This document shows, piece by piece, positions 1-64,000 of a stretch of DNA of 64,000 nucleotides (position 1 is its first letter; every line of letters begins with the position of its first letter). The DNA comes from Candidatus Latescibacterota bacterium. GTDB taxonomy: Bacteria > Latescibacterota > UBA2968 > UBA8231. The notes under the pieces are model-generated. The model did not search any database. It saw nothing but the letters and a program-made list of their open reading frames with translations, and was not told the DNA's origin. Where the stretch lies: contig OZ241889.1 in NCBI GenBank assembly GCA_965203355.1, positions 480,001-544,000 on the forward strand. Direction: 5' to 3'. The translations under genes and the position numbers were made by a program.

Positions 1-239
1 GGCGTGGGCTGGTAGTAATCCATGCCGAGGCAGATGGCGGTTTGGGCACCGGGAACCATCCGGCGTGGGTCTTCGCGCTTGTCGAGGTGGCGTTTGAGGT
101 AGTCCATTTGGCCGGCGTAGCCCAAGGCTACCCAGCGGGCGTAAAACTCGGCCCCTTCTAACGGACCGGCCGGCGCGAAACCGACCGCGGTAAAGCCCAG
201 GGCGCGGGCCTTGCGGCGAATTTGTTCGGTCAGCGACAT
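1..239 (-). CDS. queG: tRNA epoxyqueuosine(34) reductase QueG, N-terminal part (runs off window)
   Basis: Manual translation from ATG at 239: MSLTEQIRRKARALGFTAVGFAPA...RWVALGYAGQMDYLKRHLDKREDPRRMVPGAQTAICLGMDYY, typical QueG N-terminus (GYAGxMxYL, RxDP); directly downstream of rseP. Confidence 0.85.
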   Translation of the reverse strand, partial: MSLTEQIRRKARALGFTAVGFAPAGPLEGAEFYARWVALGYAGQMDYLKRHLDKREDPRRMVPGAQTAICLGMDYYQPT

Positions 240-260
240 GCCGGGCGGCACAGGCAGCGA

Positions 261-1570
261 CTAGAACATTTCCGCGATGTGGCGAAAGACCATCTGATTG
301 AGATCGTTGAACGTGACCAGCACCATGATCAACAGCATGATGGCCAAGCCGATCTGCTGAAAAATCGCGCGCTGGCGCAGCGAAAGCGGCCGGCGCATAA
401 TGGCCTCTAGCGCGAGGAAGGTCAGGTGGCCGCCGTCGAGCACGGGGATGGGCAGGAGGTTGATAATCGCCAAATTGACGCTGAGTATGGCGAGGAAATT
501 GACGAAGGCATGCAAGCCCTGCTCGGCAGTCTGGCCGGCTAGCTGGGCGATGCGCAACGGCCCCCCCAATTCGTCGGTCGAGCGGTCGCCTTGGAAAAGC
601 TCGCCCAAGAAGTCGAGGATCAGCCAAGAGGAATTGTACACGCCCAGCCCCCCCAACACCACCGCACGTCCCAACCCGACGATGTGGCGCGTCGCCTGCG
701 GGCCGATGCCAATGCGACCCACGGACGCGTCGCCCTCAGCGCGGGCCGCCGGGGTGATTAACTGCTCCATGCGCTGGCCATCGCGCTCCCAAACCAACGG
801 AATGGCCTCGCCCGGATAGCGGCGGATCTCCTCGCTCATTTCGGCCCAACTCACCACCGGCACTTGGCCGACGGAGAGAACGATGTCGCCCACTTGCAGG
901 CCGAGGCTGTCGGCTGGCATCCCGGGCTCAACGTACCCCACCGTGGTGGGGCGCATTAGCTGTACGCCGTAGCCCTCGTCTCCCACGGGCGGCAGGTCAA
1001 AGTCCAAGAGGATCCATCGCGCTCGATTTCGAGCCTAGTGCCGCTGCTTGCGCTCTCGTCTAAAGCGCTGGCCAATTCGTAGGCATTGCCGACGGGCGTA
1101 CCTCCGACGGTGCGCACGCGGTCGCCGCGCACCAGACCGACCTCGGCGGCCAGGGAATTCTCCTGGGGATTGACGCGCGTGCTATCGAAGGAGTCGATTC
1201 CATAAACGCTGAAGAGGAAGATCAGAGCCACGAAGGCGAAGAGGAAGTTCATCGCCGGACCAGCGGCAATGACCGCCATGCGAATTCCCACCGATCTAGC
1301 GGGAAATTCCCAATGCGCGCCGGTGGTTTCCTCCGTGCCCACGTCGGCCATGCCAGCCACCTTGACGTAACCGCCAAAGGGAATCCAAGAGATGCAGTAC
1401 TCGGTTTCGCCGCGAGTAAAGCCGATCATCTTGGGCGGGTAGCCCAACGAGAAGCGCTCGACGCGGATGCCCGCCCATTTGGCGACCATAAAGTGGCCCA
1501 ACTCGTGGACGAAAACCAAGACGCCTAAGGCGATGAGAAACGAGGCAATAGTAGTAAGGGTATCCAGCAT
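261..1570 (-). CDS. rseP: RIP metalloprotease RseP, split by a single-base frameshift near 1010 (ORFs 956..1570 and 261..1007)
   Basis: HELGH zinc motif, GGYVK and AGPAMN in the 5' ORF; second PDZ domain and NLLPIPVLDGGH in the 3' ORF; uppS-cdsA-rseP synteny. Confidence 0.9.
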
Positions 1571-1583
1571 ACTCTAATCCATC

Positions 1584-2420
1584 TCAAGAAAAAACGGCCA
1601 GCACATCCACGTAGAGATACGCCAGCGGAAAGGCTAAAAAGTAGGAATCAAAACGGTCGAGTAGGCCGCCGTGGCCTGGGATTAGCCTTGGCGCGTCCTT
1701 GATGCCCATGTCGCGCTTAAAGGCCGATTCCACCAAGTCGCCCACTTGCGCGCCCAGGCCCGCGACGAACAAAAGCCCCAGCAGCGACGCCGTAGAAAAG
1801 GAAGGCAGCAAAAAGCCCAAGGGCAGGGGCAGTGCGCTGCCGATTACGCCGCCGATGCTCCCGACCCTCGTCTTATTAGGGCTGATCGCCGGTGCTAGCT
1901 TGGCCCGGCCCCAAAACCGACCGCTGAAGTACGCCCCGGAATCTGTGAGCCAAATGCAGAGAAAGAGCACGGCTACCAAATGGTGAGCCTCCGCACCCCT
2001 ACCAGCCGCCTGAAAAAGCAGCAGCGGCGCACTGCCCAAGACGCCAAAGAAGAACACACCGCCCAACGTCAAAAAGACATTGGCCGCATAGTGCTCCGTG
2101 CCTTGGAACAAAGCCCACACCACAACCAGCAAGAGAGCCGCCATCAGCAACGCGGCGAGGTCGTCGCTCGCGCCCTGCCGCCAGAAGTAGAAGTAGCTGC
2201 ACAGCCCTAAGACCAACAAGCTGCCCAGCAGGCGGATGGTGCGGTAGCCCGCTTCGGCTAGGATGTGGTAATATTCCCACGAGCAGCGCACGGCCACCGC
2301 CAGTACCAAGAGGAAGATTCCCCAGCTAGCCCCTTCGACCAGCAGGAGGATCATCGGCACGAATACGACCGCCGCGAGGACGCGCAGCCGCAGACCAGAG
2401 AACGCTGGGTTAACTGCCAA
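1584..2420 (-). CDS. cdsA: Phosphatidate cytidylyltransferase
   Basis: DSGAYF, SPNKT, GDLVESAFKR...KD...PGHGGLLDRFDS signature; likely TTG start at 2420 overlapping the uppS stop. Confidence 0.92.
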   Translation of the reverse strand: MAVNPAFSGLRLRVLAAVVFVPMILLLVEGASWGIFLLVLAVAVRCSWEYYHILAEAGYRTIRLLGSLLVLGLCSYFYFWRQGASDDLAALLMAALLLVVVWALFQGTEHYAANVFLTLGGVFFFGVLGSAPLLLFQAAGRGAEAHHLVAVLFLCIWLTDSGAYFSGRFWGRAKLAPAISPNKTRVGSIGGVIGSALPLPLGFLLPSFSTASLLGLLFVAGLGAQVGDLVESAFKRDMGIKDAPRLIPGHGGLLDRFDSYFLAFPLAYLYVDVLAVFS

Positions 2421-3216
2421 AGCGCCTCTGTCGCTGTTGATAGGCGGCAATGGCTTCGTAGAGATGCTGGCGGCGAAAGTCCGGCCAATGTACGTCGCCG
2501 ACAAAGCAAATCTCGGTGTAGACCATCTGCCAAGGGAGGAAATTGCTCAGCCGCATTTCGCCGCTGGTGCGGATCAACAGGTCTGGGTCGGGCAAGTCGG
2601 CGGTATAAAGGGCCCCGCTGATTTGTTCCTCGCCGATGTCTGCTGGGGCGAGCCGACCCGCCGCTACTTCGGTAGCCAGCTTGCGGAAGGCATCGACCAA
2701 CTCGCTGCGGCCCCCGTAGTTGAGTGCCAAGTTGAGCTTGAGGCCGGTGTTGTCTTTGGTCTGCGCGAGGGCGTGGTCTAAGGCCAACTGTATGATCGGA
2801 GACAACGCGTCAGTGCGGCCGATGGCGTTGAGCGATACGTTGTTTTCGCGGAGTTCCGACACTTCGTCGCGCAGCGACTCGTGTAGCCACTGCATCAACT
2901 CTTCTACTTCCGCTTCGGGTCGGGACCAGTTCTCCGTTGAGAAGGTGTATAGAGTCAACGCCTCGACTTGCAGTTGGCTACAGGCGCGGACAATGTCGCG
3001 CACTGACTCGCGGCCAAAGCGATGGCCCTCGGTTTTGGGCAGCTTGCGCTCGACAGCCCAGCGCCTGTCGCCATCCATTATAATGGCGATGTGTTGCGGC
3101 AGGTTTCCTTCGTCCTTGAGGCGCTGCTGGATGCGGAAATCCTCTTCGGGATGGAGGGGTTTTACCGGGTGGTATTCGCGGGGAGAAATTTCCAGCGGCA
3201 GAGCCTGAGCACTCAT
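2410..3216 (-). CDS. uppS: Undecaprenyl diphosphate synthase (cis-prenyltransferase)
   Basis: PQHIAIIMDG, YTFSTENWSRP, NYGGR, PDLLIRTSGEMRLSNFL, C-terminal RRFG. Confidence 0.95.
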   Translation of the reverse strand: MSAQALPLEISPREYHPVKPLHPEEDFRIQQRLKDEGNLPQHIAIIMDGDRRWAVERKLPKTEGHRFGRESVRDIVRACSQLQVEALTLYTFSTENWSRPEAEVEELMQWLHESLRDEVSELRENNVSLNAIGRTDALSPIIQLALDHALAQTKDNTGLKLNLALNYGGRSELVDAFRKLATEVAAGRLAPADIGEEQISGALYTADLPDPDLLIRTSGEMRLSNFLPWQMVYTEICFVGDVHWPDFRRQHLYEAIAAYQQRQRRFGS

Positions 3217-3318
3217 AACGGATGATTGGGTGGGGTTTCTGTGGCGGCCATCCTCGGCCCTGTCATAGATTTGGGCGCGTTCTGCCTTAAAAAAACAAGG
3301 CCGCGCCCATCTTGGTTA

Positions 3319-3347
3319 ATCTTAGGGGAAAGGCTCATATTCGTCAA
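3319..3347 (-). promoter_or_regulatory. sigma70-type promoter for the uppS-cdsA-rseP-queG operon
   Basis: Minus strand reads TTGACG-17 bp-TAAGAT, about 100 bp upstream of the uppS ATG. Confidence 0.6.
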
Positions 3348-3353
3348 GCAATC

Positions 3354-3485
3354 GATAGTGGTACGTTTTGAAATTTAGCGTTACTCCCGTTGAACGGGTT
3401 GCTCTCGCTCGGCCTGAACCCCGGCGACCCAAGCCCGACCTCAACCGGACCGCGACAATTGGAGATTTCAAAACGCATCACGACC
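3354..3485. mobile_element. MITE-like element, copy 1 (complete, ~21-bp imperfect TIRs)
   Basis: Left end GATAGTGGTACGTTTTGAAAT vs reverse complement of right end GGTCGTGATGCGTTTTGAAAT (17/21); shares core CCGCGACAATTGGAGATT with copies at ~8491 and ~46628. Confidence 0.75.
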
Positions 3486-3544
3486 GAATGATTTGGTCTA
3501 ATCCCGCTTTGGCAGTGCAGGGTAGGTGCCGACATGGACAATAG

Positions 3545-3577
3545 AAATGGGACCTCAGAAAACTGAGGTCCCATTTT
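3545..3577. terminator. Intrinsic terminator downstream of the large surface-protein gene
   Basis: Perfect 14-bp stem AAATGGGACCTCAG-AAAA-CTGAGGTCCCATTT with A/T tails, about 25 bp past the stop codon. Confidence 0.8.
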
Positions 3578-3600
3578 CGTGATTCGCGGTGTCGCGTGTG

Positions 3601-6600
3601 CTACTTGAGCAGCAGCATCTTCTTGATGTCGAGGAAGTCACCGCCCGCCTGCAAGCGGTAGAAGTACATCCCCGACGATACGCTCTGGCCGCTATCGTTG
3701 GTCGCGTCCCACTCCACCGCATAACGACCGGCACTCTGATGCTCGGCAACCAGCGTCCGCACCGGCTGACCCAATACGTTATATACGGTCAGCCCCACGT
3801 CCGCCGCCTGCGGCAACGCATACTGAATCGTCGTCTGCGGATTGAACGGATTCGGATAGTTGGCCGCCAGCGAAAACACGGCCGGGCGCGTCTGCACCGA
3901 AACCGGCGCGGGCAATGCCAGCCGGTTGAAGCCCAACGCCTGGTCCCAGGTCCGGTTGTCGGTGATTTCGAGGGTCGTATGCTCGATCTCGGTCGTCGGC
4001 CGGAAGACTAAGCGCAGCATCAGTTCACCGTCCGAAACGACATCGCCGTGCGTGGCTACCGTCAACACGCCCGCTTCGGCCAGCACCTGCGGCGTAGCGA
4101 ATGCGCTCCCGCCCAGCGGCTGATCGGTCTGCGCCTCGACGAAGGTTAGCTGGTCGGCGTCATACGCTATCTGCAAGCCGTAGCCTTTGACCGCTACGAA
4201 GTCGGCCAGTCGCACATCGACGACGAACTCCTCTCCCACGCTCGGCAGGGCTGTCGGCGCATCCAGATACAGCCGCGCCGCCGCATTTAGCCCGGCCTGC
4301 AACGGCACCGGCTTGCCGGCCCCGCTGTTGAACCGATCGAACAACGCGCTCAAGTCGCCAAAGTCCAGCATCGCGTTGATGGTAATCGCGAACATCAGCG
4401 AGACGCTTTCTTCGCCAGCCATGGCCGTGTAGGTGACTTCAACGGCCCCATCAGTCGCCGCTTCCGGCGTCCCGGAGATCGTCCGGGTCGCCGGGTCAAA
4501 CGACAGCCCGGCCGGCAGCCCCGATACGCTATACGTGATGGTGCCTTCGCCGCCCAGCGCCATCGGCAGCACCAACGGCGTAATCGCCGTGCCCGCCGTA
4601 TAGTTCTGGTTGGGAATTGAAGCACCATCAACAAACGCCAAGGCGATCATCATATCCTCATCGCCGTCATTATCGTCCATCATGCCGCGGTCCATGTCGG
4701 TCAGCACCAGCGTCGCCGAACCCGCCATCAAGCCGGGCAGCATCGCGTTGAGGATGATCGTCTCGTCGCCTTCGGCCAGGCCGTCCGAGACTGGATCGAT
4801 CAACAGGCGCGTCGAACCCATAATCGAACCGGCGGCAATGGTAATGGTCGGATTGAACAGCGCCGAGTAGTCCGTGTCGCGGGTGGCACTGCTCGCAGCC
4901 GCATCAATCGAAACGGAGACCGTCGCGTTCTCGGCCAACGGCTTGCCGTCTAGCGCGGCCATGACCATTACTTCCGTCAATTCGGCTGACTCGCTGATCG
5001 CGCTCGGCGTCACCGACAGCACCAAAGACGTGCTGGGCGTTTCGTCGTCGGAAATGCGGATGTCCACCTGCGCCCAGCCGCCCGAAGCCGCCGCTCGCAC
5101 CCCCAAGTGCTTATGACCGGCCGCTGAAGCATTGTCAATCGGCGACAGGAAAAGCGTCGTCGAACCCATCGTCTCGCCAGCCGCAATCGTGATCGTCCCC
5201 GCTAATGTCGCGGTGTAATCCACGTCGCGGGTGGCCATCGCGCCGCTGGCCGGCGGCACAATCGTGAAACGGACCGTCTCAGCCGCCGGAGCCGCGCCCG
5301 ACAAGGTCGCCGTAACTCGGATTTCAGCCGTCTCGCCGTTTTCGCGCACGGCCGATTGCGAAGCCATCACGCTGGCGACGCCAATCGTAACCGGCGCGGC
5401 GTCAGCAACCGTGATGGTGAAAGTCCGCACCCCGCCATCGCCGTCGGCATCAATCGCCGTATAGACGACCGAGGCCATGCCCGCCAGCGTCGGTGTGCCC
5501 GAAAGCGTCCGGGTCGCCGCGTCAAACGACAGCCCCAGCGGCAGGTTCGACGAAACGCTGTACATCAGCGTTCCTTGGCCGCCCGTGGCCGCGGGCAACA
5601 CCGCGCTAAACGCTTGCCCCACCGTCGCTTCAAAGGCTAACGCGGCCGTGCCGAAACTCGGCCATCTCGTGTCCGCGGGCGTCTCGGAAGAATCATCCAT
5701 CATCGCCGCGTCTTTCAGCTTGATCGCCACGGGGCCGACCGTGATCTTGTCGTCGTCTTGGTTCTTGAGGTCGTCCTTGAGTGGCTTCAGTGTGATCGTC
5801 TCGTCGTTGTCGGCTTTGCCGTCGTTGACCGGCGTGATCGTGATCGTCGTCGAGCCGGTGATCTCGCCGCGTGGAATCGTCAGCGAGCGAAGCACCGCCG
5901 TATAATCCACATCCCGCGTCGCCGAACCGGACGCATCCTCATCCAAGACCAACGAGATCGTCGCATTCGCGTCGAGCACCTTGCCGTCTAACGTGCCCGT
6001 AACCGTGACCGTCGTCTCACCCGCGTCCTCTTTGATTTCGCTCGGATTGACCGACAGCGTGATGTTTTCGCTCAGCGTCTCATCGTCCGTGATCGTGAAC
6101 GTCTGCTCGTTCATCTGAGACTCTTCGGTTCCGACTTTCGCTGTCACCGTGAACGTCCGCGCATTATTCGCACCGCTGTTGTCCACCGGCGTGACCCGCA
6201 GCATGGCCGTGCCCTTGGTATCGCCGGTCGGGATCGTCAGCCCCTCAATGACCTCCACCTCATAATGCACATCGCGCGTCCCCTGACCCGCCGTAATCTG
6301 AAAGTCCACTGCCTTAGAGCCGGTTAAAGCCGTCTCCAACTCAACGGTCATCGTAACATCCGTCACCCCGGCGGCTTCGCGGATCGTCTTCGGACTCAGC
6401 GTAAAGTTCTTGAGCGTCGCAACCGCAACGTCCTCAACCGTGATGGTGCCGGGCTTGACCACAATAGGAATGACAAAAGAGTCCAAACGCTTGATAACTG
6501 TCCCATTGGGTATCTCTGTCCCATGGTTGCCACTTGTACTTGTACGGCCTGGAGTGATTCGCCCATCGCCGTTAAAGTCAATACGGAGCTCGAAAGCTTT

Positions 6601-7905
6601 CTGCGTTCGTTGGCTGGCTGTGAGAAGCGTGTCACCTACTCCATCAAGTAAGTATGGACCTGTTTCCGATAGCACTTTTCCGTCGGGCACCACATAGGTA
6701 TCCAACAGATCGTCATCCTTGAAAAAGTCGATCCCCAAGTCTTTTTCTACTAAAACGGTCCCCGCTGGGAGTTTGTCGGAGGCGGCATAGTTAAATGGCT
6801 CGCTATCCAAATTGACCCCAAAAAGCCCCGTGCTACTAGTAGGGCCTGTTCCAATATCCCCATCGCCGTTGAAGTCCACGCCGATGCCCATTAAACCGTT
6901 GCGATTAACGATTTCAGCAAACTGGACGTTGTCTTTTGTCGAATGCACATAATTATCTCCATTTATGGTCCCTTCCGTCCTTATGTCGAACCGGACCTGC
7001 TTACCCGCGCTATTGATCCGTTTCTTGACCTCCACCATTATCGTATCGGCATTGAGCTCGATCGTGCCCGACTTATTATCCGGATCGAGGGTGAACGTAG
7101 TCGTCGCGTCGATCTTCTTCTTCGGAATGGTCAGAGAACCCAACCCCCTAAGCGAGTAATCCACATCGCGCGTCAAGAAGCCACTGCCAGAAGAAACAAC
7201 CAACTGGGATTTAAGGTCTTGGGCCTTCAACGCGCCGCCCTCCAACATCGCCGTCACTTCAATCGGAGTCGCATCCGCCTGCTTGCTGAGCTTGGCCGGC
7301 GAAAAAGAGAGGTCGATATTGGGGACGAACACATCGTCGTCAATCAGATCAATATAGAAGACGCCAGTAACATTAGTAAGCTTCTCCTTATAGGACTTGG
7401 CGGTTTTGCCTTTCTCGAAGATGTCGCCAGTAGAACCCCCTACGTCAATCACGATAGGAAGATTAACCCGCATTTTAACCTTACCCGTATCGACCGCCGT
7501 ACCCGCCGTTATGGTCAGGGTATCAACATCCGCCGAAGCGTTGGCCTTGTTAATTCCGATCCGATTATTGTTGATCGGAGTTATGGTGATCGTCCCGGTC
7601 GCCTTGCGCTCGCCCTTCTTAATCACCAAAGAGGGTAACGATATTCTGAACAAATCGTTGAGATAGCGGGCCGTGATACCGACAAGACGCAGCGGAAGCT
7701 GAAGATCGGCCTTCGCCTTCGCGTCAGCGTCGCGTAATTCGGCTGTCACCATAATATCTTGCGCCCCTCCATCCTCGCGGACGGAACGCCGATCAACGGA
7801 TATGTCGATATTCTCGCTCTGAGCCACAGCCTCGCCGGCCCAGCCCAACACCAAACTGGCAACCAGCAAAAAAGGAAAGGTAAAAAGCCGCGTGTGCGTA
7901 CTCAT
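3601..7905 (-). CDS. Large secreted surface protein: signal peptide, ~6 Calx-beta-like repeats, 2 putative Ig (He_PIG) domains, cohesin-like domain, C-terminal FlgD-Ig/T9SS type A-like sorting domain
   Basis: Signal peptide ending AVA-Q; repeated ...ATRDVDY...LTIxxG...ITPVN modules; two LPxGLSFDxATRTxSGTP; C-terminus NYPNPFNPQTTIQY...WDATNDSGQSVSSGMYFYRL...KKMLLLK. Confidence 0.85.
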   Translation of the reverse strand: MSTHTRLFTFPFLLVASLVLGWAGEAVAQSENIDISVDRRSVREDGGAQDIMVTAELRDADAKAKADLQLPLRLVGITARYLNDLFRISLPSLVIKKGERKATGTITITPINNNRIGINKANASADVDTLTITAGTAVDTGKVKMRVNLPIVIDVGGSTGDIFEKGKTAKSYKEKLTNVTGVFYIDLIDDDVFVPNIDLSFSPAKLSKQADATPIEVTAMLEGGALKAQDLKSQLVVSSGSGFLTRDVDYSLRGLGSLTIPKKKIDATTTFTLDPDNKSGTIELNADTIMVEVKKRINSAGKQVRFDIRTEGTINGDNYVHSTKDNVQFAEIVNRNGLMGIGVDFNGDGDIGTGPTSSTGLFGVNLDSEPFNYAASDKLPAGTVLVEKDLGIDFFKDDDLLDTYVVPDGKVLSETGPYLLDGVGDTLLTASQRTQKAFELRIDFNGDGRITPGRTSTSGNHGTEIPNGTVIKRLDSFVIPIVVKPGTITVEDVAVATLKNFTLSPKTIREAAGVTDVTMTVELETALTGSKAVDFQITAGQGTRDVHYEVEVIEGLTIPTGDTKGTAMLRVTPVDNSGANNARTFTVTAKVGTEESQMNEQTFTITDDETLSENITLSVNPSEIKEDAGETTVTVTGTLDGKVLDANATISLVLDEDASGSATRDVDYTAVLRSLTIPRGEITGSTTITITPVNDGKADNDETITLKPLKDDLKNQDDDKITVGPVAIKLKDAAMMDDSSETPADTRWPSFGTAALAFEATVGQAFSAVLPAATGGQGTLMYSVSSNLPLGLSFDAATRTLSGTPTLAGMASVVYTAIDADGDGGVRTFTITVADAAPVTIGVASVMASQSAVRENGETAEIRVTATLSGAAPAAETVRFTIVPPASGAMATRDVDYTATLAGTITIAAGETMGSTTLFLSPIDNASAAGHKHLGVRAAASGGWAQVDIRISDDETPSTSLVLSVTPSAISESAELTEVMVMAALDGKPLAENATVSVSIDAAASSATRDTDYSALFNPTITIAAGSIMGSTRLLIDPVSDGLAEGDETIILNAMLPGLMAGSATLVLTDMDRGMMDDNDGDEDMMIALAFVDGASIPNQNYTAGTAITPLVLPMALGGEGTITYSVSGLPAGLSFDPATRTISGTPEAATDGAVEVTYTAMAGEESVSLMFAITINAMLDFGDLSALFDRFNSGAGKPVPLQAGLNAAARLYLDAPTALPSVGEEFVVDVRLADFVAVKGYGLQIAYDADQLTFVEAQTDQPLGGSAFATPQVLAEAGVLTVATHGDVVSDGELMLRLVFRPTTEIEHTTLEITDNRTWDQALGFNRLALPAPVSVQTRPAVFSLAANYPNPFNPQTTIQYALPQAADVGLTVYNVLGQPVRTLVAEHQSAGRYAVEWDATNDSGQSVSSGMYFYRLQAGGDFLDIKKMLLLK

Positions 7906-8101
7906 GATCTCACTCCTTTAGAAAAGGGAAAAGTGACAGAAGAAAATGGACTTAGCCTTATCACTAAGCCGCTGCGTTCTTGCGTTTTTGCTACCGTTGA
8001 GAAAGACGAATCCCTCGCGGCGAGCGCTCGGGCTACGACGTCGCCGACCGATAACCGCGAGGCTACCGAGGATGGGTTTCGTTTGTGATGTGGATGGGTG
8101 G

Positions 8102-8124
8102 CCACTGACCACTGACCACTGACC
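8102..8124. repeat. Heptamer tandem repeat (CCACTGA)x3 in the leader of the surface-protein gene
   Basis: ccactgaccactgaccactgacc seen directly. Confidence 0.8.
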
Positions 8125-8240
8125 GGTGGAGCTTACCGACGCGGCCGGACAGAATAATGCCGTTTCCCGCTTCCGTAGAGGAAGGGGAGCGAGGCAAATA
8201 GGTTGGTGAGTGAAGCTAGGGCTTAATGCCCAAGAAATTC

Positions 8241-8260
8241 GGGGAGGGGGGGGGGGGGGG
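8241..8260. repeat. Poly-G tract (G4-A-G15), adjacent to palindrome TAAGTC-N13-GACTTA
   Basis: ggggaggggggggggggggg followed by taagtcattgttttttaacgactta. Confidence 0.85.
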
Positions 8261-8457
8261 TAAGTCATTGTTTTTTAACGACTTATGGAGATTAAGTCTC
8301 GGCGTTATCGCAAACGTAGAACAAGGCACCGCTTCCGGCGATGGCGTTCTTTGTGCTATTGACGTTGTGCCCATGTCCTGTTAATCCGACTAAGAATGCC
8401 GCAAACGGCGGGGGTTTTATACCCAAACGCAACGCGCCGCTGTGAATTGCAACGTAT

Positions 8458-8487
8458 ATTTTACGAATTTCAGCAAAGGTTTGTCAA
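8458..8487 (-). promoter_or_regulatory. sigma70-type promoter of the large surface-protein gene
   Basis: Minus strand reads TTGACA-18 bp-TAAAAT, immediately inside MITE copy 2. Confidence 0.6.
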
Positions 8488-8490
8488 GCG

Positions 8491-8588
8491 GAAGTTTAGC
8501 TTTACTCCCGTTGGATCGCCCCGGCTCAACCCCAAACCCGACCGCAACCGGACCGCGACAATTGGAGATTGCAAAATGTACCACGACC
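8491..8588. mobile_element. MITE-like element, copy 2 (left TIR missing, internal deletions)
   Basis: gaagtttagctttactcccgttg...accggaccgcgacaattggagattgcaaaatgtaccacgacc aligns with copy 1; followed by AAGCAATC, the 8-mer that precedes copy 1. Confidence 0.72.
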
Positions 8589-8614
8589 AAGCAATCCCTA
8601 GGTGCCACACGCGC

Positions 8615-8643
8615 TTGACGCCCTTTTTGGGTGCCGATATTAT
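8615..8643 (+). promoter_or_regulatory. sigma70-type promoter for the cyclo-ligase/NIPSNAP/dusB operon
   Basis: TTGACG-17 bp-TATTAT, ending 7 nt before the ATG at 8651. Confidence 0.7.
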
Positions 8644-8650
8644 GGTACTC

Positions 8651-9244
8651 ATGAAGGAGGCGACGCGCACTTGCAAAGAACGGCTCAGAAAGCGCGTCCT
8701 AGCTGTGCGCCTGGGCTTGGCCCGCAGCCAAGCGGAAGCTAGCTGGCAGGCCATATTAGAGAAGGTCTTGGGCTTGGAGGCGTACCGCGAGGCCAAACTC
8801 GTCCACACCTATGTCTCTAGCAAGGAAAACGAAGTCGATACGCACGCCTTGATCCGCGCTTGCTTTGCACACGGCAAGCGCGTGGCCGTGCCCGTAGTGA
8901 TGCCAGGCACGAAGACGCTGGGCCACGCGCTGATCGACGGCCTAGACCAACTCGTCGTCGGCCCCTCGGGGCTAGCGCAACCCGATCCGGCGGCGGCCAC
9001 TTGGCTGCCCGCAGCAGCTCACTTCGACTTGGTCGTGGTGCCGGGCCTCGCCTTTGACCGGCGCGGGCAGCGCATCGGCTGGGGCGGCGGCTACTACGAC
9101 CGCTTTCTCGCGCAAGTGCAGGCCGTCAAAATAGGGCTGTGCTACGACGCGCTAGTCCTCGACTGCATTCCCGGCGAGCCACACGATGTGCCCGTGGACC
9201 TGGTCGTCGCCGAAACCGCCATTTACCAAGGAGACCTTGCATGA
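8651..9244 (+). CDS. ygfA: 5-formyltetrahydrofolate cyclo-ligase
   Basis: KxxLRK N-terminus, ENEVDT, GKRVAVP, DLVVVPGLAFDRRGQRIGWGGGYYDRFL, EPHDVPVD. Confidence 0.92.
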   Translation: MKEATRTCKERLRKRVLAVRLGLARSQAEASWQAILEKVLGLEAYREAKLVHTYVSSKENEVDTHALIRACFAHGKRVAVPVVMPGTKTLGHALIDGLDQLVVGPSGLAQPDPAAATWLPAAAHFDLVVVPGLAFDRRGQRIGWGGGYYDRFLAQVQAVKIGLCYDALVLDCIPGEPHDVPVDLVVAETAIYQGDLA

Positions 9245-9555
9245 TCTACGAACTGCGCATCTATCGCTTCCACAAGGGAGCCGACGACAAAAAGAAATTC
9301 CGCGCCGGCTTTGCCAAGGCCCGCCGCTTTATGGCCAAGTACGGCGTGACGTTTGTCGCGGCATGGGAAAATCCCGACCGCGACGACGAGTTCATCTGGA
9401 TTCGCGCCTTCCCCAACGCCAAGGCCCGCGACAAGGCGATTGAAGCCTATTACGGCAGCCCAGAATGGGCCAAGATCGTCGATCAAATCCGGCCGCTAAT
9501 CCGCCGGCGGGAAGTGCGAGTAATGAAAGCATTGCCCTATTCGACCCTGAAGTAA
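9241..9555 (+). CDS. NIPSNAP family protein
   Basis: MIYELRIYRF...FIWIRAF...YYGSPEW; ATGA overlap with the upstream gene. Confidence 0.85.
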   Translation: MIYELRIYRFHKGADDKKKFRAGFAKARRFMAKYGVTFVAAWENPDRDDEFIWIRAFPNAKARDKAIEAYYGSPEWAKIVDQIRPLIRRREVRVMKALPYSTLK

Positions 9556-9559
9556 AATA

Positions 9560-10540
9560 ATGCTCCGCATCGGCCCAATAACCGCTGACCCCGGCATCCT
9601 GCTAGCGCCCATGGAGGATGTTTCCGAGCTACCGTTCCGCCTGATTTGCCGGGAACTGGGAGCCGACATCGTCTATACCGAGTTCGTCAATGCCGAGGGG
9701 CTGTTGCGCGAAGATCCCAACGGGCCGCGCCGCGCTTTTCGCAAGCTGCGCTTTGCCGAGGCCGAGCGACCTTTGGCCATCCAACTCTACGGCGCGGCCT
9801 CGCTGTCTATGGAGAAAGCCACCGAAATCGCCAGCGCACAAAACCCAGACTTCATCGACATCAACTGCGGCTGCTGGGTGAGCAATGTAGCACTGCGCGG
9901 AGCCGGGGCCGGGCTGTTGCGCGACTTGCCGCAGATGAAGGAGGTCGTCTCGCGCGTCATCGGCGCAACCCACCTGCCGGTGACCGTGAAGACGCGCCTC
10001 GGCTGGGACCAGCAGAGCATTCGCATCGTCGCGGTTGCTCAGATGCTCGAGGCACTGGGCGTACAGGCACTGGCCATTCACTGCCGCACCCGCGCACAAG
10101 GCCACAAGGGCGCAGCAGATTACGAGTGGATTCCCAAGGTCAAGGCGGCGGTCTCCATACCGATCATTCTCAACGGCGACGTCACCTCGCCGCAAATAGT
10201 CAAACACGCCTTCGACAGCACCGGGTGCGACGGGGTGATGATCGGCCGCGCGGCCATCCGCCACCCGTGGATTTTCCGCGAATCCCAGCACTACCTCCAG
10301 ACGGGTGCGCTCCTGCCCGAACCGAGTTGGCCGGAGCGCGTTGAGCTGTGCCTCAAGCACCTGCGACTGGCCGTTGAACACGACGGCCCGCAGGGGGCCC
10401 TGATCGGCATGAGACGCCACTACGCCGGGTACTTTCGCGGTCTGCGCGGCGCGGCGCGGCTCAGAGCCGAACTGGCGGGCTACAAGGAACTAAGCCCCTT
10501 GTTGGACCGCCTCGCGGAACTGCAACGCCTCGCCGCCTGA
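9560..10540 (+). CDS. dusB: tRNA dihydrouridine synthase
   Basis: LLAPMEDVS, DINCGC, PVTVKTRLGWD, HCRTRAQ, NGDV, GVMIGRAA..HPWIF. Confidence 0.9.
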   Translation: MLRIGPITADPGILLAPMEDVSELPFRLICRELGADIVYTEFVNAEGLLREDPNGPRRAFRKLRFAEAERPLAIQLYGAASLSMEKATEIASAQNPDFIDINCGCWVSNVALRGAGAGLLRDLPQMKEVVSRVIGATHLPVTVKTRLGWDQQSIRIVAVAQMLEALGVQALAIHCRTRAQGHKGAADYEWIPKVKAAVSIPIILNGDVTSPQIVKHAFDSTGCDGVMIGRAAIRHPWIFRESQHYLQTGALLPEPSWPERVELCLKHLRLAVEHDGPQGALIGMRRHYAGYFRGLRGAARLRAELAGYKELSPLLDRLAELQRLAA

Positions 10541-10695
10541 TTCCCATCCTTCTGCAATTTTCGCTCCCGTCCCGTTTTAATTGGGGACAATTCATAAATT
10601 TTTTCTATTAATTACATAGCAATTATTAATTTGCTCAATAAACAGAACCTTCTACTTTACTTTAAACCTTACTCTTCCACACAAAGGAGACTGCT

Positions 10696-12009
10696 GTGAA
10701 CCAACCCAAATCCATCGCCCCGGCCACGGGCAAACTCGGCGTCCTCATTCCCGGCATGGGCGCGGTGGCCACCACGGTTATCGCTGGCGTCGAAGCCATC
10801 AAAGCCGGCATCGGCCAGCCCATCGGCTCGCTGACCCAAATGGGCACCATCCGTTTGGGCAAGCGCACCGAAGGACGCACGCCGCTCATCAAGGACTTCG
10901 TACCGCTGGCCGGCATTGACAGCCTAGTCTTCGGCGGCTGGGATGTCTTTCCAGAGGACGCCTATGACTCGGCCATCCACGCTGGCGTCTTGGACAAGGA
11001 ACTGCTCGGCCAACTCGCGGACCCGCTCAAAGCCGTCAAACCAATGCCCGCGGTTTTCGACCGCAACTACGTGCGCCGTCTCGAAGGCTCTAACGTCAAA
11101 AACGCCAAGAGCAAGTGGGATGCCGTGCTCGAAGTGCGCGAAGACATCCAGCGCTTCAAGGCCGACAACAGCGTCGAACGGCTGGTGATGATTTGGTGCG
11201 GCAGCACCGAGGTCTTCATGCAGCACCACGACGTACACGACACCATCGAGAGCCTTGAAAAGGCCATCAAGGAAAACCACCCGGCCATTCCTCCGAGCAT
11301 GATCTACGCCTATGCCGCGCTACAGGAAGGCGTCCCCTTTCTAAACGGTGCGCCGAATTTGACCGTAGATGTCCCGGCCATGGTCGAACTGGCGCGGCAA
11401 AAGTGCGTACCCATTGGCGGCAAGGACTTCAAAACCGGCCAAACCCTGATGAAGACCCTGCTAGCCCCGGGTCTCAAGGCACGGATGCTGGGCGTACAGG
11501 GCTGGTTTTCGACCAACATCTTGGGCAATCGCGACGGCGAGGTGCTCGACGACCCCGACTCGTTCAAGACCAAGGAAGTCAGCAAGCTCGACGTGCTGGA
11601 GTTCATCTTGCAACCCAACCTCTACCCCCAGCTCTACGGCGACATTTACCACAAAGTGCGGATCAACTACTATCCACCACGCGGCGACGAGAAAGAAGGC
11701 TGGGACAACATCGACATCTTCGGCTGGCTGGGGATGCCCATGCAGATCAAGGTCAATTTCCTCTGCCGCGATTCGATTCTCGCCGCGCCGTTGGTTTTGG
11801 ACTTGGTGCTGTTTGCCGACTTGGCGCAGCGGGCGCAGATGGCGGGGACCCAAGAGTGGTTATCGTTTTACTTCAAAAGCCCGATGACCGCGCCCGACCT
11901 CTACCCCGAGCACGACCTCTTCATCCAGCTAATGAAGCTCAAGAACACGCTGCGCTTCTTGCAGGGCGAAGACCTAATTACCCACTTGGGTCAAGAGTAC
12001 TACGACTAG
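10696..12009 (+). CDS. ino1: myo-inositol-1-phosphate synthase
   Basis: NGAPN, GKDFKTGQTLMK, NILGNRDG, YYPPRGDEKEGWD, CRDSILAAP, SFYFKSP; RBS AAGGAG before GTG. Confidence 0.93.
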   Translation: MNQPKSIAPATGKLGVLIPGMGAVATTVIAGVEAIKAGIGQPIGSLTQMGTIRLGKRTEGRTPLIKDFVPLAGIDSLVFGGWDVFPEDAYDSAIHAGVLDKELLGQLADPLKAVKPMPAVFDRNYVRRLEGSNVKNAKSKWDAVLEVREDIQRFKADNSVERLVMIWCGSTEVFMQHHDVHDTIESLEKAIKENHPAIPPSMIYAYAALQEGVPFLNGAPNLTVDVPAMVELARQKCVPIGGKDFKTGQTLMKTLLAPGLKARMLGVQGWFSTNILGNRDGEVLDDPDSFKTKEVSKLDVLEFILQPNLYPQLYGDIYHKVRINYYPPRGDEKEGWDNIDIFGWLGMPMQIKVNFLCRDSILAAPLVLDLVLFADLAQRAQMAGTQEWLSFYFKSPMTAPDLYPEHDLFIQLMKLKNTLRFLQGEDLITHLGQEYYD

Positions 12010-12483
12010 GAGCTTTTAATACCCGCCCAATTTTCTCAATTTTGCCGCACAGCGAGTTGGGAAACCGCTACTGGTCAAATGGAAATAGATTTCGTCCGGG
12101 ATTTATCGTTTTCTAAAGACCAAAAAAGACAGGTCTCACCTTTGGCCTTTGAGCGGGTCGCTAATGGCCCCAACTCCTTCAACGCCGAAGCTCAGAAAGC
12201 CTATGTCTTCCCTAGGCCGGGTTAAGAAGATGCCATGAGAGCGGTTCCCTCTTTGCCGTCACTCGGTATGGGCTTACTTTTTGGCCTTGAAGTAGATCGC
12301 GACCAAAAGGACTGCTTATCCGACCCTGACGAATGGTCTGTGAATTGTGTACGTCGAGGCAATCAATGAACCAGAGACGCGCTGTGAATAGCACACACGC
12401 AAGGCGTCTGGAATGGCATTGCCGAAATGAAACGCCTCATGGCAAGCAGACAATGGGAATGGTAAACAAGGATTCGTAAGCCC

Positions 12484-13647
12484 ATGAGGATACCTGTTGC
12501 ATATCAGCCCGGCTACGAAAAGGCCCGTGCGTCCAACCCTGAGACTGCCGATAAGTACATCGAGCACACGCTCATCGGCGATCCCGCAGCCGACACCTTG
12601 GTCAATGCAATAGCTGACGCCAACCAAGAGCAGCAGGCCGAGTTCATCAGGGGCGGGATGGATGGGGATGAGGAGGCTTTGCGCGCTGCACCGCAGGCTG
12701 TGAGGGAGTTCTTTGGTGGGGTTGGGACGCCGCCGGCATGGTTCGATCCACAGGTAGTGTATGCTGGATGCCGCAAATTCCACGCTTACTCAGACCTGTT
12801 TCTCACCGCGTTTGTCGCTGATATCATCGTCCGGGGTTTCACGACGCTAATCAGCCAATCGTTCTTCATTACGGGGCGGCTAACGGATCGGGGGGTGCGG
12901 CGGTTGCGGCAGAATATCCGGCATCTCTTAGAGATCATGTTGCCAGGCGGCCTAGAGCGGCATGGCGAAGGTTGGAAACTGTCCGTCCGCCTCCGGCTGG
13001 TACATGCGCGGATCAGGCAACAGTTGCTCGCTTCTGAAGATTGGGACCAAGAAGCCCACGGAATGCCGCTGAGTGCTGCCCACATTGCGCTCGCGTCCTG
13101 TAACTTCTCTGGAATGATGCTGTGGGCGGCCGAGCGGCTTGGCGCGCGTCTGAACGATGAAGAGCGCGATAGCTTTATGCAAATCTGGCGCTACACCGCT
13201 TGGCTGATGGGGGTGCCCGACGCGCTATTGTTCCGCGATGAGGCCGAGGCCCGTGAAACATTCCGCGTGGGCTACATGTGTGAGCCGCCCTTCGGCGTGG
13301 AAGCCATTGCCATGGCAAACTCGGTGATTAACTCGGCTCCCTTAGTAATTGGCATTGAAGACAAAGATGAACGCCGGGCCCTGATTAGCTATGGGTACCG
13401 CCTTTCGCGCGCATTGCTCGGAGACGAGCTCGCCGACCAACTCATGTTTCCAAAAAATCGGACGGCTGGGGCGTTGGTGTATTTGCGGTTTCGGCGTAGA
13501 ATCCAAGAGTTTATCGATGTCTTTAGGGAAGCCAAAGGGCTGCGCACCCAAAACTTTATAACCCTGCTCGACATATCCGAGCTCAATGAAGAGGGGATCA
13601 GTTACCGACTGCCCGACGAGCTACACGGAGACGCATCGCGTTGGTAG
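12484..13647 (+). CDS. Oxygenase MpaB/latex-clearing-protein (DUF2236) family heme oxygenase, no signal peptide
   Basis: GDPxAD, PxWFD, TGRL, VRLRLVHARIR (heme-His motif), WD...GMPLS, WRYTAWLMGVP. Confidence 0.82.
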   Translation: MRIPVAYQPGYEKARASNPETADKYIEHTLIGDPAADTLVNAIADANQEQQAEFIRGGMDGDEEALRAAPQAVREFFGGVGTPPAWFDPQVVYAGCRKFHAYSDLFLTAFVADIIVRGFTTLISQSFFITGRLTDRGVRRLRQNIRHLLEIMLPGGLERHGEGWKLSVRLRLVHARIRQQLLASEDWDQEAHGMPLSAAHIALASCNFSGMMLWAAERLGARLNDEERDSFMQIWRYTAWLMGVPDALLFRDEAEARETFRVGYMCEPPFGVEAIAMANSVINSAPLVIGIEDKDERRALISYGYRLSRALLGDELADQLMFPKNRTAGALVYLRFRRRIQEFIDVFREAKGLRTQNFITLLDISELNEEGISYRLPDELHGDASRW

Positions 13648-13659
13648 GGCTAAAAAACC

Positions 13660-15036
13660 ATGAAAACAAGCAGAGTCATCATAATTGGCGGCGGAGCGGC
13701 TGGCCTGAGTGCTGCCTACACCCTCAAGAAGCGCGGCATCACGCCCATCCTTCTCGAAGCCAAAGACCGCGTGGGCGGACGGCTGGGCGGCGACCGGGTG
13801 GATGGTTTTTGCTTAGACGAAGGCGCGGACTTCTTCTGCAATTCCTACGATGTTGCCTTTCGCCTATGCGAGGAATTGGGACTGCCGCTGATTCGTTCGG
13901 CGATGAACCTCGGCTGGTACAGAAATGGCCGATGGGTTCAAACGGTGCCGTTCCAGTCCGTTGGTGCCCTTATTAGGAACCTGTCGCCATCCTGGACATT
14001 GGGGTTTTTGTCGCCCCGGGTAGTCTGGTCGATTCTGAAGCTGGTCCGGGCGATCGGGCGACAATCGGAGTACCTGAATTTCTCCAGTGAATGTCGGATC
14101 GTCGAACTCGACGGAGCGGAGAACTTTGGCGACTATCTGGCCAGAATCGGCGTACCCGATCATCTAAAGGTAACGCTGAGCGGCTTCTTGGAGATGACGA
14201 TGGGCCACATCGAATACGCCAGCGCCGCGTACATGCGGACGTATCTGGCGGAAATGTTGTTAAAAGCCGATCAGATATATGTACCGGAGCAGGGGGCCGG
14301 TGCCCTGACCCACGCCCTGGTCGAGGCGTGTGGAGATGTCATTCGCGTTTCGACGCCGACCAGGCGCGTGGTCATCCGGGACGGCGCGGCGACAAGCGTG
14401 ATCACCGACGACGGTTCCATGGAAGCGGACGCGGTCATTTGCGCCCTCCCGGCCACGAAGGTGGCGGGCGTCATTCCCGACCTGTCGGCTGAGATTCGCC
14501 ACGCGCTCGGCAAGGTCACCTACTCGACTGGGGTTCGAGTGGTGATCGGCCTCGACCACCCCCCGCTCCCCGCTGGTTGGCACGGCGCGTTGTACCCCGA
14601 GGACGAAACGCCGCTCCTGCTGGATCGGTCCATAAACTTGCCCGCCATCACGCCGCCGGGCAAGAGTACGCTTGACCTGCTCGTCGGTAGGGATCGGGCG
14701 GAAGAGCTACTGCCGCTGGACGACGAGGAAATCAAGTGCCAGATGCTTGGCGACGTGCGCCGAAACCCCCCTCCTAACTCCGCTCTCCCCAGCGACGATG
14801 AAGGGCTGTTTACCCGCGTGTACCGCTGGCCGGAGGCCGTGTGCATGATGGCGCCTGGCATGTTCAAAGCGGTAGCAGAGATGCGCCGTCAGCTCGCTCG
14901 AGACGTAAAGAATCTATTCCTGGCGGGCGACTACACGCGGGTGCCCTCGGTGAACGGCGCCTTGGCCAGTGGCGTCGATGCGGCGAATGAGGCCGTGGAT
15001 TTGCTAGCGTTCCGTCAAAACGACATGGCAAAATGA
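13660..15036 (+). CDS. FAD-dependent oxidoreductase (amine oxidase/protoporphyrinogen oxidase fold)
   Basis: IIGGGAAGLSAA...LEAKDRVGGR, GFxLDEGA, C-terminal LFLAGDY...SVNGALASG. Confidence 0.85.
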   Translation: MKTSRVIIIGGGAAGLSAAYTLKKRGITPILLEAKDRVGGRLGGDRVDGFCLDEGADFFCNSYDVAFRLCEELGLPLIRSAMNLGWYRNGRWVQTVPFQSVGALIRNLSPSWTLGFLSPRVVWSILKLVRAIGRQSEYLNFSSECRIVELDGAENFGDYLARIGVPDHLKVTLSGFLEMTMGHIEYASAAYMRTYLAEMLLKADQIYVPEQGAGALTHALVEACGDVIRVSTPTRRVVIRDGAATSVITDDGSMEADAVICALPATKVAGVIPDLSAEIRHALGKVTYSTGVRVVIGLDHPPLPAGWHGALYPEDETPLLLDRSINLPAITPPGKSTLDLLVGRDRAEELLPLDDEEIKCQMLGDVRRNPPPNSALPSDDEGLFTRVYRWPEAVCMMAPGMFKAVAEMRRQLARDVKNLFLAGDYTRVPSVNGALASGVDAANEAVDLLAFRQNDMAK

Positions 15037-17315
15037 CCCTGTTGGACCGCTATATCAACTTCACTCTTTCCCGCCGGTGGCTGGTTGTTTTGCTGGCCGT
15101 GCTGTCCATGCTTGCCGCGGCGGCGGGCCTGCCCGGCATCGCTGTTTCCAGCAGCTATCGCGTGCTGTTCGGCAAGGACAATCCCGACCTCCTTGCATTC
15201 GACAAATTGCAGGATACCTATTCCGCATCGAGGTCGGCACTGATTGCGATTGCCCCGAAAGTGGGAACGGTGTTCACTCGGGAGACCCTCGCTGCGATTG
15301 AAGAACTGACTGAGGCGGCGTGGCAGACACCGCACTCGATCCGAGTCAATTCACTGACCAATTATTTCCACAGTGAAGCCGTTGAGGACGACCTGACAAT
15401 CGCACCTTTGGTAGAGGGTGCAGCGTCTTTAAGCGACGCCGAACTTGATCGGATCCGGACCATTGCCTTGAGCGAACCCGAACTCGTTGGGCAGCTAATT
15501 GCTGGTGACGGGCGAGTGGGCGGGCTGGTCATCAGCTTTGCTTTATCCGAGCCAGAGGAACCCGCTTGGGCCGAAATTTCGAACTATCTCAACGGCCTGC
15601 TCGATAAGGCCCGGGTCGCCCATCCAGATCTGGCCTACTTCCTAACCGGCAATGTGATCATGAACCAAGCCTTCACCGACGCTGCCCAGGATGGAGAGCA
15701 ACTTATCCCGATTGTGTTTCTCGTCATCTTGGCCATCGCCGCTCTCCTCCTGCGCTCGGTGTACACCACCCTTTCCATTGCAGTCATTCTCGTATTCACT
15801 GTCCTGAGCACCATGGGGGTTGCGGGCTGGTTTGGCACCATGCTCACACCGATCAGTGCAAGCGTGCCGGTCGTCATCATGACGGTCGGGGTCGCCCATG
15901 CGATCCACATCGCAACCATCGCACTGTCCGGCATGCGCCAAGGGCTGGAGCGGAACGCAGCACTTGCGAAATCCCTGCGCGACAATCTGTATCCGGTTTT
16001 TCTGACATCCGCCACAACCTCGGTCGGATTCCTCAGCCTGAACACATCGGATTCGCCGCCGTTCCACGTCCTCGGCAATCTGGTCGCGCTGGGCGTGCTA
16101 TTCACGTTCATCTATTCAGTAACGCTCCTGCCGGCGGTGCTTTCGATCCTGCCCCTGCGCGTGACGCCGGCCCGCACTGGGGGAACCTCGGTTTTTGACC
16201 GCCTCGGGAGTTTCGTCGTCGCGCAACGCAAACTGGTCCTCTGGTCCAGCGTCCTCGTGGTCGCGGTGCTGGCGACCGGCGTTCTCCGCAACGAACTGAG
16301 CGACAACTGGCTCCATCATTTCGATGACCGCTACACCTTCCGCACCGATACGGATTTCATTATCGAGAATCTGACCGGGTTGGACCGGCTTGAATACTCA
16401 TTGAGTTCCGGGCGCGAGGGCGGCATCACCGATCCCGAATACCTGCGCAGGGTCGATGCGTTTGCCGAATGGTACCGCGCCCAGCCCGAAGTGCATCACG
16501 TTCAGGCGTTTGCGGACATCATGAAGCGCATAAACGAGAACATGCACGGGGATGATCCAGCGTTCTACCGGATACCTGACGATCCCGAACTCGCCGCGCA
16601 ATTCCTGCTGCTTTACGAATTTTCGCTGCCCTTCGGCACCGATCTCAACGATCGCATGGACATCGCCAAATCCGCAACGCGCATGACCGTAGTGCTCGAA
16701 AACACATCTACGCGGGACCATCTCGATATCGATGCGCGTGCCCGGAATTGGTTGCAGGCCAATGCGTCCGAACTCGCGGGCGCGGCTTCGGGCTTCACCA
16801 TGATTTCCGCCCATCTGTCGAATCAGAACATCAACAGCATGCTGGCCGGCACGATTCTCGCCACGGGCATCATTTCGGTGATTCTGATCCTGGTTTTCTG
16901 GAATGTCCGCATCGGTCTGATCTGTCTGGTGCCGAATTTTATTCCGGCGGTGATGGCTTTCGGTCTGTGGGGATATTGCGTCGGCCAAGTTGGGCTTGGC
17001 GCATCTGTGGTAACCGCGATCGCCATTGGCATCATCGTGGACGATACGATCCATTTTCTCACCAAGTATCTGAAAGCCCGCCGGCAAGGGCTGCCAGCGT
17101 CCGAGGCCGTACTCGCCACATTTCGCACCGTGGGCCCGGCGTTGTGGGCCACCACCGCCATTCTGACAGCCGGTTTCTTGGTGTTCGCCTCCTCTGGATA
17201 CGAGCCTAACTGGGTGCTCGGCCTTTTGGTTGCGCTCACGATCTTCTTTGCATTCGTCGCCGATTTCTTCCTCCTTCCGACGCTGCTGATTGCCATTGAC
17301 CGGAGAAACTCATGA
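15033..17315 (+). CDS. MMPL/RND-superfamily lipid transporter
   Basis: Two repeats of TM + periplasmic loop + 5 TM; GVAHAIH, TSATTSVGFLSL, GIIVDDTIHF. Confidence 0.9.
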   Translation: MTLLDRYINFTLSRRWLVVLLAVLSMLAAAAGLPGIAVSSSYRVLFGKDNPDLLAFDKLQDTYSASRSALIAIAPKVGTVFTRETLAAIEELTEAAWQTPHSIRVNSLTNYFHSEAVEDDLTIAPLVEGAASLSDAELDRIRTIALSEPELVGQLIAGDGRVGGLVISFALSEPEEPAWAEISNYLNGLLDKARVAHPDLAYFLTGNVIMNQAFTDAAQDGEQLIPIVFLVILAIAALLLRSVYTTLSIAVILVFTVLSTMGVAGWFGTMLTPISASVPVVIMTVGVAHAIHIATIALSGMRQGLERNAALAKSLRDNLYPVFLTSATTSVGFLSLNTSDSPPFHVLGNLVALGVLFTFIYSVTLLPAVLSILPLRVTPARTGGTSVFDRLGSFVVAQRKLVLWSSVLVVAVLATGVLRNELSDNWLHHFDDRYTFRTDTDFIIENLTGLDRLEYSLSSGREGGITDPEYLRRVDAFAEWYRAQPEVHHVQAFADIMKRINENMHGDDPAFYRIPDDPELAAQFLLLYEFSLPFGTDLNDRMDIAKSATRMTVVLENTSTRDHLDIDARARNWLQANASELAGAASGFTMISAHLSNQNINSMLAGTILATGIISVILILVFWNVRIGLICLVPNFIPAVMAFGLWGYCVGQVGLGASVVTAIAIGIIVDDTIHFLTKYLKARRQGLPASEAVLATFRTVGPALWATTAILTAGFLVFASSGYEPNWVLGLLVALTIFFAFVADFFLLPTLLIAIDRRNS

Positions 17316-18124
17316 TTGCCACGCGACTCATGCTGCCGTTTTTCGCGCTTTGTCTGATCACGTTGACTTATCTTGGCGCGGCACCTGCTCATTCCGAAAG
17401 CACCACCCCCGAGGCAATCGGACTGAAAATTGCTCAGGACGCGCGCGCACGCGAGGCGGGTTTTGGCAACTTTACCGCCCAACAAACCATGGTGCTGCGC
17501 AACAAACACGGCCAAGAGAGCCAACGCCAGCTCCGGGTAAAGATCCTCGAAGTCCCCAACGACGGCGACAAGAGCCTGTTTGTGTTCAATGAGCCGCGCG
17601 ATGTTCAGGGAACGGCGCTGCTCATTCACGCGCATCGGGAAAGCGCGGACGATCAATGGCTCTACCTACCCGCTCTGAAGCGAGTCAAGCGCATTAATTC
17701 GTCGAATCGGTCCGGCTCCTTCATGGGGAGCGAATTTGCCTATGAGGACCTGACCGCCGAGGCCGTGGAGAAATTCACCTACCGCTACCTGCGCGACGAG
17801 CCTTGCGGAGATTTGACCTGCGCGATCTCCGAACGCATTCCCGTGGATGAGAAATCCGGCTATAGCCGCCAAGTGGTCTGGCGCGACAAGGACGAGCTGC
17901 GCGTGTGGAAAGTGGAGTACTACGACCGCAAGGATGCCCATTTGAAGACGCTTACGCTGAGGGATTATCAGCAGTACTTGGGGCGTTACTGGCGCGCTGG
18001 CGAGATGGCGATGGAAAATCATCTGACCGGAAAAAGCACCGTGCTGACCTGGACGGATTTTCAATTTCAAACCGATCTCGACGCCCGTGATTTTACGCGA
18101 ACCGGGCTGAAACGGGCGCGTTGA
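17312..18124 (+). CDS. Outer membrane lipoprotein-sorting (LolA-like) periplasmic protein
   Basis: Signal peptide; FNEPRDVQGTALL, DDQWLYLPALKRVKRI, SFMGSEFAYED, YYDRK...KTL. Confidence 0.88.
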   Translation: MIATRLMLPFFALCLITLTYLGAAPAHSESTTPEAIGLKIAQDARAREAGFGNFTAQQTMVLRNKHGQESQRQLRVKILEVPNDGDKSLFVFNEPRDVQGTALLIHAHRESADDQWLYLPALKRVKRINSSNRSGSFMGSEFAYEDLTAEAVEKFTYRYLRDEPCGDLTCAISERIPVDEKSGYSRQVVWRDKDELRVWKVEYYDRKDAHLKTLTLRDYQQYLGRYWRAGEMAMENHLTGKSTVLTWTDFQFQTDLDARDFTRTGLKRAR

Positions 18125-19368
18125 TGCTGTTCCGTGCGGCTCTCGGCACGGTCTGGACTTTGGCCTTGGTCTTTGCCGTTGAGGCACGGGTCGGAATCGA
18201 GATTGACCGCGAGTTCTCTGGGCGTTTGAACGTCGAAAGCCGATGGTTCCCCGAAGCCGGTGCCCATCCCGGCCAGCGCTCCCATGCGAGCGGCTTTGTT
18301 GCAGCGCCCAAACTCTACCTCGAAGACGCCGCGGGTAGAAGCCTCACTTTAGCACCGTTCTTTCGCTACGACAACGCGGACTCACGTCGCACCCATGCCG
18401 ATTTGCGCGAAGCCTATCTGCTGCTATTCGGCGAAATTGGCGAGGGCGAATGGGAACTGCGCGTGGGCGTCGATCAGGTGTTCTGGGGCGTCACCGAATC
18501 GCAGCACTTGGTCGATATCGTCAACCAAGTCGATTTCGTCGAACATCCGGCCGGAGAGGCCAAGCTGGGGCAACCCATGGTCCAGCTCACTTGGTCTAGT
18601 GATTGGGGAGTGATGGAAATACTGGGCCTGCCCTACCATCGCCCTCGCACCTTTCCGGGCCGAGCGGGCCGTCTGCGCCTGCCGCTCGTGATAGAAGCCG
18701 AGCATGTCGAGTACGAGAGCGAGGCCAAGGAGCGGCACGTGGATCTCGCCGCCCGCTACAGTCGCAGTTTTGGACTCGTCGACATAGGGGTGAGCGCATT
18801 CAACGGCACCAGCCGGGAGCCTGCTCTGAAGCCACGTAGCGGCCCGTCGGTCTTGGGTCAGTACTACGCGCAGATCCGCCAGTTTGGACTGGATGCCCAG
18901 CTAACGGTCGGCTCTTGGTTGTTCAAGCTGGAGGCCATTCAGCGCACCGGGGCCCGCAACCTGGTCGGCCTAGAAGAGGACTACATCGCTGCCGTTTTTG
19001 GCGGCGAGTACACGGTCTATTCCGCATTTGGCTCGGCTGCCGATCTCAGTTTGCTCGGCGAATGGAATTACGATGGGCGCGGTCGCAATGCCACTCCAAG
19101 TCGCTCGCCGAACACGCTCGAAAACGATCTCTTCGGCGCCGCTCGCCTTGCGTTTAACGATGTTCAGAGCAGTGAAATTACCGCTAGTATGCTGGGGGAT
19201 GTGGGCCGGGCCACCCGCGCCCTGGCCGTCGCATTGAAGCGGCGCATCGCCGACCATTGGTCCGTGAACCTAGAGTCGATCTATCTCCTCAATATCGACC
19301 AAGCGGACATCCACTACGAGACCCGACGCGACAGCTTCATTGACCTGAGCCTGATGTACAGTTTCTAG
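18121..19368 (+). CDS. Putative outer-membrane beta-barrel protein (partner of the MMPL/LolA-like module)
   Basis: Signal peptide, DLREAY, VGVDQVFWGVTES..LVDIVNQ, alternating beta pattern, C-terminal YSF. Confidence 0.72.
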   Translation: MMLFRAALGTVWTLALVFAVEARVGIEIDREFSGRLNVESRWFPEAGAHPGQRSHASGFVAAPKLYLEDAAGRSLTLAPFFRYDNADSRRTHADLREAYLLLFGEIGEGEWELRVGVDQVFWGVTESQHLVDIVNQVDFVEHPAGEAKLGQPMVQLTWSSDWGVMEILGLPYHRPRTFPGRAGRLRLPLVIEAEHVEYESEAKERHVDLAARYSRSFGLVDIGVSAFNGTSREPALKPRSGPSVLGQYYAQIRQFGLDAQLTVGSWLFKLEAIQRTGARNLVGLEEDYIAAVFGGEYTVYSAFGSAADLSLLGEWNYDGRGRNATPSRSPNTLENDLFGAARLAFNDVQSSEITASMLGDVGRATRALAVALKRRIADHWSVNLESIYLLNIDQADIHYETRRDSFIDLSLMYSF

Positions 19369-19399
19369 CCCGTCGGATAAGGCGGAGCGTTTGGGGTTG

Positions 19400-19520
19400 C
19401 CGGTAGCGCAGGCAGAGAGCGGCGAGAACGGTATCGGCCTGGTCCTTGGCGATGGCTAAGGTCTGACGGCCGAGTTTTTCAATTCGCGCACAAGTATCAG
19501 CAGTGTTAGTCCGCACCGGC
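19400..19520 (-). pseudogene. Possible short-chain dehydrogenase gene remnant
   Basis: Minus strand translates TADTCARIEKLGRQTLAIAKDQAD, resembling the SDR helix 'ETAAEIEALGRRALAVxxDV'; no full ORF. Confidence 0.3.
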
Positions 19521-19571
19521 TCCGGCGAGGACCCCGCCCAATGGTCGAGGAGGATTTATCGATCCGTGCCG

Positions 19572-20708
19572 CTACATAGCCGACGGGGTGAGCCGCATCC
19601 CCGAGTGCCTTTCAATCCCTTCGTCACTCCAAACGACACCCAAACCAGGCTGGTCGGAGATGGTCAGGAAGCCTTCTTCGTCGAGGGAAAAAGACCCGCT
19701 GACGAGATCCTCAATGTAAGGGGACGGAGTGATGTATTCTACCCAACGGGCGGTCGGCACCGCCGCCACTAGCTGCAAGTCGGCCGCTAATCCGATGGCG
19801 GTGTTCCAGCCATGGGGGACGAAGAGAATCGAATGATCGTAAGCCGACATCGCGATGCGGAACTCCTCGGTGAGGCCACCGACCTTGGTGACGTCGGGTT
19901 GGACGTAGTCAACCGCACGGCGCTCGATCCACGGCATAAAGGACTGTCGGCGCGTCAGCACCTCGCAGCCCGTAATCGGCAAGGGCGCGTGCTCGGTGAG
20001 TTTGATGTACCCTTCCATATCGTCGGGGCGCAGGGCCTCCTCAAACCAAGTGACATCGTAATCGGCGAGCATGCGGGCGGTTTCGATTGCCCATTTGTAG
20101 CCGTGCGGCCAGTACTGGTCCGAGCCGCCGGCATCAACCATTAGCTCGACATCCGAGCCAACGGTTTCGCGCGCGGCTCGGACGATGCTTTCGTCGAGCG
20201 TTTTCGACACGCGGCCAAAGGGACCCCAGCCCATCTTTATCGCGCGAAATCCCCGGTCCATCGCGGCTTGCAGCCTCGGTATCAATTCGTCTGGCTCGGC
20301 CATGATGAGCGATCCATACGGCTTGACGCGCTCCCGGTACCGCCCGCCCAACAAGCGCGAGATAGGTTGAGACGTGATCTTGCCAAACAGGTCCCACAAG
20401 GCAATGTCAATGCCGGAAATGGCGTGCGTGACGGCACCACCTCGGCCCTGCCAAAAGGTGGCCTGATGCAGTTTCTCAGCGACCCGCGCCGGCTCAATGG
20501 ACTCTCCAATCAGCATGGGGTGCAGCAGCGCGAGCGAACCTGACACTAAGCGGGTGGAGGTAAAAACGGACCCCAGACCGGTCACTCCCTCGTCGGTGAT
20601 GATCTCCACGATCGTGTGCAGGTTGTCGCCGGGATCGCACCCCTGCTCCCAGCCACCGTCGGGCGTGGCACCCATCAAGGGTATCGCGCGAATATCTGCT
20701 ATCTTCAT
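19572..20708 (-). CDS. Mandelate racemase/muconate lactonizing enzyme family (enolase superfamily) protein
   Basis: MKIADIRAIPL, AISGIDIALWDL, KMGWG, LMVDAG, WFEEAL, QPDVTKVGG, PHGWNT. Confidence 0.9.
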   Translation of the reverse strand: MKIADIRAIPLMGATPDGGWEQGCDPGDNLHTIVEIITDEGVTGLGSVFTSTRLVSGSLALLHPMLIGESIEPARVAEKLHQATFWQGRGGAVTHAISGIDIALWDLFGKITSQPISRLLGGRYRERVKPYGSLIMAEPDELIPRLQAAMDRGFRAIKMGWGPFGRVSKTLDESIVRAARETVGSDVELMVDAGGSDQYWPHGYKWAIETARMLADYDVTWFEEALRPDDMEGYIKLTEHAPLPITGCEVLTRRQSFMPWIERRAVDYVQPDVTKVGGLTEEFRIAMSAYDHSILFVPHGWNTAIGLAADLQLVAAVPTARWVEYITPSPYIEDLVSGSFSLDEEGFLTISDQPGLGVVWSDEGIERHSGMRLTPSAM

Positions 20709-21121
20709 CGCTGGACCAGTTCGATGAGGATCCCGTCGGGGTCCAATGCACAGACAACGCCCGGCGTATCTGGAGCGGCCATAGGCTCGGACAGGAATTC
20801 CACGCCTTTGGCTTTCAGCGCGGCGCACTCGGCCTTCGCGTCGGCAACGAAAAAAGTGAGCCAGCGCACTCCAGCGGCAAATTGGGACGTCCGCGGCGGC
20901 GGCGGCGAAGCGATCTCCATCAGCTTGATCAGCGTCTCGCCCGCCCGTAGGCGCACCTGCCTGAAGCCTTGCGGTGCCAGCCCGACCCCCGTGGCTAGGT
21001 CTTCGGGAATGTCGATGTCGAGTACCACCTCGAATCCCAGTTTGTCGCGGTAGAACGCCAACGACTCTTCAAAATTGCTGCACACTATGCACAGGTCGAC
21101 GACCGGATGCGAGAGTTTCAT
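20705..21121 (-). CDS. VOC/glyoxalase family protein
   Basis: SLAFYRDKLGF, DPDGILIELVQ. Confidence 0.88.
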   Translation of the reverse strand: MKLSHPVVDLCIVCSNFEESLAFYRDKLGFEVVLDIDIPEDLATGVGLAPQGFRQVRLRAGETLIKLMEIASPPPPRTSQFAAGVRWLTFFVADAKAECAALKAKGVEFLSEPMAAPDTPGVVCALDPDGILIELVQR

Positions 21122-21173
21122 AGTAATCTCCGGAGGAATAAAGTGGAAGACGAGTTAAGCGGATCGCCGCAAA

Positions 21174-21917
21174 CTAATCCACATCCACATCGAGGATATA
21201 GCGCGCCGCTGGCGGGATGCGCTTCCAAGTCTCGTAGCGCAGGTACTCGCGCTGGTTGAGCTGCTGGCCGTGCTCGCGGGCGGTAAAGTAGCAGTGCATG
21301 GCGCGGCGGGGCAGGTCCTTGCTCTGGTTGCGGGTGCCGCCGTGCCACGTGTGGCTGTTGAAGACGGCAACCGCGCCAGCCGGGGCAATGAGCCGCTCTT
21401 CGTCGGCCAAAACATGGCGCGGGTGCTGGCCTTTATGCGAGCCGGGCACCAGCCGAGTGCAGCCGTTTTCCTCGCTGAAGTTGTCCAGCAGCCAGATCGA
21501 GTTGCAGACGTGAAACTGGCCGTCGCAATCTGCTCCCCAGTCGGCGTGCAACCCCTGTAATCCCGCGCCGGGCAAGGCGTCGCGGGCATTGAGCGAGGAG
21601 AGCTTGAAGGAGCGGCCGATGACGTGGTGGACGGCGGCCAGCACTTTGGGGTGAGTATATACGCGGTCGAACACCGCCCCTTTGTTGCAGAGGTCGGCGA
21701 GGCGGCGCGTACCCGGCTCCTGATGGACTTCAATACCGGCGTGGACCCCTTCTTTTTCGCACAGTTCCTCAAAGCGGGTGCGCAGTGCCGCGAGCCACTC
21801 GTCGTCGATGATATCCAGAAGCACGGTGTACCCCTTGTCGTCGAGGTCGCTTCTGTTTTGCTCAGTCAGTACGCCTCGGTGGGCACCCAAGGCGTCCAAT
21901 GCGCGTACGATATCCAT
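21174..21917 (-). CDS. Phytanoyl-CoA dioxygenase (PhyH) family protein
   Basis: LHADW (HxD), WLLDNFSEENGCTRLVPGSH, TWHGG...R. Confidence 0.88.
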   Translation of the reverse strand: MDIVRALDALGAHRGVLTEQNRSDLDDKGYTVLLDIIDDEWLAALRTRFEELCEKEGVHAGIEVHQEPGTRRLADLCNKGAVFDRVYTHPKVLAAVHHVIGRSFKLSSLNARDALPGAGLQGLHADWGADCDGQFHVCNSIWLLDNFSEENGCTRLVPGSHKGQHPRHVLADEERLIAPAGAVAVFNSHTWHGGTRNQSKDLPRRAMHCYFTAREHGQQLNQREYLRYETWKRIPPAARYILDVDVD

Positions 21918-21921
21918 TCTT

Positions 21922-22755
21922 CTATTGCTCCGCTTCCGTTTCAACGAGCGCCTTGAGCGGCACGTCTTCGTCCCGGGGCAAGTAGTAGCTCAAGGGATCG
22001 CCGACGACGCCGATGAGCTGTCTTTGGATCGGATTGCAGCGGGCGACGAGTTCGTCGGGCATGGCGATATAATCCATGGGTTTGACCCAGCGGTAACCGT
22101 AGCCAAAGAACGCGGTTTTGCGCGGGAAGCCTGCCCAGTTGTGGCCGATGGAGTGATAGGTGCGCTGCTCAAACAGGAAGGCCGAGCCAGCGCGGATATT
22201 CATCGCCTGTGCGCCGTATGGCAGACCAGTCTTGGGGTCCGTGGCCGGGCGTCCGAGCAGGCGGTTGGAACCGGGCGCGATCCAAGTCGCCCCCGAAGCC
22301 GGAGCGGTCTGGTCGCTGAGGGCATAGGCGATCTTTAGCAAAATGCGCGGGTGTGGCTCGCTCATCTCGCGGGACGAGGTGCCGCCATCGCGGTGCCAGC
22401 CGAGCTTGTTTTTTTCGCCGGCAGCCGGCTCGTCGCCCGAGGGCAGGACGATCAAGTGCGAGGTCAGCATTTGGATATTCCAGCCGAGAAGCTGCCACGC
22501 CAGCGGAACCGTGGCGGGCCAGTCGAGGAGCTGGAGGAAAGCGGGGTGCTCAACGATGCAGTTGCGCATGTTGAGCTTGCCGCCCTTTTCTAGCCGACCA
22601 GCGTCGGCATCGCGTGCATAGAGCGCATCCGCGGCCGCGTTGAGCTCAGCGAGTGTATCGGGAGGCAGGACATCTTCGACGAGGAGATAGCCTTGCTGTT
22701 CAAAGAATGCTTGGTTTTCCGGGGTGAGGACCGCTTGGGCCAGAGGTAGAGTCAT
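21922..22755 (-). CDS. Phytanoyl-CoA dioxygenase (PhyH) family protein
   Basis: FFEQQGYL, WHRDG, GATWIAPGSN, YHSIGHN...RK. Confidence 0.87.
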   Translation of the reverse strand: MTLPLAQAVLTPENQAFFEQQGYLLVEDVLPPDTLAELNAAADALYARDADAGRLEKGGKLNMRNCIVEHPAFLQLLDWPATVPLAWQLLGWNIQMLTSHLIVLPSGDEPAAGEKNKLGWHRDGGTSSREMSEPHPRILLKIAYALSDQTAPASGATWIAPGSNRLLGRPATDPKTGLPYGAQAMNIRAGSAFLFEQRTYHSIGHNWAGFPRKTAFFGYGYRWVKPMDYIAMPDELVARCNPIQRQLIGVVGDPLSYYLPRDEDVPLKALVETEAEQ

Positions 22756-22820
22756 AGGTACAAAATTAAAGGGCATTTTTCGTTTGACAACAGTTCAGAC
22801 AAGCAACCCCAAAACGAACC

Positions 22821-23156
22821 GTGCAAACTTCTTGCCCGGTGCGTTACGTAGATTATTTTCTAGCCGAATACCACGACGTTTTGCGTCGCGACGCTTTCCG
22901 GGCGTACTTCTCCGAGCAAGATCGGGAAGTCATATTGGACTACCTCGACGACAACGCGCTGCATATCGCCAGTCGCTTCGTCGTACTTTGCCTGCCGGAT
23001 TCAGGTGATGTGCCGTTTTTGGCAGCAGCCCTATCGGAGGAGGTGCCCTTGGTGACGGGCAATGCGAAGCATTATCCTTTAGAAAAGCGGGGCACTTGCC
23101 AAGTGCTTAGCCCGAAAGAATTCCTGCATAGGTACTTTTCGCATCCATCGGTATGA
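22821..23156 (+). pseudogene. 5'-truncated PIN-domain toxin (PIN_3-like)
   Basis: LAEYHDVLRR, LPDSGDVPFLAAA, LVTGNAKHYP, VLSPKEFL; lacks the N-terminal VLDTNV motif and an antitoxin. Confidence 0.7.
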
Positions 23157-23240
23157 GGCACATGGAGTTGGCCGAAAAATGAAAGAGAAACTGCGCGAGG
23201 ATTTGGACAAGCGCAAAATCCACCAGATTCTGCCTGACGT

Positions 23241-24455
23241 ATGACCGCACTCGACGGCATCCGCGTCCTCGACTTCACCCAAGTCATCTTCGGCCCAGCC
23301 GCCACCCAAGTTTTGGCCGATCACGGCGCCGAAGTCATCAAGGTAGAGCGACCCGGCGGCGACCTAGCCCGCGCCTTTGGGCCATGGATAAAGGAGCAAA
23401 GCCTGCCCTTTGCCAGCCTCAACCGCGCCAAAAAGAGCTTGGTCATCAATCTCAAGAAGCCTGCGGGATTGAGCGTTGTCCATCGCCTGTTAGCAAACAC
23501 AGACGTGCTAGTACACAACTTCCGCTCTGGCTCCGTCATGGCCAAGCTGGGGCTGGATTACGCGGCCCTGCGGGAGCCGTACCCACGGCTTATCTACGCC
23601 GTTGGTTCGGGCTATGGTTCCCAAGGTCCGTACAGCGAGCGCAACAAGGGCGGCCACGAGTCCATGGCCCAGGCACTGAGCGGCGTGGCGACCCGCTTTG
23701 TCGGCCCCCACGGCACCCCTCAGCGCCTGCCCTATACGATTGCCGATTTCAACGGCGGCATGTTGTTGGCGCAGGGCATTCTCCTCGCGCTATTGGCCCG
23801 CGAGCGCACCGGCACTGGTCAATACGTGGAAACCTCGCTCCTCGACGGCATGATGAGTATGCAGGCTTGGGCGACGACTAAAATCCTCAATCTCGGCGAC
23901 GACGGGGAAGACGATGGCTCGGGAGGCGCGACGCATCCACGCGGCAACCCGCTCGACGGCGCGGTGTTCAAGACAGCCGATGGGTTCTTGATGGTCACTG
24001 CGCTTTTCCGTCCCTTTGACCAACTATTGCGCGATTTGCAGGAGGCCCTAGCGATTGACGGGCTGGTCGGGGATCCGCGTTTTGCCACGCTCGCCGAGGC
24101 CGTAGAGAACCGCACGGCCCTGCGGGAACGGCTAGCGCCGATCTTTGCACAGAAAACAAACGCCGAGTGGATTCCGCTGCTAGAGGCCAAGGACATCCTC
24201 GTCGCACCGGTGCGCTCGACCGCCGAGGCCCTAGTCGATCCTCAACTCGAGGTCAACGAGTTGCTCGTCGAAGTCCAACATCCGCAAGTGGGTGCCATGC
24301 GCCACGTCGGAACGCCCCTGCGGCTAGCCGGGACGCCAGCCCCCGCACCGACAGCCGCCCCCTTGCCCGGGGAACACACCGAGGTTGTGCTGCGCGAGGC
24401 TGGGTACGCGGACGCCGAGATCGCTGCGTTGCGCGCAAAGAAGGTCATTCTCTGA
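23241..24455 (+). CDS. CoA transferase family III (CaiB/BaiF)
   Basis: LDGIRVLDFT, LADHGAEVIKVERPGGD, LNRAKKSL, R.RTGTGQYVETSL, APLPGEHT. Confidence 0.93.
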   Translation: MTALDGIRVLDFTQVIFGPAATQVLADHGAEVIKVERPGGDLARAFGPWIKEQSLPFASLNRAKKSLVINLKKPAGLSVVHRLLANTDVLVHNFRSGSVMAKLGLDYAALREPYPRLIYAVGSGYGSQGPYSERNKGGHESMAQALSGVATRFVGPHGTPQRLPYTIADFNGGMLLAQGILLALLARERTGTGQYVETSLLDGMMSMQAWATTKILNLGDDGEDDGSGGATHPRGNPLDGAVFKTADGFLMVTALFRPFDQLLRDLQEALAIDGLVGDPRFATLAEAVENRTALRERLAPIFAQKTNAEWIPLLEAKDILVAPVRSTAEALVDPQLEVNELLVEVQHPQVGAMRHVGTPLRLAGTPAPAPTAAPLPGEHTEVVLREAGYADAEIAALRAKKVIL

Positions 24456-24474
24456 ATTATACTTAGGAGGTCCC

Positions 24475-25458
24475 ATGACTGACATCGTGCGCTATGGAGT
24501 ATTGGGCACCGCCCAAATTGCCCTCAACCGCCATCTGCCGGCCGCGCAAGCCATCGGCCACGCCGAAATCGCGGCCATATCGAGCAGAGACCAAGCCAAG
24601 GCCGAAGCAAGTGCGGCCCAACACGGCATTGCCAAGGCGTATGGCTCATACCAAGCCGTGTTGGACGATCCCGAAATCGACGCGATCATCAATCCCTTGC
24701 CCAATAGCATGCACTGCGAGTGGACGGTCAAGGCGGCGCAGGCCGGCAAGCACATCCTCTGCGAAAAACCGCTCGCCGTTACTGTGGCGCAAGCGCGGCA
24801 GATGATCGACGCAGCCCGAGCCAACCGGGTGCTCTTAGTCGAGGCTTTCACCCACCGCCTCAACCCGCAGTTGCAATGCACGCGCCGACTAGTGCAGCAA
24901 GGAGAGGTCGGCGAAGTGAAACTAGCGCGGGCCGAGCTAACCTTTGGCATCCGCGATTGGGCCACCGACGTCCGGGCGCAAAAAAATCTGGGCGGCGGCG
25001 CACTTTTGGACGCGGGGTGCTACTGCGTCAGTGCCGTGCGCTTTGTGCTCAATGCCGAGCCGGTGGCCGCGCAGGCTTTTCAGCACGTGCGCCAGGGCGT
25101 GGACGCAACCTTGGCTGGGCTGTTGCGCTTTCCCGGCGACCACATCGCCTATGTCGCGGCCGGCATGGAGGGGCCGTTCCGCTGCGTGTTGGAGATCGTC
25201 GGCAGCCACGGCGCGATCCGCGTGCCCAACATGTTCGACGAGCAGGCCGCGGTCCACATCGCCATCGGCAATGACGAGCGCGTGGAGACTTTCTCTGGGC
25301 CGGATCGCTTTCAGGTCCAGCTAGCGCGCTTCTCTAACTGCATTCTCCAAGGCAAAGCACCCGAATTCCCGCCCGCAGACGGCCTCAAGAACGTGGCTAC
25401 ACTACAGGCCCTAAAGCAGGCTGCCGAATCGGGGGGCCTAGTCGAAGTGCCGTCTTGA
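24475..25458 (+). CDS. Gfo/Idh/MocA family oxidoreductase
   Basis: YGVLGTAQIA, AGKHILCEKP, GGGALLDAGCY; RBS AGGAGG. Confidence 0.92.
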   Translation: MTDIVRYGVLGTAQIALNRHLPAAQAIGHAEIAAISSRDQAKAEASAAQHGIAKAYGSYQAVLDDPEIDAIINPLPNSMHCEWTVKAAQAGKHILCEKPLAVTVAQARQMIDAARANRVLLVEAFTHRLNPQLQCTRRLVQQGEVGEVKLARAELTFGIRDWATDVRAQKNLGGGALLDAGCYCVSAVRFVLNAEPVAAQAFQHVRQGVDATLAGLLRFPGDHIAYVAAGMEGPFRCVLEIVGSHGAIRVPNMFDEQAAVHIAIGNDERVETFSGPDRFQVQLARFSNCILQGKAPEFPPADGLKNVATLQALKQAAESGGLVEVPS

Positions 25459-25546
25459 GCAATAGGCCCGCCACGCTCTCCCTCAACAAGCCACCGCTCA
25501 AGTAGGAAAGGCTCAGCGCAAACTTCAACGACGAGAAGGTACTGCT

Positions 25547-26428
25547 ATGGAAAAATTTGCCCCCTTGAACATGTCCCCAGCAGAGCTAATCGAGTACACG
25601 CCCGAGTGGGCGGGCGAGCGCTTTGCCGACGGCCGCCCCAAGGTCCCCGACGACATCCTCGAGCGCACGCGCAACGTCAGCATTACTCAAGCCTGGGGCG
25701 TCATGCGCGGCCCCGGCTACAACTGGCAGTACGAAGACGGCTGGATTTGTACGCACCCGGGCCAAGTGCTGGTGGGCCGCGCCCTGACAGCTATGTACAT
25801 GCCACGGCGGCCCGTCATGCGGCGGGTCATGGAAGAAAAAGGGGAACGAGCCGGCTGCATTGGCGACCAAATCTCGTGGCCCATTGATAGGCTGGTGCCC
25901 GGAGACGTGTACGTAGCCGACGTATTCGGCAAAATCGACCAAGGCGCGGTCATTGGCGACAATCTCGCCACGGCCATCTACGCCAATTCGGGCAACGGAG
26001 TGGTTCACGACGCGGCGGTCCGCGACATCGACGGCATCCAGGAACTACCCAACTTCACCAGTTTCGTGCGCGGCTTTCACCCCACCTTTGCCTCGCCCAC
26101 CATCATGCTGGCCGGGGTCAACTGTCCAATACGCATCGGCAGGGCCACGGTCATGCCCGGCGACGTAGTCCTCGGCCGCGATGATGGCGTCGTCTTCATA
26201 CCGCCTCATCTAGCCGAACAAGTGGTCAAGACCTCCGAGCTGATCGCGCTCCGCGACCGCTTTGGCAAGCAGCGTCTGGCCGAGGGCAAATACACGCCGG
26301 GCCAAATCGATACCCGTTGGTCTGATCCAATTGAAGAGGACTTCTCGCGCTGGTTGGAAAGTCACATCGACGAACTGCCCGTGCCGCGTGCCGCCATTCA
26401 AGAACTGCTCAAGGAGCGGACTTGGTAG
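25547..26428 (+). CDS. RraA-like / 4-hydroxy-4-methyl-2-oxoglutarate aldolase family protein
   Basis: GRALTA, IGDNLA, DAAVRD, TVMPGDVVLG..DGVVFIP. Confidence 0.82.
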   Translation: MEKFAPLNMSPAELIEYTPEWAGERFADGRPKVPDDILERTRNVSITQAWGVMRGPGYNWQYEDGWICTHPGQVLVGRALTAMYMPRRPVMRRVMEEKGERAGCIGDQISWPIDRLVPGDVYVADVFGKIDQGAVIGDNLATAIYANSGNGVVHDAAVRDIDGIQELPNFTSFVRGFHPTFASPTIMLAGVNCPIRIGRATVMPGDVVLGRDDGVVFIPPHLAEQVVKTSELIALRDRFGKQRLAEGKYTPGQIDTRWSDPIEEDFSRWLESHIDELPVPRAAIQELLKERTW

Positions 26429-27191
26429 GCTCGGGCGGCGGCTGGCCGACGACCAGTTTACCACCCTTGAGAAAAGGCTCGGCATTGCCCCAGAGTTTGC
26501 TGCCGTCGGCCGAGATCAGGGGCTCGCAGGAATACTGGGCCAAGTACACGCGGCGCATCTGCTCGGTGGCATTGGTGCCGCTGGAGTGAAAATTGACGCT
26601 GGTGAAAACGGCAATGCTGCCAGCCGGAGCGACGACCGAGACGCCGGGGTCGCGGCCGAAATAGCCGACCAAATCGTTGCTCCCTTCCTCGCGGACGTGC
26701 TTGACCCAAGTGCGAATGCCCGAGCGCGAAAAGGGCAGCAAGTGGACGGTGCCATTGGCCTCGGACATGTCGTCGAGGGCGCACCAACAGGTTAGATACG
26801 GCTTGTGATCCGGGTAGCCGACGTAGCCCGAGTCTTGGTGCCAAGAGAACTTCATGCCAGTCTCGGCACCTTTGACTACGTATTGCTCCCAGAACAAGTA
26901 GGCGTCGTCGCCCAAGGTGGCTTGGCATATTGCGGCCATTAGGGGGCTGAAGAGGAACTCGCGCAGGCGCGGCTGATCGCGGAAGCAATTGGCGACAAAG
27001 TAGCGGCTGTTGCGATGATTGAGACCCAGCGTATCCGTGCCCTCGGCGTCCATCCGGGCGTTGGCCTTGTCGATGAAGGCTTGGCACTCGCCGCGCAGGA
27101 GATCGAGGTGGTGGGCGGGGATCGCGTTTTCGAGGATGAAATAGCCCTCTTCTTTGAATTGCTGCTTTTGGGCGTCGGTGATCTGGTACAT
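26409..27191 (-). CDS. Phytanoyl-CoA dioxygenase (PhyH) family protein
   Basis: QFKEEGY, WHQDSGY, WCALDD, FHSSGTN...RR. Confidence 0.9.
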   Translation of the reverse strand: MYQITDAQKQQFKEEGYFILENAIPAHHLDLLRGECQAFIDKANARMDAEGTDTLGLNHRNSRYFVANCFRDQPRLREFLFSPLMAAICQATLGDDAYLFWEQYVVKGAETGMKFSWHQDSGYVGYPDHKPYLTCWCALDDMSEANGTVHLLPFSRSGIRTWVKHVREEGSNDLVGYFGRDPGVSVVAPAGSIAVFTSVNFHSSGTNATEQMRRVYLAQYSCEPLISADGSKLWGNAEPFLKGGKLVVGQPPPEPTKSAP

Positions 27192-27306
27192 GAATCGCTC
27201 CATCAATTGAAATTTAATGTGTAAATTGAGGCGATATACTGATATGTGCAAGCCTTGCACGCGAACAAAAAAATATAAAACTTGAAGAAACGTGGGTGCA
27301 TATAAA

Positions 27307-27930
27307 ATGGAAACCCCAGCAATACTCCAAGCACTAGAACTGACCTCTTGGTGGGAGGTGCCAGCGGTCGTCTTGGCCATTCTCTACTTAGTCCTGGCGG
27401 CACGGGAAAATATCTGGTGTTGGGCGGCGGCTTTCGCCAGCACCGCGATGTACATCTACGTCTTCTTCGATGTCAAGCTGTTCTTAGAATCGGCCCTACA
27501 GATTTACTACCTGGGCATGGCGGTTTATGGCTGGTACCAATGGCAGCATCCCTCCAATCAATCTGCAACGCTGCCCATTTCTACTTGGTCGCTCAAAAAG
27601 CACAGCGTGGTTATTGCTGCGACGGGTGCTATTGTGGTGCTGTCCGGGTATCTTTTGCGCGAAAATACAACGGCGGCCTTGCCGTATGTCGATGCCTTCA
27701 CCACTTGGTATGCGGTGGTAACGACCTATATGGTGGCAAAGAAGATTTTGGAGAATTGGGCGTACTGGTTTGTCATCGACAGCGTGTCGGTGTATCTCTA
27801 CTATAGCCGAGGGCTCTATCTGACCGCTCTGTTGTTTATCGCCTATTTGGTTATTATTGTCTTTGGCTATTTAAGATGGAAAAGAGAGTACGATCAGCAA
27901 CCCGGCCCGCAAAGGAGTTCCATGTTGTAA
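27307..27930 (+). CDS. pnuC: PnuC-family nicotinamide riboside/vitamin transporter
   Basis: RENIWCW, LQIYY..MAVYGWYQW, PYVDAFTT, KILENWAYWFVID. Confidence 0.9.
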   Translation: METPAILQALELTSWWEVPAVVLAILYLVLAARENIWCWAAAFASTAMYIYVFFDVKLFLESALQIYYLGMAVYGWYQWQHPSNQSATLPISTWSLKKHSVVIAATGAIVVLSGYLLRENTTAALPYVDAFTTWYAVVTTYMVAKKILENWAYWFVIDSVSVYLYYSRGLYLTALLFIAYLVIIVFGYLRWKREYDQQPGPQRSSML

Positions 27931-28074
27931 GAAGCGTTTTTAAAATTATGCTTGTTGTTTTTTGATGCCCAAAAAGCCTAGTAGTACTGGAGTCTTGCCC
28001 GCGGAAAACGCCCGATCCAGGAACCGCTCGACGGCCCGTTGAACTAGTCCGACGAGAATCTTAAAAAGGCTTCT

Positions 28075-28282
28075 AAGGATAACATTATCCTGATGAAGGA
28101 ACTGACCGATCAGGAACGCCTCATGTTTCAGACCGAATTCAACGCTGTGCGGAAGGTTAGCCATATTCTTGGGTGGTTTGGGTACGCATCATTCCATCAT
28201 CGCCCTTATAGAAGCATTTTTGATGTCGGATCGAATCCGCACCTACAACGCAGAAAGAGCCGATGAAAAGGCTGTACGATAG
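28075..28282 (+). pseudogene. TM2-domain protein remnant (start codon apparently lost, internal deletions)
   Basis: DNIILMKELTDQERLMFQTEFNAVRK, then frameshift to LAIFLGGLGTHH fused directly to SIIALIEAFLMSDRIRTYN. Confidence 0.65.
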
Positions 28283-28392
28283 TAACAAACCTTTCCCAAG
28301 GAAGTTTCATTAAACCAATGAGTGAATCTACGGGCAGAGGTGATGGCGAGTCTTGCCGTTCCACGCAATGGCTTGGTCGCAGTCCGCAGCGC

Positions 28393-29250
28393 ATGAAGCG
28401 AACAGCGACATGCGGACCTGTGGCCATCCAAGGAAATGTCGGATCGTTCAGCGAGGCGGCAGCGCGAGCCTACTTTTCCTCAGCGATACAACTGGCACCA
28501 CAGCCGAACTTCAAGGCACTTTTCGCCGCCGTGGAAGACGGGTCTTGCGCTTGCGGCGTCGTGCCCATCGAAAACTCGCTGATGGGCAGCATCCACGAAA
28601 ACTACGACCTGCTGCTGCAGAGCAACGTACACATCGTAGGCGAAATCAAGCTGCGCATCGTCCACAACCTCATCGTCAATCCGGGCGTCCAGCTAGCGGA
28701 CATCCGCTACATTGCGTCGCAGCCGCCCGCCTTGGCTCAATGCACTCGCTTCATCCACTCGTTGGCAGGTGCTCAGACGATAGCGGCGGACGATACGGCT
28801 GGCGCAGTCAAAGATCTGGCCGAGAGCGGCGACCGCGACCGCGGGGCCATCGCCGGAACGCACGCCGCCGCCGCGTACGGGATGGAGATTCTCGTCCCCG
28901 GCATTGAGGACGCCCCGCACAATTTTACCCGCTTCTTGGTGGTGAGCCGGCGCGCCACGCCAGCACCGACTGATCCAGCCAAAACCACGCTCGTCTTTGG
29001 GCTAAAGCACGTGCCCGGCGCACTGTGCCAGAGCCTTGCGGCCTTTGCCGAGCGCGGCATCAACCTGCTCAAAATCGAGTCGCGGCCCAGGCCCGAGCGG
29101 CCTTGGGAATACGTCTTCTATCTCGATTTAGAGGGCCACTTGGAGCAAGCCGCTTGTGCCCAAGCCGTGGCGCAACTTCAGGAGACCACCGAATTCGTCC
29201 GCGTCTTGGGCTCGTACCAGCAGGGCAACACGGTGGCTGATAGTCAGTAG
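28393..29250 (+). CDS. pheA: Prephenate dehydratase with ACT domain
   Basis: AIQGNVGSFSE, VVPIENSLMGSI, NFTRFLV, GINLLKIESRP, WEYVFYLD. Confidence 0.93.
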   Translation: MKRTATCGPVAIQGNVGSFSEAAARAYFSSAIQLAPQPNFKALFAAVEDGSCACGVVPIENSLMGSIHENYDLLLQSNVHIVGEIKLRIVHNLIVNPGVQLADIRYIASQPPALAQCTRFIHSLAGAQTIAADDTAGAVKDLAESGDRDRGAIAGTHAAAAYGMEILVPGIEDAPHNFTRFLVVSRRATPAPTDPAKTTLVFGLKHVPGALCQSLAAFAERGINLLKIESRPRPERPWEYVFYLDLEGHLEQAACAQAVAQLQETTEFVRVLGSYQQGNTVADSQ

Positions 29251-29302
29251 CTAGTTGCCCACACTTGGGGCAACCACCGACCACCGACCACCGACCACTG
29301 AT
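29232..29302. repeat. Heptamer-repeat inverted structure between convergent pheA and ABC permease (likely terminator)
   Basis: (CCACCGA)x3-CCACTGA on the right; degenerate complementary heptamers and a TTGCCC/GGGCAA stem on the left. Confidence 0.55.
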
Positions 29303-30255
29303 CAACCGCCTACAGCGCGGGTACGCACTTGGTCGAGGCCGACGGCCAGCAAGAGCACCCCACCGCGCGTTACATCCTGCCAAAAGCTCGACACATCCAT
29401 CAGCGTCAGTCCGTTGTTGAGCGTGCCGAGCAGCAAGACCGCCAGCAAGGTGCCCCACACCGTACCGCGCCCTCCGAAGAGACTCGTGCCGCCCAAGATC
29501 ACGGCGGCGATCACCGTCAACAAATGCTGCCCGGCAGCGTCGGGTGCTGCTGCGTAGAGCATGGCCGCGAGGATAAGGCCGCTGACCGCTCCGCTGAGGC
29601 CGGAGAGTACATAGAGGATCATCAGGGTGCGTGCGACCGGAACGCCGACCAATCGGCTCGCTTCGGGATTGCTGCCGGCCGCATAGACGAAGCGGCCAAA
29701 GCGAGTCCGCGCCAAGGTCCAGCCAAGCGCGATATACACCAGCAGCATCAGCACCAGCGGCACTGGCAAGCGCAAAAGCTGGCCACTGCCGATCCAGTTA
29801 AAACCGGGTTCCATCAGCGGCTTAGTCAGCCCGCCGGTCAGGACTAGGGCCAGCCCGCCGATGACGCTCATCGTGCCCATCGTCGCGATCAGCGGATTGA
29901 GTCCTAGGCGCACGGCCAACAGGCCGTTGAGCAACCCGATGCCCCCGCCCAGCGCCAGCGCGATGAGACAGGCCGCGACAATGCCGACGCCCGCGGCGTG
30001 GAGCAGCGCGACGACCACCCCGGCCAGCCCAGCGACTGCGGCCACTGACAGGTCGAGGCCCCCGGCGATAATCAGCGGCGTTTGCAACGCGCACATCAAG
30101 CCGATAAAGGCCATATTGGCCCCAATGCTCACCATATTGTCGAAGGACAAAAACCAAGGCGAGAGGACGCTGAAGAGCACGGCGACCAAGAGGTAGAATA
30201 TCAACAACAAGGCAACACCGGCACCGGGGCGGTTCAATAAGGAGGCAATGCTCAT
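29302..30255 (-). CDS. Sugar ABC transporter permease (RbsC-like)
   Basis: GGLDLSV, TRFGRFVYAAGSNPEASRLVGV, IAAVILGGTSLFGGRG. Confidence 0.92.
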   Translation of the reverse strand: MSIASLLNRPGAGVALLLIFYLLVAVLFSVLSPWFLSFDNMVSIGANMAFIGLMCALQTPLIIAGGLDLSVAAVAGLAGVVVALLHAAGVGIVAACLIALALGGGIGLLNGLLAVRLGLNPLIATMGTMSVIGGLALVLTGGLTKPLMEPGFNWIGSGQLLRLPVPLVLMLLVYIALGWTLARTRFGRFVYAAGSNPEASRLVGVPVARTLMILYVLSGLSGAVSGLILAAMLYAAAPDAAGQHLLTVIAAVILGGTSLFGGRGTVWGTLLAVLLLGTLNNGLTLMDVSSFWQDVTRGGVLLLAVGLDQVRTRAVGG

Positions 30256-31766
30256 GGAAGGTCTTTCGCGGTCGGAGTATGGAGCAGGTCGGCCGGAGCC
30301 GCGCCGCCAGCAAAGCGGCTCGACACCCGACCGCGGTCGAGGACGATGGAGCGGTCGCAGACGCCAGCGACTTCTTCGGCGTCCGAGGAAACCAAGAGTA
30401 CGGCAAGCCCTTGTTGAGTCCACTGCCGCAGTGCCAAGTAGAGCGCACGGCGAGCCCCCACATCCACGCCGCGGGTCGGTTCTTCGAGGATGAGCACCGC
30501 GAGATCTTCGACCAACCAGCGGGCCAAGCATGCCTTTTGCTGATTGCCGCCCGAGAGCAAGCGCAGCGGTTGGTCGAGGTGGGCAGCGCGAATCCCCAAG
30601 CGGTCGATCCAGCTTTGCGCGTGGCTTGTTTCGCGCGGCTTGGACACGGAAAACAAGCGCACGAAGCGGTCGATAAAGGGCAAGGTGATATTGGCCCGGA
30701 CGCCGAGGTCCGGGACGATGCCCTCGCGCTGGCGTTCGGCCGCGACAAAACCGATACCCGCGTCGCGGCCCCGGCGCGGGTCGGTCGGGACATAGGGCGC
30801 GCCTCCAAGTGCAATGCGTGTGCCAGATAGCGGACCCAGCGCACCATAGACGGCCCGGCCAAGCTGGTCAATCCCCGAGCCGAGTAGGCCGAAGACGCCG
30901 AGAATCTCACCTTGGCGGAGCGAGAAGGACACGCGGTCGAGCACACCGGGCAGGCTCAGATTTTCAACCTCCAGCGCGACTGCGCCAGTGCTCGCGCCGC
31001 GCGGAGGGTAGAGTTCATCAACAGTTGTGCCGAGCATGGCGTCGAGCACCTCGCGCCGCGAAGCAGTGGTCGCGAAGTTGCCAGCGTTCAGCCCATCGCG
31101 GAGTACGGTGATGCGGTCGGCGATCTCGAAGACCTCGTCGAGGTAATGGGAGATATAGACGATGCCGATCTGCTGCGCCTTGAGCCGCTCGACGACGGCG
31201 AAGAGTGCCCTTACCTCGCGGTCGGCGAGGGAGGCGGTTGGCTCGTCCATGACGATGACCCGCGCTTGGCCTGCGAGGGCACGGGCGATTTCCACTAGGC
31301 GCTTGTGTGGCGCGGAGAGTTGGTGTACTGGCGCATCGGGATCGAGGTCGCAGCCGAGCCGATCGAGCAGTGCCCGCGCTCTTGCACGCAGTTCCGGGCG
31401 ATCTACTTCCCGGCCAAACCACGAGCGTTTGCGCGGCAGGTCGGCGATGAGGATGTTTTCGGCGACTGTGAGGTCGGGCAAAACCGACACTTCCTGCGGT
31501 AAAAAGCGGACGCCGTGAGCGATGGCTTCTTCGGGCCGATCGCAGTGTACTGCTTGGTCGCCGAGGCGGATGGAGCCAGCGTCGCGGCTGTACACGCCGC
31601 AGAGAATTTTCACTAGCGTGGACTTACCCGCTCCGTTGGCACCCAGCAGCGCTAAGACCTCTCCAGCGTCTAAGCCGAGCTCGACCTCGCGCAACACTTG
31701 GGCACTGCCGAAGGATTTGCAGATGCCTGCCATCTGCAACAGAGGCGCGGTATGGACCATGCTCAT
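30252..31766 (-). CDS. Sugar ABC transporter ATP-binding protein (RbsA-like)
   Basis: GANGAGKST, MDEPT, ISHYLDEVFE, LSGGNQQK, EEPTRGVDVG. Confidence 0.93.
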   Translation of the reverse strand: MSMVHTAPLLQMAGICKSFGSAQVLREVELGLDAGEVLALLGANGAGKSTLVKILCGVYSRDAGSIRLGDQAVHCDRPEEAIAHGVRFLPQEVSVLPDLTVAENILIADLPRKRSWFGREVDRPELRARARALLDRLGCDLDPDAPVHQLSAPHKRLVEIARALAGQARVIVMDEPTASLADREVRALFAVVERLKAQQIGIVYISHYLDEVFEIADRITVLRDGLNAGNFATTASRREVLDAMLGTTVDELYPPRGASTGAVALEVENLSLPGVLDRVSFSLRQGEILGVFGLLGSGIDQLGRAVYGALGPLSGTRIALGGAPYVPTDPRRGRDAGIGFVAAERQREGIVPDLGVRANITLPFIDRFVRLFSVSKPRETSHAQSWIDRLGIRAAHLDQPLRLLSGGNQQKACLARWLVEDLAVLILEEPTRGVDVGARRALYLALRQWTQQGLAVLLVSSDAEEVAGVCDRSIVLDRGRVSSRFAGGAAPADLLHTPTAKDLP

Positions 31767-31767
31767 G

Positions 31768-32940
31768 CTAGTGAGCGGGGATCAACTGCTCGTAGCCGGC
31801 GAGTTCGGGCTTGTCCGCGAGGGTGGCCAAGTGTTCGACAAAGGCTTCCTGCGGGAAGACGTAGGCGAAGCCCGGATCGCCTTGGCATTCGTATTCGGGA
31901 TAGAATTGACAAACGTTGGCCGGGCTGATCATCACGTGGTTGACGGTGACCGCTGGCGGCACGTCGCGGCCGGCTAAGCGCATCAAGCTCAGCGGGATAA
32001 GATAGTTGCCGTAGCGCTCGGGGAAATAGGCGACTGAGGCGATGAAGTTCTCCTCGGCGACCAGCGTCTCCAACTCGTCGGCCCCCTTGCCGACGACCAG
32101 CGCGTCTGCGCCGCGCCCCTGCTGCTGCACGGCGCGCAACATGCCGGAGACCGATTGGTCGTTGATGGCCGTGATCAGGATTGGCGCACCTTGGGGGATG
32201 CGGCCGAGCGCGTTGCTCATCTGCTGGAAGGAGTACTGCAGCGTATTTTTGGTGTCGATGCGGATGATGCGCTCGGACGGGAAGCCGGGTAGCGAGGCGA
32301 GAAAGCCGGCGATTTGGCCCTCGGTGCGCATGGCCGGGATCGCGCCCGACTGCGGCAGTTCGCCAACGACGAAGTATCCCTCGGCGAGTGCCCGGTCGCC
32401 AAAGCGCACTTTGGCTGCCTGCGCCAGATAGGAGCCGCCCATAAAACCGGAGCGCGGGTTGTTGGCGCCGAAGTAAGTGGCCCCCGGCATGGGGATGTCG
32501 ATGGCAACCACGCCGACCTGCTTGCGGTTGAAGTGCTGCATGATGGCCGGGCCGAAGTTGACGTCGGTTTGGAATTCGATGCAGAAGTCAACTTGGCGTC
32601 GGGCGAAGCTCTCGGCGTTGGCTAGGGCCGTCGGCCCGTCGAGCCGATTGTCGGCGATCAGCAAGTCGACGCCAGCGGCCTCGGCGTTGCGCTCAATGCC
32701 TTTTTCGACCTTGATGCCAAAGCTGATGTCGCGTTGCAGGTTGGCAAAGCCAAAGACGAGGTTTTTGCCGTTTTGGGGAGGCGAGTTTTGCGCGGCTTCG
32801 GCGGCCATGGCTTGGAGCACTGCCGGCGGGAGCATCAGCCCGTCGTAAGTCGCCGGGTCGAAACCGTGGAAATCCTCGCTCAATGCTGGGACTGGCGCGA
32901 GCAACAGGCAAGCGGCGAGAACGAGTCGGAGCGAAATCAT
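31768..32940 (-). CDS. Sugar ABC transporter periplasmic substrate-binding protein
   Basis: Signal peptide; VVAIDIP..GATYFGANN..SGFMGG, AINDQS; operon context. Confidence 0.87.
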   Translation of the reverse strand: MISLRLVLAACLLLAPVPALSEDFHGFDPATYDGLMLPPAVLQAMAAEAAQNSPPQNGKNLVFGFANLQRDISFGIKVEKGIERNAEAAGVDLLIADNRLDGPTALANAESFARRQVDFCIEFQTDVNFGPAIMQHFNRKQVGVVAIDIPMPGATYFGANNPRSGFMGGSYLAQAAKVRFGDRALAEGYFVVGELPQSGAIPAMRTEGQIAGFLASLPGFPSERIIRIDTKNTLQYSFQQMSNALGRIPQGAPILITAINDQSVSGMLRAVQQQGRGADALVVGKGADELETLVAEENFIASVAYFPERYGNYLIPLSLMRLAGRDVPPAVTVNHVMISPANVCQFYPEYECQGDPGFAYVFPQEAFVEHLATLADKPELAGYEQLIPAH

Positions 32941-33107
32941 AGCTACACTTTCGTTTGGAAATGGACTGACGAATATACGGAGCGGACAGCCGGTGGCTCA
33001 AGGCGGCGATTGCTTTTCAGGAGCGATGCGGTTGGCTACTATTGGGTACCGCACGCTAGTAACCGATCCAAGGAAAGGAAATCTTTCTGCTATGGCTGCT
33101 ATTTGGG

Positions 33108-33338
33108 ATGGTCAGCGCCGTGGTCGCCACGAACAAAGGACGAAGCGGTTGTGGTTGGTTTGCACTTGGCGTGTTGCTCGGTCCCTTTGGTTTCATTTTG
33201 GCTTTGGTTGTTCCCAAAAATCAGGAAGAAGTTGAAAAAAAATCTATTCAAATCGGCGACATGAAAAAGTGTCCATACTGTGCTGAACTCGTAAAAGCGG
33301 AAGCGGTCAAGTGTCGCTACTGTGGGGAAGAGATTTAA
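33108..33338 (+). CDS. Small membrane protein with C-terminal zinc ribbon (possibly lost its original start at 33075)
   Basis: A.NKGRSG.GWF.LG.LLGP and KKCPYCAE...KCRYCGE; in-frame upstream EIFLLWLLFG preceded by AAG instead of ATG. Confidence 0.75.
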   Translation: MVSAVVATNKGRSGCGWFALGVLLGPFGFILALVVPKNQEEVEKKSIQIGDMKKCPYCAELVKAEAVKCRYCGEEI

Positions 33339-33391
33339 TTAGGAAAGGCTCCACGCTGAGATAGCGATCCATAACTAAAAAGGAAAACGCA

Positions 33392-34528
33392 ATGCTAACC
33401 AAAGAAGGATGCCGCACGCGGCAGCAACGTCTGTGTGTGCGTCTGGCCGAACTCGACATGGATGCGGCCGTGATCAATCACCCGAAGGAAATCTACTACT
33501 TCACCGGAATCATCATCCCCGAGGAATTTCCCGGTCCGCCGGCGATCTTTTGGCTGGGGGCCGACGGGCGTTCCTGGCTGATCGCGCATACCGACCAAGG
33601 CGAGCCGTGCGCCGACGAGTGTTTCACCTTTCCCCTCAGCGTCGGCGGCACGGTCACGCCCGATTTGCGCGAGGTGATAAGCGGGCTAATCGTCGATGTG
33701 TTACGCACTAAAAAGCCAGCGGCTGGCCGCTTGGGTTGGCAGAGCGAGTTTTTGCCGCGTCGCTTGGGATTGGCAATCGAAGAAGGGCTGGGCAAAACGC
33801 CGGCCTGGGTCGCGGTCGATGATCGGCTCGCCGACCTCCAAGAAGTCAAGGATCCCGACGAAATCGAACTGCTGCGCAAGGTAGTGCAGGTCGATCTGGC
33901 CGCATACGCTGCGGCCGAAGCGGCCATCGCGCCGGGCGTCAACGAGCTGGAGGTGCTAGCGGCCGCGCAGCGGGCGGCGCATCTTGCCGCCGGGGAGAAG
34001 GTTTTCCACGACGGCGACTATCAGTGTGGCGAGTTGGGCGGTTTTGCCCGCAATCGCCCGATTGAGGCCGGGGAAATCTACGTCATCGACGCTTGGTCGG
34101 TGTACCGCGGCTATTGGGCCGATTTGTGCCGCAGCTTTGCGGTGGGCGAGCCGACCGAGGTGCAGCACTCCGTATTTGAGCACGTCAAGGGCTTTCACGC
34201 CCGCGTCGGCGAGTACTTGCGGCCGGGCAAGGACAGCCGCGAATGTGCGGTGGCCATGGACGCCTATATCCGCGAGCATCCCCAACTGGCCGACATCGGC
34301 TTGATCCACCACGCCGGGCACAACATTGGTCTGCGGGCGCACCAGATGCCCGATCTCAACAAGGAGCGCGGGGGCACCTTGCGCGTGGGCAATGTGGTCT
34401 CGGTCGAGCCGGGAGCCTATATCCCCGAGGCGCGGGCGGGAGTGCGGCTGGAGAACATGTACCTGATTACCGAGAGCGGCTTGGAGAATTTGTCGCCGTA
34501 TCCAATGGAGTTGGGGGCGCACTGTTGA
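33392..34528 (+). CDS. M24 family (Xaa-Pro) peptidase
   Basis: VKDPDEIELLR, YRGYWADLCR, HHAGHNIGL, SVEPGAY, GVRLEN. Confidence 0.88.
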   Translation: MLTKEGCRTRQQRLCVRLAELDMDAAVINHPKEIYYFTGIIIPEEFPGPPAIFWLGADGRSWLIAHTDQGEPCADECFTFPLSVGGTVTPDLREVISGLIVDVLRTKKPAAGRLGWQSEFLPRRLGLAIEEGLGKTPAWVAVDDRLADLQEVKDPDEIELLRKVVQVDLAAYAAAEAAIAPGVNELEVLAAAQRAAHLAAGEKVFHDGDYQCGELGGFARNRPIEAGEIYVIDAWSVYRGYWADLCRSFAVGEPTEVQHSVFEHVKGFHARVGEYLRPGKDSRECAVAMDAYIREHPQLADIGLIHHAGHNIGLRAHQMPDLNKERGGTLRVGNVVSVEPGAYIPEARAGVRLENMYLITESGLENLSPYPMELGAHC

Positions 34529-35313
34529 GCGAGGTGCTCGAATTTGCCGAAGACCTCACCCGGCGCGCTGGTATGCTGATCGCCGAAGCGCGAGAGGAGC
34601 GGGCACTGGATCTGAGCTACAAGGAAGGGATTGAGCTGTTGACGTCGGCCGATTTGCAGGCCGACCAGCTCATCCGCGGCGAGATCGAACAGACCTTTCC
34701 CGAACACAGCATCCTCTCCGAAGAATCCTCGCCCGCCCTTACAGACCCGGCGCAACTGCGCGGCCCCTTGTGGATCATCGACCCGATTGACGGCACCGTC
34801 AACTACGCCTATAACCAACAGCAAGTCGCCGTATCCATCGCCTTTGCCAAAGGAGGCCAAGTGCAAGTCGGCGTGGTGCGCTGCCCATTTGTAGAAGAGA
34901 CCTTTACCGCCCGGCGCCGGGCCGGGGCCTTTCTCAATGGCCGCCCCATCCGAGCCAGCGAATGCAGCGAGCTATCCCGCGCCCTGATAGGCACGGGCTT
35001 CCCCTACGCCGCCGAGGACCGAGTGGCACTCGTGGATCGCCTGCGCCGCGTCCTCGGCCACTGCCGCGACATCCGCCGCGTCGGTTCGGCCGCCATTGAT
35101 TTGTGCTGGGTGGCGATGGGTCGGCTCGACGGCTTTTACGAGTCGCTCAAACCTTGGGACTTGGCGGCGGCGGCCCTGATTGCGCGGGAAGCGGGCGCGC
35201 ACGTCGGGCACTTACAGCCCGTAGAAGGCGAGCTACCGGAAGAATTGGACGGCAAAGACTTGGTCGCCGCCGCACCGGGAATCTACGAACCATTGATCGC
35301 GCTGTTGCGCTAA
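34525..35313 (+). CDS. suhB: Inositol monophosphatase family protein (SuhB-like)
   Basis: SEE, WIIDPIDGTVNY, RRVGSAAIDLC, KPWDLAAA. Confidence 0.88.
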   Translation: MSEVLEFAEDLTRRAGMLIAEAREERALDLSYKEGIELLTSADLQADQLIRGEIEQTFPEHSILSEESSPALTDPAQLRGPLWIIDPIDGTVNYAYNQQQVAVSIAFAKGGQVQVGVVRCPFVEETFTARRRAGAFLNGRPIRASECSELSRALIGTGFPYAAEDRVALVDRLRRVLGHCRDIRRVGSAAIDLCWVAMGRLDGFYESLKPWDLAAAALIAREAGAHVGHLQPVEGELPEELDGKDLVAAAPGIYEPLIALLR

Positions 35314-35328
35314 ACAACGAGGAGACCC

Positions 35329-36489
35329 ATGAAAATCAGCGACATCAAAGCCTATCCAACCTGGGTCGGCCACCGCAATCAACTCATCGTCAAGGTCGAG
35401 ACCGACGAAGGGCTCCACGGCTGGGGCGAGTCCGGGCTATCGGGACGCGAACTGGCCGTGGTAGGGGCCGTGCGGCACTATCGGGAATTTTTGCTCGGCC
35501 GCGATCCGCGCGAAATCGGGCGGCTCTGGCAGGAGATGTACCGCGGCCAGTACTTTGAAGGCGGGCGGGTGTTGACCGCGGCGATTTCGGCGATTGACAT
35601 CGCCTTGCACGACGTGGTGGGCAAAGCCCTCGGCGTGCCGGTCTATCAGCTTTTGGGCGGCAAGCAGCGCGAGTGGGTGCCCTGCTTTGCGACGACCGGA
35701 GCACCAGACCTAGAGACCTTGGTCAGCAACTGCAAGCTGCTGTTGGACCAGGGGTGGGACGTGATCCGCACGGGAATGGCCCAGCGCAAACAGTACGACG
35801 ACGAACGAGTGTTCGAGCCGCGCGAGTCCATCGGCATCACCGCAGCTTGGCTAACGGAAGTGCGCCGTGAAATTGGTCCCGATCCGATTTTGGGCATTGA
35901 CTACCATCATCGGCTGACAGTCGCCGAGAGTGCGTCGTTCTGCCAGAAAATGCCGCCGGGTACGCTCGACTTTCTCGAAGAACCCATCCGCGACGAGTGT
36001 CCCGAAGCCTACGAATCGCTCCGCACCATGACCGACGTGCCCTTTGCCATCGGCGAAGAATTTGCCAGCAAGTGGCAGTTTTTGCCCTATCTCGAGCGGG
36101 GCATCACCCAGTTTGCGCGGATTGACGTGTGCAACGTCGGCGGGCTGACCGAGTCAATGAAGGTGGCGAGCTTAGCCGAATCCCACTACATCGACCTGAT
36201 GCCACACAACCCACTGGGGCCAATCTGCACGGCCGCGACCGTGCATCTGGCGGCGGCCGTGCCCAACTTTGCGTGGCTCGAACACCGGGTGACGCCGACG
36301 GAAGCGGGGAAGTTCATGGACGAAGAGTTGTTTCCGGTGCAGTGCGAATTGGTGGGGTCGATGTTAAAGGTGCCTGAAGGGCCGGGGCTGGGCGTGGAGT
36401 TCAACGAAGAGTTGGCCGAGGAGCAGGAGTTCAAGTTTTGGGAAGCACCGCATTTGCGCCGCCGGGATGGGTCCCATACAAACTGGTGA
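35329..36489 (+). CDS. Enolase-superfamily sugar-acid dehydratase (galactonate/mannonate dehydratase-like)
   Basis: VKVETDEG.HGWGE, SAIDIALHD, IDYHHR, FLEEP, IGEE, MPHNP. Confidence 0.88.
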   Translation: MKISDIKAYPTWVGHRNQLIVKVETDEGLHGWGESGLSGRELAVVGAVRHYREFLLGRDPREIGRLWQEMYRGQYFEGGRVLTAAISAIDIALHDVVGKALGVPVYQLLGGKQREWVPCFATTGAPDLETLVSNCKLLLDQGWDVIRTGMAQRKQYDDERVFEPRESIGITAAWLTEVRREIGPDPILGIDYHHRLTVAESASFCQKMPPGTLDFLEEPIRDECPEAYESLRTMTDVPFAIGEEFASKWQFLPYLERGITQFARIDVCNVGGLTESMKVASLAESHYIDLMPHNPLGPICTAATVHLAAAVPNFAWLEHRVTPTEAGKFMDEELFPVQCELVGSMLKVPEGPGLGVEFNEELAEEQEFKFWEAPHLRRRDGSHTNW

Positions 36490-36504
36490 TGGCTGTTTAG
36501 AAAG

Positions 36505-36680
36505 GTATAATCTCGACCTATGCCGACAGGAAGGACGACAACCCGAACAGCCGTTCAAAGGTAGTTTTAACGTGCGGATGAGCAGCGAACTACACCGCCG
36601 GGCAGCCTTATGTGCCAAGGAGCAGGGCTCAAACCTCAACCAAGTGGTTAAAGAGGCGTTGGAGCGGTACTTAGCTGGCA
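36505..36680 (+). pseudogene. C-terminal fragment of a HicB-family antitoxin
   Basis: LDLCRQEGRQPEQPFKGSFNVRMSSELHRRAA...LNQVVKEAL; N-terminal half and hicA absent. Confidence 0.75.
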
Positions 36681-36750
36681 CAGCCTCCCCTTCGCTAGGT
36701 ACTTCACGTTCCTATCGGGAGTTAATGGCAGATATACGCGCTCGACAGCT

Positions 36751-37398
36751 CTAGCTATCGAGCAGGCAGGGCAAAGCTGAAATGTCGTCTATGACCGCGA
36801 CTTTGGGTACTTGGTCAAATTCACTTTTGCTTGTCGCGCCTGATAGTACCGCAACAAAGGGCACTTTGGCCCGTTCGGCTGTTAGCGCATCAATCGTACT
36901 GTCGCCAACGTAAAGCGCGTCATTGGCATCCATTTGCATGCTAGCGATAGCCGTTGTTAGACTGCTCGGATGTGGCTTGTGTTCGGCAACGTCTTCTCCG
37001 CCGATGATGACGCGAAAGCGATCAGACAGTCCTTCTCTTGCTAGGATCTCCTCAATTCTATAGCGAAACTTCGTTGATGCGATTCCCAAGGCAAAACCCA
37101 TTTCAATCAACCGCTCCGTTGTCGCCGGGACGCTAGCAAACACAGACGTTAAATCTACCATAACCTGATCGGCTCGTTTGACAAAATTGCTTGTGAACAA
37201 GCTGACGTTTTGATTGTTGGTTTGTCCTGTCAGACTCAGAAAGGTGTCCTCTAAAGACATGCCGATAGTTCGCTTGATTCGCTCGTCATCAGCTTGGGGC
37301 AAATTCAACCTTTCCAGCGCAAAATTAACACACTCAACGATGCCTTTTGTTGAGTCTGCTAGTGTGAGGTCGAAGTCAAAAATGATCGCCCGAGTCAT
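36751..37398 (-). CDS. HAD-family hydrolase (phosphoglycolate phosphatase-like)
   Basis: IIFDFDLTLADS, IASTK, HKPHP, YVGDSTID. Confidence 0.88.
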   Translation of the reverse strand: MTRAIIFDFDLTLADSTKGIVECVNFALERLNLPQADDERIKRTIGMSLEDTFLSLTGQTNNQNVSLFTSNFVKRADQVMVDLTSVFASVPATTERLIEMGFALGIASTKFRYRIEEILAREGLSDRFRVIIGGEDVAEHKPHPSSLTTAIASMQMDANDALYVGDSTIDALTAERAKVPFVAVLSGATSKSEFDQVPKVAVIDDISALPCLLDS

Positions 37399-37496
37399 AG
37401 GTAGTACAAAGTTCATTAAAGACGCGATTACGTTACGTGATTTCCCTCGTAGAGAGTAGAAAGTCCTGTCCTCAGCAGAACAGACCGATGGACAAC

Positions 37497-38294
37497 CTAC
37501 GACCCCGTGCCTTGATACGACCGGATACCCAGTTTCCAAAACTGGTAGGTCATCACAAACAGTAGAGCCGCCACCAGCGGCGAGAACATGCCCCAATGGC
37601 TGTCGGCCTCGCTTTTGCCCAACAAGTACAGGGCCGGATAATAAGCAACAAACGCATAGGGGACGATAAAGGAGAGAAAACCCTTGAGATACGGCCCGTA
37701 TATGCTGAGGGGGTATCGCGTCAGCTCGTACAGACCGATTACGAGGTTGCACAGAGCATTGGTGCGCGTGACCCAAAAGGACATTGCGCCGAAGAAGAAC
37801 ATGATGGAAAACCAGATCAAGTTCCCCGAGACGATAAACACGACTACCAACAATATTTTGAAAATATCCCACTGCATGTTGACGACACCGCCTGCGACCA
37901 CTAGATAGAAGAGGCCGATTATTAGGTTGCCTAAACCAAGCGGCGTGTAGCGACGAGCGACCATATAGAACAGCGTATTGACCGGCAGGCACAGTAGCTG
38001 ATCGAATGTGCCATCCCTTATATACTCTTCCATGTAAATGACGCTGTTGGTGAAAGCGTGGTGAAAACTCATGCCAATGATGGACAGTGCGTAGAGAAAG
38101 AATAGCTCCGGGAACGTCCACCCCGCGATCTCGTTTACATGGGTGAAAACAATTCCAATCGTTGCCAGACCGGCGACGGTAGTGGCGACCATGGAGACGA
38201 AAGAAAGCCAAAAGCTGGCCTTGTATTCCAACATGCTCTTCAGGTGGCTTACGAAGAGGAAGCCGTACAAGGCCGCATACCTACGCACACTCAA
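37497..38294 (-). CDS. ABC-2 type transporter permease
   Basis: EYKASF, IRDGTFDQLL..P, RYPLSIY, AYYPA, YQGTGS. Confidence 0.88.
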   Translation of the reverse strand: MSVRRYAALYGFLFVSHLKSMLEYKASFWLSFVSMVATTVAGLATIGIVFTHVNEIAGWTFPELFFLYALSIIGMSFHHAFTNSVIYMEEYIRDGTFDQLLCLPVNTLFYMVARRYTPLGLGNLIIGLFYLVVAGGVVNMQWDIFKILLVVVFIVSGNLIWFSIMFFFGAMSFWVTRTNALCNLVIGLYELTRYPLSIYGPYLKGFLSFIVPYAFVAYYPALYLLGKSEADSHWGMFSPLVAALLFVMTYQFWKLGIRSYQGTGS

Positions 38295-39130
38295 CCTCCC
38301 AAGATGACGATCTTACGCAGTGCTTTCTTCCACAGCAACTGCGACGCGCCCAGCACTACAAAAACCCACACTAGCTGCTCAATTATCAGCAATAACTCGT
38401 AGCTCGGCACGTGCGCGAGCAATCCGTCGTAGAGAGCACTGTCTTGGGACTTCACCCCTAGACCGATGGAAAGCGGTGTGTAAAAACACCCCTTGAACGG
38501 CAGGAAAGTCAGCACGTCCCGCAGGAAAACGGGATAAAAATCCAACGGCATAATCCCGCCAGCGCAAAACGCCATGAACACGTTTTTGAACATATTGACG
38601 CCATGGGTCTGCATTATCCAAAACGCGACGCTACCCAAAGACAGATCAATCAAAAAGTAGGTCACAAATCCGAGTACACAGCTAAGAGCCGCCAGTAGCA
38701 GGCGCGTTGGATCGAATGGGACGGAGATGTCCAAGATGTAGCCAAAGAGGATGAACACCGGCACACCCTTGAACAACAAGTTGAATACCGCCTGACCAAT
38801 AGCTGTATATAGGGCCACTAGCCGATAGCTAATGGGCTTGGTCAGCTCGACGGCGATGTCGCCTTTATAGACCTTGTCGCCGATCATCACGTTCACGTCT
38901 TGCCGCACGATAAAGCCAATGATTGTCGAGGCTAGCGTATAGGCTACCATCGAGGCTAGCGATATACCTTCTATTTCCACTTTGCCGGCGTAGATTGCTT
39001 GCCACAGGTAGTAAAACGACAGCAGATATACGCAACTCGCAGACACGTCTGCTAGGAACTGAACTCTATACGTCAGCCCTTCTTGGAACGTTACCTTTAC
39101 CACCCCAATAAAGCGGCCCATATAGATCAT
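38291..39130 (-). CDS. ABC-2 type transporter permease
   Basis: YRVQF, GDIAVELTKP, GGIMPLDFYP, LPF, C-terminal ILGG. Confidence 0.88.
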   Translation of the reverse strand: MIYMGRFIGVVKVTFQEGLTYRVQFLADVSASCVYLLSFYYLWQAIYAGKVEIEGISLASMVAYTLASTIIGFIVRQDVNVMIGDKVYKGDIAVELTKPISYRLVALYTAIGQAVFNLLFKGVPVFILFGYILDISVPFDPTRLLLAALSCVLGFVTYFLIDLSLGSVAFWIMQTHGVNMFKNVFMAFCAGGIMPLDFYPVFLRDVLTFLPFKGCFYTPLSIGLGVKSQDSALYDGLLAHVPSYELLLIIEQLVWVFVVLGASQLLWKKALRKIVILGG

Positions 39131-40119
39131 GTACCGGCGGGTTTTTGTTGGTACAGGCTCTTGACAATAGTGCCGATTTCTTGCTCCTGTACGACGAGAT
39201 CCCGTACTTCGTTGTGGGCGGCTATCTCGGTGATCAACCGGGTCGTCGATAGCTGGTCGCCGTCAAACTCTATTTCCAACGTATTGCCTGTGCTTTTGAC
39301 GACGGCTGTGTCGCTCAAACCGTCGAGATGCTGTGGAGGATGGGCTAGCTCCAAGGTCATGGTCCGCGTCTTGCCATAGATGTTTTTGAGCTTTTCAAGG
39401 CTGCCGTCAAACAGCATCTGGCCTTTGTCGATGACGATGATCCGCCGACACAACTTTTCTACATCCTCCAAATCGTGGCTGGTAAGTATGATGGAAACGC
39501 CGTGCTCGCGGTTCATGTGGACGAAGAAGTTGCGGATGTTTTCCTTGACCACGATATCCAAGCCGATCGTCGGCTCGTCGAGATAGACTATTGGGGGCTT
39601 GTGCAGCAGGGAGAGGGCCATGTTGCATAGCATCTTCTGCCCTAAGCTCAAGCTGCGAGCGTTTTTTGTGAGCAAATGACCGAGGCCCAAAATAGACGCA
39701 AAGAGTTCCATCTGCTGTCGATAGAGCGGGTTGGGAAGGTCGTACAGTCGGCGGTGGAGTTCAAACGACTCGATGACAGGTAAGTCCCAGCGCAATTGCG
39801 AACGCTGGCCGAATACCACGCCGATATTGCGTGCGTTCTCGATGCGGTTCTCGTAGGGTTCGATACCCAAGACCTCAATGCGGCCGGCAGAGGGTGTCAG
39901 AATGCCGGTCAGCAGTTTTATGGTCGTTGACTTGCCGGCACCGTTGGGGCCTAGATAGGCGACGATTTCGCCGGCCTCGATAGCGAAATTTAGGTCGTCG
40001 ACAGCATGTATAAGTGAGGTCCGCGGCCAGAATAGGCTTTTGAACGCTCCTTTTAGGCCCGGATCTTTTAGGGGGATTTTATACGATTTGGATAGGTTAC
40101 TCACCTTAATGATCGACAT
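39127..40119 (-). CDS. ABC exporter ATP-binding protein
   Basis: GPNGAGKSTT, VFGQRSQL.WDLP, LSLGQKM, LDEPTIGLD, TSHD. Confidence 0.92.
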   Translation of the reverse strand: MSIIKVSNLSKSYKIPLKDPGLKGAFKSLFWPRTSLIHAVDDLNFAIEAGEIVAYLGPNGAGKSTTIKLLTGILTPSAGRIEVLGIEPYENRIENARNIGVVFGQRSQLRWDLPVIESFELHRRLYDLPNPLYRQQMELFASILGLGHLLTKNARSLSLGQKMLCNMALSLLHKPPIVYLDEPTIGLDIVVKENIRNFFVHMNREHGVSIILTSHDLEDVEKLCRRIIVIDKGQMLFDGSLEKLKNIYGKTRTMTLELAHPPQHLDGLSDTAVVKSTGNTLEIEFDGDQLSTTRLITEIAAHNEVRDLVVQEQEIGTIVKSLYQQKPAGT

Positions 40120-40166
40120 TTCCCTATTGTTACCTAAAAGTAAAGTAAAGTAAAGAAAAACTATTC

Positions 40167-41240
40167 CTAAAAAACCGGAATGAACTTGTGGCACACGGGC
40201 GAAGAAACTTCGGCCTTGTGGCCAGTCGGCGTCAGCTTCCCCGTGTCCTGATCCACCTTGAACGTAAAGATGTCGTCGGTGCTGTGGTTGCCGACGATCA
40301 GGTAGGTGCCCGTGGGGTCGAGGCCGAAGTTGCGCGGGTTGGCACCGCCGGTCGGCACGATCTCAACGAGTGCGAGCTGGCCGGTGTCTGGGGCGATGGC
40401 ATAGACGGCAATGGAGTCGTGGCCGCGATTGGACCCGTAGAGGAAGCGGCCATTGGGGTGGACGTGGATGTCGGCGGTGTGGCTGACCTCGGCGTAGCCG
40501 TCGGGCAGCGTCGAGATGGTCTGGATGGTGGCGAGCGCACCGGCGTCAGCGTCGTAGTCAAAAGCCGTGATGGTGTTGCTCAGTTCGTTGATGACGTACG
40601 CCTGCTGGCCGTTGGGGTGGAAAGCGAGGTGGCGCGGGCCGCTGCCGGGCGTGATTTCCGCGGGCGTCTGCGCGACGAGCTTGCCATTTTCGTGGTCAAT
40701 CGCATAGATGAGCACTTTGTCGATGCCCAAGTCTGGGGCAAAGGCGTGTTTGTTGTTGGGTGCTACCATAATCGAATGGGCGTGCGGCCCCTCTTGGCGT
40801 CGTGGATTGACCGAAGAACCTTCGTGTTGGACGAAATCCGCGGCCGGGCCGAGCGAGCCATCTTCGCGAATCGGCAGAAGGGCAACGCTGCCGCCGCCGT
40901 AGTTGGCAACCAGCGCGTACTGACCGGCGCGGTCAATGCTGATATGGCAAGGGCCGGGACCGACGGTCGATTCGGTGTTGACTTGGGTGAGGGCTCCGCT
41001 CTGCTGGTCAATGGCAAAGGCCGCAACCGCGCCGCCGGGCCGGTCGCCCACCGCACTGGTCTCGCCGATGGCGTAGAGGAAGCGGCGGTTGGGCGCGATG
41101 TCGAGGAAGGAAGGATTGTCAATGCCGCCAATGCTGCTTTGATACGCGAGCGCACCGGTAGCCATGTCGAGACGATAGACGTAAATGCCGTCTTCGTCGC
41201 CGCTGGAATAGGTGCCGATATAGACGAGATAATCGCTCAT
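40167..41240 (-). CDS. pgl: 6-phosphogluconolactonase-like (cycloisomerase 2) beta-propeller lactonase
   Basis: VYIGTY, NPSFL, ANYGGGSV, RQEGPHAH, DLGID, GPRH, SNRGHDSI, PRNF. Confidence 0.88.
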   Translation of the reverse strand: MSDYLVYIGTYSSGDEDGIYVYRLDMATGALAYQSSIGGIDNPSFLDIAPNRRFLYAIGETSAVGDRPGGAVAAFAIDQQSGALTQVNTESTVGPGPCHISIDRAGQYALVANYGGGSVALLPIREDGSLGPAADFVQHEGSSVNPRRQEGPHAHSIMVAPNNKHAFAPDLGIDKVLIYAIDHENGKLVAQTPAEITPGSGPRHLAFHPNGQQAYVINELSNTITAFDYDADAGALATIQTISTLPDGYAEVSHTADIHVHPNGRFLYGSNRGHDSIAVYAIAPDTGQLALVEIVPTGGANPRNFGLDPTGTYLIVGNHSTDDIFTFKVDQDTGKLTPTGHKAEVSSPVCHKFIPVF

Positions 41241-41384
41241 AGTAGTACTCCTTTGGGTTGTGAAGGCGATGGAAAAAATAAACAGAAGAACGAGTAGATT
41301 CCATTTCATAAAACGTCTCCTGAGCCGCTTAAAAGACATTCCCAACCGTCCGCCCGTAGCCGCCGCAAATCCGGCGCGACGCAG

Positions 41385-43730
41385 CTAATATACTACCGAG
41401 AGCGCACCCGCGTACGTCCCCGATCCCGACTCCGCCCCCAAATCGAGGCGGTAGAGATACAGGCCCGGCGCGACTAAGGCTCCCGATGCGTCGCGCACCG
41501 TCCACGTGAAGCGGTGGCCTGTTGCGGTCGGCGTGGACGCGACCGCAGCGACTTGGCGTCCCGCTAGGTCGTAGAGCGCGAGCGTGGGAGTCGCTGCGTC
41601 TAGCTTGAAGACCACAAAGCGCATATCGAGCGCGTCGTTGACCCCGTCGCCGTTAGGCGTGATCACGGGCGAGGCCAGTTCCAATGCGTCGATGAGTTGG
41701 CCGCGCTCGGCTAGCTCGGGTAGCATTACTACCTGAGAGCGACGCTCGGCTGGCTCAACCGACTGCCAGAGACCGGGCCGCTCGCTCAGCCCAAGGTCGA
41801 GGGGAAAAACCGTGGCGTTGTGCAAAACTCGCGTCGTAAAACCCACCCGTATCGAGTCCTCGGTCACGATGCGCGGCAGGGCGACTAGCAGCGAGTCGCC
41901 CCGCTGCTCAACGCGAGCAGGTTCGACCGGCGCGGAGCCGATGTGTAGCTCGAGGTCCTCGGCGTCAATTCGGCCCGGCACGGTAAAGCGCAACAGGTCG
42001 AAACCCGAATCCTCAGCCGCCATCTGCGGCCAAAGCGTATAGGTGAAACGGATGTCTTCGTTGGGGATGGCTTGGCGCGGCTCAATGCGACCCACCGCAC
42101 CCTGCAACAGCGCTTCCTCAAACTCGACCGACAGCGAATGGACCACCGGTGCCGCGCTGGGGTCATCGGTGGAGAGGATCATCTCCAGCAGGATGAAGCG
42201 GCGCGGGCTTTCCGACTGAAACGCCTCGCCCGAAAACTGATAGACATTGCTCCATTCGCCCCAATCCTCGCCCACCACGAGCGTCGTATCGACCGGACCG
42301 CGCAGCACCTTGGGCGAACTCTTCCATTTCTCCTCGGTGACCTGTTCGCCGATCTTGTTGTAAAATGTATAGACCGGCTCCAGCGAGTTGCCCGAGCGCG
42401 AGCGCAGTTGCAGGCGCGTACCCGCGGCCAACTCGGCATCCCAAGAGAGGTTTTTGATGACTTTTGGACGCCCGTCGCCCGAGGTTTGTCCTAAGTCAAT
42501 GAAGTCCGAGTGCAAGACCACTTCGGCGGGATAACCCGGCGAGAAAAGCATGAACTCGGCCCATTTGACGATGCCCCAACCAGTGTCCTTAATGCCGTGC
42601 CAGAAGAAGTAGCGCATCTTGCGCGGCTTGAACACATAGCGAATGTAAAGCAAGCGGTCGGCATTGGGATTGATGTGGGTTAGGAGCGCTGTGTAGTCAA
42701 ACGCATCGGGCACCGGCAGATTGGAACTAAGACTGCGGGTGCCGTCTGAATAGAGCACGGTATGACCCGGGCCAGTGCCATTGATCGAGAAGCCCACTAA
42801 ACCCTCGTCGGGCCGAAAAGAATAGAGAAAGAACTCATCAACGAAGAACACGGCCCCCAAATCCACCCCGAACCACACCCCACCCTCCTTCCAGCCGAGG
42901 CTACCATACGAAGAGCCGATGAGGTTGTTGGTGTTCATGTCGGCGTCGAAGAGATTTTGCGGATCGACTGAGTTGCCTCCGTTGACAAAGCGGCCTCGCT
43001 GCATGGTGCCAATGCTGATATTGTCGCCGATGCCGCGGACTTCGATTTCGGCCAAGGCTGCGTCCGGGGTTTTCTCTTCGGCCTCAATGCGGATGCGCTG
43101 GATCACCCGATAGTTGTTTTTGGCCACCGGGTCAATATCCAAGCCCTCGTCGAGTTGAAACACACTGTCGCGGGCGGTAAACCCGAGGGGGACGGCGATT
43201 TCGCGGGCCGCATTGGGTCGGGTCGTGCGGAAGAGCGGCTCCAGCAGCACCAAGTCGTCTTGCACCGAGATGCGGGTCCCCGTGCTGCCGTACACGGTAA
43301 ACTGGCGGAAGGGACGTGCGCCCTCCTCATCGGGAAAAACGAGGCGTATTTCCCGGGCCAGCACGGCGCGGCCCAAGTCTATCTCAATGGCCCAGTCTTC
43401 GACGGCGTCCGCCGGGTCTGGACGCCAGAAGGTCTGGGGATCTCCGTCGATGATGTACTCTGCATCGGCTGGATTGGAAACCGCCTCCCAGATGCCGCCC
43501 GCAACTCGCCCGCGACTCTTGCTATCGTAGGAGAAGAGATGGGCATCAGCGACGGCGTTGATGTCCTTGCGGAACTTGACGAGCTGCAACTGGCCGTTCT
43601 CGCCCACTTTGGTTAGGCCGCGAGGCACCTGCCAAGTAGCCCAGGCATCTTGCCCTTGGAAGGTCAGGGTTTCGCTGCTGGCAGCCATGGCGACAACCGC
43701 GACGCAGACAAACGGCAAAAGAAATCGCAT
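41385..43730 (-). CDS. Secreted hypothetical protein with discoidin-like domains and C-terminal FlgD-Ig / TPNGDG (T9SS type B-like) domain
   Basis: Signal peptide; IIDGDPQTFW, IEIDLGR, VDLG; C-terminus ITPNGDGVND...YDLAGR...PGLYLY. Confidence 0.72.
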   Translation of the reverse strand: MRFLLPFVCVAVVAMAASSETLTFQGQDAWATWQVPRGLTKVGENGQLQLVKFRKDINAVADAHLFSYDSKSRGRVAGGIWEAVSNPADAEYIIDGDPQTFWRPDPADAVEDWAIEIDLGRAVLAREIRLVFPDEEGARPFRQFTVYGSTGTRISVQDDLVLLEPLFRTTRPNAAREIAVPLGFTARDSVFQLDEGLDIDPVAKNNYRVIQRIRIEAEEKTPDAALAEIEVRGIGDNISIGTMQRGRFVNGGNSVDPQNLFDADMNTNNLIGSSYGSLGWKEGGVWFGVDLGAVFFVDEFFLYSFRPDEGLVGFSINGTGPGHTVLYSDGTRSLSSNLPVPDAFDYTALLTHINPNADRLLYIRYVFKPRKMRYFFWHGIKDTGWGIVKWAEFMLFSPGYPAEVVLHSDFIDLGQTSGDGRPKVIKNLSWDAELAAGTRLQLRSRSGNSLEPVYTFYNKIGEQVTEEKWKSSPKVLRGPVDTTLVVGEDWGEWSNVYQFSGEAFQSESPRRFILLEMILSTDDPSAAPVVHSLSVEFEEALLQGAVGRIEPRQAIPNEDIRFTYTLWPQMAAEDSGFDLLRFTVPGRIDAEDLELHIGSAPVEPARVEQRGDSLLVALPRIVTEDSIRVGFTTRVLHNATVFPLDLGLSERPGLWQSVEPAERRSQVVMLPELAERGQLIDALELASPVITPNGDGVNDALDMRFVVFKLDAATPTLALYDLAGRQVAAVASTPTATGHRFTWTVRDASGALVAPGLYLYRLDLGAESGSGTYAGALSVVY

Positions 43731-43742
43731 CGTTTCCCCCCC

Positions 43743-45794
43743 TCAGTACGCTACGCCCACCGGGCGGAGCACCGCGTCAGCACGGCGCTCGGATTGCAGG
43801 CTTACGGAAATTAGGTACACGCCCGGCGGCAGGGCCGTGCCCTGTGCGTTGCGGCCGTCCCAGCGGGCCGTTTGCGGGCCGGCCGTTTGCAAGCCTTGGG
43901 CCACGGTCGCCACATGGCGTCCGTCGAGCGCATAGACCGCCAATTCGACGGGCACTTGTTCTGGCAGGCCGTAGAGGGAATAGGCCACGCGAAGCTCGTC
44001 GTGAACGCCATCGCCATTGGGCGTCAACACCGGCGTTGAAAAGCGCACGTTTTGCACCAAGGCCGGTTGCTGATCGGAACTGCTAAGGACGCGCAGGCTA
44101 TTGGTGGAGAGCAATTCGCTGGCGTCGCCCGAGACGATGGGTTGGGGCAAGGTCTCGACCTCTGAGTCGGCAATGGTGCCCAAGAACGTGGTGGCCAGTT
44201 CAAAAACTTCCGCGGCAAAGACGATCCGCAACGGCGCGTTGTTGGCGCGGGTAACGCGCTCGGGCAATACTACTGTCAGTCCGTCGTCCTCTTCGCGGAC
44301 CGCGGCCGGATCCGTCGCTTGGCCACCGACGAGCAACTCTTTGAACGCAGGCCGGGCCCCCGTTTGGATATGCACTTGGTCGAAGCCGCGCTGATCTCCG
44401 CCGGAGAAGGAGGCCGACAGCTCGTACGCAAACTCGACCGTCTCGCCCAAGGCCACCTCGCCCAATCCATGCACCGGACGCAGATCGGCAAGCGGGGCCA
44501 CTTCGCCGAGGACGCGCGCCGCCAACAGCGGGGCCCGCTCGACCCACAGCGAATCCAAGCGCACAAAATCCGCAAAGCGGATGCTGTGCAAGGTAATGAG
44601 TACCTGTATGAAAGAGCCGCTGTCGAGATTGAGCGGCTGGCCCGGTTGGGTCGTGGGCGTTGACCAGAAGGTCCAGTTGTCGCTGTCGTAGGTAACGGAA
44701 GCCCTCATGCCGGGCCGGGGACTGCGCTGGACGAAATCGCAGGAGGCGCACGTGCGGGCGAATCCGGTGCGGAGCTCGTTCTCGTAGCGGATGCGCGAGA
44801 CGACCTTTTCCTTGCCAGTGACCGTGTATTCGCGATAGACGTTCGGATCGTCGTCGCGCCCCGTGCGAACCTCAATCTCGGCGAAGGCCCGTGCATCGGG
44901 TGCCTCGACCGCTTCGCCAGCGACAAAGCGCATCGGCGTGGCAGTAAAGAACAGCCGACCAAAATTTTGCTCGGCCCCGAGGTCGATAATTTTGGAGCGG
45001 TACGTGGCTCGCTTGGGAAAGCCCTCACCATAGATCTCAAACTCGCTGATGGTGCCCAAGAGCGAGCGGGCTTGATTGCCTTGGCCGCCGGATGAGCCGC
45101 TAACGCGGGTCAAGGCCGTCTCATCGATGATGGAGAATTTGCGCGCCCAGCGGAAAAAGCGCGCGTATTGCTGGTCGAAATCAATGCGCACGTCATGCAC
45201 AAAATTTTGCGTCGGCTCGGCGACGATCCTTGCGAGGGGCAGCGGACCTTTGATGGCGAAAATATCGCTGTTTTCCTCTTGGATCGAGACTTGGAAGGCC
45301 GGAGTCGAGTCCGTGTGCAGCGGCGTACCGTCGGCGCGAAAGCCGCCCGAAGGAGTGTGGAAGCCGAAGGTGTGCGCCGGCATAGGCACGGCCAAGTCAA
45401 TCGTGAAAAACTGCTTGTCAATGCCCTCGGCCTTGGAGGAATTGTACGTGGTGCTATCGGCATCGATGAGCGCGACGCCGTTTTCGGTTGGGTCGCCGTT
45501 GCCCTCGTTCCACTTCCAGATGCGAGGTCGCTCGCCGTCGATATAGCCTAATTCTTTGGGCTGGCGAAAGGTCGTCCAGTTGTCGAGCAGGGAAATGATA
45601 TTGACGCCCGGCTCGACGCGCACCGGCTGGATGGCACCAGGGACGCGCTCAAAGTCGATCATAATGCTGACCGTGTCTTGGCCGGCCCAAGGCTGGCTGC
45701 CGCCGAGTTGCCAAGTCGTCACCTCCGCTTTTAGAACGACCGGAACCAGCAGCCCAATGCCAGCGACTAGCGCGAAACGGCGAGTGTTCAGCAT
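43743..45794 (-). CDS. Secreted hypothetical protein, distant paralog of the adjacent gene, with C-terminal FlgD-Ig / TPNGDG domain
   Basis: Signal peptide; LIDADSTT, FTIDL, GFPKRATYRSKIIDLG; C-terminus LTPNGDGVHD...WDGRN...PPGVYL. Confidence 0.72.
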   Translation of the reverse strand: MLNTRRFALVAGIGLLVPVVLKAEVTTWQLGGSQPWAGQDTVSIMIDFERVPGAIQPVRVEPGVNIISLLDNWTTFRQPKELGYIDGERPRIWKWNEGNGDPTENGVALIDADSTTYNSSKAEGIDKQFFTIDLAVPMPAHTFGFHTPSGGFRADGTPLHTDSTPAFQVSIQEENSDIFAIKGPLPLARIVAEPTQNFVHDVRIDFDQQYARFFRWARKFSIIDETALTRVSGSSGGQGNQARSLLGTISEFEIYGEGFPKRATYRSKIIDLGAEQNFGRLFFTATPMRFVAGEAVEAPDARAFAEIEVRTGRDDDPNVYREYTVTGKEKVVSRIRYENELRTGFARTCASCDFVQRSPRPGMRASVTYDSDNWTFWSTPTTQPGQPLNLDSGSFIQVLITLHSIRFADFVRLDSLWVERAPLLAARVLGEVAPLADLRPVHGLGEVALGETVEFAYELSASFSGGDQRGFDQVHIQTGARPAFKELLVGGQATDPAAVREEDDGLTVVLPERVTRANNAPLRIVFAAEVFELATTFLGTIADSEVETLPQPIVSGDASELLSTNSLRVLSSSDQQPALVQNVRFSTPVLTPNGDGVHDELRVAYSLYGLPEQVPVELAVYALDGRHVATVAQGLQTAGPQTARWDGRNAQGTALPPGVYLISVSLQSERRADAVLRPVGVAY

Positions 45795-45806
45795 GGTTCT
45801 GCCCTC

Positions 45807-46547
45807 CTAGCGAAAATGCACGTCGGCCGCGTGGGGAGCCCCGGGGCCGCGCTGCATCCTCATTAGCTGACGCTGACGCACGCTCAAGCCATCGTACCAT
45901 TCCGGCGGGAAGCCGTCGTGCGGATCGAGTTGGAATACCAGCATGTGCTTTCTATAGTGGCCGAAGAGGGCGTGGCGATTGCGGTCGCTGGTGTTGGCGC
46001 CGCCGCCATGCCAGCACTGGCCGTTGAAGACGATCACCGAACCGGCTGCGGCTGTGGGCTGCACCTCGTGCCGGACTACAAATCCCTCCGGGGGCGCGGC
46101 GAGGCCGCTCTTATGTGAGCCGGGCACCACGCGAGTGCCGCCGATTTCAGTGCTGAAGTCGTCGAGCATCCACACCGTATTCATCATCACCGGCGTACTC
46201 ATGTTGAGCATATAGGCGGGGATGTCGCTGTGCAGATCTTGGAAGCCGTCGCCGGGGCGGACGATGCGCGAGTTGAGGCTACCCAAAATCAGCGAGGGTT
46301 CGAGAAAGTGTTCGAGAATGGGCAAGACGCGGGGGTGGTCAAGACACGGGTGGAAGATGCGATCCATGACCGGGAGGTTGGCCACGTGGCGCGCCGAGCC
46401 GCGATGCGTGTGTTCGGTGCCGTGCTCTTGTTCGCAGCGGATCAGGGCTTGGCGCATGGCCGCGGTCGCGTCGGCGTCGAGGACGTTTTCGAGCAGGGTG
46501 AAGCCGTAGATTTCGATTTCTTGGACGGCTTGTTCAATTTCGTTCAT
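45807..46547 (-). CDS. Phytanoyl-CoA dioxygenase (PhyH) family protein
   Basis: LHSD, WMLDDF...GGTRVVPGSH, WHGGGAN...R. Confidence 0.9.
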   Translation of the reverse strand: MNEIEQAVQEIEIYGFTLLENVLDADATAAMRQALIRCEQEHGTEHTHRGSARHVANLPVMDRIFHPCLDHPRVLPILEHFLEPSLILGSLNSRIVRPGDGFQDLHSDIPAYMLNMSTPVMMNTVWMLDDFSTEIGGTRVVPGSHKSGLAAPPEGFVVRHEVQPTAAAGSVIVFNGQCWHGGGANTSDRNRHALFGHYRKHMLVFQLDPHDGFPPEWYDGLSVRQRQLMRMQRGPGAPHAADVHFR

Positions 46548-46627
46548 AAGGGAGCTCCTTCACAAAGGCTGTTAAAATAAACCCGCACAGTTTGCTTCGG
46601 CAAATGACCGCTGCTAGCGAATAAGAT

Positions 46628-46747
46628 CGCAGTGGTACAAGCTTTACTCTCGTTAAACGGGTCGTCCCGCTCCGCCTGAACCCCGGCACCTCAAGCCCGA
46701 CCTCAACCGTGCCGCGACAATTGGAGATTGCAAAGTGTACCATTACC
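46628..46747. mobile_element. MITE-like element, copy 3, with target-site duplication AATAAGAT(CG)
   Basis: Aligns with copy 1; ends CGCAGTGGTACA / TGTACCATTACC; direct repeat aataagatcg at 46620-46629 and 46748-46757. Confidence 0.78.
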
Positions 46748-46811
46748 AATAAGATCGTACATGTATTGGGGTGTTTTATAGTACCCTTGAAGGGTACACT
46801 GACGGAAAATT

Positions 46812-47639
46812 TCAATCGTCAAATGTAGGTGGTGGATCAAATAAGCTGTATGAGTCAGTTGTTAAAAATGATTCTTTGAGATCGTCCTGTTGTAAGAACC
46901 CTAGTGCTTCATTTACGGACTCAAATTCGTAGACCTTCACTCCGCCTAAGTTGGATATCAATTCTACCAAAACTTTATTGATTTCTCTCTCTTTTGAATC
47001 GTCGAGAATATTATCAATTAATATCTCGAGATTGTCCTTGATAGAATCAATCATCTTGATTCCTATAGATTGTTTTTTTTTGCTGTTCAAATCATTGAAT
47101 TTTTCCCATGCTCTGGTATCTTTTTCATCGTCCGCTTCTTCCCAATTAAAATCAATGTCAAATTCATTTAGTATATCACATATGCGATCAAAGGGAATGA
47201 GAAAAAGATTTATGTCATTACTACGCATCATAGCTAGAGAGGATCCGCTCCAGTTACCAGCTAATATCGCGATGGATTCTATAATACTGTGAAATCTTCG
47301 CCTGATGGCAGAGTGAGCATTGCAGATCCAGATGGCTTTATCTCGATTGTTCTTTTTGTATCTAATATACTTTGATTCAAAAATTATCAGTGGCTGCATG
47401 GTCTGATTAGCTAAAACGCCGTCAATGTTATATAAATTCCCAAAGTTATCTGCTATTAATAGTTTTTTTGGATTCTTACCACTTCTTGTTTTTTTCACAC
47501 CTGATGTCAAATAGTAATAGCCACATTTATCGGCAATATCAATTAACAAACTCTCCAGTGCTTTTTCCATAGAATCACCGATGGCTTCTCCTAATGCGCT
47601 CGCGTGATTCTTAAGATCAATAGTTCTGCGATTCATCAT
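46812..47639 (-). CDS. Putative type II restriction endonuclease (PD-(D/E)xK nuclease), AT-rich
   Basis: N-terminal helix Glu (GDSMEK), YNIDGV...IIFESK catalytic pattern; far lower GC than neighbours. Confidence 0.62.
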   Translation of the reverse strand: MMNRRTIDLKNHASALGEAIGDSMEKALESLLIDIADKCGYYYLTSGVKKTRSGKNPKKLLIADNFGNLYNIDGVLANQTMQPLIIFESKYIRYKKNNRDKAIWICNAHSAIRRRFHSIIESIAILAGNWSGSSLAMMRSNDINLFLIPFDRICDILNEFDIDFNWEEADDEKDTRAWEKFNDLNSKKKQSIGIKMIDSIKDNLEILIDNILDDSKEREINKVLVELISNLGGVKVYEFESVNEALGFLQQDDLKESFLTTDSYSLFDPPPTFDD

Positions 47640-47794
47640 TTACTTGTGACGTCTCGCCTATTGGTGAACTTGGCGTTCTGGGTTGTATTGGTCGTCCAAT
47701 CTCGGCGGCTTGTCGCTGTACGGCATTTTCCACATATCACTGAGTAGTTTATGAAAAACCTTCCAACGCGCAAGGAGTCCAACAAAAGCGAATA

Positions 47795-48514
47795 TTACGC
47801 CGGATAGAGCGAACTTGCGATCATGCGTAGGGACAGCAGCGTGACCGCGATCCTGAAGACCGTGCGAAAGCGGCTTTCGGAAACCCGGTCGCGCAAGCGC
47901 GTCCCGCACCACGAGCCAAGTGCCGCCGCGCCAATCATCCCAGCAATGAGCAGCAAGTAGGGCGCAAAGGCAAAGCCGACAAAGCCGAAGACTAGGATTT
48001 TGCACAGGTGAGTGACGGTCATTACTGTGCCGTGGGTAATGACCAACCGGTCCTTGGGCAAACCCGCGCTGGCTAAGAAGGCACCGGTCAGGGGACCAGC
48101 GACGCCGACGAAGAGGGCGAGGAAGGTCTGGAGAGCACCGAAAATGGCAAAGTGGCCGGGGAGGCGAAAAGCGCGGCTGGGCACGGGAATCCAGATGACG
48201 AGGAGGATGAAGACGCCCAAGTACAGAGGCAAACCAGCAAAGCTAAAGTCGCCGACGACCTGTGCCCCGGCGATCGCGCCGAGGAACGCACCGCCCGCAA
48301 AAGGCCAAAAGATGCGCCACTCAATGTGCCGCAGGCCAAAGAATACGCGACTCGCGTTGGAGGCGAGCTGCACGGCACCGTGGACGGGGATGATGGCCGC
48401 CGCGGGCAGCAAGCCCGGCATGACCGATAGCAGCGCAATGCCGCCGCCCACGCCGATGATGGCGGTAAAGGTCGAAGTCAGGAAAGAGACGCCGATTAAA
48501 AAAAAAGAATCCAT
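47795..48514 (-). CDS. Sulfite exporter TauE/SafE family membrane protein
   Basis: GVGGG, P.AA.IPVHG.VQLASN, GVAGP, multiple TM helices. Confidence 0.85.
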   Translation of the reverse strand: MDSFFLIGVSFLTSTFTAIIGVGGGIALLSVMPGLLPAAAIIPVHGAVQLASNASRVFFGLRHIEWRIFWPFAGGAFLGAIAGAQVVGDFSFAGLPLYLGVFILLVIWIPVPSRAFRLPGHFAIFGALQTFLALFVGVAGPLTGAFLASAGLPKDRLVITHGTVMTVTHLCKILVFGFVGFAFAPYLLLIAGMIGAAALGSWCGTRLRDRVSESRFRTVFRIAVTLLSLRMIASSLYPA

Positions 48515-49540
48515 TCAGTCGGCGAGCACTTCTTGGGCATAGGCGAACAGGGCGGGGTTGCCGCCCGTGTGTAGGAAGATCGCCTCGCCATCGAGCCGAC
48601 CGTCGCAGGCGTGGACAAAAAGGCCGGCGAGGGCCTTGCTGGTGTACACAGGATCGAGGAGAATGCCTTCCTTGCGCGCCAAAGTGCGCAAGGCGTCCAA
48701 GCCAGCAGGCGTAGGAATGCCGTACCCCTCGCCGACAAAGGAATCGTCGTTATCAAAGTCGGCGGCGTTCATCGCAACGTCGAGGCCGAGGCGGCGAGCG
48801 GCTTGGTTGGCCAAGGCGGCCATGTCCTCGTGGCGGCCGTCGGCACCGGGGAAAGGACAGAAGCCGCGCACTTGAATCGGCGACTCGATATAGGCCAGGC
48901 CCAAAGCTACGCCGGCTTGCGTGGTGTCGAGAGCGGAGAGGTAGAGGTAGGATGGGTTGATGCCTTGCTCTTGGCATTGGCGGGCAAGCTCTACACCCAC
49001 TTCGGCATAGGCGACGACGTCGAGATCAATCGCATCTTCGCGGCGCGGCCAGTACGCGTTTTTGCCCTGTGCGGAAAGCTCCGCGACCTTGGCTTGGAGG
49101 GCGTTTTGTTGGCCGCGCCGATCGCCTTCCGCCAAGACGGTGATCCGTGCGCCGAGCAAGTGCTGTAGCAGGTTGTTGCCTTGCGATTCGGTTCGGTCCA
49201 TTGCGCGAACTGGGCGGAGGATCAGGTGTAGCTCCAAGTCTAGTTTGGCGCAGGCCGCGGCGAGTTGGCGGCAGTAGTTGGACTGCACCGCCGCGCCCGA
49301 GACGATGGTGTCGGCCCCTTTGGCCAAGGCATCGGCCAAGGAAAACTCGAACATCCGCGTCTTGTTGCCGCCAAACGCCAAACCGGTCAGGTCGTCGCGC
49401 TTGATGTAGAGCGCTGGGCTGTCGAGATGAGCGGTTAGGCGCGGCAGCGGCTCCAGCGGGGTCGGGCGGATGGAGGCTAGCTGGACGCGGGGCAACTTAG
49501 CAATGGCTGCGGTGAGGGCGTTCGCTTTTACAGCGTTCAT
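48515..49540 (-). CDS. D-cysteine desulfhydrase / ACC deaminase family PLP enzyme
   Basis: PTPLE, YIKRDDLTGLAFGGNKTR, GAAVQSN, EGILLDPVYTSKA, FLHTGG. Confidence 0.9.
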   Translation of the reverse strand: MNAVKANALTAAIAKLPRVQLASIRPTPLEPLPRLTAHLDSPALYIKRDDLTGLAFGGNKTRMFEFSLADALAKGADTIVSGAAVQSNYCRQLAAACAKLDLELHLILRPVRAMDRTESQGNNLLQHLLGARITVLAEGDRRGQQNALQAKVAELSAQGKNAYWPRREDAIDLDVVAYAEVGVELARQCQEQGINPSYLYLSALDTTQAGVALGLAYIESPIQVRGFCPFPGADGRHEDMAALANQAARRLGLDVAMNAADFDNDDSFVGEGYGIPTPAGLDALRTLARKEGILLDPVYTSKALAGLFVHACDGRLDGEAIFLHTGGNPALFAYAQEVLAD

Positions 49541-50631
49541 ATCGAGTATTCCTTTGGCCAACCTTGGGGCGGCAGTTGGGAGAGGTTGTTTTGGCGGTGG
49601 CACTCTTCGATAACGGCCACTTGGACGCGCACTTGCTGCGGCGTAATCTCGGGTTCGGCTCCCCCGCGCAGCACGGCGAATACGCCACCGTAATAGGCGT
49701 TGGACATATAGGCAAATGCGTTTTGCTCGGCCTTGTTCGGGGCCCAAGACCGCTCAATCATTTTCAGCTCCTCGCGGCAATAGCTCGGGCCGGGCAGCGG
49801 GCTGCGGACGAGCGATTGCTCGGGTGCTGTTTGTGGATCGTAGTAGCGCCAAGCCAACCCCGCCGGGCCACCCGAGAGTCCACCGCGCTCGCCGTGGACG
49901 GTGTACATGGGCTGCGGGAAAGTAGTGCAGGAGGAGATTTCCACGTCAATGACGGGTTTGTCGTGGGTGCGCAGCAGAATTTTGACGTAGTCCTCAGCAT
50001 CGCCAAAGGTGTTTGCGCGATCCATGGCGCAGAGGATTTGGCCCGGCATGTTGAAGTCGAGCAGGCGCATGGCCTGATCCATCGGGTGCGGGCCGGTGTT
50101 GAGCAGGTTGCCGCCCCGATATTCCTGCACGGTCTGCCAGTCCCAGCGGCGGGCGAAGCCGCTGAAGGAGATCGAGATCTGGACGATGCGGCCGAGGACG
50201 CCCGATTCGATGACTTGGAGCATCTTTTGGAATTGGGGCGCATGGCGCGACTGCTGGAAGGGCAGGAGCAAGCGAGCGGCCTTGTGGGCGGCGGCAATCA
50301 TGGTGTCGAGTTCGACCACGCTCCAAGCGAGCGGTTTTTCGCAGATGGTGTGGTGGCCGGCACTAAGAGAATCAATGGTGGCTTGAGGATGGAGATGGCT
50401 GGGCAGGGCATTGACGACCAATTCGATGTCACCGCGCACAAGGAGGTCGCGGTAGTCGGCGTATGCGCGGCAGCCCATTTCGCTTTGGGCGCGCTGACGG
50501 CGGTCTTCAAGGAGGTCGGCGACAGCGACGATTTGGTATTTGTGCGGGGCGGTCTTGAAGTAGCGGCAGTGGATGTCGAGGCCGGAGCGGCCTTGGCCGA
50601 GCACGGCGACGCGGATGGGTTCTTTTTTCAT
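49537..50631 (-). CDS. Gfo/Idh/MocA family oxidoreductase
   Basis: VAVLGQGRSG, ICEKP, GGNLLNTGPHPMDQ. Confidence 0.9.
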   Translation of the reverse strand: MKKEPIRVAVLGQGRSGLDIHCRYFKTAPHKYQIVAVADLLEDRRQRAQSEMGCRAYADYRDLLVRGDIELVVNALPSHLHPQATIDSLSAGHHTICEKPLAWSVVELDTMIAAAHKAARLLLPFQQSRHAPQFQKMLQVIESGVLGRIVQISISFSGFARRWDWQTVQEYRGGNLLNTGPHPMDQAMRLLDFNMPGQILCAMDRANTFGDAEDYVKILLRTHDKPVIDVEISSCTTFPQPMYTVHGERGGLSGGPAGLAWRYYDPQTAPEQSLVRSPLPGPSYCREELKMIERSWAPNKAEQNAFAYMSNAYYGGVFAVLRGGAEPEITPQQVRVQVAVIEECHRQNNLSQLPPQGWPKEYSI

Positions 50632-50764
50632 AGGCAAGATAAGTGGCTCCGCAAAGGGGATGGGCGTTTATGTTGTGGGTTGAGAGGCAGGGTGTCAAGG
50701 GTTTGTGAAGGGGGATTGAGATGCGTAGTTTACGTGGCCACAGAGCAGGATAGCGAAAGAAAAC

Positions 50765-51577
50765 ATGAAGCACGTTCGTCTCAACGAATTGGCCCAAGAG
50801 GGAGGGCCGATCTTTGCGGGGTTGCAGCGACAGACGCCGTGGTCGGCATTCGACTATTGGGTGTTGGCACCAAGGGAAATGCGCTCGGTGGCAGGTACAG
50901 GAATGCCTTGTGAACAGGGTTATGTGTTTATGGACGGGCCGGTGGCGTTGACCGTGGGACAGCGGCGCGCAGAAAGCGGCGAAGGGCCTGGCTTTATCGT
51001 CGAACCTACCGGGTGCGCGCACAAACTGAAAAACTTGACCGACATGCCGGTGCAAGTGCTACGCGTACGCGTCGCGATGGACGTTGACGCAGAGACGCAA
51101 CAACGTCTAGCCGACCGCTTTTGGCAAGGGTTGGGTAGCAAAACGGACGCGATGCAGGATTTACCTCTCCTCAGTGGGACTTTTGACGAACAAGCCTTAG
51201 AGTGGCGCGACGCAATTCACGGCGGCTGCGGGCAGATCGCCACTCGGCACGCGCTCTCACCCGATGACTTCTACAGCGACTGGACCTTTCTCGATCATGC
51301 AATTCTCGACGCGGACGGCTCGGTGGGGTATCACTATCACGACTTTCTCGAAGAGAGCTTTGTGGTGCTGAAGGGACAAGGGCTGATGACTATTGCCGAC
51401 GAAACCTTTGCCGTGGGGCCGGGGTCGGTTACTTGGCAGGGCATTGGGCAAGGGCACGGCATCTACAACTCCGGGCCGGAAAAGCTGGAGTTTGTGCGCA
51501 TCGCCGTGAAACAAGCATCCGCGAAATACACTACCATCGACTTGCACGACGATTTGTCGGCACACCAACCGACTTGA
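50765..51577 (+). CDS. Cupin-domain protein (two cupin-like halves)
   Basis: GYHYHDFLEESFVVLKGQG...GQGHGIYNSG; degenerate N-terminal cupin (AHKLKN). Confidence 0.8.
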   Translation: MKHVRLNELAQEGGPIFAGLQRQTPWSAFDYWVLAPREMRSVAGTGMPCEQGYVFMDGPVALTVGQRRAESGEGPGFIVEPTGCAHKLKNLTDMPVQVLRVRVAMDVDAETQQRLADRFWQGLGSKTDAMQDLPLLSGTFDEQALEWRDAIHGGCGQIATRHALSPDDFYSDWTFLDHAILDADGSVGYHYHDFLEESFVVLKGQGLMTIADETFAVGPGSVTWQGIGQGHGIYNSGPEKLEFVRIAVKQASAKYTTIDLHDDLSAHQPT

Positions 51578-51589
51578 GGAAGGAAAACC

Positions 51590-52561
51590 ATGAACCACGC
51601 CGATACAGTACAGCGCATGGCCGAGGCCGCCAGCAATTTCCTCGCGTCCTTAGATGCGGCCGGGCGCCAGCAAGCCGCGATCGACTTTGCCGACAGCACG
51701 GAGCGCAAAAACTGGCACTACATTCCGCGGGAACGCGCCGGATTACCGATCAAGGAAATGGACGAGTGCCAGCGGGCGCTAGCGTACGCGCTAGTAGCAA
51801 CCGGAGTCAGCGCGTCCGGGTACGAAAAGGTCTCGACGATCATTTCGCTGGAGCCGATACTCGCCGAGTTAGAGGGAGCCGGGCGGCGTTTCCAGCGCGA
51901 TCCCGAGCTGTACTACGTGAGCGTTTTCGGCGAGCCGGGCCGAGACGCATCCTGGGGCTGGCGCTTTGAGGGCCATCACGTCTCGCTCAACTATACGGTA
52001 GTAGAAGGTCGGATGCTGGGATCTACGCCGTTGTTTTTTGGCGCCAACCCCGCCGAAGTGCGCCACGGCGAACAAGCTGGACTGCGCGCTTTGCGGGAGG
52101 AGGAAGATTTGGGCCGTCAGCTTTTGCGCGAATTAGACGGCGAACAAAAAGCGGTGGCCATCATCAGTGCCGAAGCTCCAACGGACATCCTCACAACCAA
52201 TGTGCCCCACGTGCGCGGCGAGGTCGAGCCAGCGGGGTTGGGCAGCGCGGATATGAGCGCGGCACAGCGCCAAGTCTTGGACGCCTTGATCGAAGTGTAC
52301 GTACGGCGCTTGCCCGAAGCGGTGGCCGAAGCCGAATGGGCGCGGCTCGGAGCAGCCTATTTGCGGGCGGCGCACTTTGCTTGGGCTGGCGCGGAGGAAC
52401 GCGGGAGGCCACACTACTACCGCGTACAAGGGCCGAGTTTCCTCGCCGAGTACGACAATACCCAAAACGACGCCAACCACATCCACGCGGTCTGGCGCGA
52501 CCTGAGCAACGATTTCGGCGAGGATCTGCTCAGACGACACTATCGGCAGAACCACAGATAA
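51590..52561 (+). CDS. DUF3500 domain protein
   Basis: RKNWHYIP, WGWRFEGHHVSLN, TPLFFGANP, YYRVQGP, NHIHAVWRD. Confidence 0.87.
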   Translation: MNHADTVQRMAEAASNFLASLDAAGRQQAAIDFADSTERKNWHYIPRERAGLPIKEMDECQRALAYALVATGVSASGYEKVSTIISLEPILAELEGAGRRFQRDPELYYVSVFGEPGRDASWGWRFEGHHVSLNYTVVEGRMLGSTPLFFGANPAEVRHGEQAGLRALREEEDLGRQLLRELDGEQKAVAIISAEAPTDILTTNVPHVRGEVEPAGLGSADMSAAQRQVLDALIEVYVRRLPEAVAEAEWARLGAAYLRAAHFAWAGAEERGRPHYYRVQGPSFLAEYDNTQNDANHIHAVWRDLSNDFGEDLLRRHYRQNHR

Positions 52562-52569
52562 AGTAAGAA

Positions 52570-54705
52570 TTGGCAGAGAACTCTTTGACCGGTACGGCCG
52601 TTTTCGGTTTACGCGCTGCGTTTTACGAACAATTGCACTGCCGCTACCAGCGCCATCAGTTCGACAACTGGCAGGTCTGGGGCGGCAACCTGACCATTGA
52701 AATCGACGGGCGGGTTTGCGGGCCGCCCCTCGCCAGGGCCTATATCGAATCCGGCAAGACAGCGGCCCGCGCCCGAGTGCGCTGCGAGCTTTTCGTCGCC
52801 GCTGTTGACCCGCACCAAGTCCAGCCGGGCGATGTGGATGCGCGGCTGTGGACCGATGCCAGCGGGACCCATGATTACGTAGCAATGCGGCTACTTGTCG
52901 ATGCGGAAGGAGTTCCCATCCTCGCGGGCAACAACCTCGTCTTTGAATCGGCGGCTTTCGCGCTCGAGCGCACCGGCACCTTCAACTACGCAGTAGAATT
53001 TTCTGCCGACAGCTACGCCGAGGCTGGACGCAAGGAATGGATCAGCCTCAACGACTTGGCCGAAAACCGCGACGGGCTCGTCGTCGTCAGCCCGGAGTGG
53101 GTGCGCAAGGGGCCAACGATCGCCGAGGTGTGCGCTCGCAAGGTCGGTGCATGCGTTGCAGAAGGCCACTTCCGCTCGGGCCGGCTCGCCGAACTGACGC
53201 GGCGTTTAGACTCCATTCCGGCCGACGTGATCTACTTGCTGCCCTTCTTTCGACCGGGTTTTACGGACCTGCACACCGGCGAGGATGTGCGCAAGGGGGC
53301 CCTCGGCAGCGTCTATGCGGTTCAAGACTTTTTTCAAATTGACCCCGAACTCGTTTCGCCAGCCGAGGAAGTGGATTGGGGGGCCTTGGTGGCTGAGGGT
53401 TTCTTGCGCTCAGAGGAAGTGGAAAGTTTCGCCGAACTGTCGGTGGTCCAAGCGGAAAAGGCGCTCGGCCGCGGCCCTTTCGCGCAACTCGTCGGTCGCG
53501 CTGAGTTGCGCGCGCTGACTAAGAAAGCGCACACCCTCGGCAAGAAGGTCATCTTCGACTTGGTGCTGATGCAGAGCAGCCGCGACTGCCCGCTGATCGC
53601 CGAGCATCCTGAATGGTATCTGCGCGACGAGCGCGGGGTGCCGCAAATCCATCAGATCGCTTGGCTGGTCTATTCGGACGTGGCGCTCTTTGACTTGGTT
53701 TACAATCGGCCATTGCAAGAGTACCTACTGGAGATCGCTCCGTATTGGATCGAGCAATGCGGATTCGACGGCGTGCGGATTGACGCCAGCCAGACCATTG
53801 ATCGGCCTTTTCTCAAAAAGCTCAAAAACCGCATCCAAGCGGCCGCGCCCGAGGCGTTGGTGCTGGGCGAAACGCTGTGCCCGCTGACCGAGGCCGTGGA
53901 CGTGCCGACAGATATGATCTACGCGCTCTTAGTTGACTACCACCGCGACGTCGAACACGCCCAGCCCCTCATCCATTTCCTAGAGGAGATGAATTGCACC
54001 TTCGCGCCTGGTACCGTGGCCATGGCCTACTTTGAAAACCACGACAGCCCGCGCGCCACCCAAGTGTGGCACGAGCGGTTTCGAGAACTCTTGCGCTGCG
54101 ACGAGCAGGCGCGGGACTACTGGCGGAATCTGACCTGTTCCAGCCAGCCAGATCCGAGCGATCGAGCGCAACTGATGGCATTGCTCAAGAACTTGCAGGC
54201 CGCCTTGATCGACTGCTCGGCCGGTTCGGCCTCTAAGTGCAATCTGACGCGGGGTTTGGAGTTGGGCAGCGATTGGGGCGAGGAAACGCGCACTGACTTT
54301 GAAAACGAAACCCTTTTGCACTTCGACCAAGCCACGCGCCAGCCACACGCCAGCCTAGCGAGGGCCTACGGGCGTCTCTTTGCACTGCAAAAGGAGTGGC
54401 CGGAGTTTTGCGACGGAGAGATTTACTTCCACCGCAACGAGTTTGCCGGCGGCGACCCCGACGACCGCATTCTGGCGTATGTGCGCTATACTGAGCAAGG
54501 CACGCTACTGGTGGTACACAACTTTGATCCGCGCGCCGTGCGGCAGGCGTCCTACCATCTCGATTATTTGCCGCAGTCGCCCACATCGCGCCAAAAGTGC
54601 TTCGACACATACGAAGCCCTTGCGATTGAGGCCATACCCTCCAGTGAGGAGATCGCGGCAGTCAGCCTCATGCCATTGCAGACGCAGGTGTGGCGACTTT
54701 ACTGA
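52570..54705 (+). CDS. GH13 alpha-amylase family glycosidase/transglycosylase with N-terminal extra domain
   Basis: IYLLP, GSVYAVQDF, KVIFDLV, GFDGVRIDA (nucleophile), LGET (acid/base), FENHD. Confidence 0.8.
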   Translation: MAENSLTGTAVFGLRAAFYEQLHCRYQRHQFDNWQVWGGNLTIEIDGRVCGPPLARAYIESGKTAARARVRCELFVAAVDPHQVQPGDVDARLWTDASGTHDYVAMRLLVDAEGVPILAGNNLVFESAAFALERTGTFNYAVEFSADSYAEAGRKEWISLNDLAENRDGLVVVSPEWVRKGPTIAEVCARKVGACVAEGHFRSGRLAELTRRLDSIPADVIYLLPFFRPGFTDLHTGEDVRKGALGSVYAVQDFFQIDPELVSPAEEVDWGALVAEGFLRSEEVESFAELSVVQAEKALGRGPFAQLVGRAELRALTKKAHTLGKKVIFDLVLMQSSRDCPLIAEHPEWYLRDERGVPQIHQIAWLVYSDVALFDLVYNRPLQEYLLEIAPYWIEQCGFDGVRIDASQTIDRPFLKKLKNRIQAAAPEALVLGETLCPLTEAVDVPTDMIYALLVDYHRDVEHAQPLIHFLEEMNCTFAPGTVAMAYFENHDSPRATQVWHERFRELLRCDEQARDYWRNLTCSSQPDPSDRAQLMALLKNLQAALIDCSAGSASKCNLTRGLELGSDWGEETRTDFENETLLHFDQATRQPHASLARAYGRLFALQKEWPEFCDGEIYFHRNEFAGGDPDDRILAYVRYTEQGTLLVVHNFDPRAVRQASYHLDYLPQSPTSRQKCFDTYEALAIEAIPSSEEIAAVSLMPLQTQVWRLY

Positions 54706-54728
54706 ACCTAAACAAGAGGAGTACGAAC

Positions 54729-55535
54729 ATGGCAAAAATCGGCGCAATCCACTACAACTGGCCCGGCTGCGACTTAGAGGGCTTTGCCCGGCGGGCCAGC
54801 GAAATCGGCTATCGCTACTGCGAGTTGCCGATCGGCGATATATGGGATGGCGAGTCCAAAAACGGCGAGCAGACCGCCGCGGCCACCCGCGAGTTATTGG
54901 CCAAATACGGGATGCAAGCCTCGGCCGTCGCGGCTGGCAACGACTTTCTGCAAGCCGATGGCCGCGACTTGGACGCGCAAATTGAGCGCTATCGCTACGT
55001 CTGCCAGATCATTCCCATAACCGGCACCGACATCGTGCGCTCGGACGGCGGCTGGAACAGCAACGGCGCAGTCCCTGAAGACCAGTGGGACGCCATGCTG
55101 CTCGAAGCCTTCAAGCGCTGCGCTGATTTTCTCGAAGAATACGACGTGCGCATTGCCCTCGACAACCACGGGACTTCCACCAACGATGGCGACTGGCAAT
55201 TAAGCCTGATCGAGCGCGTTGGCTCGGACCGGCTCGGCGTCAACTTGGACACCATGAACTACCGCTGGTTCGGGCACGAGTTGGACCAGATCGACCGCTT
55301 CTACGAAATACTGGCTCCGCATGTCTTCCACACTCACCTGAAGGACGGAACCGGCGCGCGGCAAAACTACAAAGGGGCCGCATTGGGCGAGGGCGAGATC
55401 CATCTCGACCACGCGGTCCAGTGCCTCAAGGCGGCCGGCTACGACGGCGCTTGGATAGCTGAATACGAAGGGCCGGAGACCGAGGGACAGGTGGGATACG
55501 AAAAGTGCTACCGCTGGCTGGCAAAAAACGTCTGA
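54729..55535 (+). CDS. Sugar phosphate isomerase/epimerase (xylose isomerase-like TIM barrel)
   Basis: ALDNHG, NLDTMN, HTHLKDG, LGEGEI, YDG...AEYEG. Confidence 0.87.
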   Translation: MAKIGAIHYNWPGCDLEGFARRASEIGYRYCELPIGDIWDGESKNGEQTAAATRELLAKYGMQASAVAAGNDFLQADGRDLDAQIERYRYVCQIIPITGTDIVRSDGGWNSNGAVPEDQWDAMLLEAFKRCADFLEEYDVRIALDNHGTSTNDGDWQLSLIERVGSDRLGVNLDTMNYRWFGHELDQIDRFYEILAPHVFHTHLKDGTGARQNYKGAALGEGEIHLDHAVQCLKAAGYDGAWIAEYEGPETEGQVGYEKCYRWLAKNV

Positions 55536-55613
55536 ACCAACTACGCCCTTTGTTGCGGAGCGATTGGTTGGCATCGGTCTCGCGTTTTGTTTCTAACGGT
55601 GCTTAGAGTATGA

Positions 55614-56069
55614 TCAGAGCTTGATGACGGCGATGAGGATGCCAGTGATGGCGACCAAGGTGGTCATCGTCCACTTGAAATGGCTATCCATGCGCTTGTT
55701 GGTCTCGTCAATGCGGTGATGAACCGCCTGAATCTGTTCGCCCAACGAGAGTTTGGTCTCGTCGATGCGGTGGTGAACCGCCTGAATCTGTTCGCCCAAC
55801 GAGCGATTCGTTTCGTCGATGCGGTGATGAACCGCTTGGATTTGTTCACCCAACGAGCGATTCGTCTCGTCGATGCGGTGGTGAACCGCTTGGATTTGTT
55901 CACCCAACGAGCGATTCGTCTCGTCAATGCGCTTATTGGTCTCGTCAATGCGGTGGTGAACCGCTCCTACTTGGTTGCGCAGATCTTGTATGTCTTCGCG
56001 CAGGTAGCTGATGCCCCAGTGCAGATTTTCGGGGACGGGACGAGGTTGAGGGTTGGAACTTTCGGTCAT
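55614..56069 (-). CDS. Coiled-coil tandem-repeat protein with C-terminal membrane anchor (DUF1640/Bdr-like architecture)
   Basis: Repeats of SLGEQIQAVHHRIDETNR, C-terminal FKWTMTTLVAITGILIAVIKL; RBS AAGGAG before the ATG at 56069. Confidence 0.78.
   Translation of the reverse strand: MTESSNPQPRPVPENLHWGISYLREDIQDLRNQVGAVHHRIDETNKRIDETNRSLGEQIQAVHHRIDETNRSLGEQIQAVHHRIDETNRSLGEQIQAVHHRIDETKLSLGEQIQAVHHRIDETNKRMDSHFKWTMTTLVAITGILIAVIKL
55701..55964. repeat. 54-bp coding tandem repeat (4 full units plus partial units)
   Basis: Units start at 55701, 55755, 55809, 55863; then a 21-bp unit and a partial unit. Confidence 0.9.
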
Positions 56070-56130
56070 GGAAGACTCCTTGAGGGCATTAATATGATTG
56101 CTCAAAAGTAGAAAAGCAATCTACATGCCA

Positions 56131-56280
56131 ACGCCGACCTCTGAGTAGGAGCGGTACGCAGCTAGTTCCATCTGTGTGCATCCGCACACACCGATGGATG
56201 CGTTTCGCTACACTGAGGTGAACGAGGAGCGGGGTGATGGGCGTCGGCGCGGACGCGATAGGCAGGCTGTCGCACCTACT
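56131..56280. repeat. Palindromic GTAG-type REP-like cluster / long hairpin downstream of hrpA
   Basis: TCCATC-TGTGTGC-ATCC-GCACACA-CC-GATGGA stem; GTAG at 56145 and CTAC at 56208 and 56276; GCGATAG/CTGTCGC stem next to the hrpA stop. Confidence 0.4.
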
Positions 56281-59200
56281 TCACTTGACGAATCTGCTCG
56301 ACCTTCTTGTCGAGCCGTTTGGGGGAGATCGGATGGGCGGTGCCCAGTTCTTGGGCGAAAACCGAGACCCGATATTCCTCCAGCATCCAGCGCAATTCCT
56401 CGGTTTGGGCCTCCCGCTCGGGCGAACGGGTCTCCCCGGCGAGCTTTTCCAACTGGCTTTGGTACATCTCGACCAACGCGGCCTTCTGCGCGTCCTTGCG
56501 CGGGTCGGTCGCGGCGCGTTCGGCGCGCACTCCCACGGCTTTTAGGTAGCGGATTAAGTGACTGAGACGATGGAAAGGGACGCGGGAAAGGAAGTCGTCT
56601 GGCAGCAGTCGCTCCAAGTCCGCGTCCATCCCGCGATAGGACCGGCCTGAGAGGAAAACTTCGCGGCGGGCTTCGAGCAGGCTATCGACCAAGGAAATGA
56701 AGCGCGGAGCCAAGCCGCGCAGCCGCTGTTTGGCCTGCACCAGCACAGCGGCGAAATCCTCTTGACGCAGGGGTAGGATTTGCTCGCGGTGGAAAAGATA
56801 GCGCTCGAGATGTTCAAACGCTTGGGTGCGCAGTTCGAGGCAACTCCCCTCGTAGCGCACCTTGAACCGCGCCAATTCCCGAAGCTCGCGCCGGAGCCAC
56901 GCTAGCTCGTCGCGCAACGCCAAGGCGCAGAGGCCCAAGAACCCCGCCCGCGAGCACGCTTCGGCTTCGGCGCGGCTTTTGTAGAGCCGCAGCGACACAC
57001 AGCCTTCGTCGCGGCGGAGGCCGGGCCAGCCATAGAGCGGCACCCCGCCCGCTTGGGTCACCTCTATTCGCTCGGGCAAGTCGCCGAAATCCCACGTAGT
57101 TATCCCTGCTCGTTCCCACTGTCGGGTGGCCTTTTTCCACGCGTCGAGTTCGACCGGGGTGTCGTGCTGTTCGAGGCGTTGGGTCAGTTGCTGCAAATCG
57201 CGGCCGGCCGCGATGGATCGATCGCTGGTGCCTTGGATATCGACGCGCATTTTGAGGTGGTCGGGCACGTCGGCGGCGTTCCAGTCCGATGTCTCGATCT
57301 GAATCCGATAGTGTTGGCGGATGTACGCTTGCAGCGACTCCAAAAAGGTGGGATGCGTCGGCTTGAGCGCGGCCGCGATGCGCTGGGCTTTTGCGGGGAT
57401 CGGCACTAGTTGCTTGCGGATGGACTTAGGTAGCGCGCGCAGCAGAACGGTAATTTTTTCTTCGAGCAGGCCCGGCACTAACCATTCGAGTATTTCTGGA
57501 TCGACGGCGTGGGCTAGCTTGTAGGGCAATCTGACGGTGATGCCGTCCTCGTCTTGTCCCGGGCGATAGGCGTAGCTGATGGCTAGTTTATTGCCGTCGA
57601 GATCGAGGGCGTCTGGAAAGGCCTGCTGGTCGAATTCAGCGCGGGCGGTGCCGAGCAAGTCTTCCTCCTGCATCATCAGGAAGGCGTCGGCTTTGTCTTT
57701 GAGGAACCGATTGAGATCGGGCAGCGAGGAAACATCGTCGAGGTATCGGGAGTAAAAGCGGGCTGCGGCCTCTTCGACGTGGACATCGGCCAAGCCGCGG
57801 GCGCGGGTCTGCCAAGTTTCGATCTTTTGACACAGACGCATGTTGTGCGCGAGAAACTTGTGCGGAGTATGCACCGTCCCGGGCACCAGGGCCTCGCGGA
57901 TGAATATCTCGGTGGCCTCGCGGGCGTTGATGCGGCTGTACGGGACGCGGCGGCTGAGCACTTCGAGGCCGTAGAGGATCTGCTTTTCCCGCACTAGTAC
58001 TCGCCCTGAGCGCGCATTGAAATAGGGCTGATCGTACGAAGCGCGGCACAGGTGCCTGCCTAGTTCCGCTAGCCATTCGGGCTGGATGCGGGCGACGGTG
58101 CGGGCGAACAGACGCGAGGTCTCGACGATCTCGGCCGCGACCAACCAGCCGGGAGGCCCGCCTGCGCCCGACTGCTTGCCCTTGTTGGAGCGGAACAGTC
58201 CTGAACCGGGAAAAATCACGACCTCGCGGTTGCGCACAGCCTGATAGACATTGACCTCCTCTTGGCGCGCCACACTCGAAAGCAGGCCGGTGAGTACGGC
58301 GCGGTGGATCGCGTCGTACCCGGCCGGTTCGCGGTTGAAGCGGAAGCCTTGTATCTCGTTCAATGTCTCGCGGATCTGCGCGTGGATGTCGCGCCATTCG
58401 CGCATCCGCACGTAGGAGAGGTAGTGCGCCTTACAGAATTTGCGGAGTTGGTTCTGCGAGGCACTTTCCACTTTGTCGTGGTAAGCGTTCCAGATGTTGA
58501 GATAGGCGAGGAAATCGGAATTTTTGTCGTGGAACTGGCGGTGCATCTGGTCGGCCGCATCCTGCTCTTCTAGGGGCCGCTCGCGCGGATCTTGAATGCT
58601 AATGGCCGCGGCGATGACCAGCACTTCGGACAGGGCGTGCTCCTCGCGGGCCTGGAGCAACATCCGCGAAACCGTGGGGTCAATGGGCAGGCGCGCCATG
58701 GCGCGGCCAATGGGAGTGAGGGCGCGGTTTTCGTCGAGGGCGTTGAGCTCGTGCAGGAGTTGGAAACCGCCGACAATGGCGGCTTTTGCCGGGGGGTCAA
58801 TAAAGGGGAACGCCGCAATGTCCCCTAGCTTGAGATTGATCATCCGCAGGATGACCTCGGCGAGATTGGCGCGCTGGATCTCGGGCTGGGTGTATTCGGG
58901 GCGCGAGAGAAAGTCCTGCTCCGAGTAGAGGCGGATGCACACCCCGTCGGCAACCCGCCCGCAGCGCCCCGCCCGTTGGCGGGCACTGCTCTGCGAAATC
59001 GGTTCGATGGGCAGGCGCTGGGTGTGGGTGCGGGGGTTGTAGCGCGACAGGCGCGCCAAGCCCGTATCTACGACGTAGCGGATGCGGGGAATGGTCAGCG
59101 AAGTCTCGGCGATATTGGTGGCTAACACTACGCGGCGGCGGTCCCCTAGAGCGAATACGCGCTGCTGTTCCCCAGCGGTCAGGCGACCAAACAGCGACAA

Positions 59201-60154
59201 AATCTCAACGCCGCGCAACTTGCGCCCTTCGAGCCGATCGCGGGTTTCGCGGATATCGCGCTCGGACGGCAGAAAGACCAAGAGGTCGCCCTCCCGCGAC
59301 GTGCGTAAAATTTCGTCCACCGCACTAGTGGCCGCATCCAAATACGTGTAGTCGCCGCGATCCTGCAGGATCTCGTCGAGCGGCCAGTAGCGCACCTCGA
59401 CCGGGAACATCCGACCCGAGACCTCGATGACCGGGGCGTCGTCAAAGGCCCTAGCGAAGGTTTCGGTGTCGATGGTGGCCGAGGTGACGACGATCTTAAG
59501 ATCGGGCCGCTTGCGCCGCAGCAGCCGCAAATAGCCGAGCAAAAAGTCGATGTTGAGGCTGCGCTCGTGAGCCTCATCGACGATAATGGTGTCGTATTCA
59601 AGCAGATCCGGATCGGTTTGGGTTTCGGCCAGCAACATGCCGTCGGTCATTACCTTGATACAAGTCTCGGGCGCGGTCTGGTCGCGGAAGCGGATCTTGC
59701 AGCCAACATCGCGGCCATAGGTCACCTTGAGTTCTTCGGCCACGCGCTGAGCAATGGATAGCGCGGCGACGCGGCGCGGCTGCGTGACGGCAATGCGAGC
59801 GGCCTCGCCCCGGCCGGCCTCTAGGCAAATTTTGGGCAGTTGCGTACTCTTGCCCGAGCCGGTCTCGCCAGCGACTACGACCACGGGATGCGCCTTGATC
59901 GCCGCGAGAATTTCGTCTTTGCGGTCGCAGATAGGCAGAGCGGCTGGGTAGGTTGGGGCTGGGCGATTGGTGCGCCGCCGTTCGCGCAGACGAGCCGAAT
60001 TGCGCGCTTGACCTAAGAGGCGCTCGACCTCTGCGGGGTTGAGGCGGCGGCGATTCAGCCGCCCTTCAATGCGCATCCGATCCTCGAGCATGCACTGAGG
60101 CAGAAGGGATTTAAGCGCAGCGATCGGGTGGGGTTTGGTAGGCGATTGGTTCAA
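56276..60154 (-). CDS. hrpA: ATP-dependent RNA helicase HrpA
   Basis: GETGSGKSTQLP, TQPRR, DEAHERS, SAT, TNIAETSLT, QRAGRCGR, C-terminal EEYRVSVFAQELGT...S.KRL. Confidence 0.95.
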   Translation of the reverse strand: MNQSPTKPHPIAALKSLLPQCMLEDRMRIEGRLNRRRLNPAEVERLLGQARNSARLRERRRTNRPAPTYPAALPICDRKDEILAAIKAHPVVVVAGETGSGKSTQLPKICLEAGRGEAARIAVTQPRRVAALSIAQRVAEELKVTYGRDVGCKIRFRDQTAPETCIKVMTDGMLLAETQTDPDLLEYDTIIVDEAHERSLNIDFLLGYLRLLRRKRPDLKIVVTSATIDTETFARAFDDAPVIEVSGRMFPVEVRYWPLDEILQDRGDYTYLDAATSAVDEILRTSREGDLLVFLPSERDIRETRDRLEGRKLRGVEILSLFGRLTAGEQQRVFALGDRRRVVLATNIAETSLTIPRIRYVVDTGLARLSRYNPRTHTQRLPIEPISQSSARQRAGRCGRVADGVCIRLYSEQDFLSRPEYTQPEIQRANLAEVILRMINLKLGDIAAFPFIDPPAKAAIVGGFQLLHELNALDENRALTPIGRAMARLPIDPTVSRMLLQAREEHALSEVLVIAAAISIQDPRERPLEEQDAADQMHRQFHDKNSDFLAYLNIWNAYHDKVESASQNQLRKFCKAHYLSYVRMREWRDIHAQIRETLNEIQGFRFNREPAGYDAIHRAVLTGLLSSVARQEEVNVYQAVRNREVVIFPGSGLFRSNKGKQSGAGGPPGWLVAAEIVETSRLFARTVARIQPEWLAELGRHLCRASYDQPYFNARSGRVLVREKQILYGLEVLSRRVPYSRINAREATEIFIREALVPGTVHTPHKFLAHNMRLCQKIETWQTRARGLADVHVEEAAARFYSRYLDDVSSLPDLNRFLKDKADAFLMMQEEDLLGTARAEFDQQAFPDALDLDGNKLAISYAYRPGQDEDGITVRLPYKLAHAVDPEILEWLVPGLLEEKITVLLRALPKSIRKQLVPIPAKAQRIAAALKPTHPTFLESLQAYIRQHYRIQIETSDWNAADVPDHLKMRVDIQGTSDRSIAAGRDLQQLTQRLEQHDTPVELDAWKKATRQWERAGITTWDFGDLPERIEVTQAGGVPLYGWPGLRRDEGCVSLRLYKSRAEAEACSRAGFLGLCALALRDELAWLRRELRELARFKVRYEGSCLELRTQAFEHLERYLFHREQILPLRQEDFAAVLVQAKQRLRGLAPRFISLVDSLLEARREVFLSGRSYRGMDADLERLLPDDFLSRVPFHRLSHLIRYLKAVGVRAERAATDPRKDAQKAALVEMYQSQLEKLAGETRSPEREAQTEELRWMLEEYRVSVFAQELGTAHPISPKRLDKKVEQIRQVK

Positions 60155-60287
60155 TATTTACAATAGGTTACGGCATTTGTTCCGGCGAAAAAGTACGGTG
60201 GCAAATGCGAAGACGCGGAACAGACCGCGCTGTCGGGATTATGCGCGGGCCTATTTACTGCTGGGCTAGCTTGCGCTGGCACCGTCC

Positions 60288-61556
60288 TCAGGCGTCCGTG
60301 CACCAGAGGCGCGGTACGGGGCTGGTGGCTTGGCGGTCGGGCAGGTGCCAGTAGGGTTCTTCGGGCGGGATTTCCTGCAAGTGCGGGCAGGTCAGGCCGT
60401 GGCGGTCCCACACCACCTCACCAGCGCGCAAGGTCAGGGCGCATTCGAGGCGATGCCGGGCTTCGATGCAGGCCCAGCCGCAGTCGCGAAAGTAGAAGTT
60501 GCCCTCGAGGACGCCCAGCACGGCGACATCGGCCTCAGAGCCGGGCGTCAACGTTCCTAACTCGGGCCGACGGATGGCGCGGGCCGGGGTGACGGTAGAG
60601 CGGTAAATTACTTCCTGTAAGGGCATGTCCATGGCCAAGCACTTGGACATGGTATCGAGCATGGAGTGGACGTGGCCGTTGATATTGCCCATGTGCAAAT
60701 CCGTGCTGATCGAGTCGGGCGGGAAGCCATCGGCAACGGCCGGCATAGCGGCGCGATACCAGAAGCTAGCTGCTCCGTGCCCCAGGTCGAAGTGAATGCG
60801 CTTCTCGCGCGCCTCGTGCATGTAGTCGTACACCTCGCCGCTCGCATCGACGACCGGGAACTGGCGGGCAAAAACGTGAGTGTGGATGTCGCCTGGGCGC
60901 AGGTGCTTGAGGAGGAGATCAGGGTAGGAGCGCTCGGGCGGGCGCGGCCAAAAGTCGACCATTACCGGCATTTTGCAGCGCTCACCGGCCTCGACCGCCG
61001 CGTCAACCGAGGCCCAAGGCGGATGCTCATCGTCAAAGGGCTTGGTGGTCCAATAGTGAGCGGTCTTGATGCCGACGCATACCTCGTCGTGGGCCGCAGC
61101 CATCTCGGCCGCGCGCTGAGGATCGAGATGGGCGACGACCTGTTCGGGCGGGCCCATGCCCGGGGCGGCAATGTTGACGTAGGCGAACATGCGGATTTTG
61201 GCGTGGTCGATCACCGTTGTGCGGAAGTGCTCGAACTCCTCGGCACCGGCCGTACCCGTATCGACGCAAGTGGTTACGCCCTCTTTGAGGAAGTGGGCAT
61301 CGGCGTGGAGACTGCCCACCAACCCGCCCGATTGACGGGCGCGGGTGTGGTATGTATGAACGTGGATGTCGAGTAGGCCCGGCACGACGACGAGGTTGCC
61401 TACGTCAATGACGCGCTCGGCGTCCGCCGGGGGAATATCCTCTTCGACGCGGGCGATGCGGCCATCGAGAACGCCGACATCGGCGACGCCGTCGATACCG
61501 TTGGCCGGGTCAATTACGTGGCCGCCTTTGAGCAGTATTTCGAGCTTGCGGGGCAT
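60288..61556 (-). CDS. Amidohydrolase/deacetylase family metallohydrolase (dihydroorotase-like)
   Basis: GGHVIDPA, PGLLDIHVH, GVTT.VDTGTAG, FDLGHG..SF, DSISTDLH, ADVAVL. Confidence 0.88.
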   Translation of the reverse strand: MPRKLEILLKGGHVIDPANGIDGVADVGVLDGRIARVEEDIPPADAERVIDVGNLVVVPGLLDIHVHTYHTRARQSGGLVGSLHADAHFLKEGVTTCVDTGTAGAEEFEHFRTTVIDHAKIRMFAYVNIAAPGMGPPEQVVAHLDPQRAAEMAAAHDEVCVGIKTAHYWTTKPFDDEHPPWASVDAAVEAGERCKMPVMVDFWPRPPERSYPDLLLKHLRPGDIHTHVFARQFPVVDASGEVYDYMHEAREKRIHFDLGHGAASFWYRAAMPAVADGFPPDSISTDLHMGNINGHVHSMLDTMSKCLAMDMPLQEVIYRSTVTPARAIRRPELGTLTPGSEADVAVLGVLEGNFYFRDCGWACIEARHRLECALTLRAGEVVWDRHGLTCPHLQEIPPEEPYWHLPDRQATSPVPRLWCTDA

Positions 61557-61628
61557 GTTTTTTCGTTTCGGATATTGGAGCAAAAAGCTAAAAATAGGCT
61601 GGGGCAAAAAGACGGTCAAATGAGCTTG

Positions 61629-61658
61629 TTGACAATGGCCAGACACTTAGAGTACAAT
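61629..61658 (+). promoter_or_regulatory. sigma70-type promoter for the nfeD-floA operon
   Basis: TTGACA-18 bp-TACAAT about 33 bp before the ATG at 61691. Confidence 0.6.
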
Positions 61659-61690
61659 TATCAAACTATATCGTATATTCATTAGAATAA

Positions 61691-63019
61691 ATGCAAAAAA
61701 TGCGAAGCCTTATCTACACACTCTTACTTCTGTCGGCCAGCAGTGCCCACGCTCAGACCGTCTATCGCGTCCACCTCAAGCTAGAGGGCATGATCGACCC
61801 CGGCGTGGCGGCCTTTGTCGAGCGCGTGATCGCCGATGCCGACGAGGCCGCAGCCGACGCGATCGTCTTTGAGATCGACACCTTTGGCGGGCGCGTCGAT
61901 GCGGCCACCGTGATCCGCGACGCCATTCTCGACGCTGAAACCCTGACCATCGCCTTTATCAATAAGCGGGCCATTTCGGCTGGAGCGCTCATCTCGCTGG
62001 CCTGCGACAAAATCGTCATGACGCAAGCATCGACCATGGGTGCAACCACCCCGGTCGATGCCACGGGCACCAAAGCTAGCGACAAAATAACTTCTTATAT
62101 GCGCGCCGAAATGCGGGCTACGGCCGAGCGCACCGGCCGCGACGTCAAGATCGCCGAGGCCATGGTCGACGAGCGCGTTGATGTGCCGGGCCTGAGTGCC
62201 GAAGCCGGCCGGCCAGCCACCCTGACCACCGAGCAGGCCCTCAACTACCAGATGGCCGACGAGACGGCCGAGACGCTAGTCGAGCTGTTGCGCATCTACG
62301 ATTTAGACGAGGCCGAAGTCGTCGAGGTTGAACTCAACTGGACCGAGCACGTCTTGCGCCTGTTGACCCACCCGGTCGTCACTTCGATTTTGCTAGCCAT
62401 GGCCATGTTCGGCTTGATCGCCGAGGTGCGTACGCCCGGTTGGGGCTTGGGCGGCACGTTAGCGCTAGTGGCGCTGGGGCTTTTCTTCGGCAGCCACTTG
62501 ATCGTCCACTTGGCCGAATGGCAGGAGCTGGCACTCTTTGCGGTGGGCGCGACGCTTTTGGTCGTCGAGCTAGTGGCTATTCCGGGCTTTGGCATTTTGG
62601 GTGCGTTGGGTATCGGAGCGATGCTTGCGAGCGTAGTGATCACCCAGTTGGGCGATTTTCAACTGTGGAATTTCGAGGAAATCGTCTCGGTGATCGGGCG
62701 GCTCGCCGGCTCGATGATCGGCGCGTTTGTACTCTCGCTCCTCGCGCTGCGCTCCTTGCCCAAGTTCGCCGCCTTTAATCGCCTAGTACTCCACAACGAA
62801 ATCAGGGCCATCGATGGGTACACTTCCTCCTCGCGCACGACCGACGACGAGTTGTTGGGCAAGGAGGGGGTTACGGTCAGCTACCTGCGGCCTTCGGGTA
62901 TAGCCCTGTTGGGGGGCAAGCGGCTCACCGTGATCGCCGAGGGCGAATTCATCGAGGCGCAGCGGCCCATTAAAGTCGTCGAAGCCCGTGGCAGCCGAGT
63001 GGTGGTGAAGGCGCTATGA
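61691..63019 (+). CDS. nfeD: Long NfeD (YqeZ-like) membrane-bound ClpP-class serine protease
   Basis: IDTFGGRVDAA, AISAGALI, GR...IAEAMVD, EVRTPGWG, C-terminal LRPSG OB-fold. Confidence 0.9.
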   Translation: MQKMRSLIYTLLLLSASSAHAQTVYRVHLKLEGMIDPGVAAFVERVIADADEAAADAIVFEIDTFGGRVDAATVIRDAILDAETLTIAFINKRAISAGALISLACDKIVMTQASTMGATTPVDATGTKASDKITSYMRAEMRATAERTGRDVKIAEAMVDERVDVPGLSAEAGRPATLTTEQALNYQMADETAETLVELLRIYDLDEAEVVEVELNWTEHVLRLLTHPVVTSILLAMAMFGLIAEVRTPGWGLGGTLALVALGLFFGSHLIVHLAEWQELALFAVGATLLVVELVAIPGFGILGALGIGAMLASVVITQLGDFQLWNFEEIVSVIGRLAGSMIGAFVLSLLALRSLPKFAAFNRLVLHNEIRAIDGYTSSSRTTDDELLGKEGVTVSYLRPSGIALLGGKRLTVIAEGEFIEAQRPIKVVEARGSRVVVKAL

Positions 63020-63525
63020 GCTTTCTGGGCGGGGAAGTGTTGGAATGGGTTTATTCGCTGGCCTTGCTAGTGCTTGGCTTTGGGCTGGTGCTCTTGGAAG
63101 TTTTCGTCATCCCAGGCATCAACATCTTCGGCATCGTTGGTTTTCTGACCGCGGTCGCCGGCATTGGCTATGCCTATGTGAACATGGGCGGCTTGGCGGC
63201 TGGTGTCGTGGCGGGCTTTGGGCTGGCGGGTACCGCCATCCTAGTGCGTCTGATGCTCAAGGTCCGCGCTTGGAACCGCTTGGTGCTCAACGACGGCATG
63301 ACGCGCAAGGAAGGCTACGATTCGGTCAAGCCGGGCCGCGAGTCATTGCTCGGGCAGACGGGCGAGGCGGTTACGACGCTGCGGCCGGCGGGGCGGGCGC
63401 AATTTGGCGAACGGGTAGTCGACGTAGTCAGCGAAGGTGGCTATATTGAACGCGGTATGCAGGTTGAGGTACTGAAAGTGGCTGGCAACAGAGTCGTGGT
63501 CCAGTCCGTCCAGTCCGCGTCTTAA
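63016..63525 (+). CDS. Short NfeD-family protein
   Basis: LEVFVIPG..IFG TM hairpin; G.TGEAVTTLRPAG...DVVSEG.YI. Confidence 0.87.
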   Translation: MSFLGGEVLEWVYSLALLVLGFGLVLLEVFVIPGINIFGIVGFLTAVAGIGYAYVNMGGLAAGVVAGFGLAGTAILVRLMLKVRAWNRLVLNDGMTRKEGYDSVKPGRESLLGQTGEAVTTLRPAGRAQFGERVVDVVSEGGYIERGMQVEVLKVAGNRVVVQSVQSAS

Positions 63526-63551
63526 CTCACTCCCTTCAAGGAGCTACATAA

Positions 63552-64000
63552 ATGGATGTCCTGTTTTTGGTCTTGGTGCTTTTTGGCATCATCGTCTTTT
63601 TATCGCTCTTCACCTATTTCATTCCGGTGGGGCTGTGGATTTCGGCCTACTTCGCCGGAGTCAAGGTGGGGATCTTCAAGGACTTGGTAGGTATGCGCCT
63701 GCGCAAGGTCCCGCCGAGCCAGATCGTCGGCCCCAAGATCAGCGCCACTAAAGCGGGGCTGGATGTGGGCTTGGAGAGCATGGAAGCTCACTACTTGGCC
63801 GGTGGCAACGTCAACGCGGTGATTTTGGCCCTGATTTCGGCCGACAAGGCCAACATCGACTTGAGCTTTGAGCGGGCCGCCAGCATCGACTTGGCGGGTC
63901 GCGACGTGCTCGACGCGGTCAAAGTCAGCGTCAATCCCAAGGTGATCAACACGCCCCTGATTGCGGCGATTGCCAAAGACGGCATTCAGGTCAAGGCCAC
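63552..64000 (+). CDS. floA: Flotillin-like protein FloA (YqfA), runs off window
   Basis: Manual translation: [10 protein letters not shown]...GMRLRKVPP...[11 protein letters not shown]...[33 protein letters not shown]. Confidence 0.92.

Follow-up and report, generated by a model that had tools for sequence, protein, structure and literature searches.

A 5.2-kb cassette with one large secreted surface-protein gene and a gene-less mini-transposon copy at each border is an insertion between two housekeeping genes of a Latescibacterota-like bacterium

How did a single large surface-protein gene, bordered on both sides by copies of the same short repeat, come to lie between two housekeeping genes in the chromosome of a sponge-associated, uncultured Latescibacterota-like bacterium? 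An initial annotation, made from a window of 64 kb (the whole stretch of DNA analyzed here), read the segment as a composite transposon bracketed by gene-less mini-transposons (MITEs). We find this reading supported by an empty site in a relative, by a target duplication confined to the outer ends, and by the repeats themselves. Mobile cassettes of this sort are already known, as TIME-COMPs and as MITE-flanked integrons, and the present one comes from a little-studied phylum.

The inserted segment and its empty counterpart

The cassette spans positions 3354-8587/8588 (about 5.23 kb) and consists of two copies of one short element around a single transcription unit, an organization that is borne out by the direct repeats, promoter-like site, open reading frame, and hairpin located there. 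The cargo gene (3601..7905, minus strand) encodes 1434 aa in which He_PIG Ig-like domains and Calx-beta-like repeats are combined with a C-terminal sorting domain of T9SS type A, and its product is a predicted type IX-secreted (T9SS type A) surface protein: the C terminus (aa 1350-1422) scores 34.1 bits with TIGR04183 against a cut-off of 23, and the protein scores 42.5 bits with PF13860 and 26.3 bits with PF18962, for each of which the cut-off is 27. The proposed cargo promoter at 8458..8487 (minus strand) is indeed promoter-like, with the arrangement TTGACA-18-TAAAAT matching 11 of 12 consensus positions, and is placed 3 nt from MITE copy 2. A derivation of its -35 box from a degenerate inner end kept by that copy was considered and rejected, the match to the copy 1 end (6/14 positions) being not above chance. 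Between promoter and start codon runs an untranslated leader of ~550 nt (7906..8457, minus strand) with a C15TC4 tract at 8241-8260, a 7-nt repeat present 3.3 times at 8102-8124, and a hairpin followed by a T-run at 7970-7949; the leader has no match in Rfam, and the open reading frames within it have none in Pfam. At the other end of the unit, 24 nt past the stop codon, a hairpin at 3545..3576 (minus strand) with a perfect, 100% complementary 14-bp stem is likely the cargo-gene terminator; it lies where the initial annotation placed a terminator, but a consensus terminator scan makes no call there.

On either side of the cassette the resident genes retain their own promoters. The left neighbor, uppS (undecaprenyl diphosphate synthase; 2410..3216, minus strand), has an intact promoter-like site at 3347-3319, and the right neighbor, encoding 5-formyltetrahydrofolate cyclo-ligase (8642..9244, plus strand), an intact one at 8615-8643. 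As had been noted, these are back-to-back TTGACG promoters, with the uppS -35 box at 3347-3342 and the cyclo-ligase -35 box at 8615, which would lie 24 nt apart without the cassette; the divergent promoters on its two sides are both left undisrupted by the insertion.

Directly beyond both outer ends lies the 8-mer AAGCAATC (3346-3353 and 8589-8596), which becomes 9 bp with the preceding C, so that the duplicated target can be given as CAAGCAATC at 3345..3353 on the left and 8588..8596 on the right, or as 8 bp if the C is assigned to the element end of the other side. The annotated 8-mer thus holds as to its place, outside the outer ends and absent after the inner end of copy 1, whereas its length may be 9 rather than 8 bp. 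The inner end of copy 1 is followed instead by GAATGATT, unlike the flanking 8-mer, and copy 1 taken by itself is without a duplication (its two flanks read CAAGCAATC and GAATGATTT).

A 35,836-nt contig from run X1, a sponge metagenome of another study, provides the predicted empty site (...cgtcAAGCAATCcctagg...). Contig positions 30874-32713 correspond to window 1500-3344 and 32714-34626 to window 8588-10500, the join being uninterrupted: window position 3344 is directly joined to 8588 with one CAAGCAATC. Of the flanking letters, 38 of 1845 differ on the left and 49 of 1913 on the right (about 97.5% identical), and the relative has neither the gene nor either repeat, which is the opposite of a gene resident at this site without its MITEs. 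Because the site is uninterrupted in X1 and carries a single CAAGCAATC, the whole cassette, including both repeats, is an insertion with target duplication, and the duplication belongs to the cassette as a whole and not to copy 1 alone, as had been proposed. Three features of a MITE-bounded composite transposon are present here: two MITE copies around a passenger, a duplication confined to the outer ends, and an empty site in a relative.

In runs X3, X5, and X6, one of which may be the window's own source, both junctions of the filled site (1500-3423 and from 8559/8561 on) recur with 0 differences. Among the joints listed there is neither an 8588->3354 circle or excision junction nor a solo-MITE allele, and the cassette was not seen inserted at any other site. 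Joints 8488->3413 (X3, X5), 8513->3407 (X1), and 3385->8513 (X3) were considered as circle junctions and set aside, since other copies of the family fit them better.

A family of miniature elements and the type of its ends

MITE copy 1 (3354..3485, plus strand) is a complete element of 132 bp with both terminal inverted repeats, and the cassette's outer boundary on the left is formed by its left end. Copy 2 (8491..8588, plus strand; 98 bp) has the same, direct orientation and supplies the outer right end with its right end, having no inner (left) inverted repeat. The two match at 90% over 58 nt (3428-3485 against 8531-8588) and at 91% over 23 nt (3370-3392 against 8491-8513), while a gapped alignment gives 83 identical positions out of 98 aligned (84.7%) and 18 gap columns. 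In copy 1, 17 of 21 positions of the inverted ends pair by manual count (3354-3374 with 3465-3485), and the fold likewise brings these ends together (z -2.5); copy 2 is without an end-to-end fold.

The window holds a third family member, absent from the first reading: copy 3 with its duplications occupies 46620..46756 (plus strand), the element itself (46629-46747, 119 bp) having an internal deletion near its left end and shorter inverted arms, whereas copy 2 keeps its outer end only. It is flanked on both sides by a perfect 9-bp duplication, AATAAGATC (46620-46628 and 46748-46756; 9 or 10 bp countable). Copy 3 has its own, different duplication, and AAGCAATC is therefore target sequence and not part of the repeat. 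The possibility that the 8-mer belongs to the repeat consensus, which would have undermined the transposon reading, is likewise contradicted by contigs from X5 and X6 that diverge to the left of 3354: four contigs of each run match from exactly 3354 rightwards and have unlike left flanks.

Three MITE copies in 64 kb compare with 0 expected from 100 shuffles, and the end motif has four matches in the window against 0.30 expected, namely the left and right ends of copy 1 and the right ends of copies 2 and 3. The conserved motif thus stands on both outer ends of the cassette, whereas copy 2 is without it on its inner side. Contigs that agree with the window letter for letter end within the repeats, at 3423 and at 8559-8561; these breaks, the three window copies, and the unlike flanks in X5 and X6 together show that the repeat is multi-copy. 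The elements are short (<500 bp) and non-coding, with terminal inverted repeats, a duplication around a solo copy, and many unrelated sites of residence, as befits a MITE; none has a match in Rfam.

To which family would the mobilizing transposase belong? None was found in the window, in agreement with the initial annotation: no transposase or recombinase family matches any of the 52 distinct open reading frames scanned, a set that covers those of at least 180 aa and, in the gaps examined, shorter ones. A full-length element with matching ends is likewise absent from the window, where the end motif matches only the four known ends. The right ends fit GGnnnTG in all three copies (GGTCGTG twice, GGTAATG once), and the left ends, which fit more poorly, in neither of two (GATAGTG, GCAGTG). 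IS1-family elements make target duplications of 8-9 bp, with which the 9 bp at copy 3 and the 8 or 9 bp at the cassette agree; next to the 8 bp of IS6/IS26, the cassette has 8 or 9 bp and copy 3 has 9 (or 10). GGnnnTG ends are described as common to the IS1 and IS6/IS26 families (PMC6807381); they fit IS6/IS26 too, and so the ends do not fix an assignment to IS1.

Scans with a 22-nt MITE pattern returned two chance matches of 21-22 nt from genome and metagenome contigs together. The genome contigs gave one stretch, in an Anaerolineaceae MAG, which was rejected as a family copy and regarded as a chance match, the whole MITE finding at best 22 nt in that genome (E 0.01). The metagenome contigs gave one stretch, apparently inside a coding sequence and with no likeness to the MITE past the pattern. 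The viral contigs gave 0 stretches, and a blastn search of the plasmid collection yielded one 38-nt match, in an unrelated Halomarina gene.

Histories that could have produced the insertion

One-step transposition of the MITE pair is the most likely history, and we put at about an even chance the fuller statement that the segment is a non-autonomous composite transposon, moved as one unit via its outer ends by a transposase supplied in trans. The T9SS-protein gene, with its promoter, its leader of about 550 nt, and its terminator hairpin, would here form a self-contained unit enclosed by two diverged direct MITE copies. The transposase would be supplied from elsewhere by an element that has GGnnnTG-type ends and makes 8-9-bp duplications; it would recognize copy 1 at its left end and copy 2 at its right end, and everything between these outer ends would move as one into the divergent uppS/5-formyl-THF cyclo-ligase promoter region, where insertion would duplicate (C)AAGCAATC and leave both resident promoters intact. 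Copy 2 is without its inner end, and the cargo would therefore be tied to the MITE pair, the remaining end of copy 2 having no possible partner other than copy 1's far end. That MITE pairs can move the DNA lying between them has been shown for TIME-COMPs, as described in PMC4133298 and PMC13367494. If the insertion postdates the strain split, the MITE copies probably existed before it; they would then not have been made by replication at insertion, because the two share only 84.7% of their aligned positions and need 18 gap columns, as against a flank divergence of about 2-2.6%.

The same final structure, two direct copies sharing the duplication of a resident copy, could also have been reached in two steps, a possible but distinctly less probable course in which a solo MITE inserts and duplicates its target and a gene circle with one truncated MITE then joins the resident copy, whether through Campbell-type homologous recombination or through a conservative transposase reaction at the ends, as in IS6/IS26-type translocatable units. 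The copies have the direct orientation that this requires; the right ends of copies 1 and 2 are intact, which would suffice for a conservative end-to-end reaction; and substrates for recombination are abundant, as long near-identical stretches occur among the paralogs, of which the genome appears to have at least 15. Pseudo-compound transposons are defined in the account of PMC13055272 by direct copies and a circular intermediate, GGnnnTG ends suit IS6/IS26 equally with IS1 according to PMC6807381, and the authors of the MITE-flanked integron work (PMC3934969) were likewise undecided between transposition and recombination. However, two events would have to fall within the time since the split from a relative about 2-2.6% diverged, itself without any element at the site, and neither the solo-MITE allele nor the circle junction is among the joints listed.

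Far less probable is a replicative (copy-in) cointegrate, in which a circular DNA bearing the gene and a single MITE fuses with the chromosome and the MITE is duplicated on insertion. Replicative cointegrate formation is known behavior of IS26-type elements, and it would give direct copies at both junctions with one duplication around the whole; a circular unit is also known for such elements from the description in PMC13055272. The copies would, however, begin identical, and those observed agree at 84.7% of aligned positions with 18 gap columns, one of them being without an end, in alleles whose flanks, filled versus empty, are only about 2-2.6% apart. We consider practically negligible, finally, the chance that the gene is ancestral at the site and received two independent MITE landings that share an 8-mer by coincidence. 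AAGCAATC is admittedly not rare, with five matches in the window against 2.04 expected, but the same 8 nt at two fixed positions would arise by chance at about 1.5e-5 (by arithmetic), copy 1 is without a duplication of its own, and the relative, which is without the gene and both repeats and has one 9-mer at the join, refutes this history. One-step transposition of the MITE pair thus stays the most likely of the four, its single event, the identity of its transposase, and mobilization in trans being conjectured from the structure of the locus.

Related mobile units and the surface-protein family

In Tn9 (IS1-cat-IS1), direct GGnnnTG-ended repeats surround one gene with a 9-bp duplication, the repeats being full transposase-encoding IS1 copies; gene-less MITEs bound the present cassette instead. 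Tn9 is named as a composite transposon in PMC13055272. The IS6/IS26 pseudo-compound transposons, as presented there and in PMC6807381, resemble the cassette in the direct orientation of the flanking copies, in ends of GGnnnTG type, and in an all-enclosing duplication near 8 bp (8 or 9 bp here), but are bounded by a full transposase-encoding IS in usually identical copies (PMC13055272), whereas the bounding elements found here are non-coding relics of about 100-130 bp that differ from each other.

Closer in kind are the TIME-COMPs, composite transposon-like units between two Tn3-derived miniature elements, in which two transposase-less copies, direct or inverted, bound a passenger with an outer duplication and a transposase acts in trans (as set out in PMC4133298 and PMC13367494). 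The ends of TIMEs are described as 38-bp Tn3-type sequences with a 5-6-bp duplication (PMC4133298), in contrast to the ends of about 21 bp, GGnnnTG-type, with 8-9 bp seen here, so that our elements fall outside the TIMEs. In these accounts TIME-COMPs are mostly plasmid-borne and carry resistance or replication modules, and their movement was proven by experiment, whereas the present cassette is chromosomal, carries a surface-protein gene, and has its movement supported by an empty/filled site pair. The class 1 integrons of Acinetobacter described with 439-bp MITEs (PMC3934969, PMC10969869) likewise have the same MITE at both ends and direct target repeats on the outside only, but with a 5-bp duplication, identical copies, and a resistance-gene integron, compared with copies 85% alike, one of them truncated, around a single gene. 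In mobile insertion cassettes (MICs), exemplified in PMC5444012 by the qnrS2 cassette of Aeromonas plasmids, a passenger lies between IS-type inverted ends with no transposase. A MIC has two ends only, whereas one side of our cassette is a complete MITE that might move on its own. Because copy 2 is without its inner end, the cassette is intermediate between MITE pairs and MICs. MIC231 is a further example of a mobile insertion cassette.

The cases documented in these sources are nearly all plasmid resistance genes in Proteobacteria (PMC10969869, PMC3934969, PMC4133298, PMC13367494, PMC5444012). The present locus is a natural, non-clinical case in which a pair of gene-less miniature transposons appears to have brought a whole chromosomal gene, ready for expression, to another site, with filled and empty alleles both found in the wild.

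The cargo protein is one of at least 15 paralogs listed in one 4.17-Mb genome, the closest at about 84-86% protein identity, and it is 100% identical to P0124 over aa 841-1080. It is conceivable, if rather speculative, that MITE-bounded cassettes are the vehicle that multiplies and relocates this family of giant T9SS surface proteins in the symbiont lineage. Each paralog would then lie between two MITEs as a ready-to-express unit, the gene together with its promoter, its terminator, and a leader of about 550 nt that is conserved, and after dispersal the conserved C-terminal two-thirds would be exchanged among paralogs by recombination while the N-terminal module (aa ~120-480) diversifies. Two observations hint at such a vehicle: the leader (7821-8422) has a depth in X3 of 10-27 times single-copy, about equal to that of the MITE, and in a 5,238-nt contig a match to leader positions 8249-8424 (89%) is followed by a switch to 8552, at the MITE end. 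Variation in G/C-tract length in X6, considered as phase variation at this locus, was dropped, as it may stem from paralogous leaders. The cargo is a surface protein that faces the host and belongs to an expanded, mosaic family; cassette movement of this kind could contribute to explaining cell-surface variation in such symbionts.

Organization of the block and its bounding repeats

The block of ~5.2 kb sits in the intergenic space between uppS (2410-3216, minus strand) and the 5-formyltetrahydrofolate cyclo-ligase gene (8642-9244, plus strand), both assigned through Pfam. Its left edge is a 132-bp MITE copy with both inverted ends (copy 1, 3354-3485), which pair at 17 of 21 positions in a manual count on the sequence; the ends also base-pair when the element is folded computationally (z -2.5). 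A like-oriented 98-bp copy carrying the outer end only (copy 2, 8491-8588) forms the right edge. The two are identical at 83 of 98 aligned positions (84.7%), with 18 gap columns. Between them lies a single minus-strand transcription unit with a promoter-like site (8487-8458, 11 of 12 consensus positions), a leader of ~550 nt (7906-8457), an ORF of 1434 aa (3601-7905) and a perfect 14-bp-stem hairpin (3545-3576), an inverted-repeat match not flagged by the consensus terminator scan. The two repeat copies around one transcription unit that the initial annotation described were confirmed.

A 23-mer with three matches in the window (0 expected, 100 shuffles) revealed copy 3 (46629-46747), located among unrelated genes, with a perfect 9-bp repeat of its own, AATAAGATC, on either side. 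The end motif occurs four times against 0.30 expected, at the left and right ends of copy 1 and the right ends of copies 2 and 3, and nowhere else in the window. Copy 3 adjoins a stretch judged by eye to be AT-richer (46757-47700), which contains a 275-aa minus-strand ORF (46812-47639) matching no Pfam or NCBIfam family and may represent a small foreign insert.

Additional features of the window include an RseP-type M50 protease gene (261-1570, minus strand) that is broken into two ORFs, overlapping but in different frames, of which 956-1570 covers a PDZ domain and M50 profile positions 2-106, and 261-1007 a PDZ domain and positions 107-220; the break is a frameshift, either genuine or an assembly error. 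Between hrpA and a gene for a xylose-isomerase-like TIM-barrel protein, the spacer contains 4.3 tandem copies of a 54-bp unit (55702-55931, 92% matches); the 64 kb also hold four PhyH-family (phytanoyl-CoA dioxygenase-like) genes (21174-22776, 26409-27380, 45807-46547), two enolase-superfamily genes and genes of sugar or inositol metabolism.

Target duplication and the empty site

The 8-mer AAGCAATC directly adjoins both outer ends of the cassette, extending to 9 bp if the preceding C is included, and the sequence beyond copy 1's inner end is unlike it, so that the duplication belongs to the whole cassette, as had been proposed. The assembled contigs of public sequencing runs provide further evidence: among the matches listed, four contigs each in runs X5 and X6 match rightwards from 3354 with left flanks unlike that of the window. 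Together with the different 9-bp flanks of copy 3, this divergence settles the concern that the 8-mer might be part of the repeat consensus; it is target sequence lying outside the bounding repeat, which is itself a transposing element. Contigs identical to the window break off within copy 1 at 3423 and within copy 2 at 8559-8561, the effect that a multi-copy repeat has on assembly.

The empty allele is found, among the matches listed, on one 35,836-nt contig of X1, a run from a different study than those holding the filled form and labeled, like X2, as sponge metagenome. Contig positions 30874-32713 align to window 1500-3344 with 38 differing letters and positions 32714-34626 to window 8588-10500 with 49; the two pieces abut without interruption, and the join therefore reads ...ttcgt followed by caagcaatccctagg..., with a single 9-mer, precisely the empty site that the initial annotation had predicted. 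The filled junctions are present at 0 differences in X3, X5 and X6. These runs belong to two studies, and the window itself possibly derives from one of them, so that these junctions are not independent of the window. Given the uninterrupted join and the single 9-mer, the cassette together with its two repeats constitutes one insertion/absence polymorphism, delimited by element ends and a target duplication; the empty site rules out that two MITEs landed independently around a resident gene. The filled- and empty-allele populations are ~97.5% alike. Among named organisms, the closest UppS relatives come from Latescibacterota MAGs, with no more than 76% identity; further relatives reach 93-94%.

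Element ends and routes of insertion

The right ends of all three copies read GGTCGTG or GGTAATG, and two left ends read GATAGTG and GCAGTG. IS1 elements generate duplications of 8-9 bp. According to PMC6807381, the IS1 and IS6/IS26 families have GGnnnTG in common, and the IS6/IS26 duplication is 8 bp. Of the 52 window ORFs scanned, none hit a family of transposases or recombinases, in line with the earlier statement that the window holds no transposase, and scans of genome, metagenome and viral collections with the MITE pattern gave chance matches only, or nothing.

Three routes were considered, all of which would yield the observed structure. We place about even confidence in a one-step transposition of the MITE pair as a unit, in which the left end of copy 1 and the right end of copy 2 would serve as the transposon ends: this would require a single event and account for a duplication around the whole cassette, and as copy 2 has no inner end, the sole partner for its outer end would be the far end of copy 1, in agreement with such an event. 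It is possible, though rather doubtful, that a solo copy made the duplication and then received circular DNA bearing the gene along with a MITE, either through homologous recombination or through a conservative end-to-end reaction like that of IS26-type translocatable units (defined in PMC13055272); an intermediate is required, and none was seen among the joints listed. Very improbable, finally, is a replicative copy-in that duplicates the MITE at insertion, which would give identical copies, whereas those observed share 84.7% identity and differ by indels, and one of them lacks an end, a divergence that contrasts with the ~2-2.6% between filled and empty alleles; this objection falls if an old insertion was later lost precisely, giving rise to the empty allele.

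A surface-protein cargo with probable recombination among paralogs, and related mobile units

In the cargo protein, a T9SS type A sorting domain (TIGR04183, 34.1 bits vs. a cut-off of 23) accompanies two He_PIG Ig-like domains and Calx-beta-like repeats. It is listed on a contig of 4,171,184 nt; 14 further proteins, on a contig likewise of 4,171,184 nt, are 39-74% identical to its first 520 residues and match the cargo at 60-86% over their length. The family of giant T9SS proteins to which the cargo belongs thus has at least 15 members (P0122-P0132, P0134, P0135 and P0137 among them), in two size classes of about 1410-1500 and 1865-1945 aa. Compared with five paralogs of equal size class, cargo residues 120-480, approximately, are variable (18-78% identity) and residues 480-1434 conserved (66-100%, reaching 100% over 841-1080 against paralog P0124). 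Such a variable N-terminal module joined to a near-identical C-terminal part suggests recombination among paralogs, and the mosaic is typical of recombining surface-protein families. In the public runs, depth rises to many times the single-copy level over the leader and over the C-terminal two-thirds of the gene, but not over 6316-7218. This agrees with the protein-level picture as a hint only, since summed contig depth includes other organisms too.

The leader reaches about 10-27x single-copy depth in X3 and therefore seems common to the paralogs; it gave no Rfam match (7906-8457), and a function as a conserved regulatory leader or as an attenuator is conceivable. It contains a C15TC4 homopolymer tract (8241-8260), a CCACTGA repeat (x3.3, 8102-8124) and, directly upstream of the ribosome-binding site, an 8-bp-stem hairpin with a T-run (7970-7949). 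An FlgD_ig-type C-terminal tail also occurs in a second, shorter protein (683 aa, 43743-45794, minus strand), adjoining a protein of 781 aa that matches F5/8 type C weakly (the pair spanning 41385-45794, minus strand); no MITE adjoins the pair, the nearest being copy 3 about 800 nt off.

For the Tn3-derived TIMEs it is established that a pair of miniature elements can bound a unit and mobilize what lies between them (PMC4133298; PMC13367494), the same arrangement is inferred for 439-bp MITEs flanking Acinetobacter integrons (PMC3934969; PMC10969869), and mobile insertion cassettes are a related form (PMC5444012). The cassette differs from TIMEs in duplication length and ends, which places it outside that group. 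It would nonetheless work like TIME- and MITE-bounded units and probably belongs to that known kind, its own traits being GGnnnTG-type right ends, a chromosomal location in a little-studied phylum and a surface-protein cargo.
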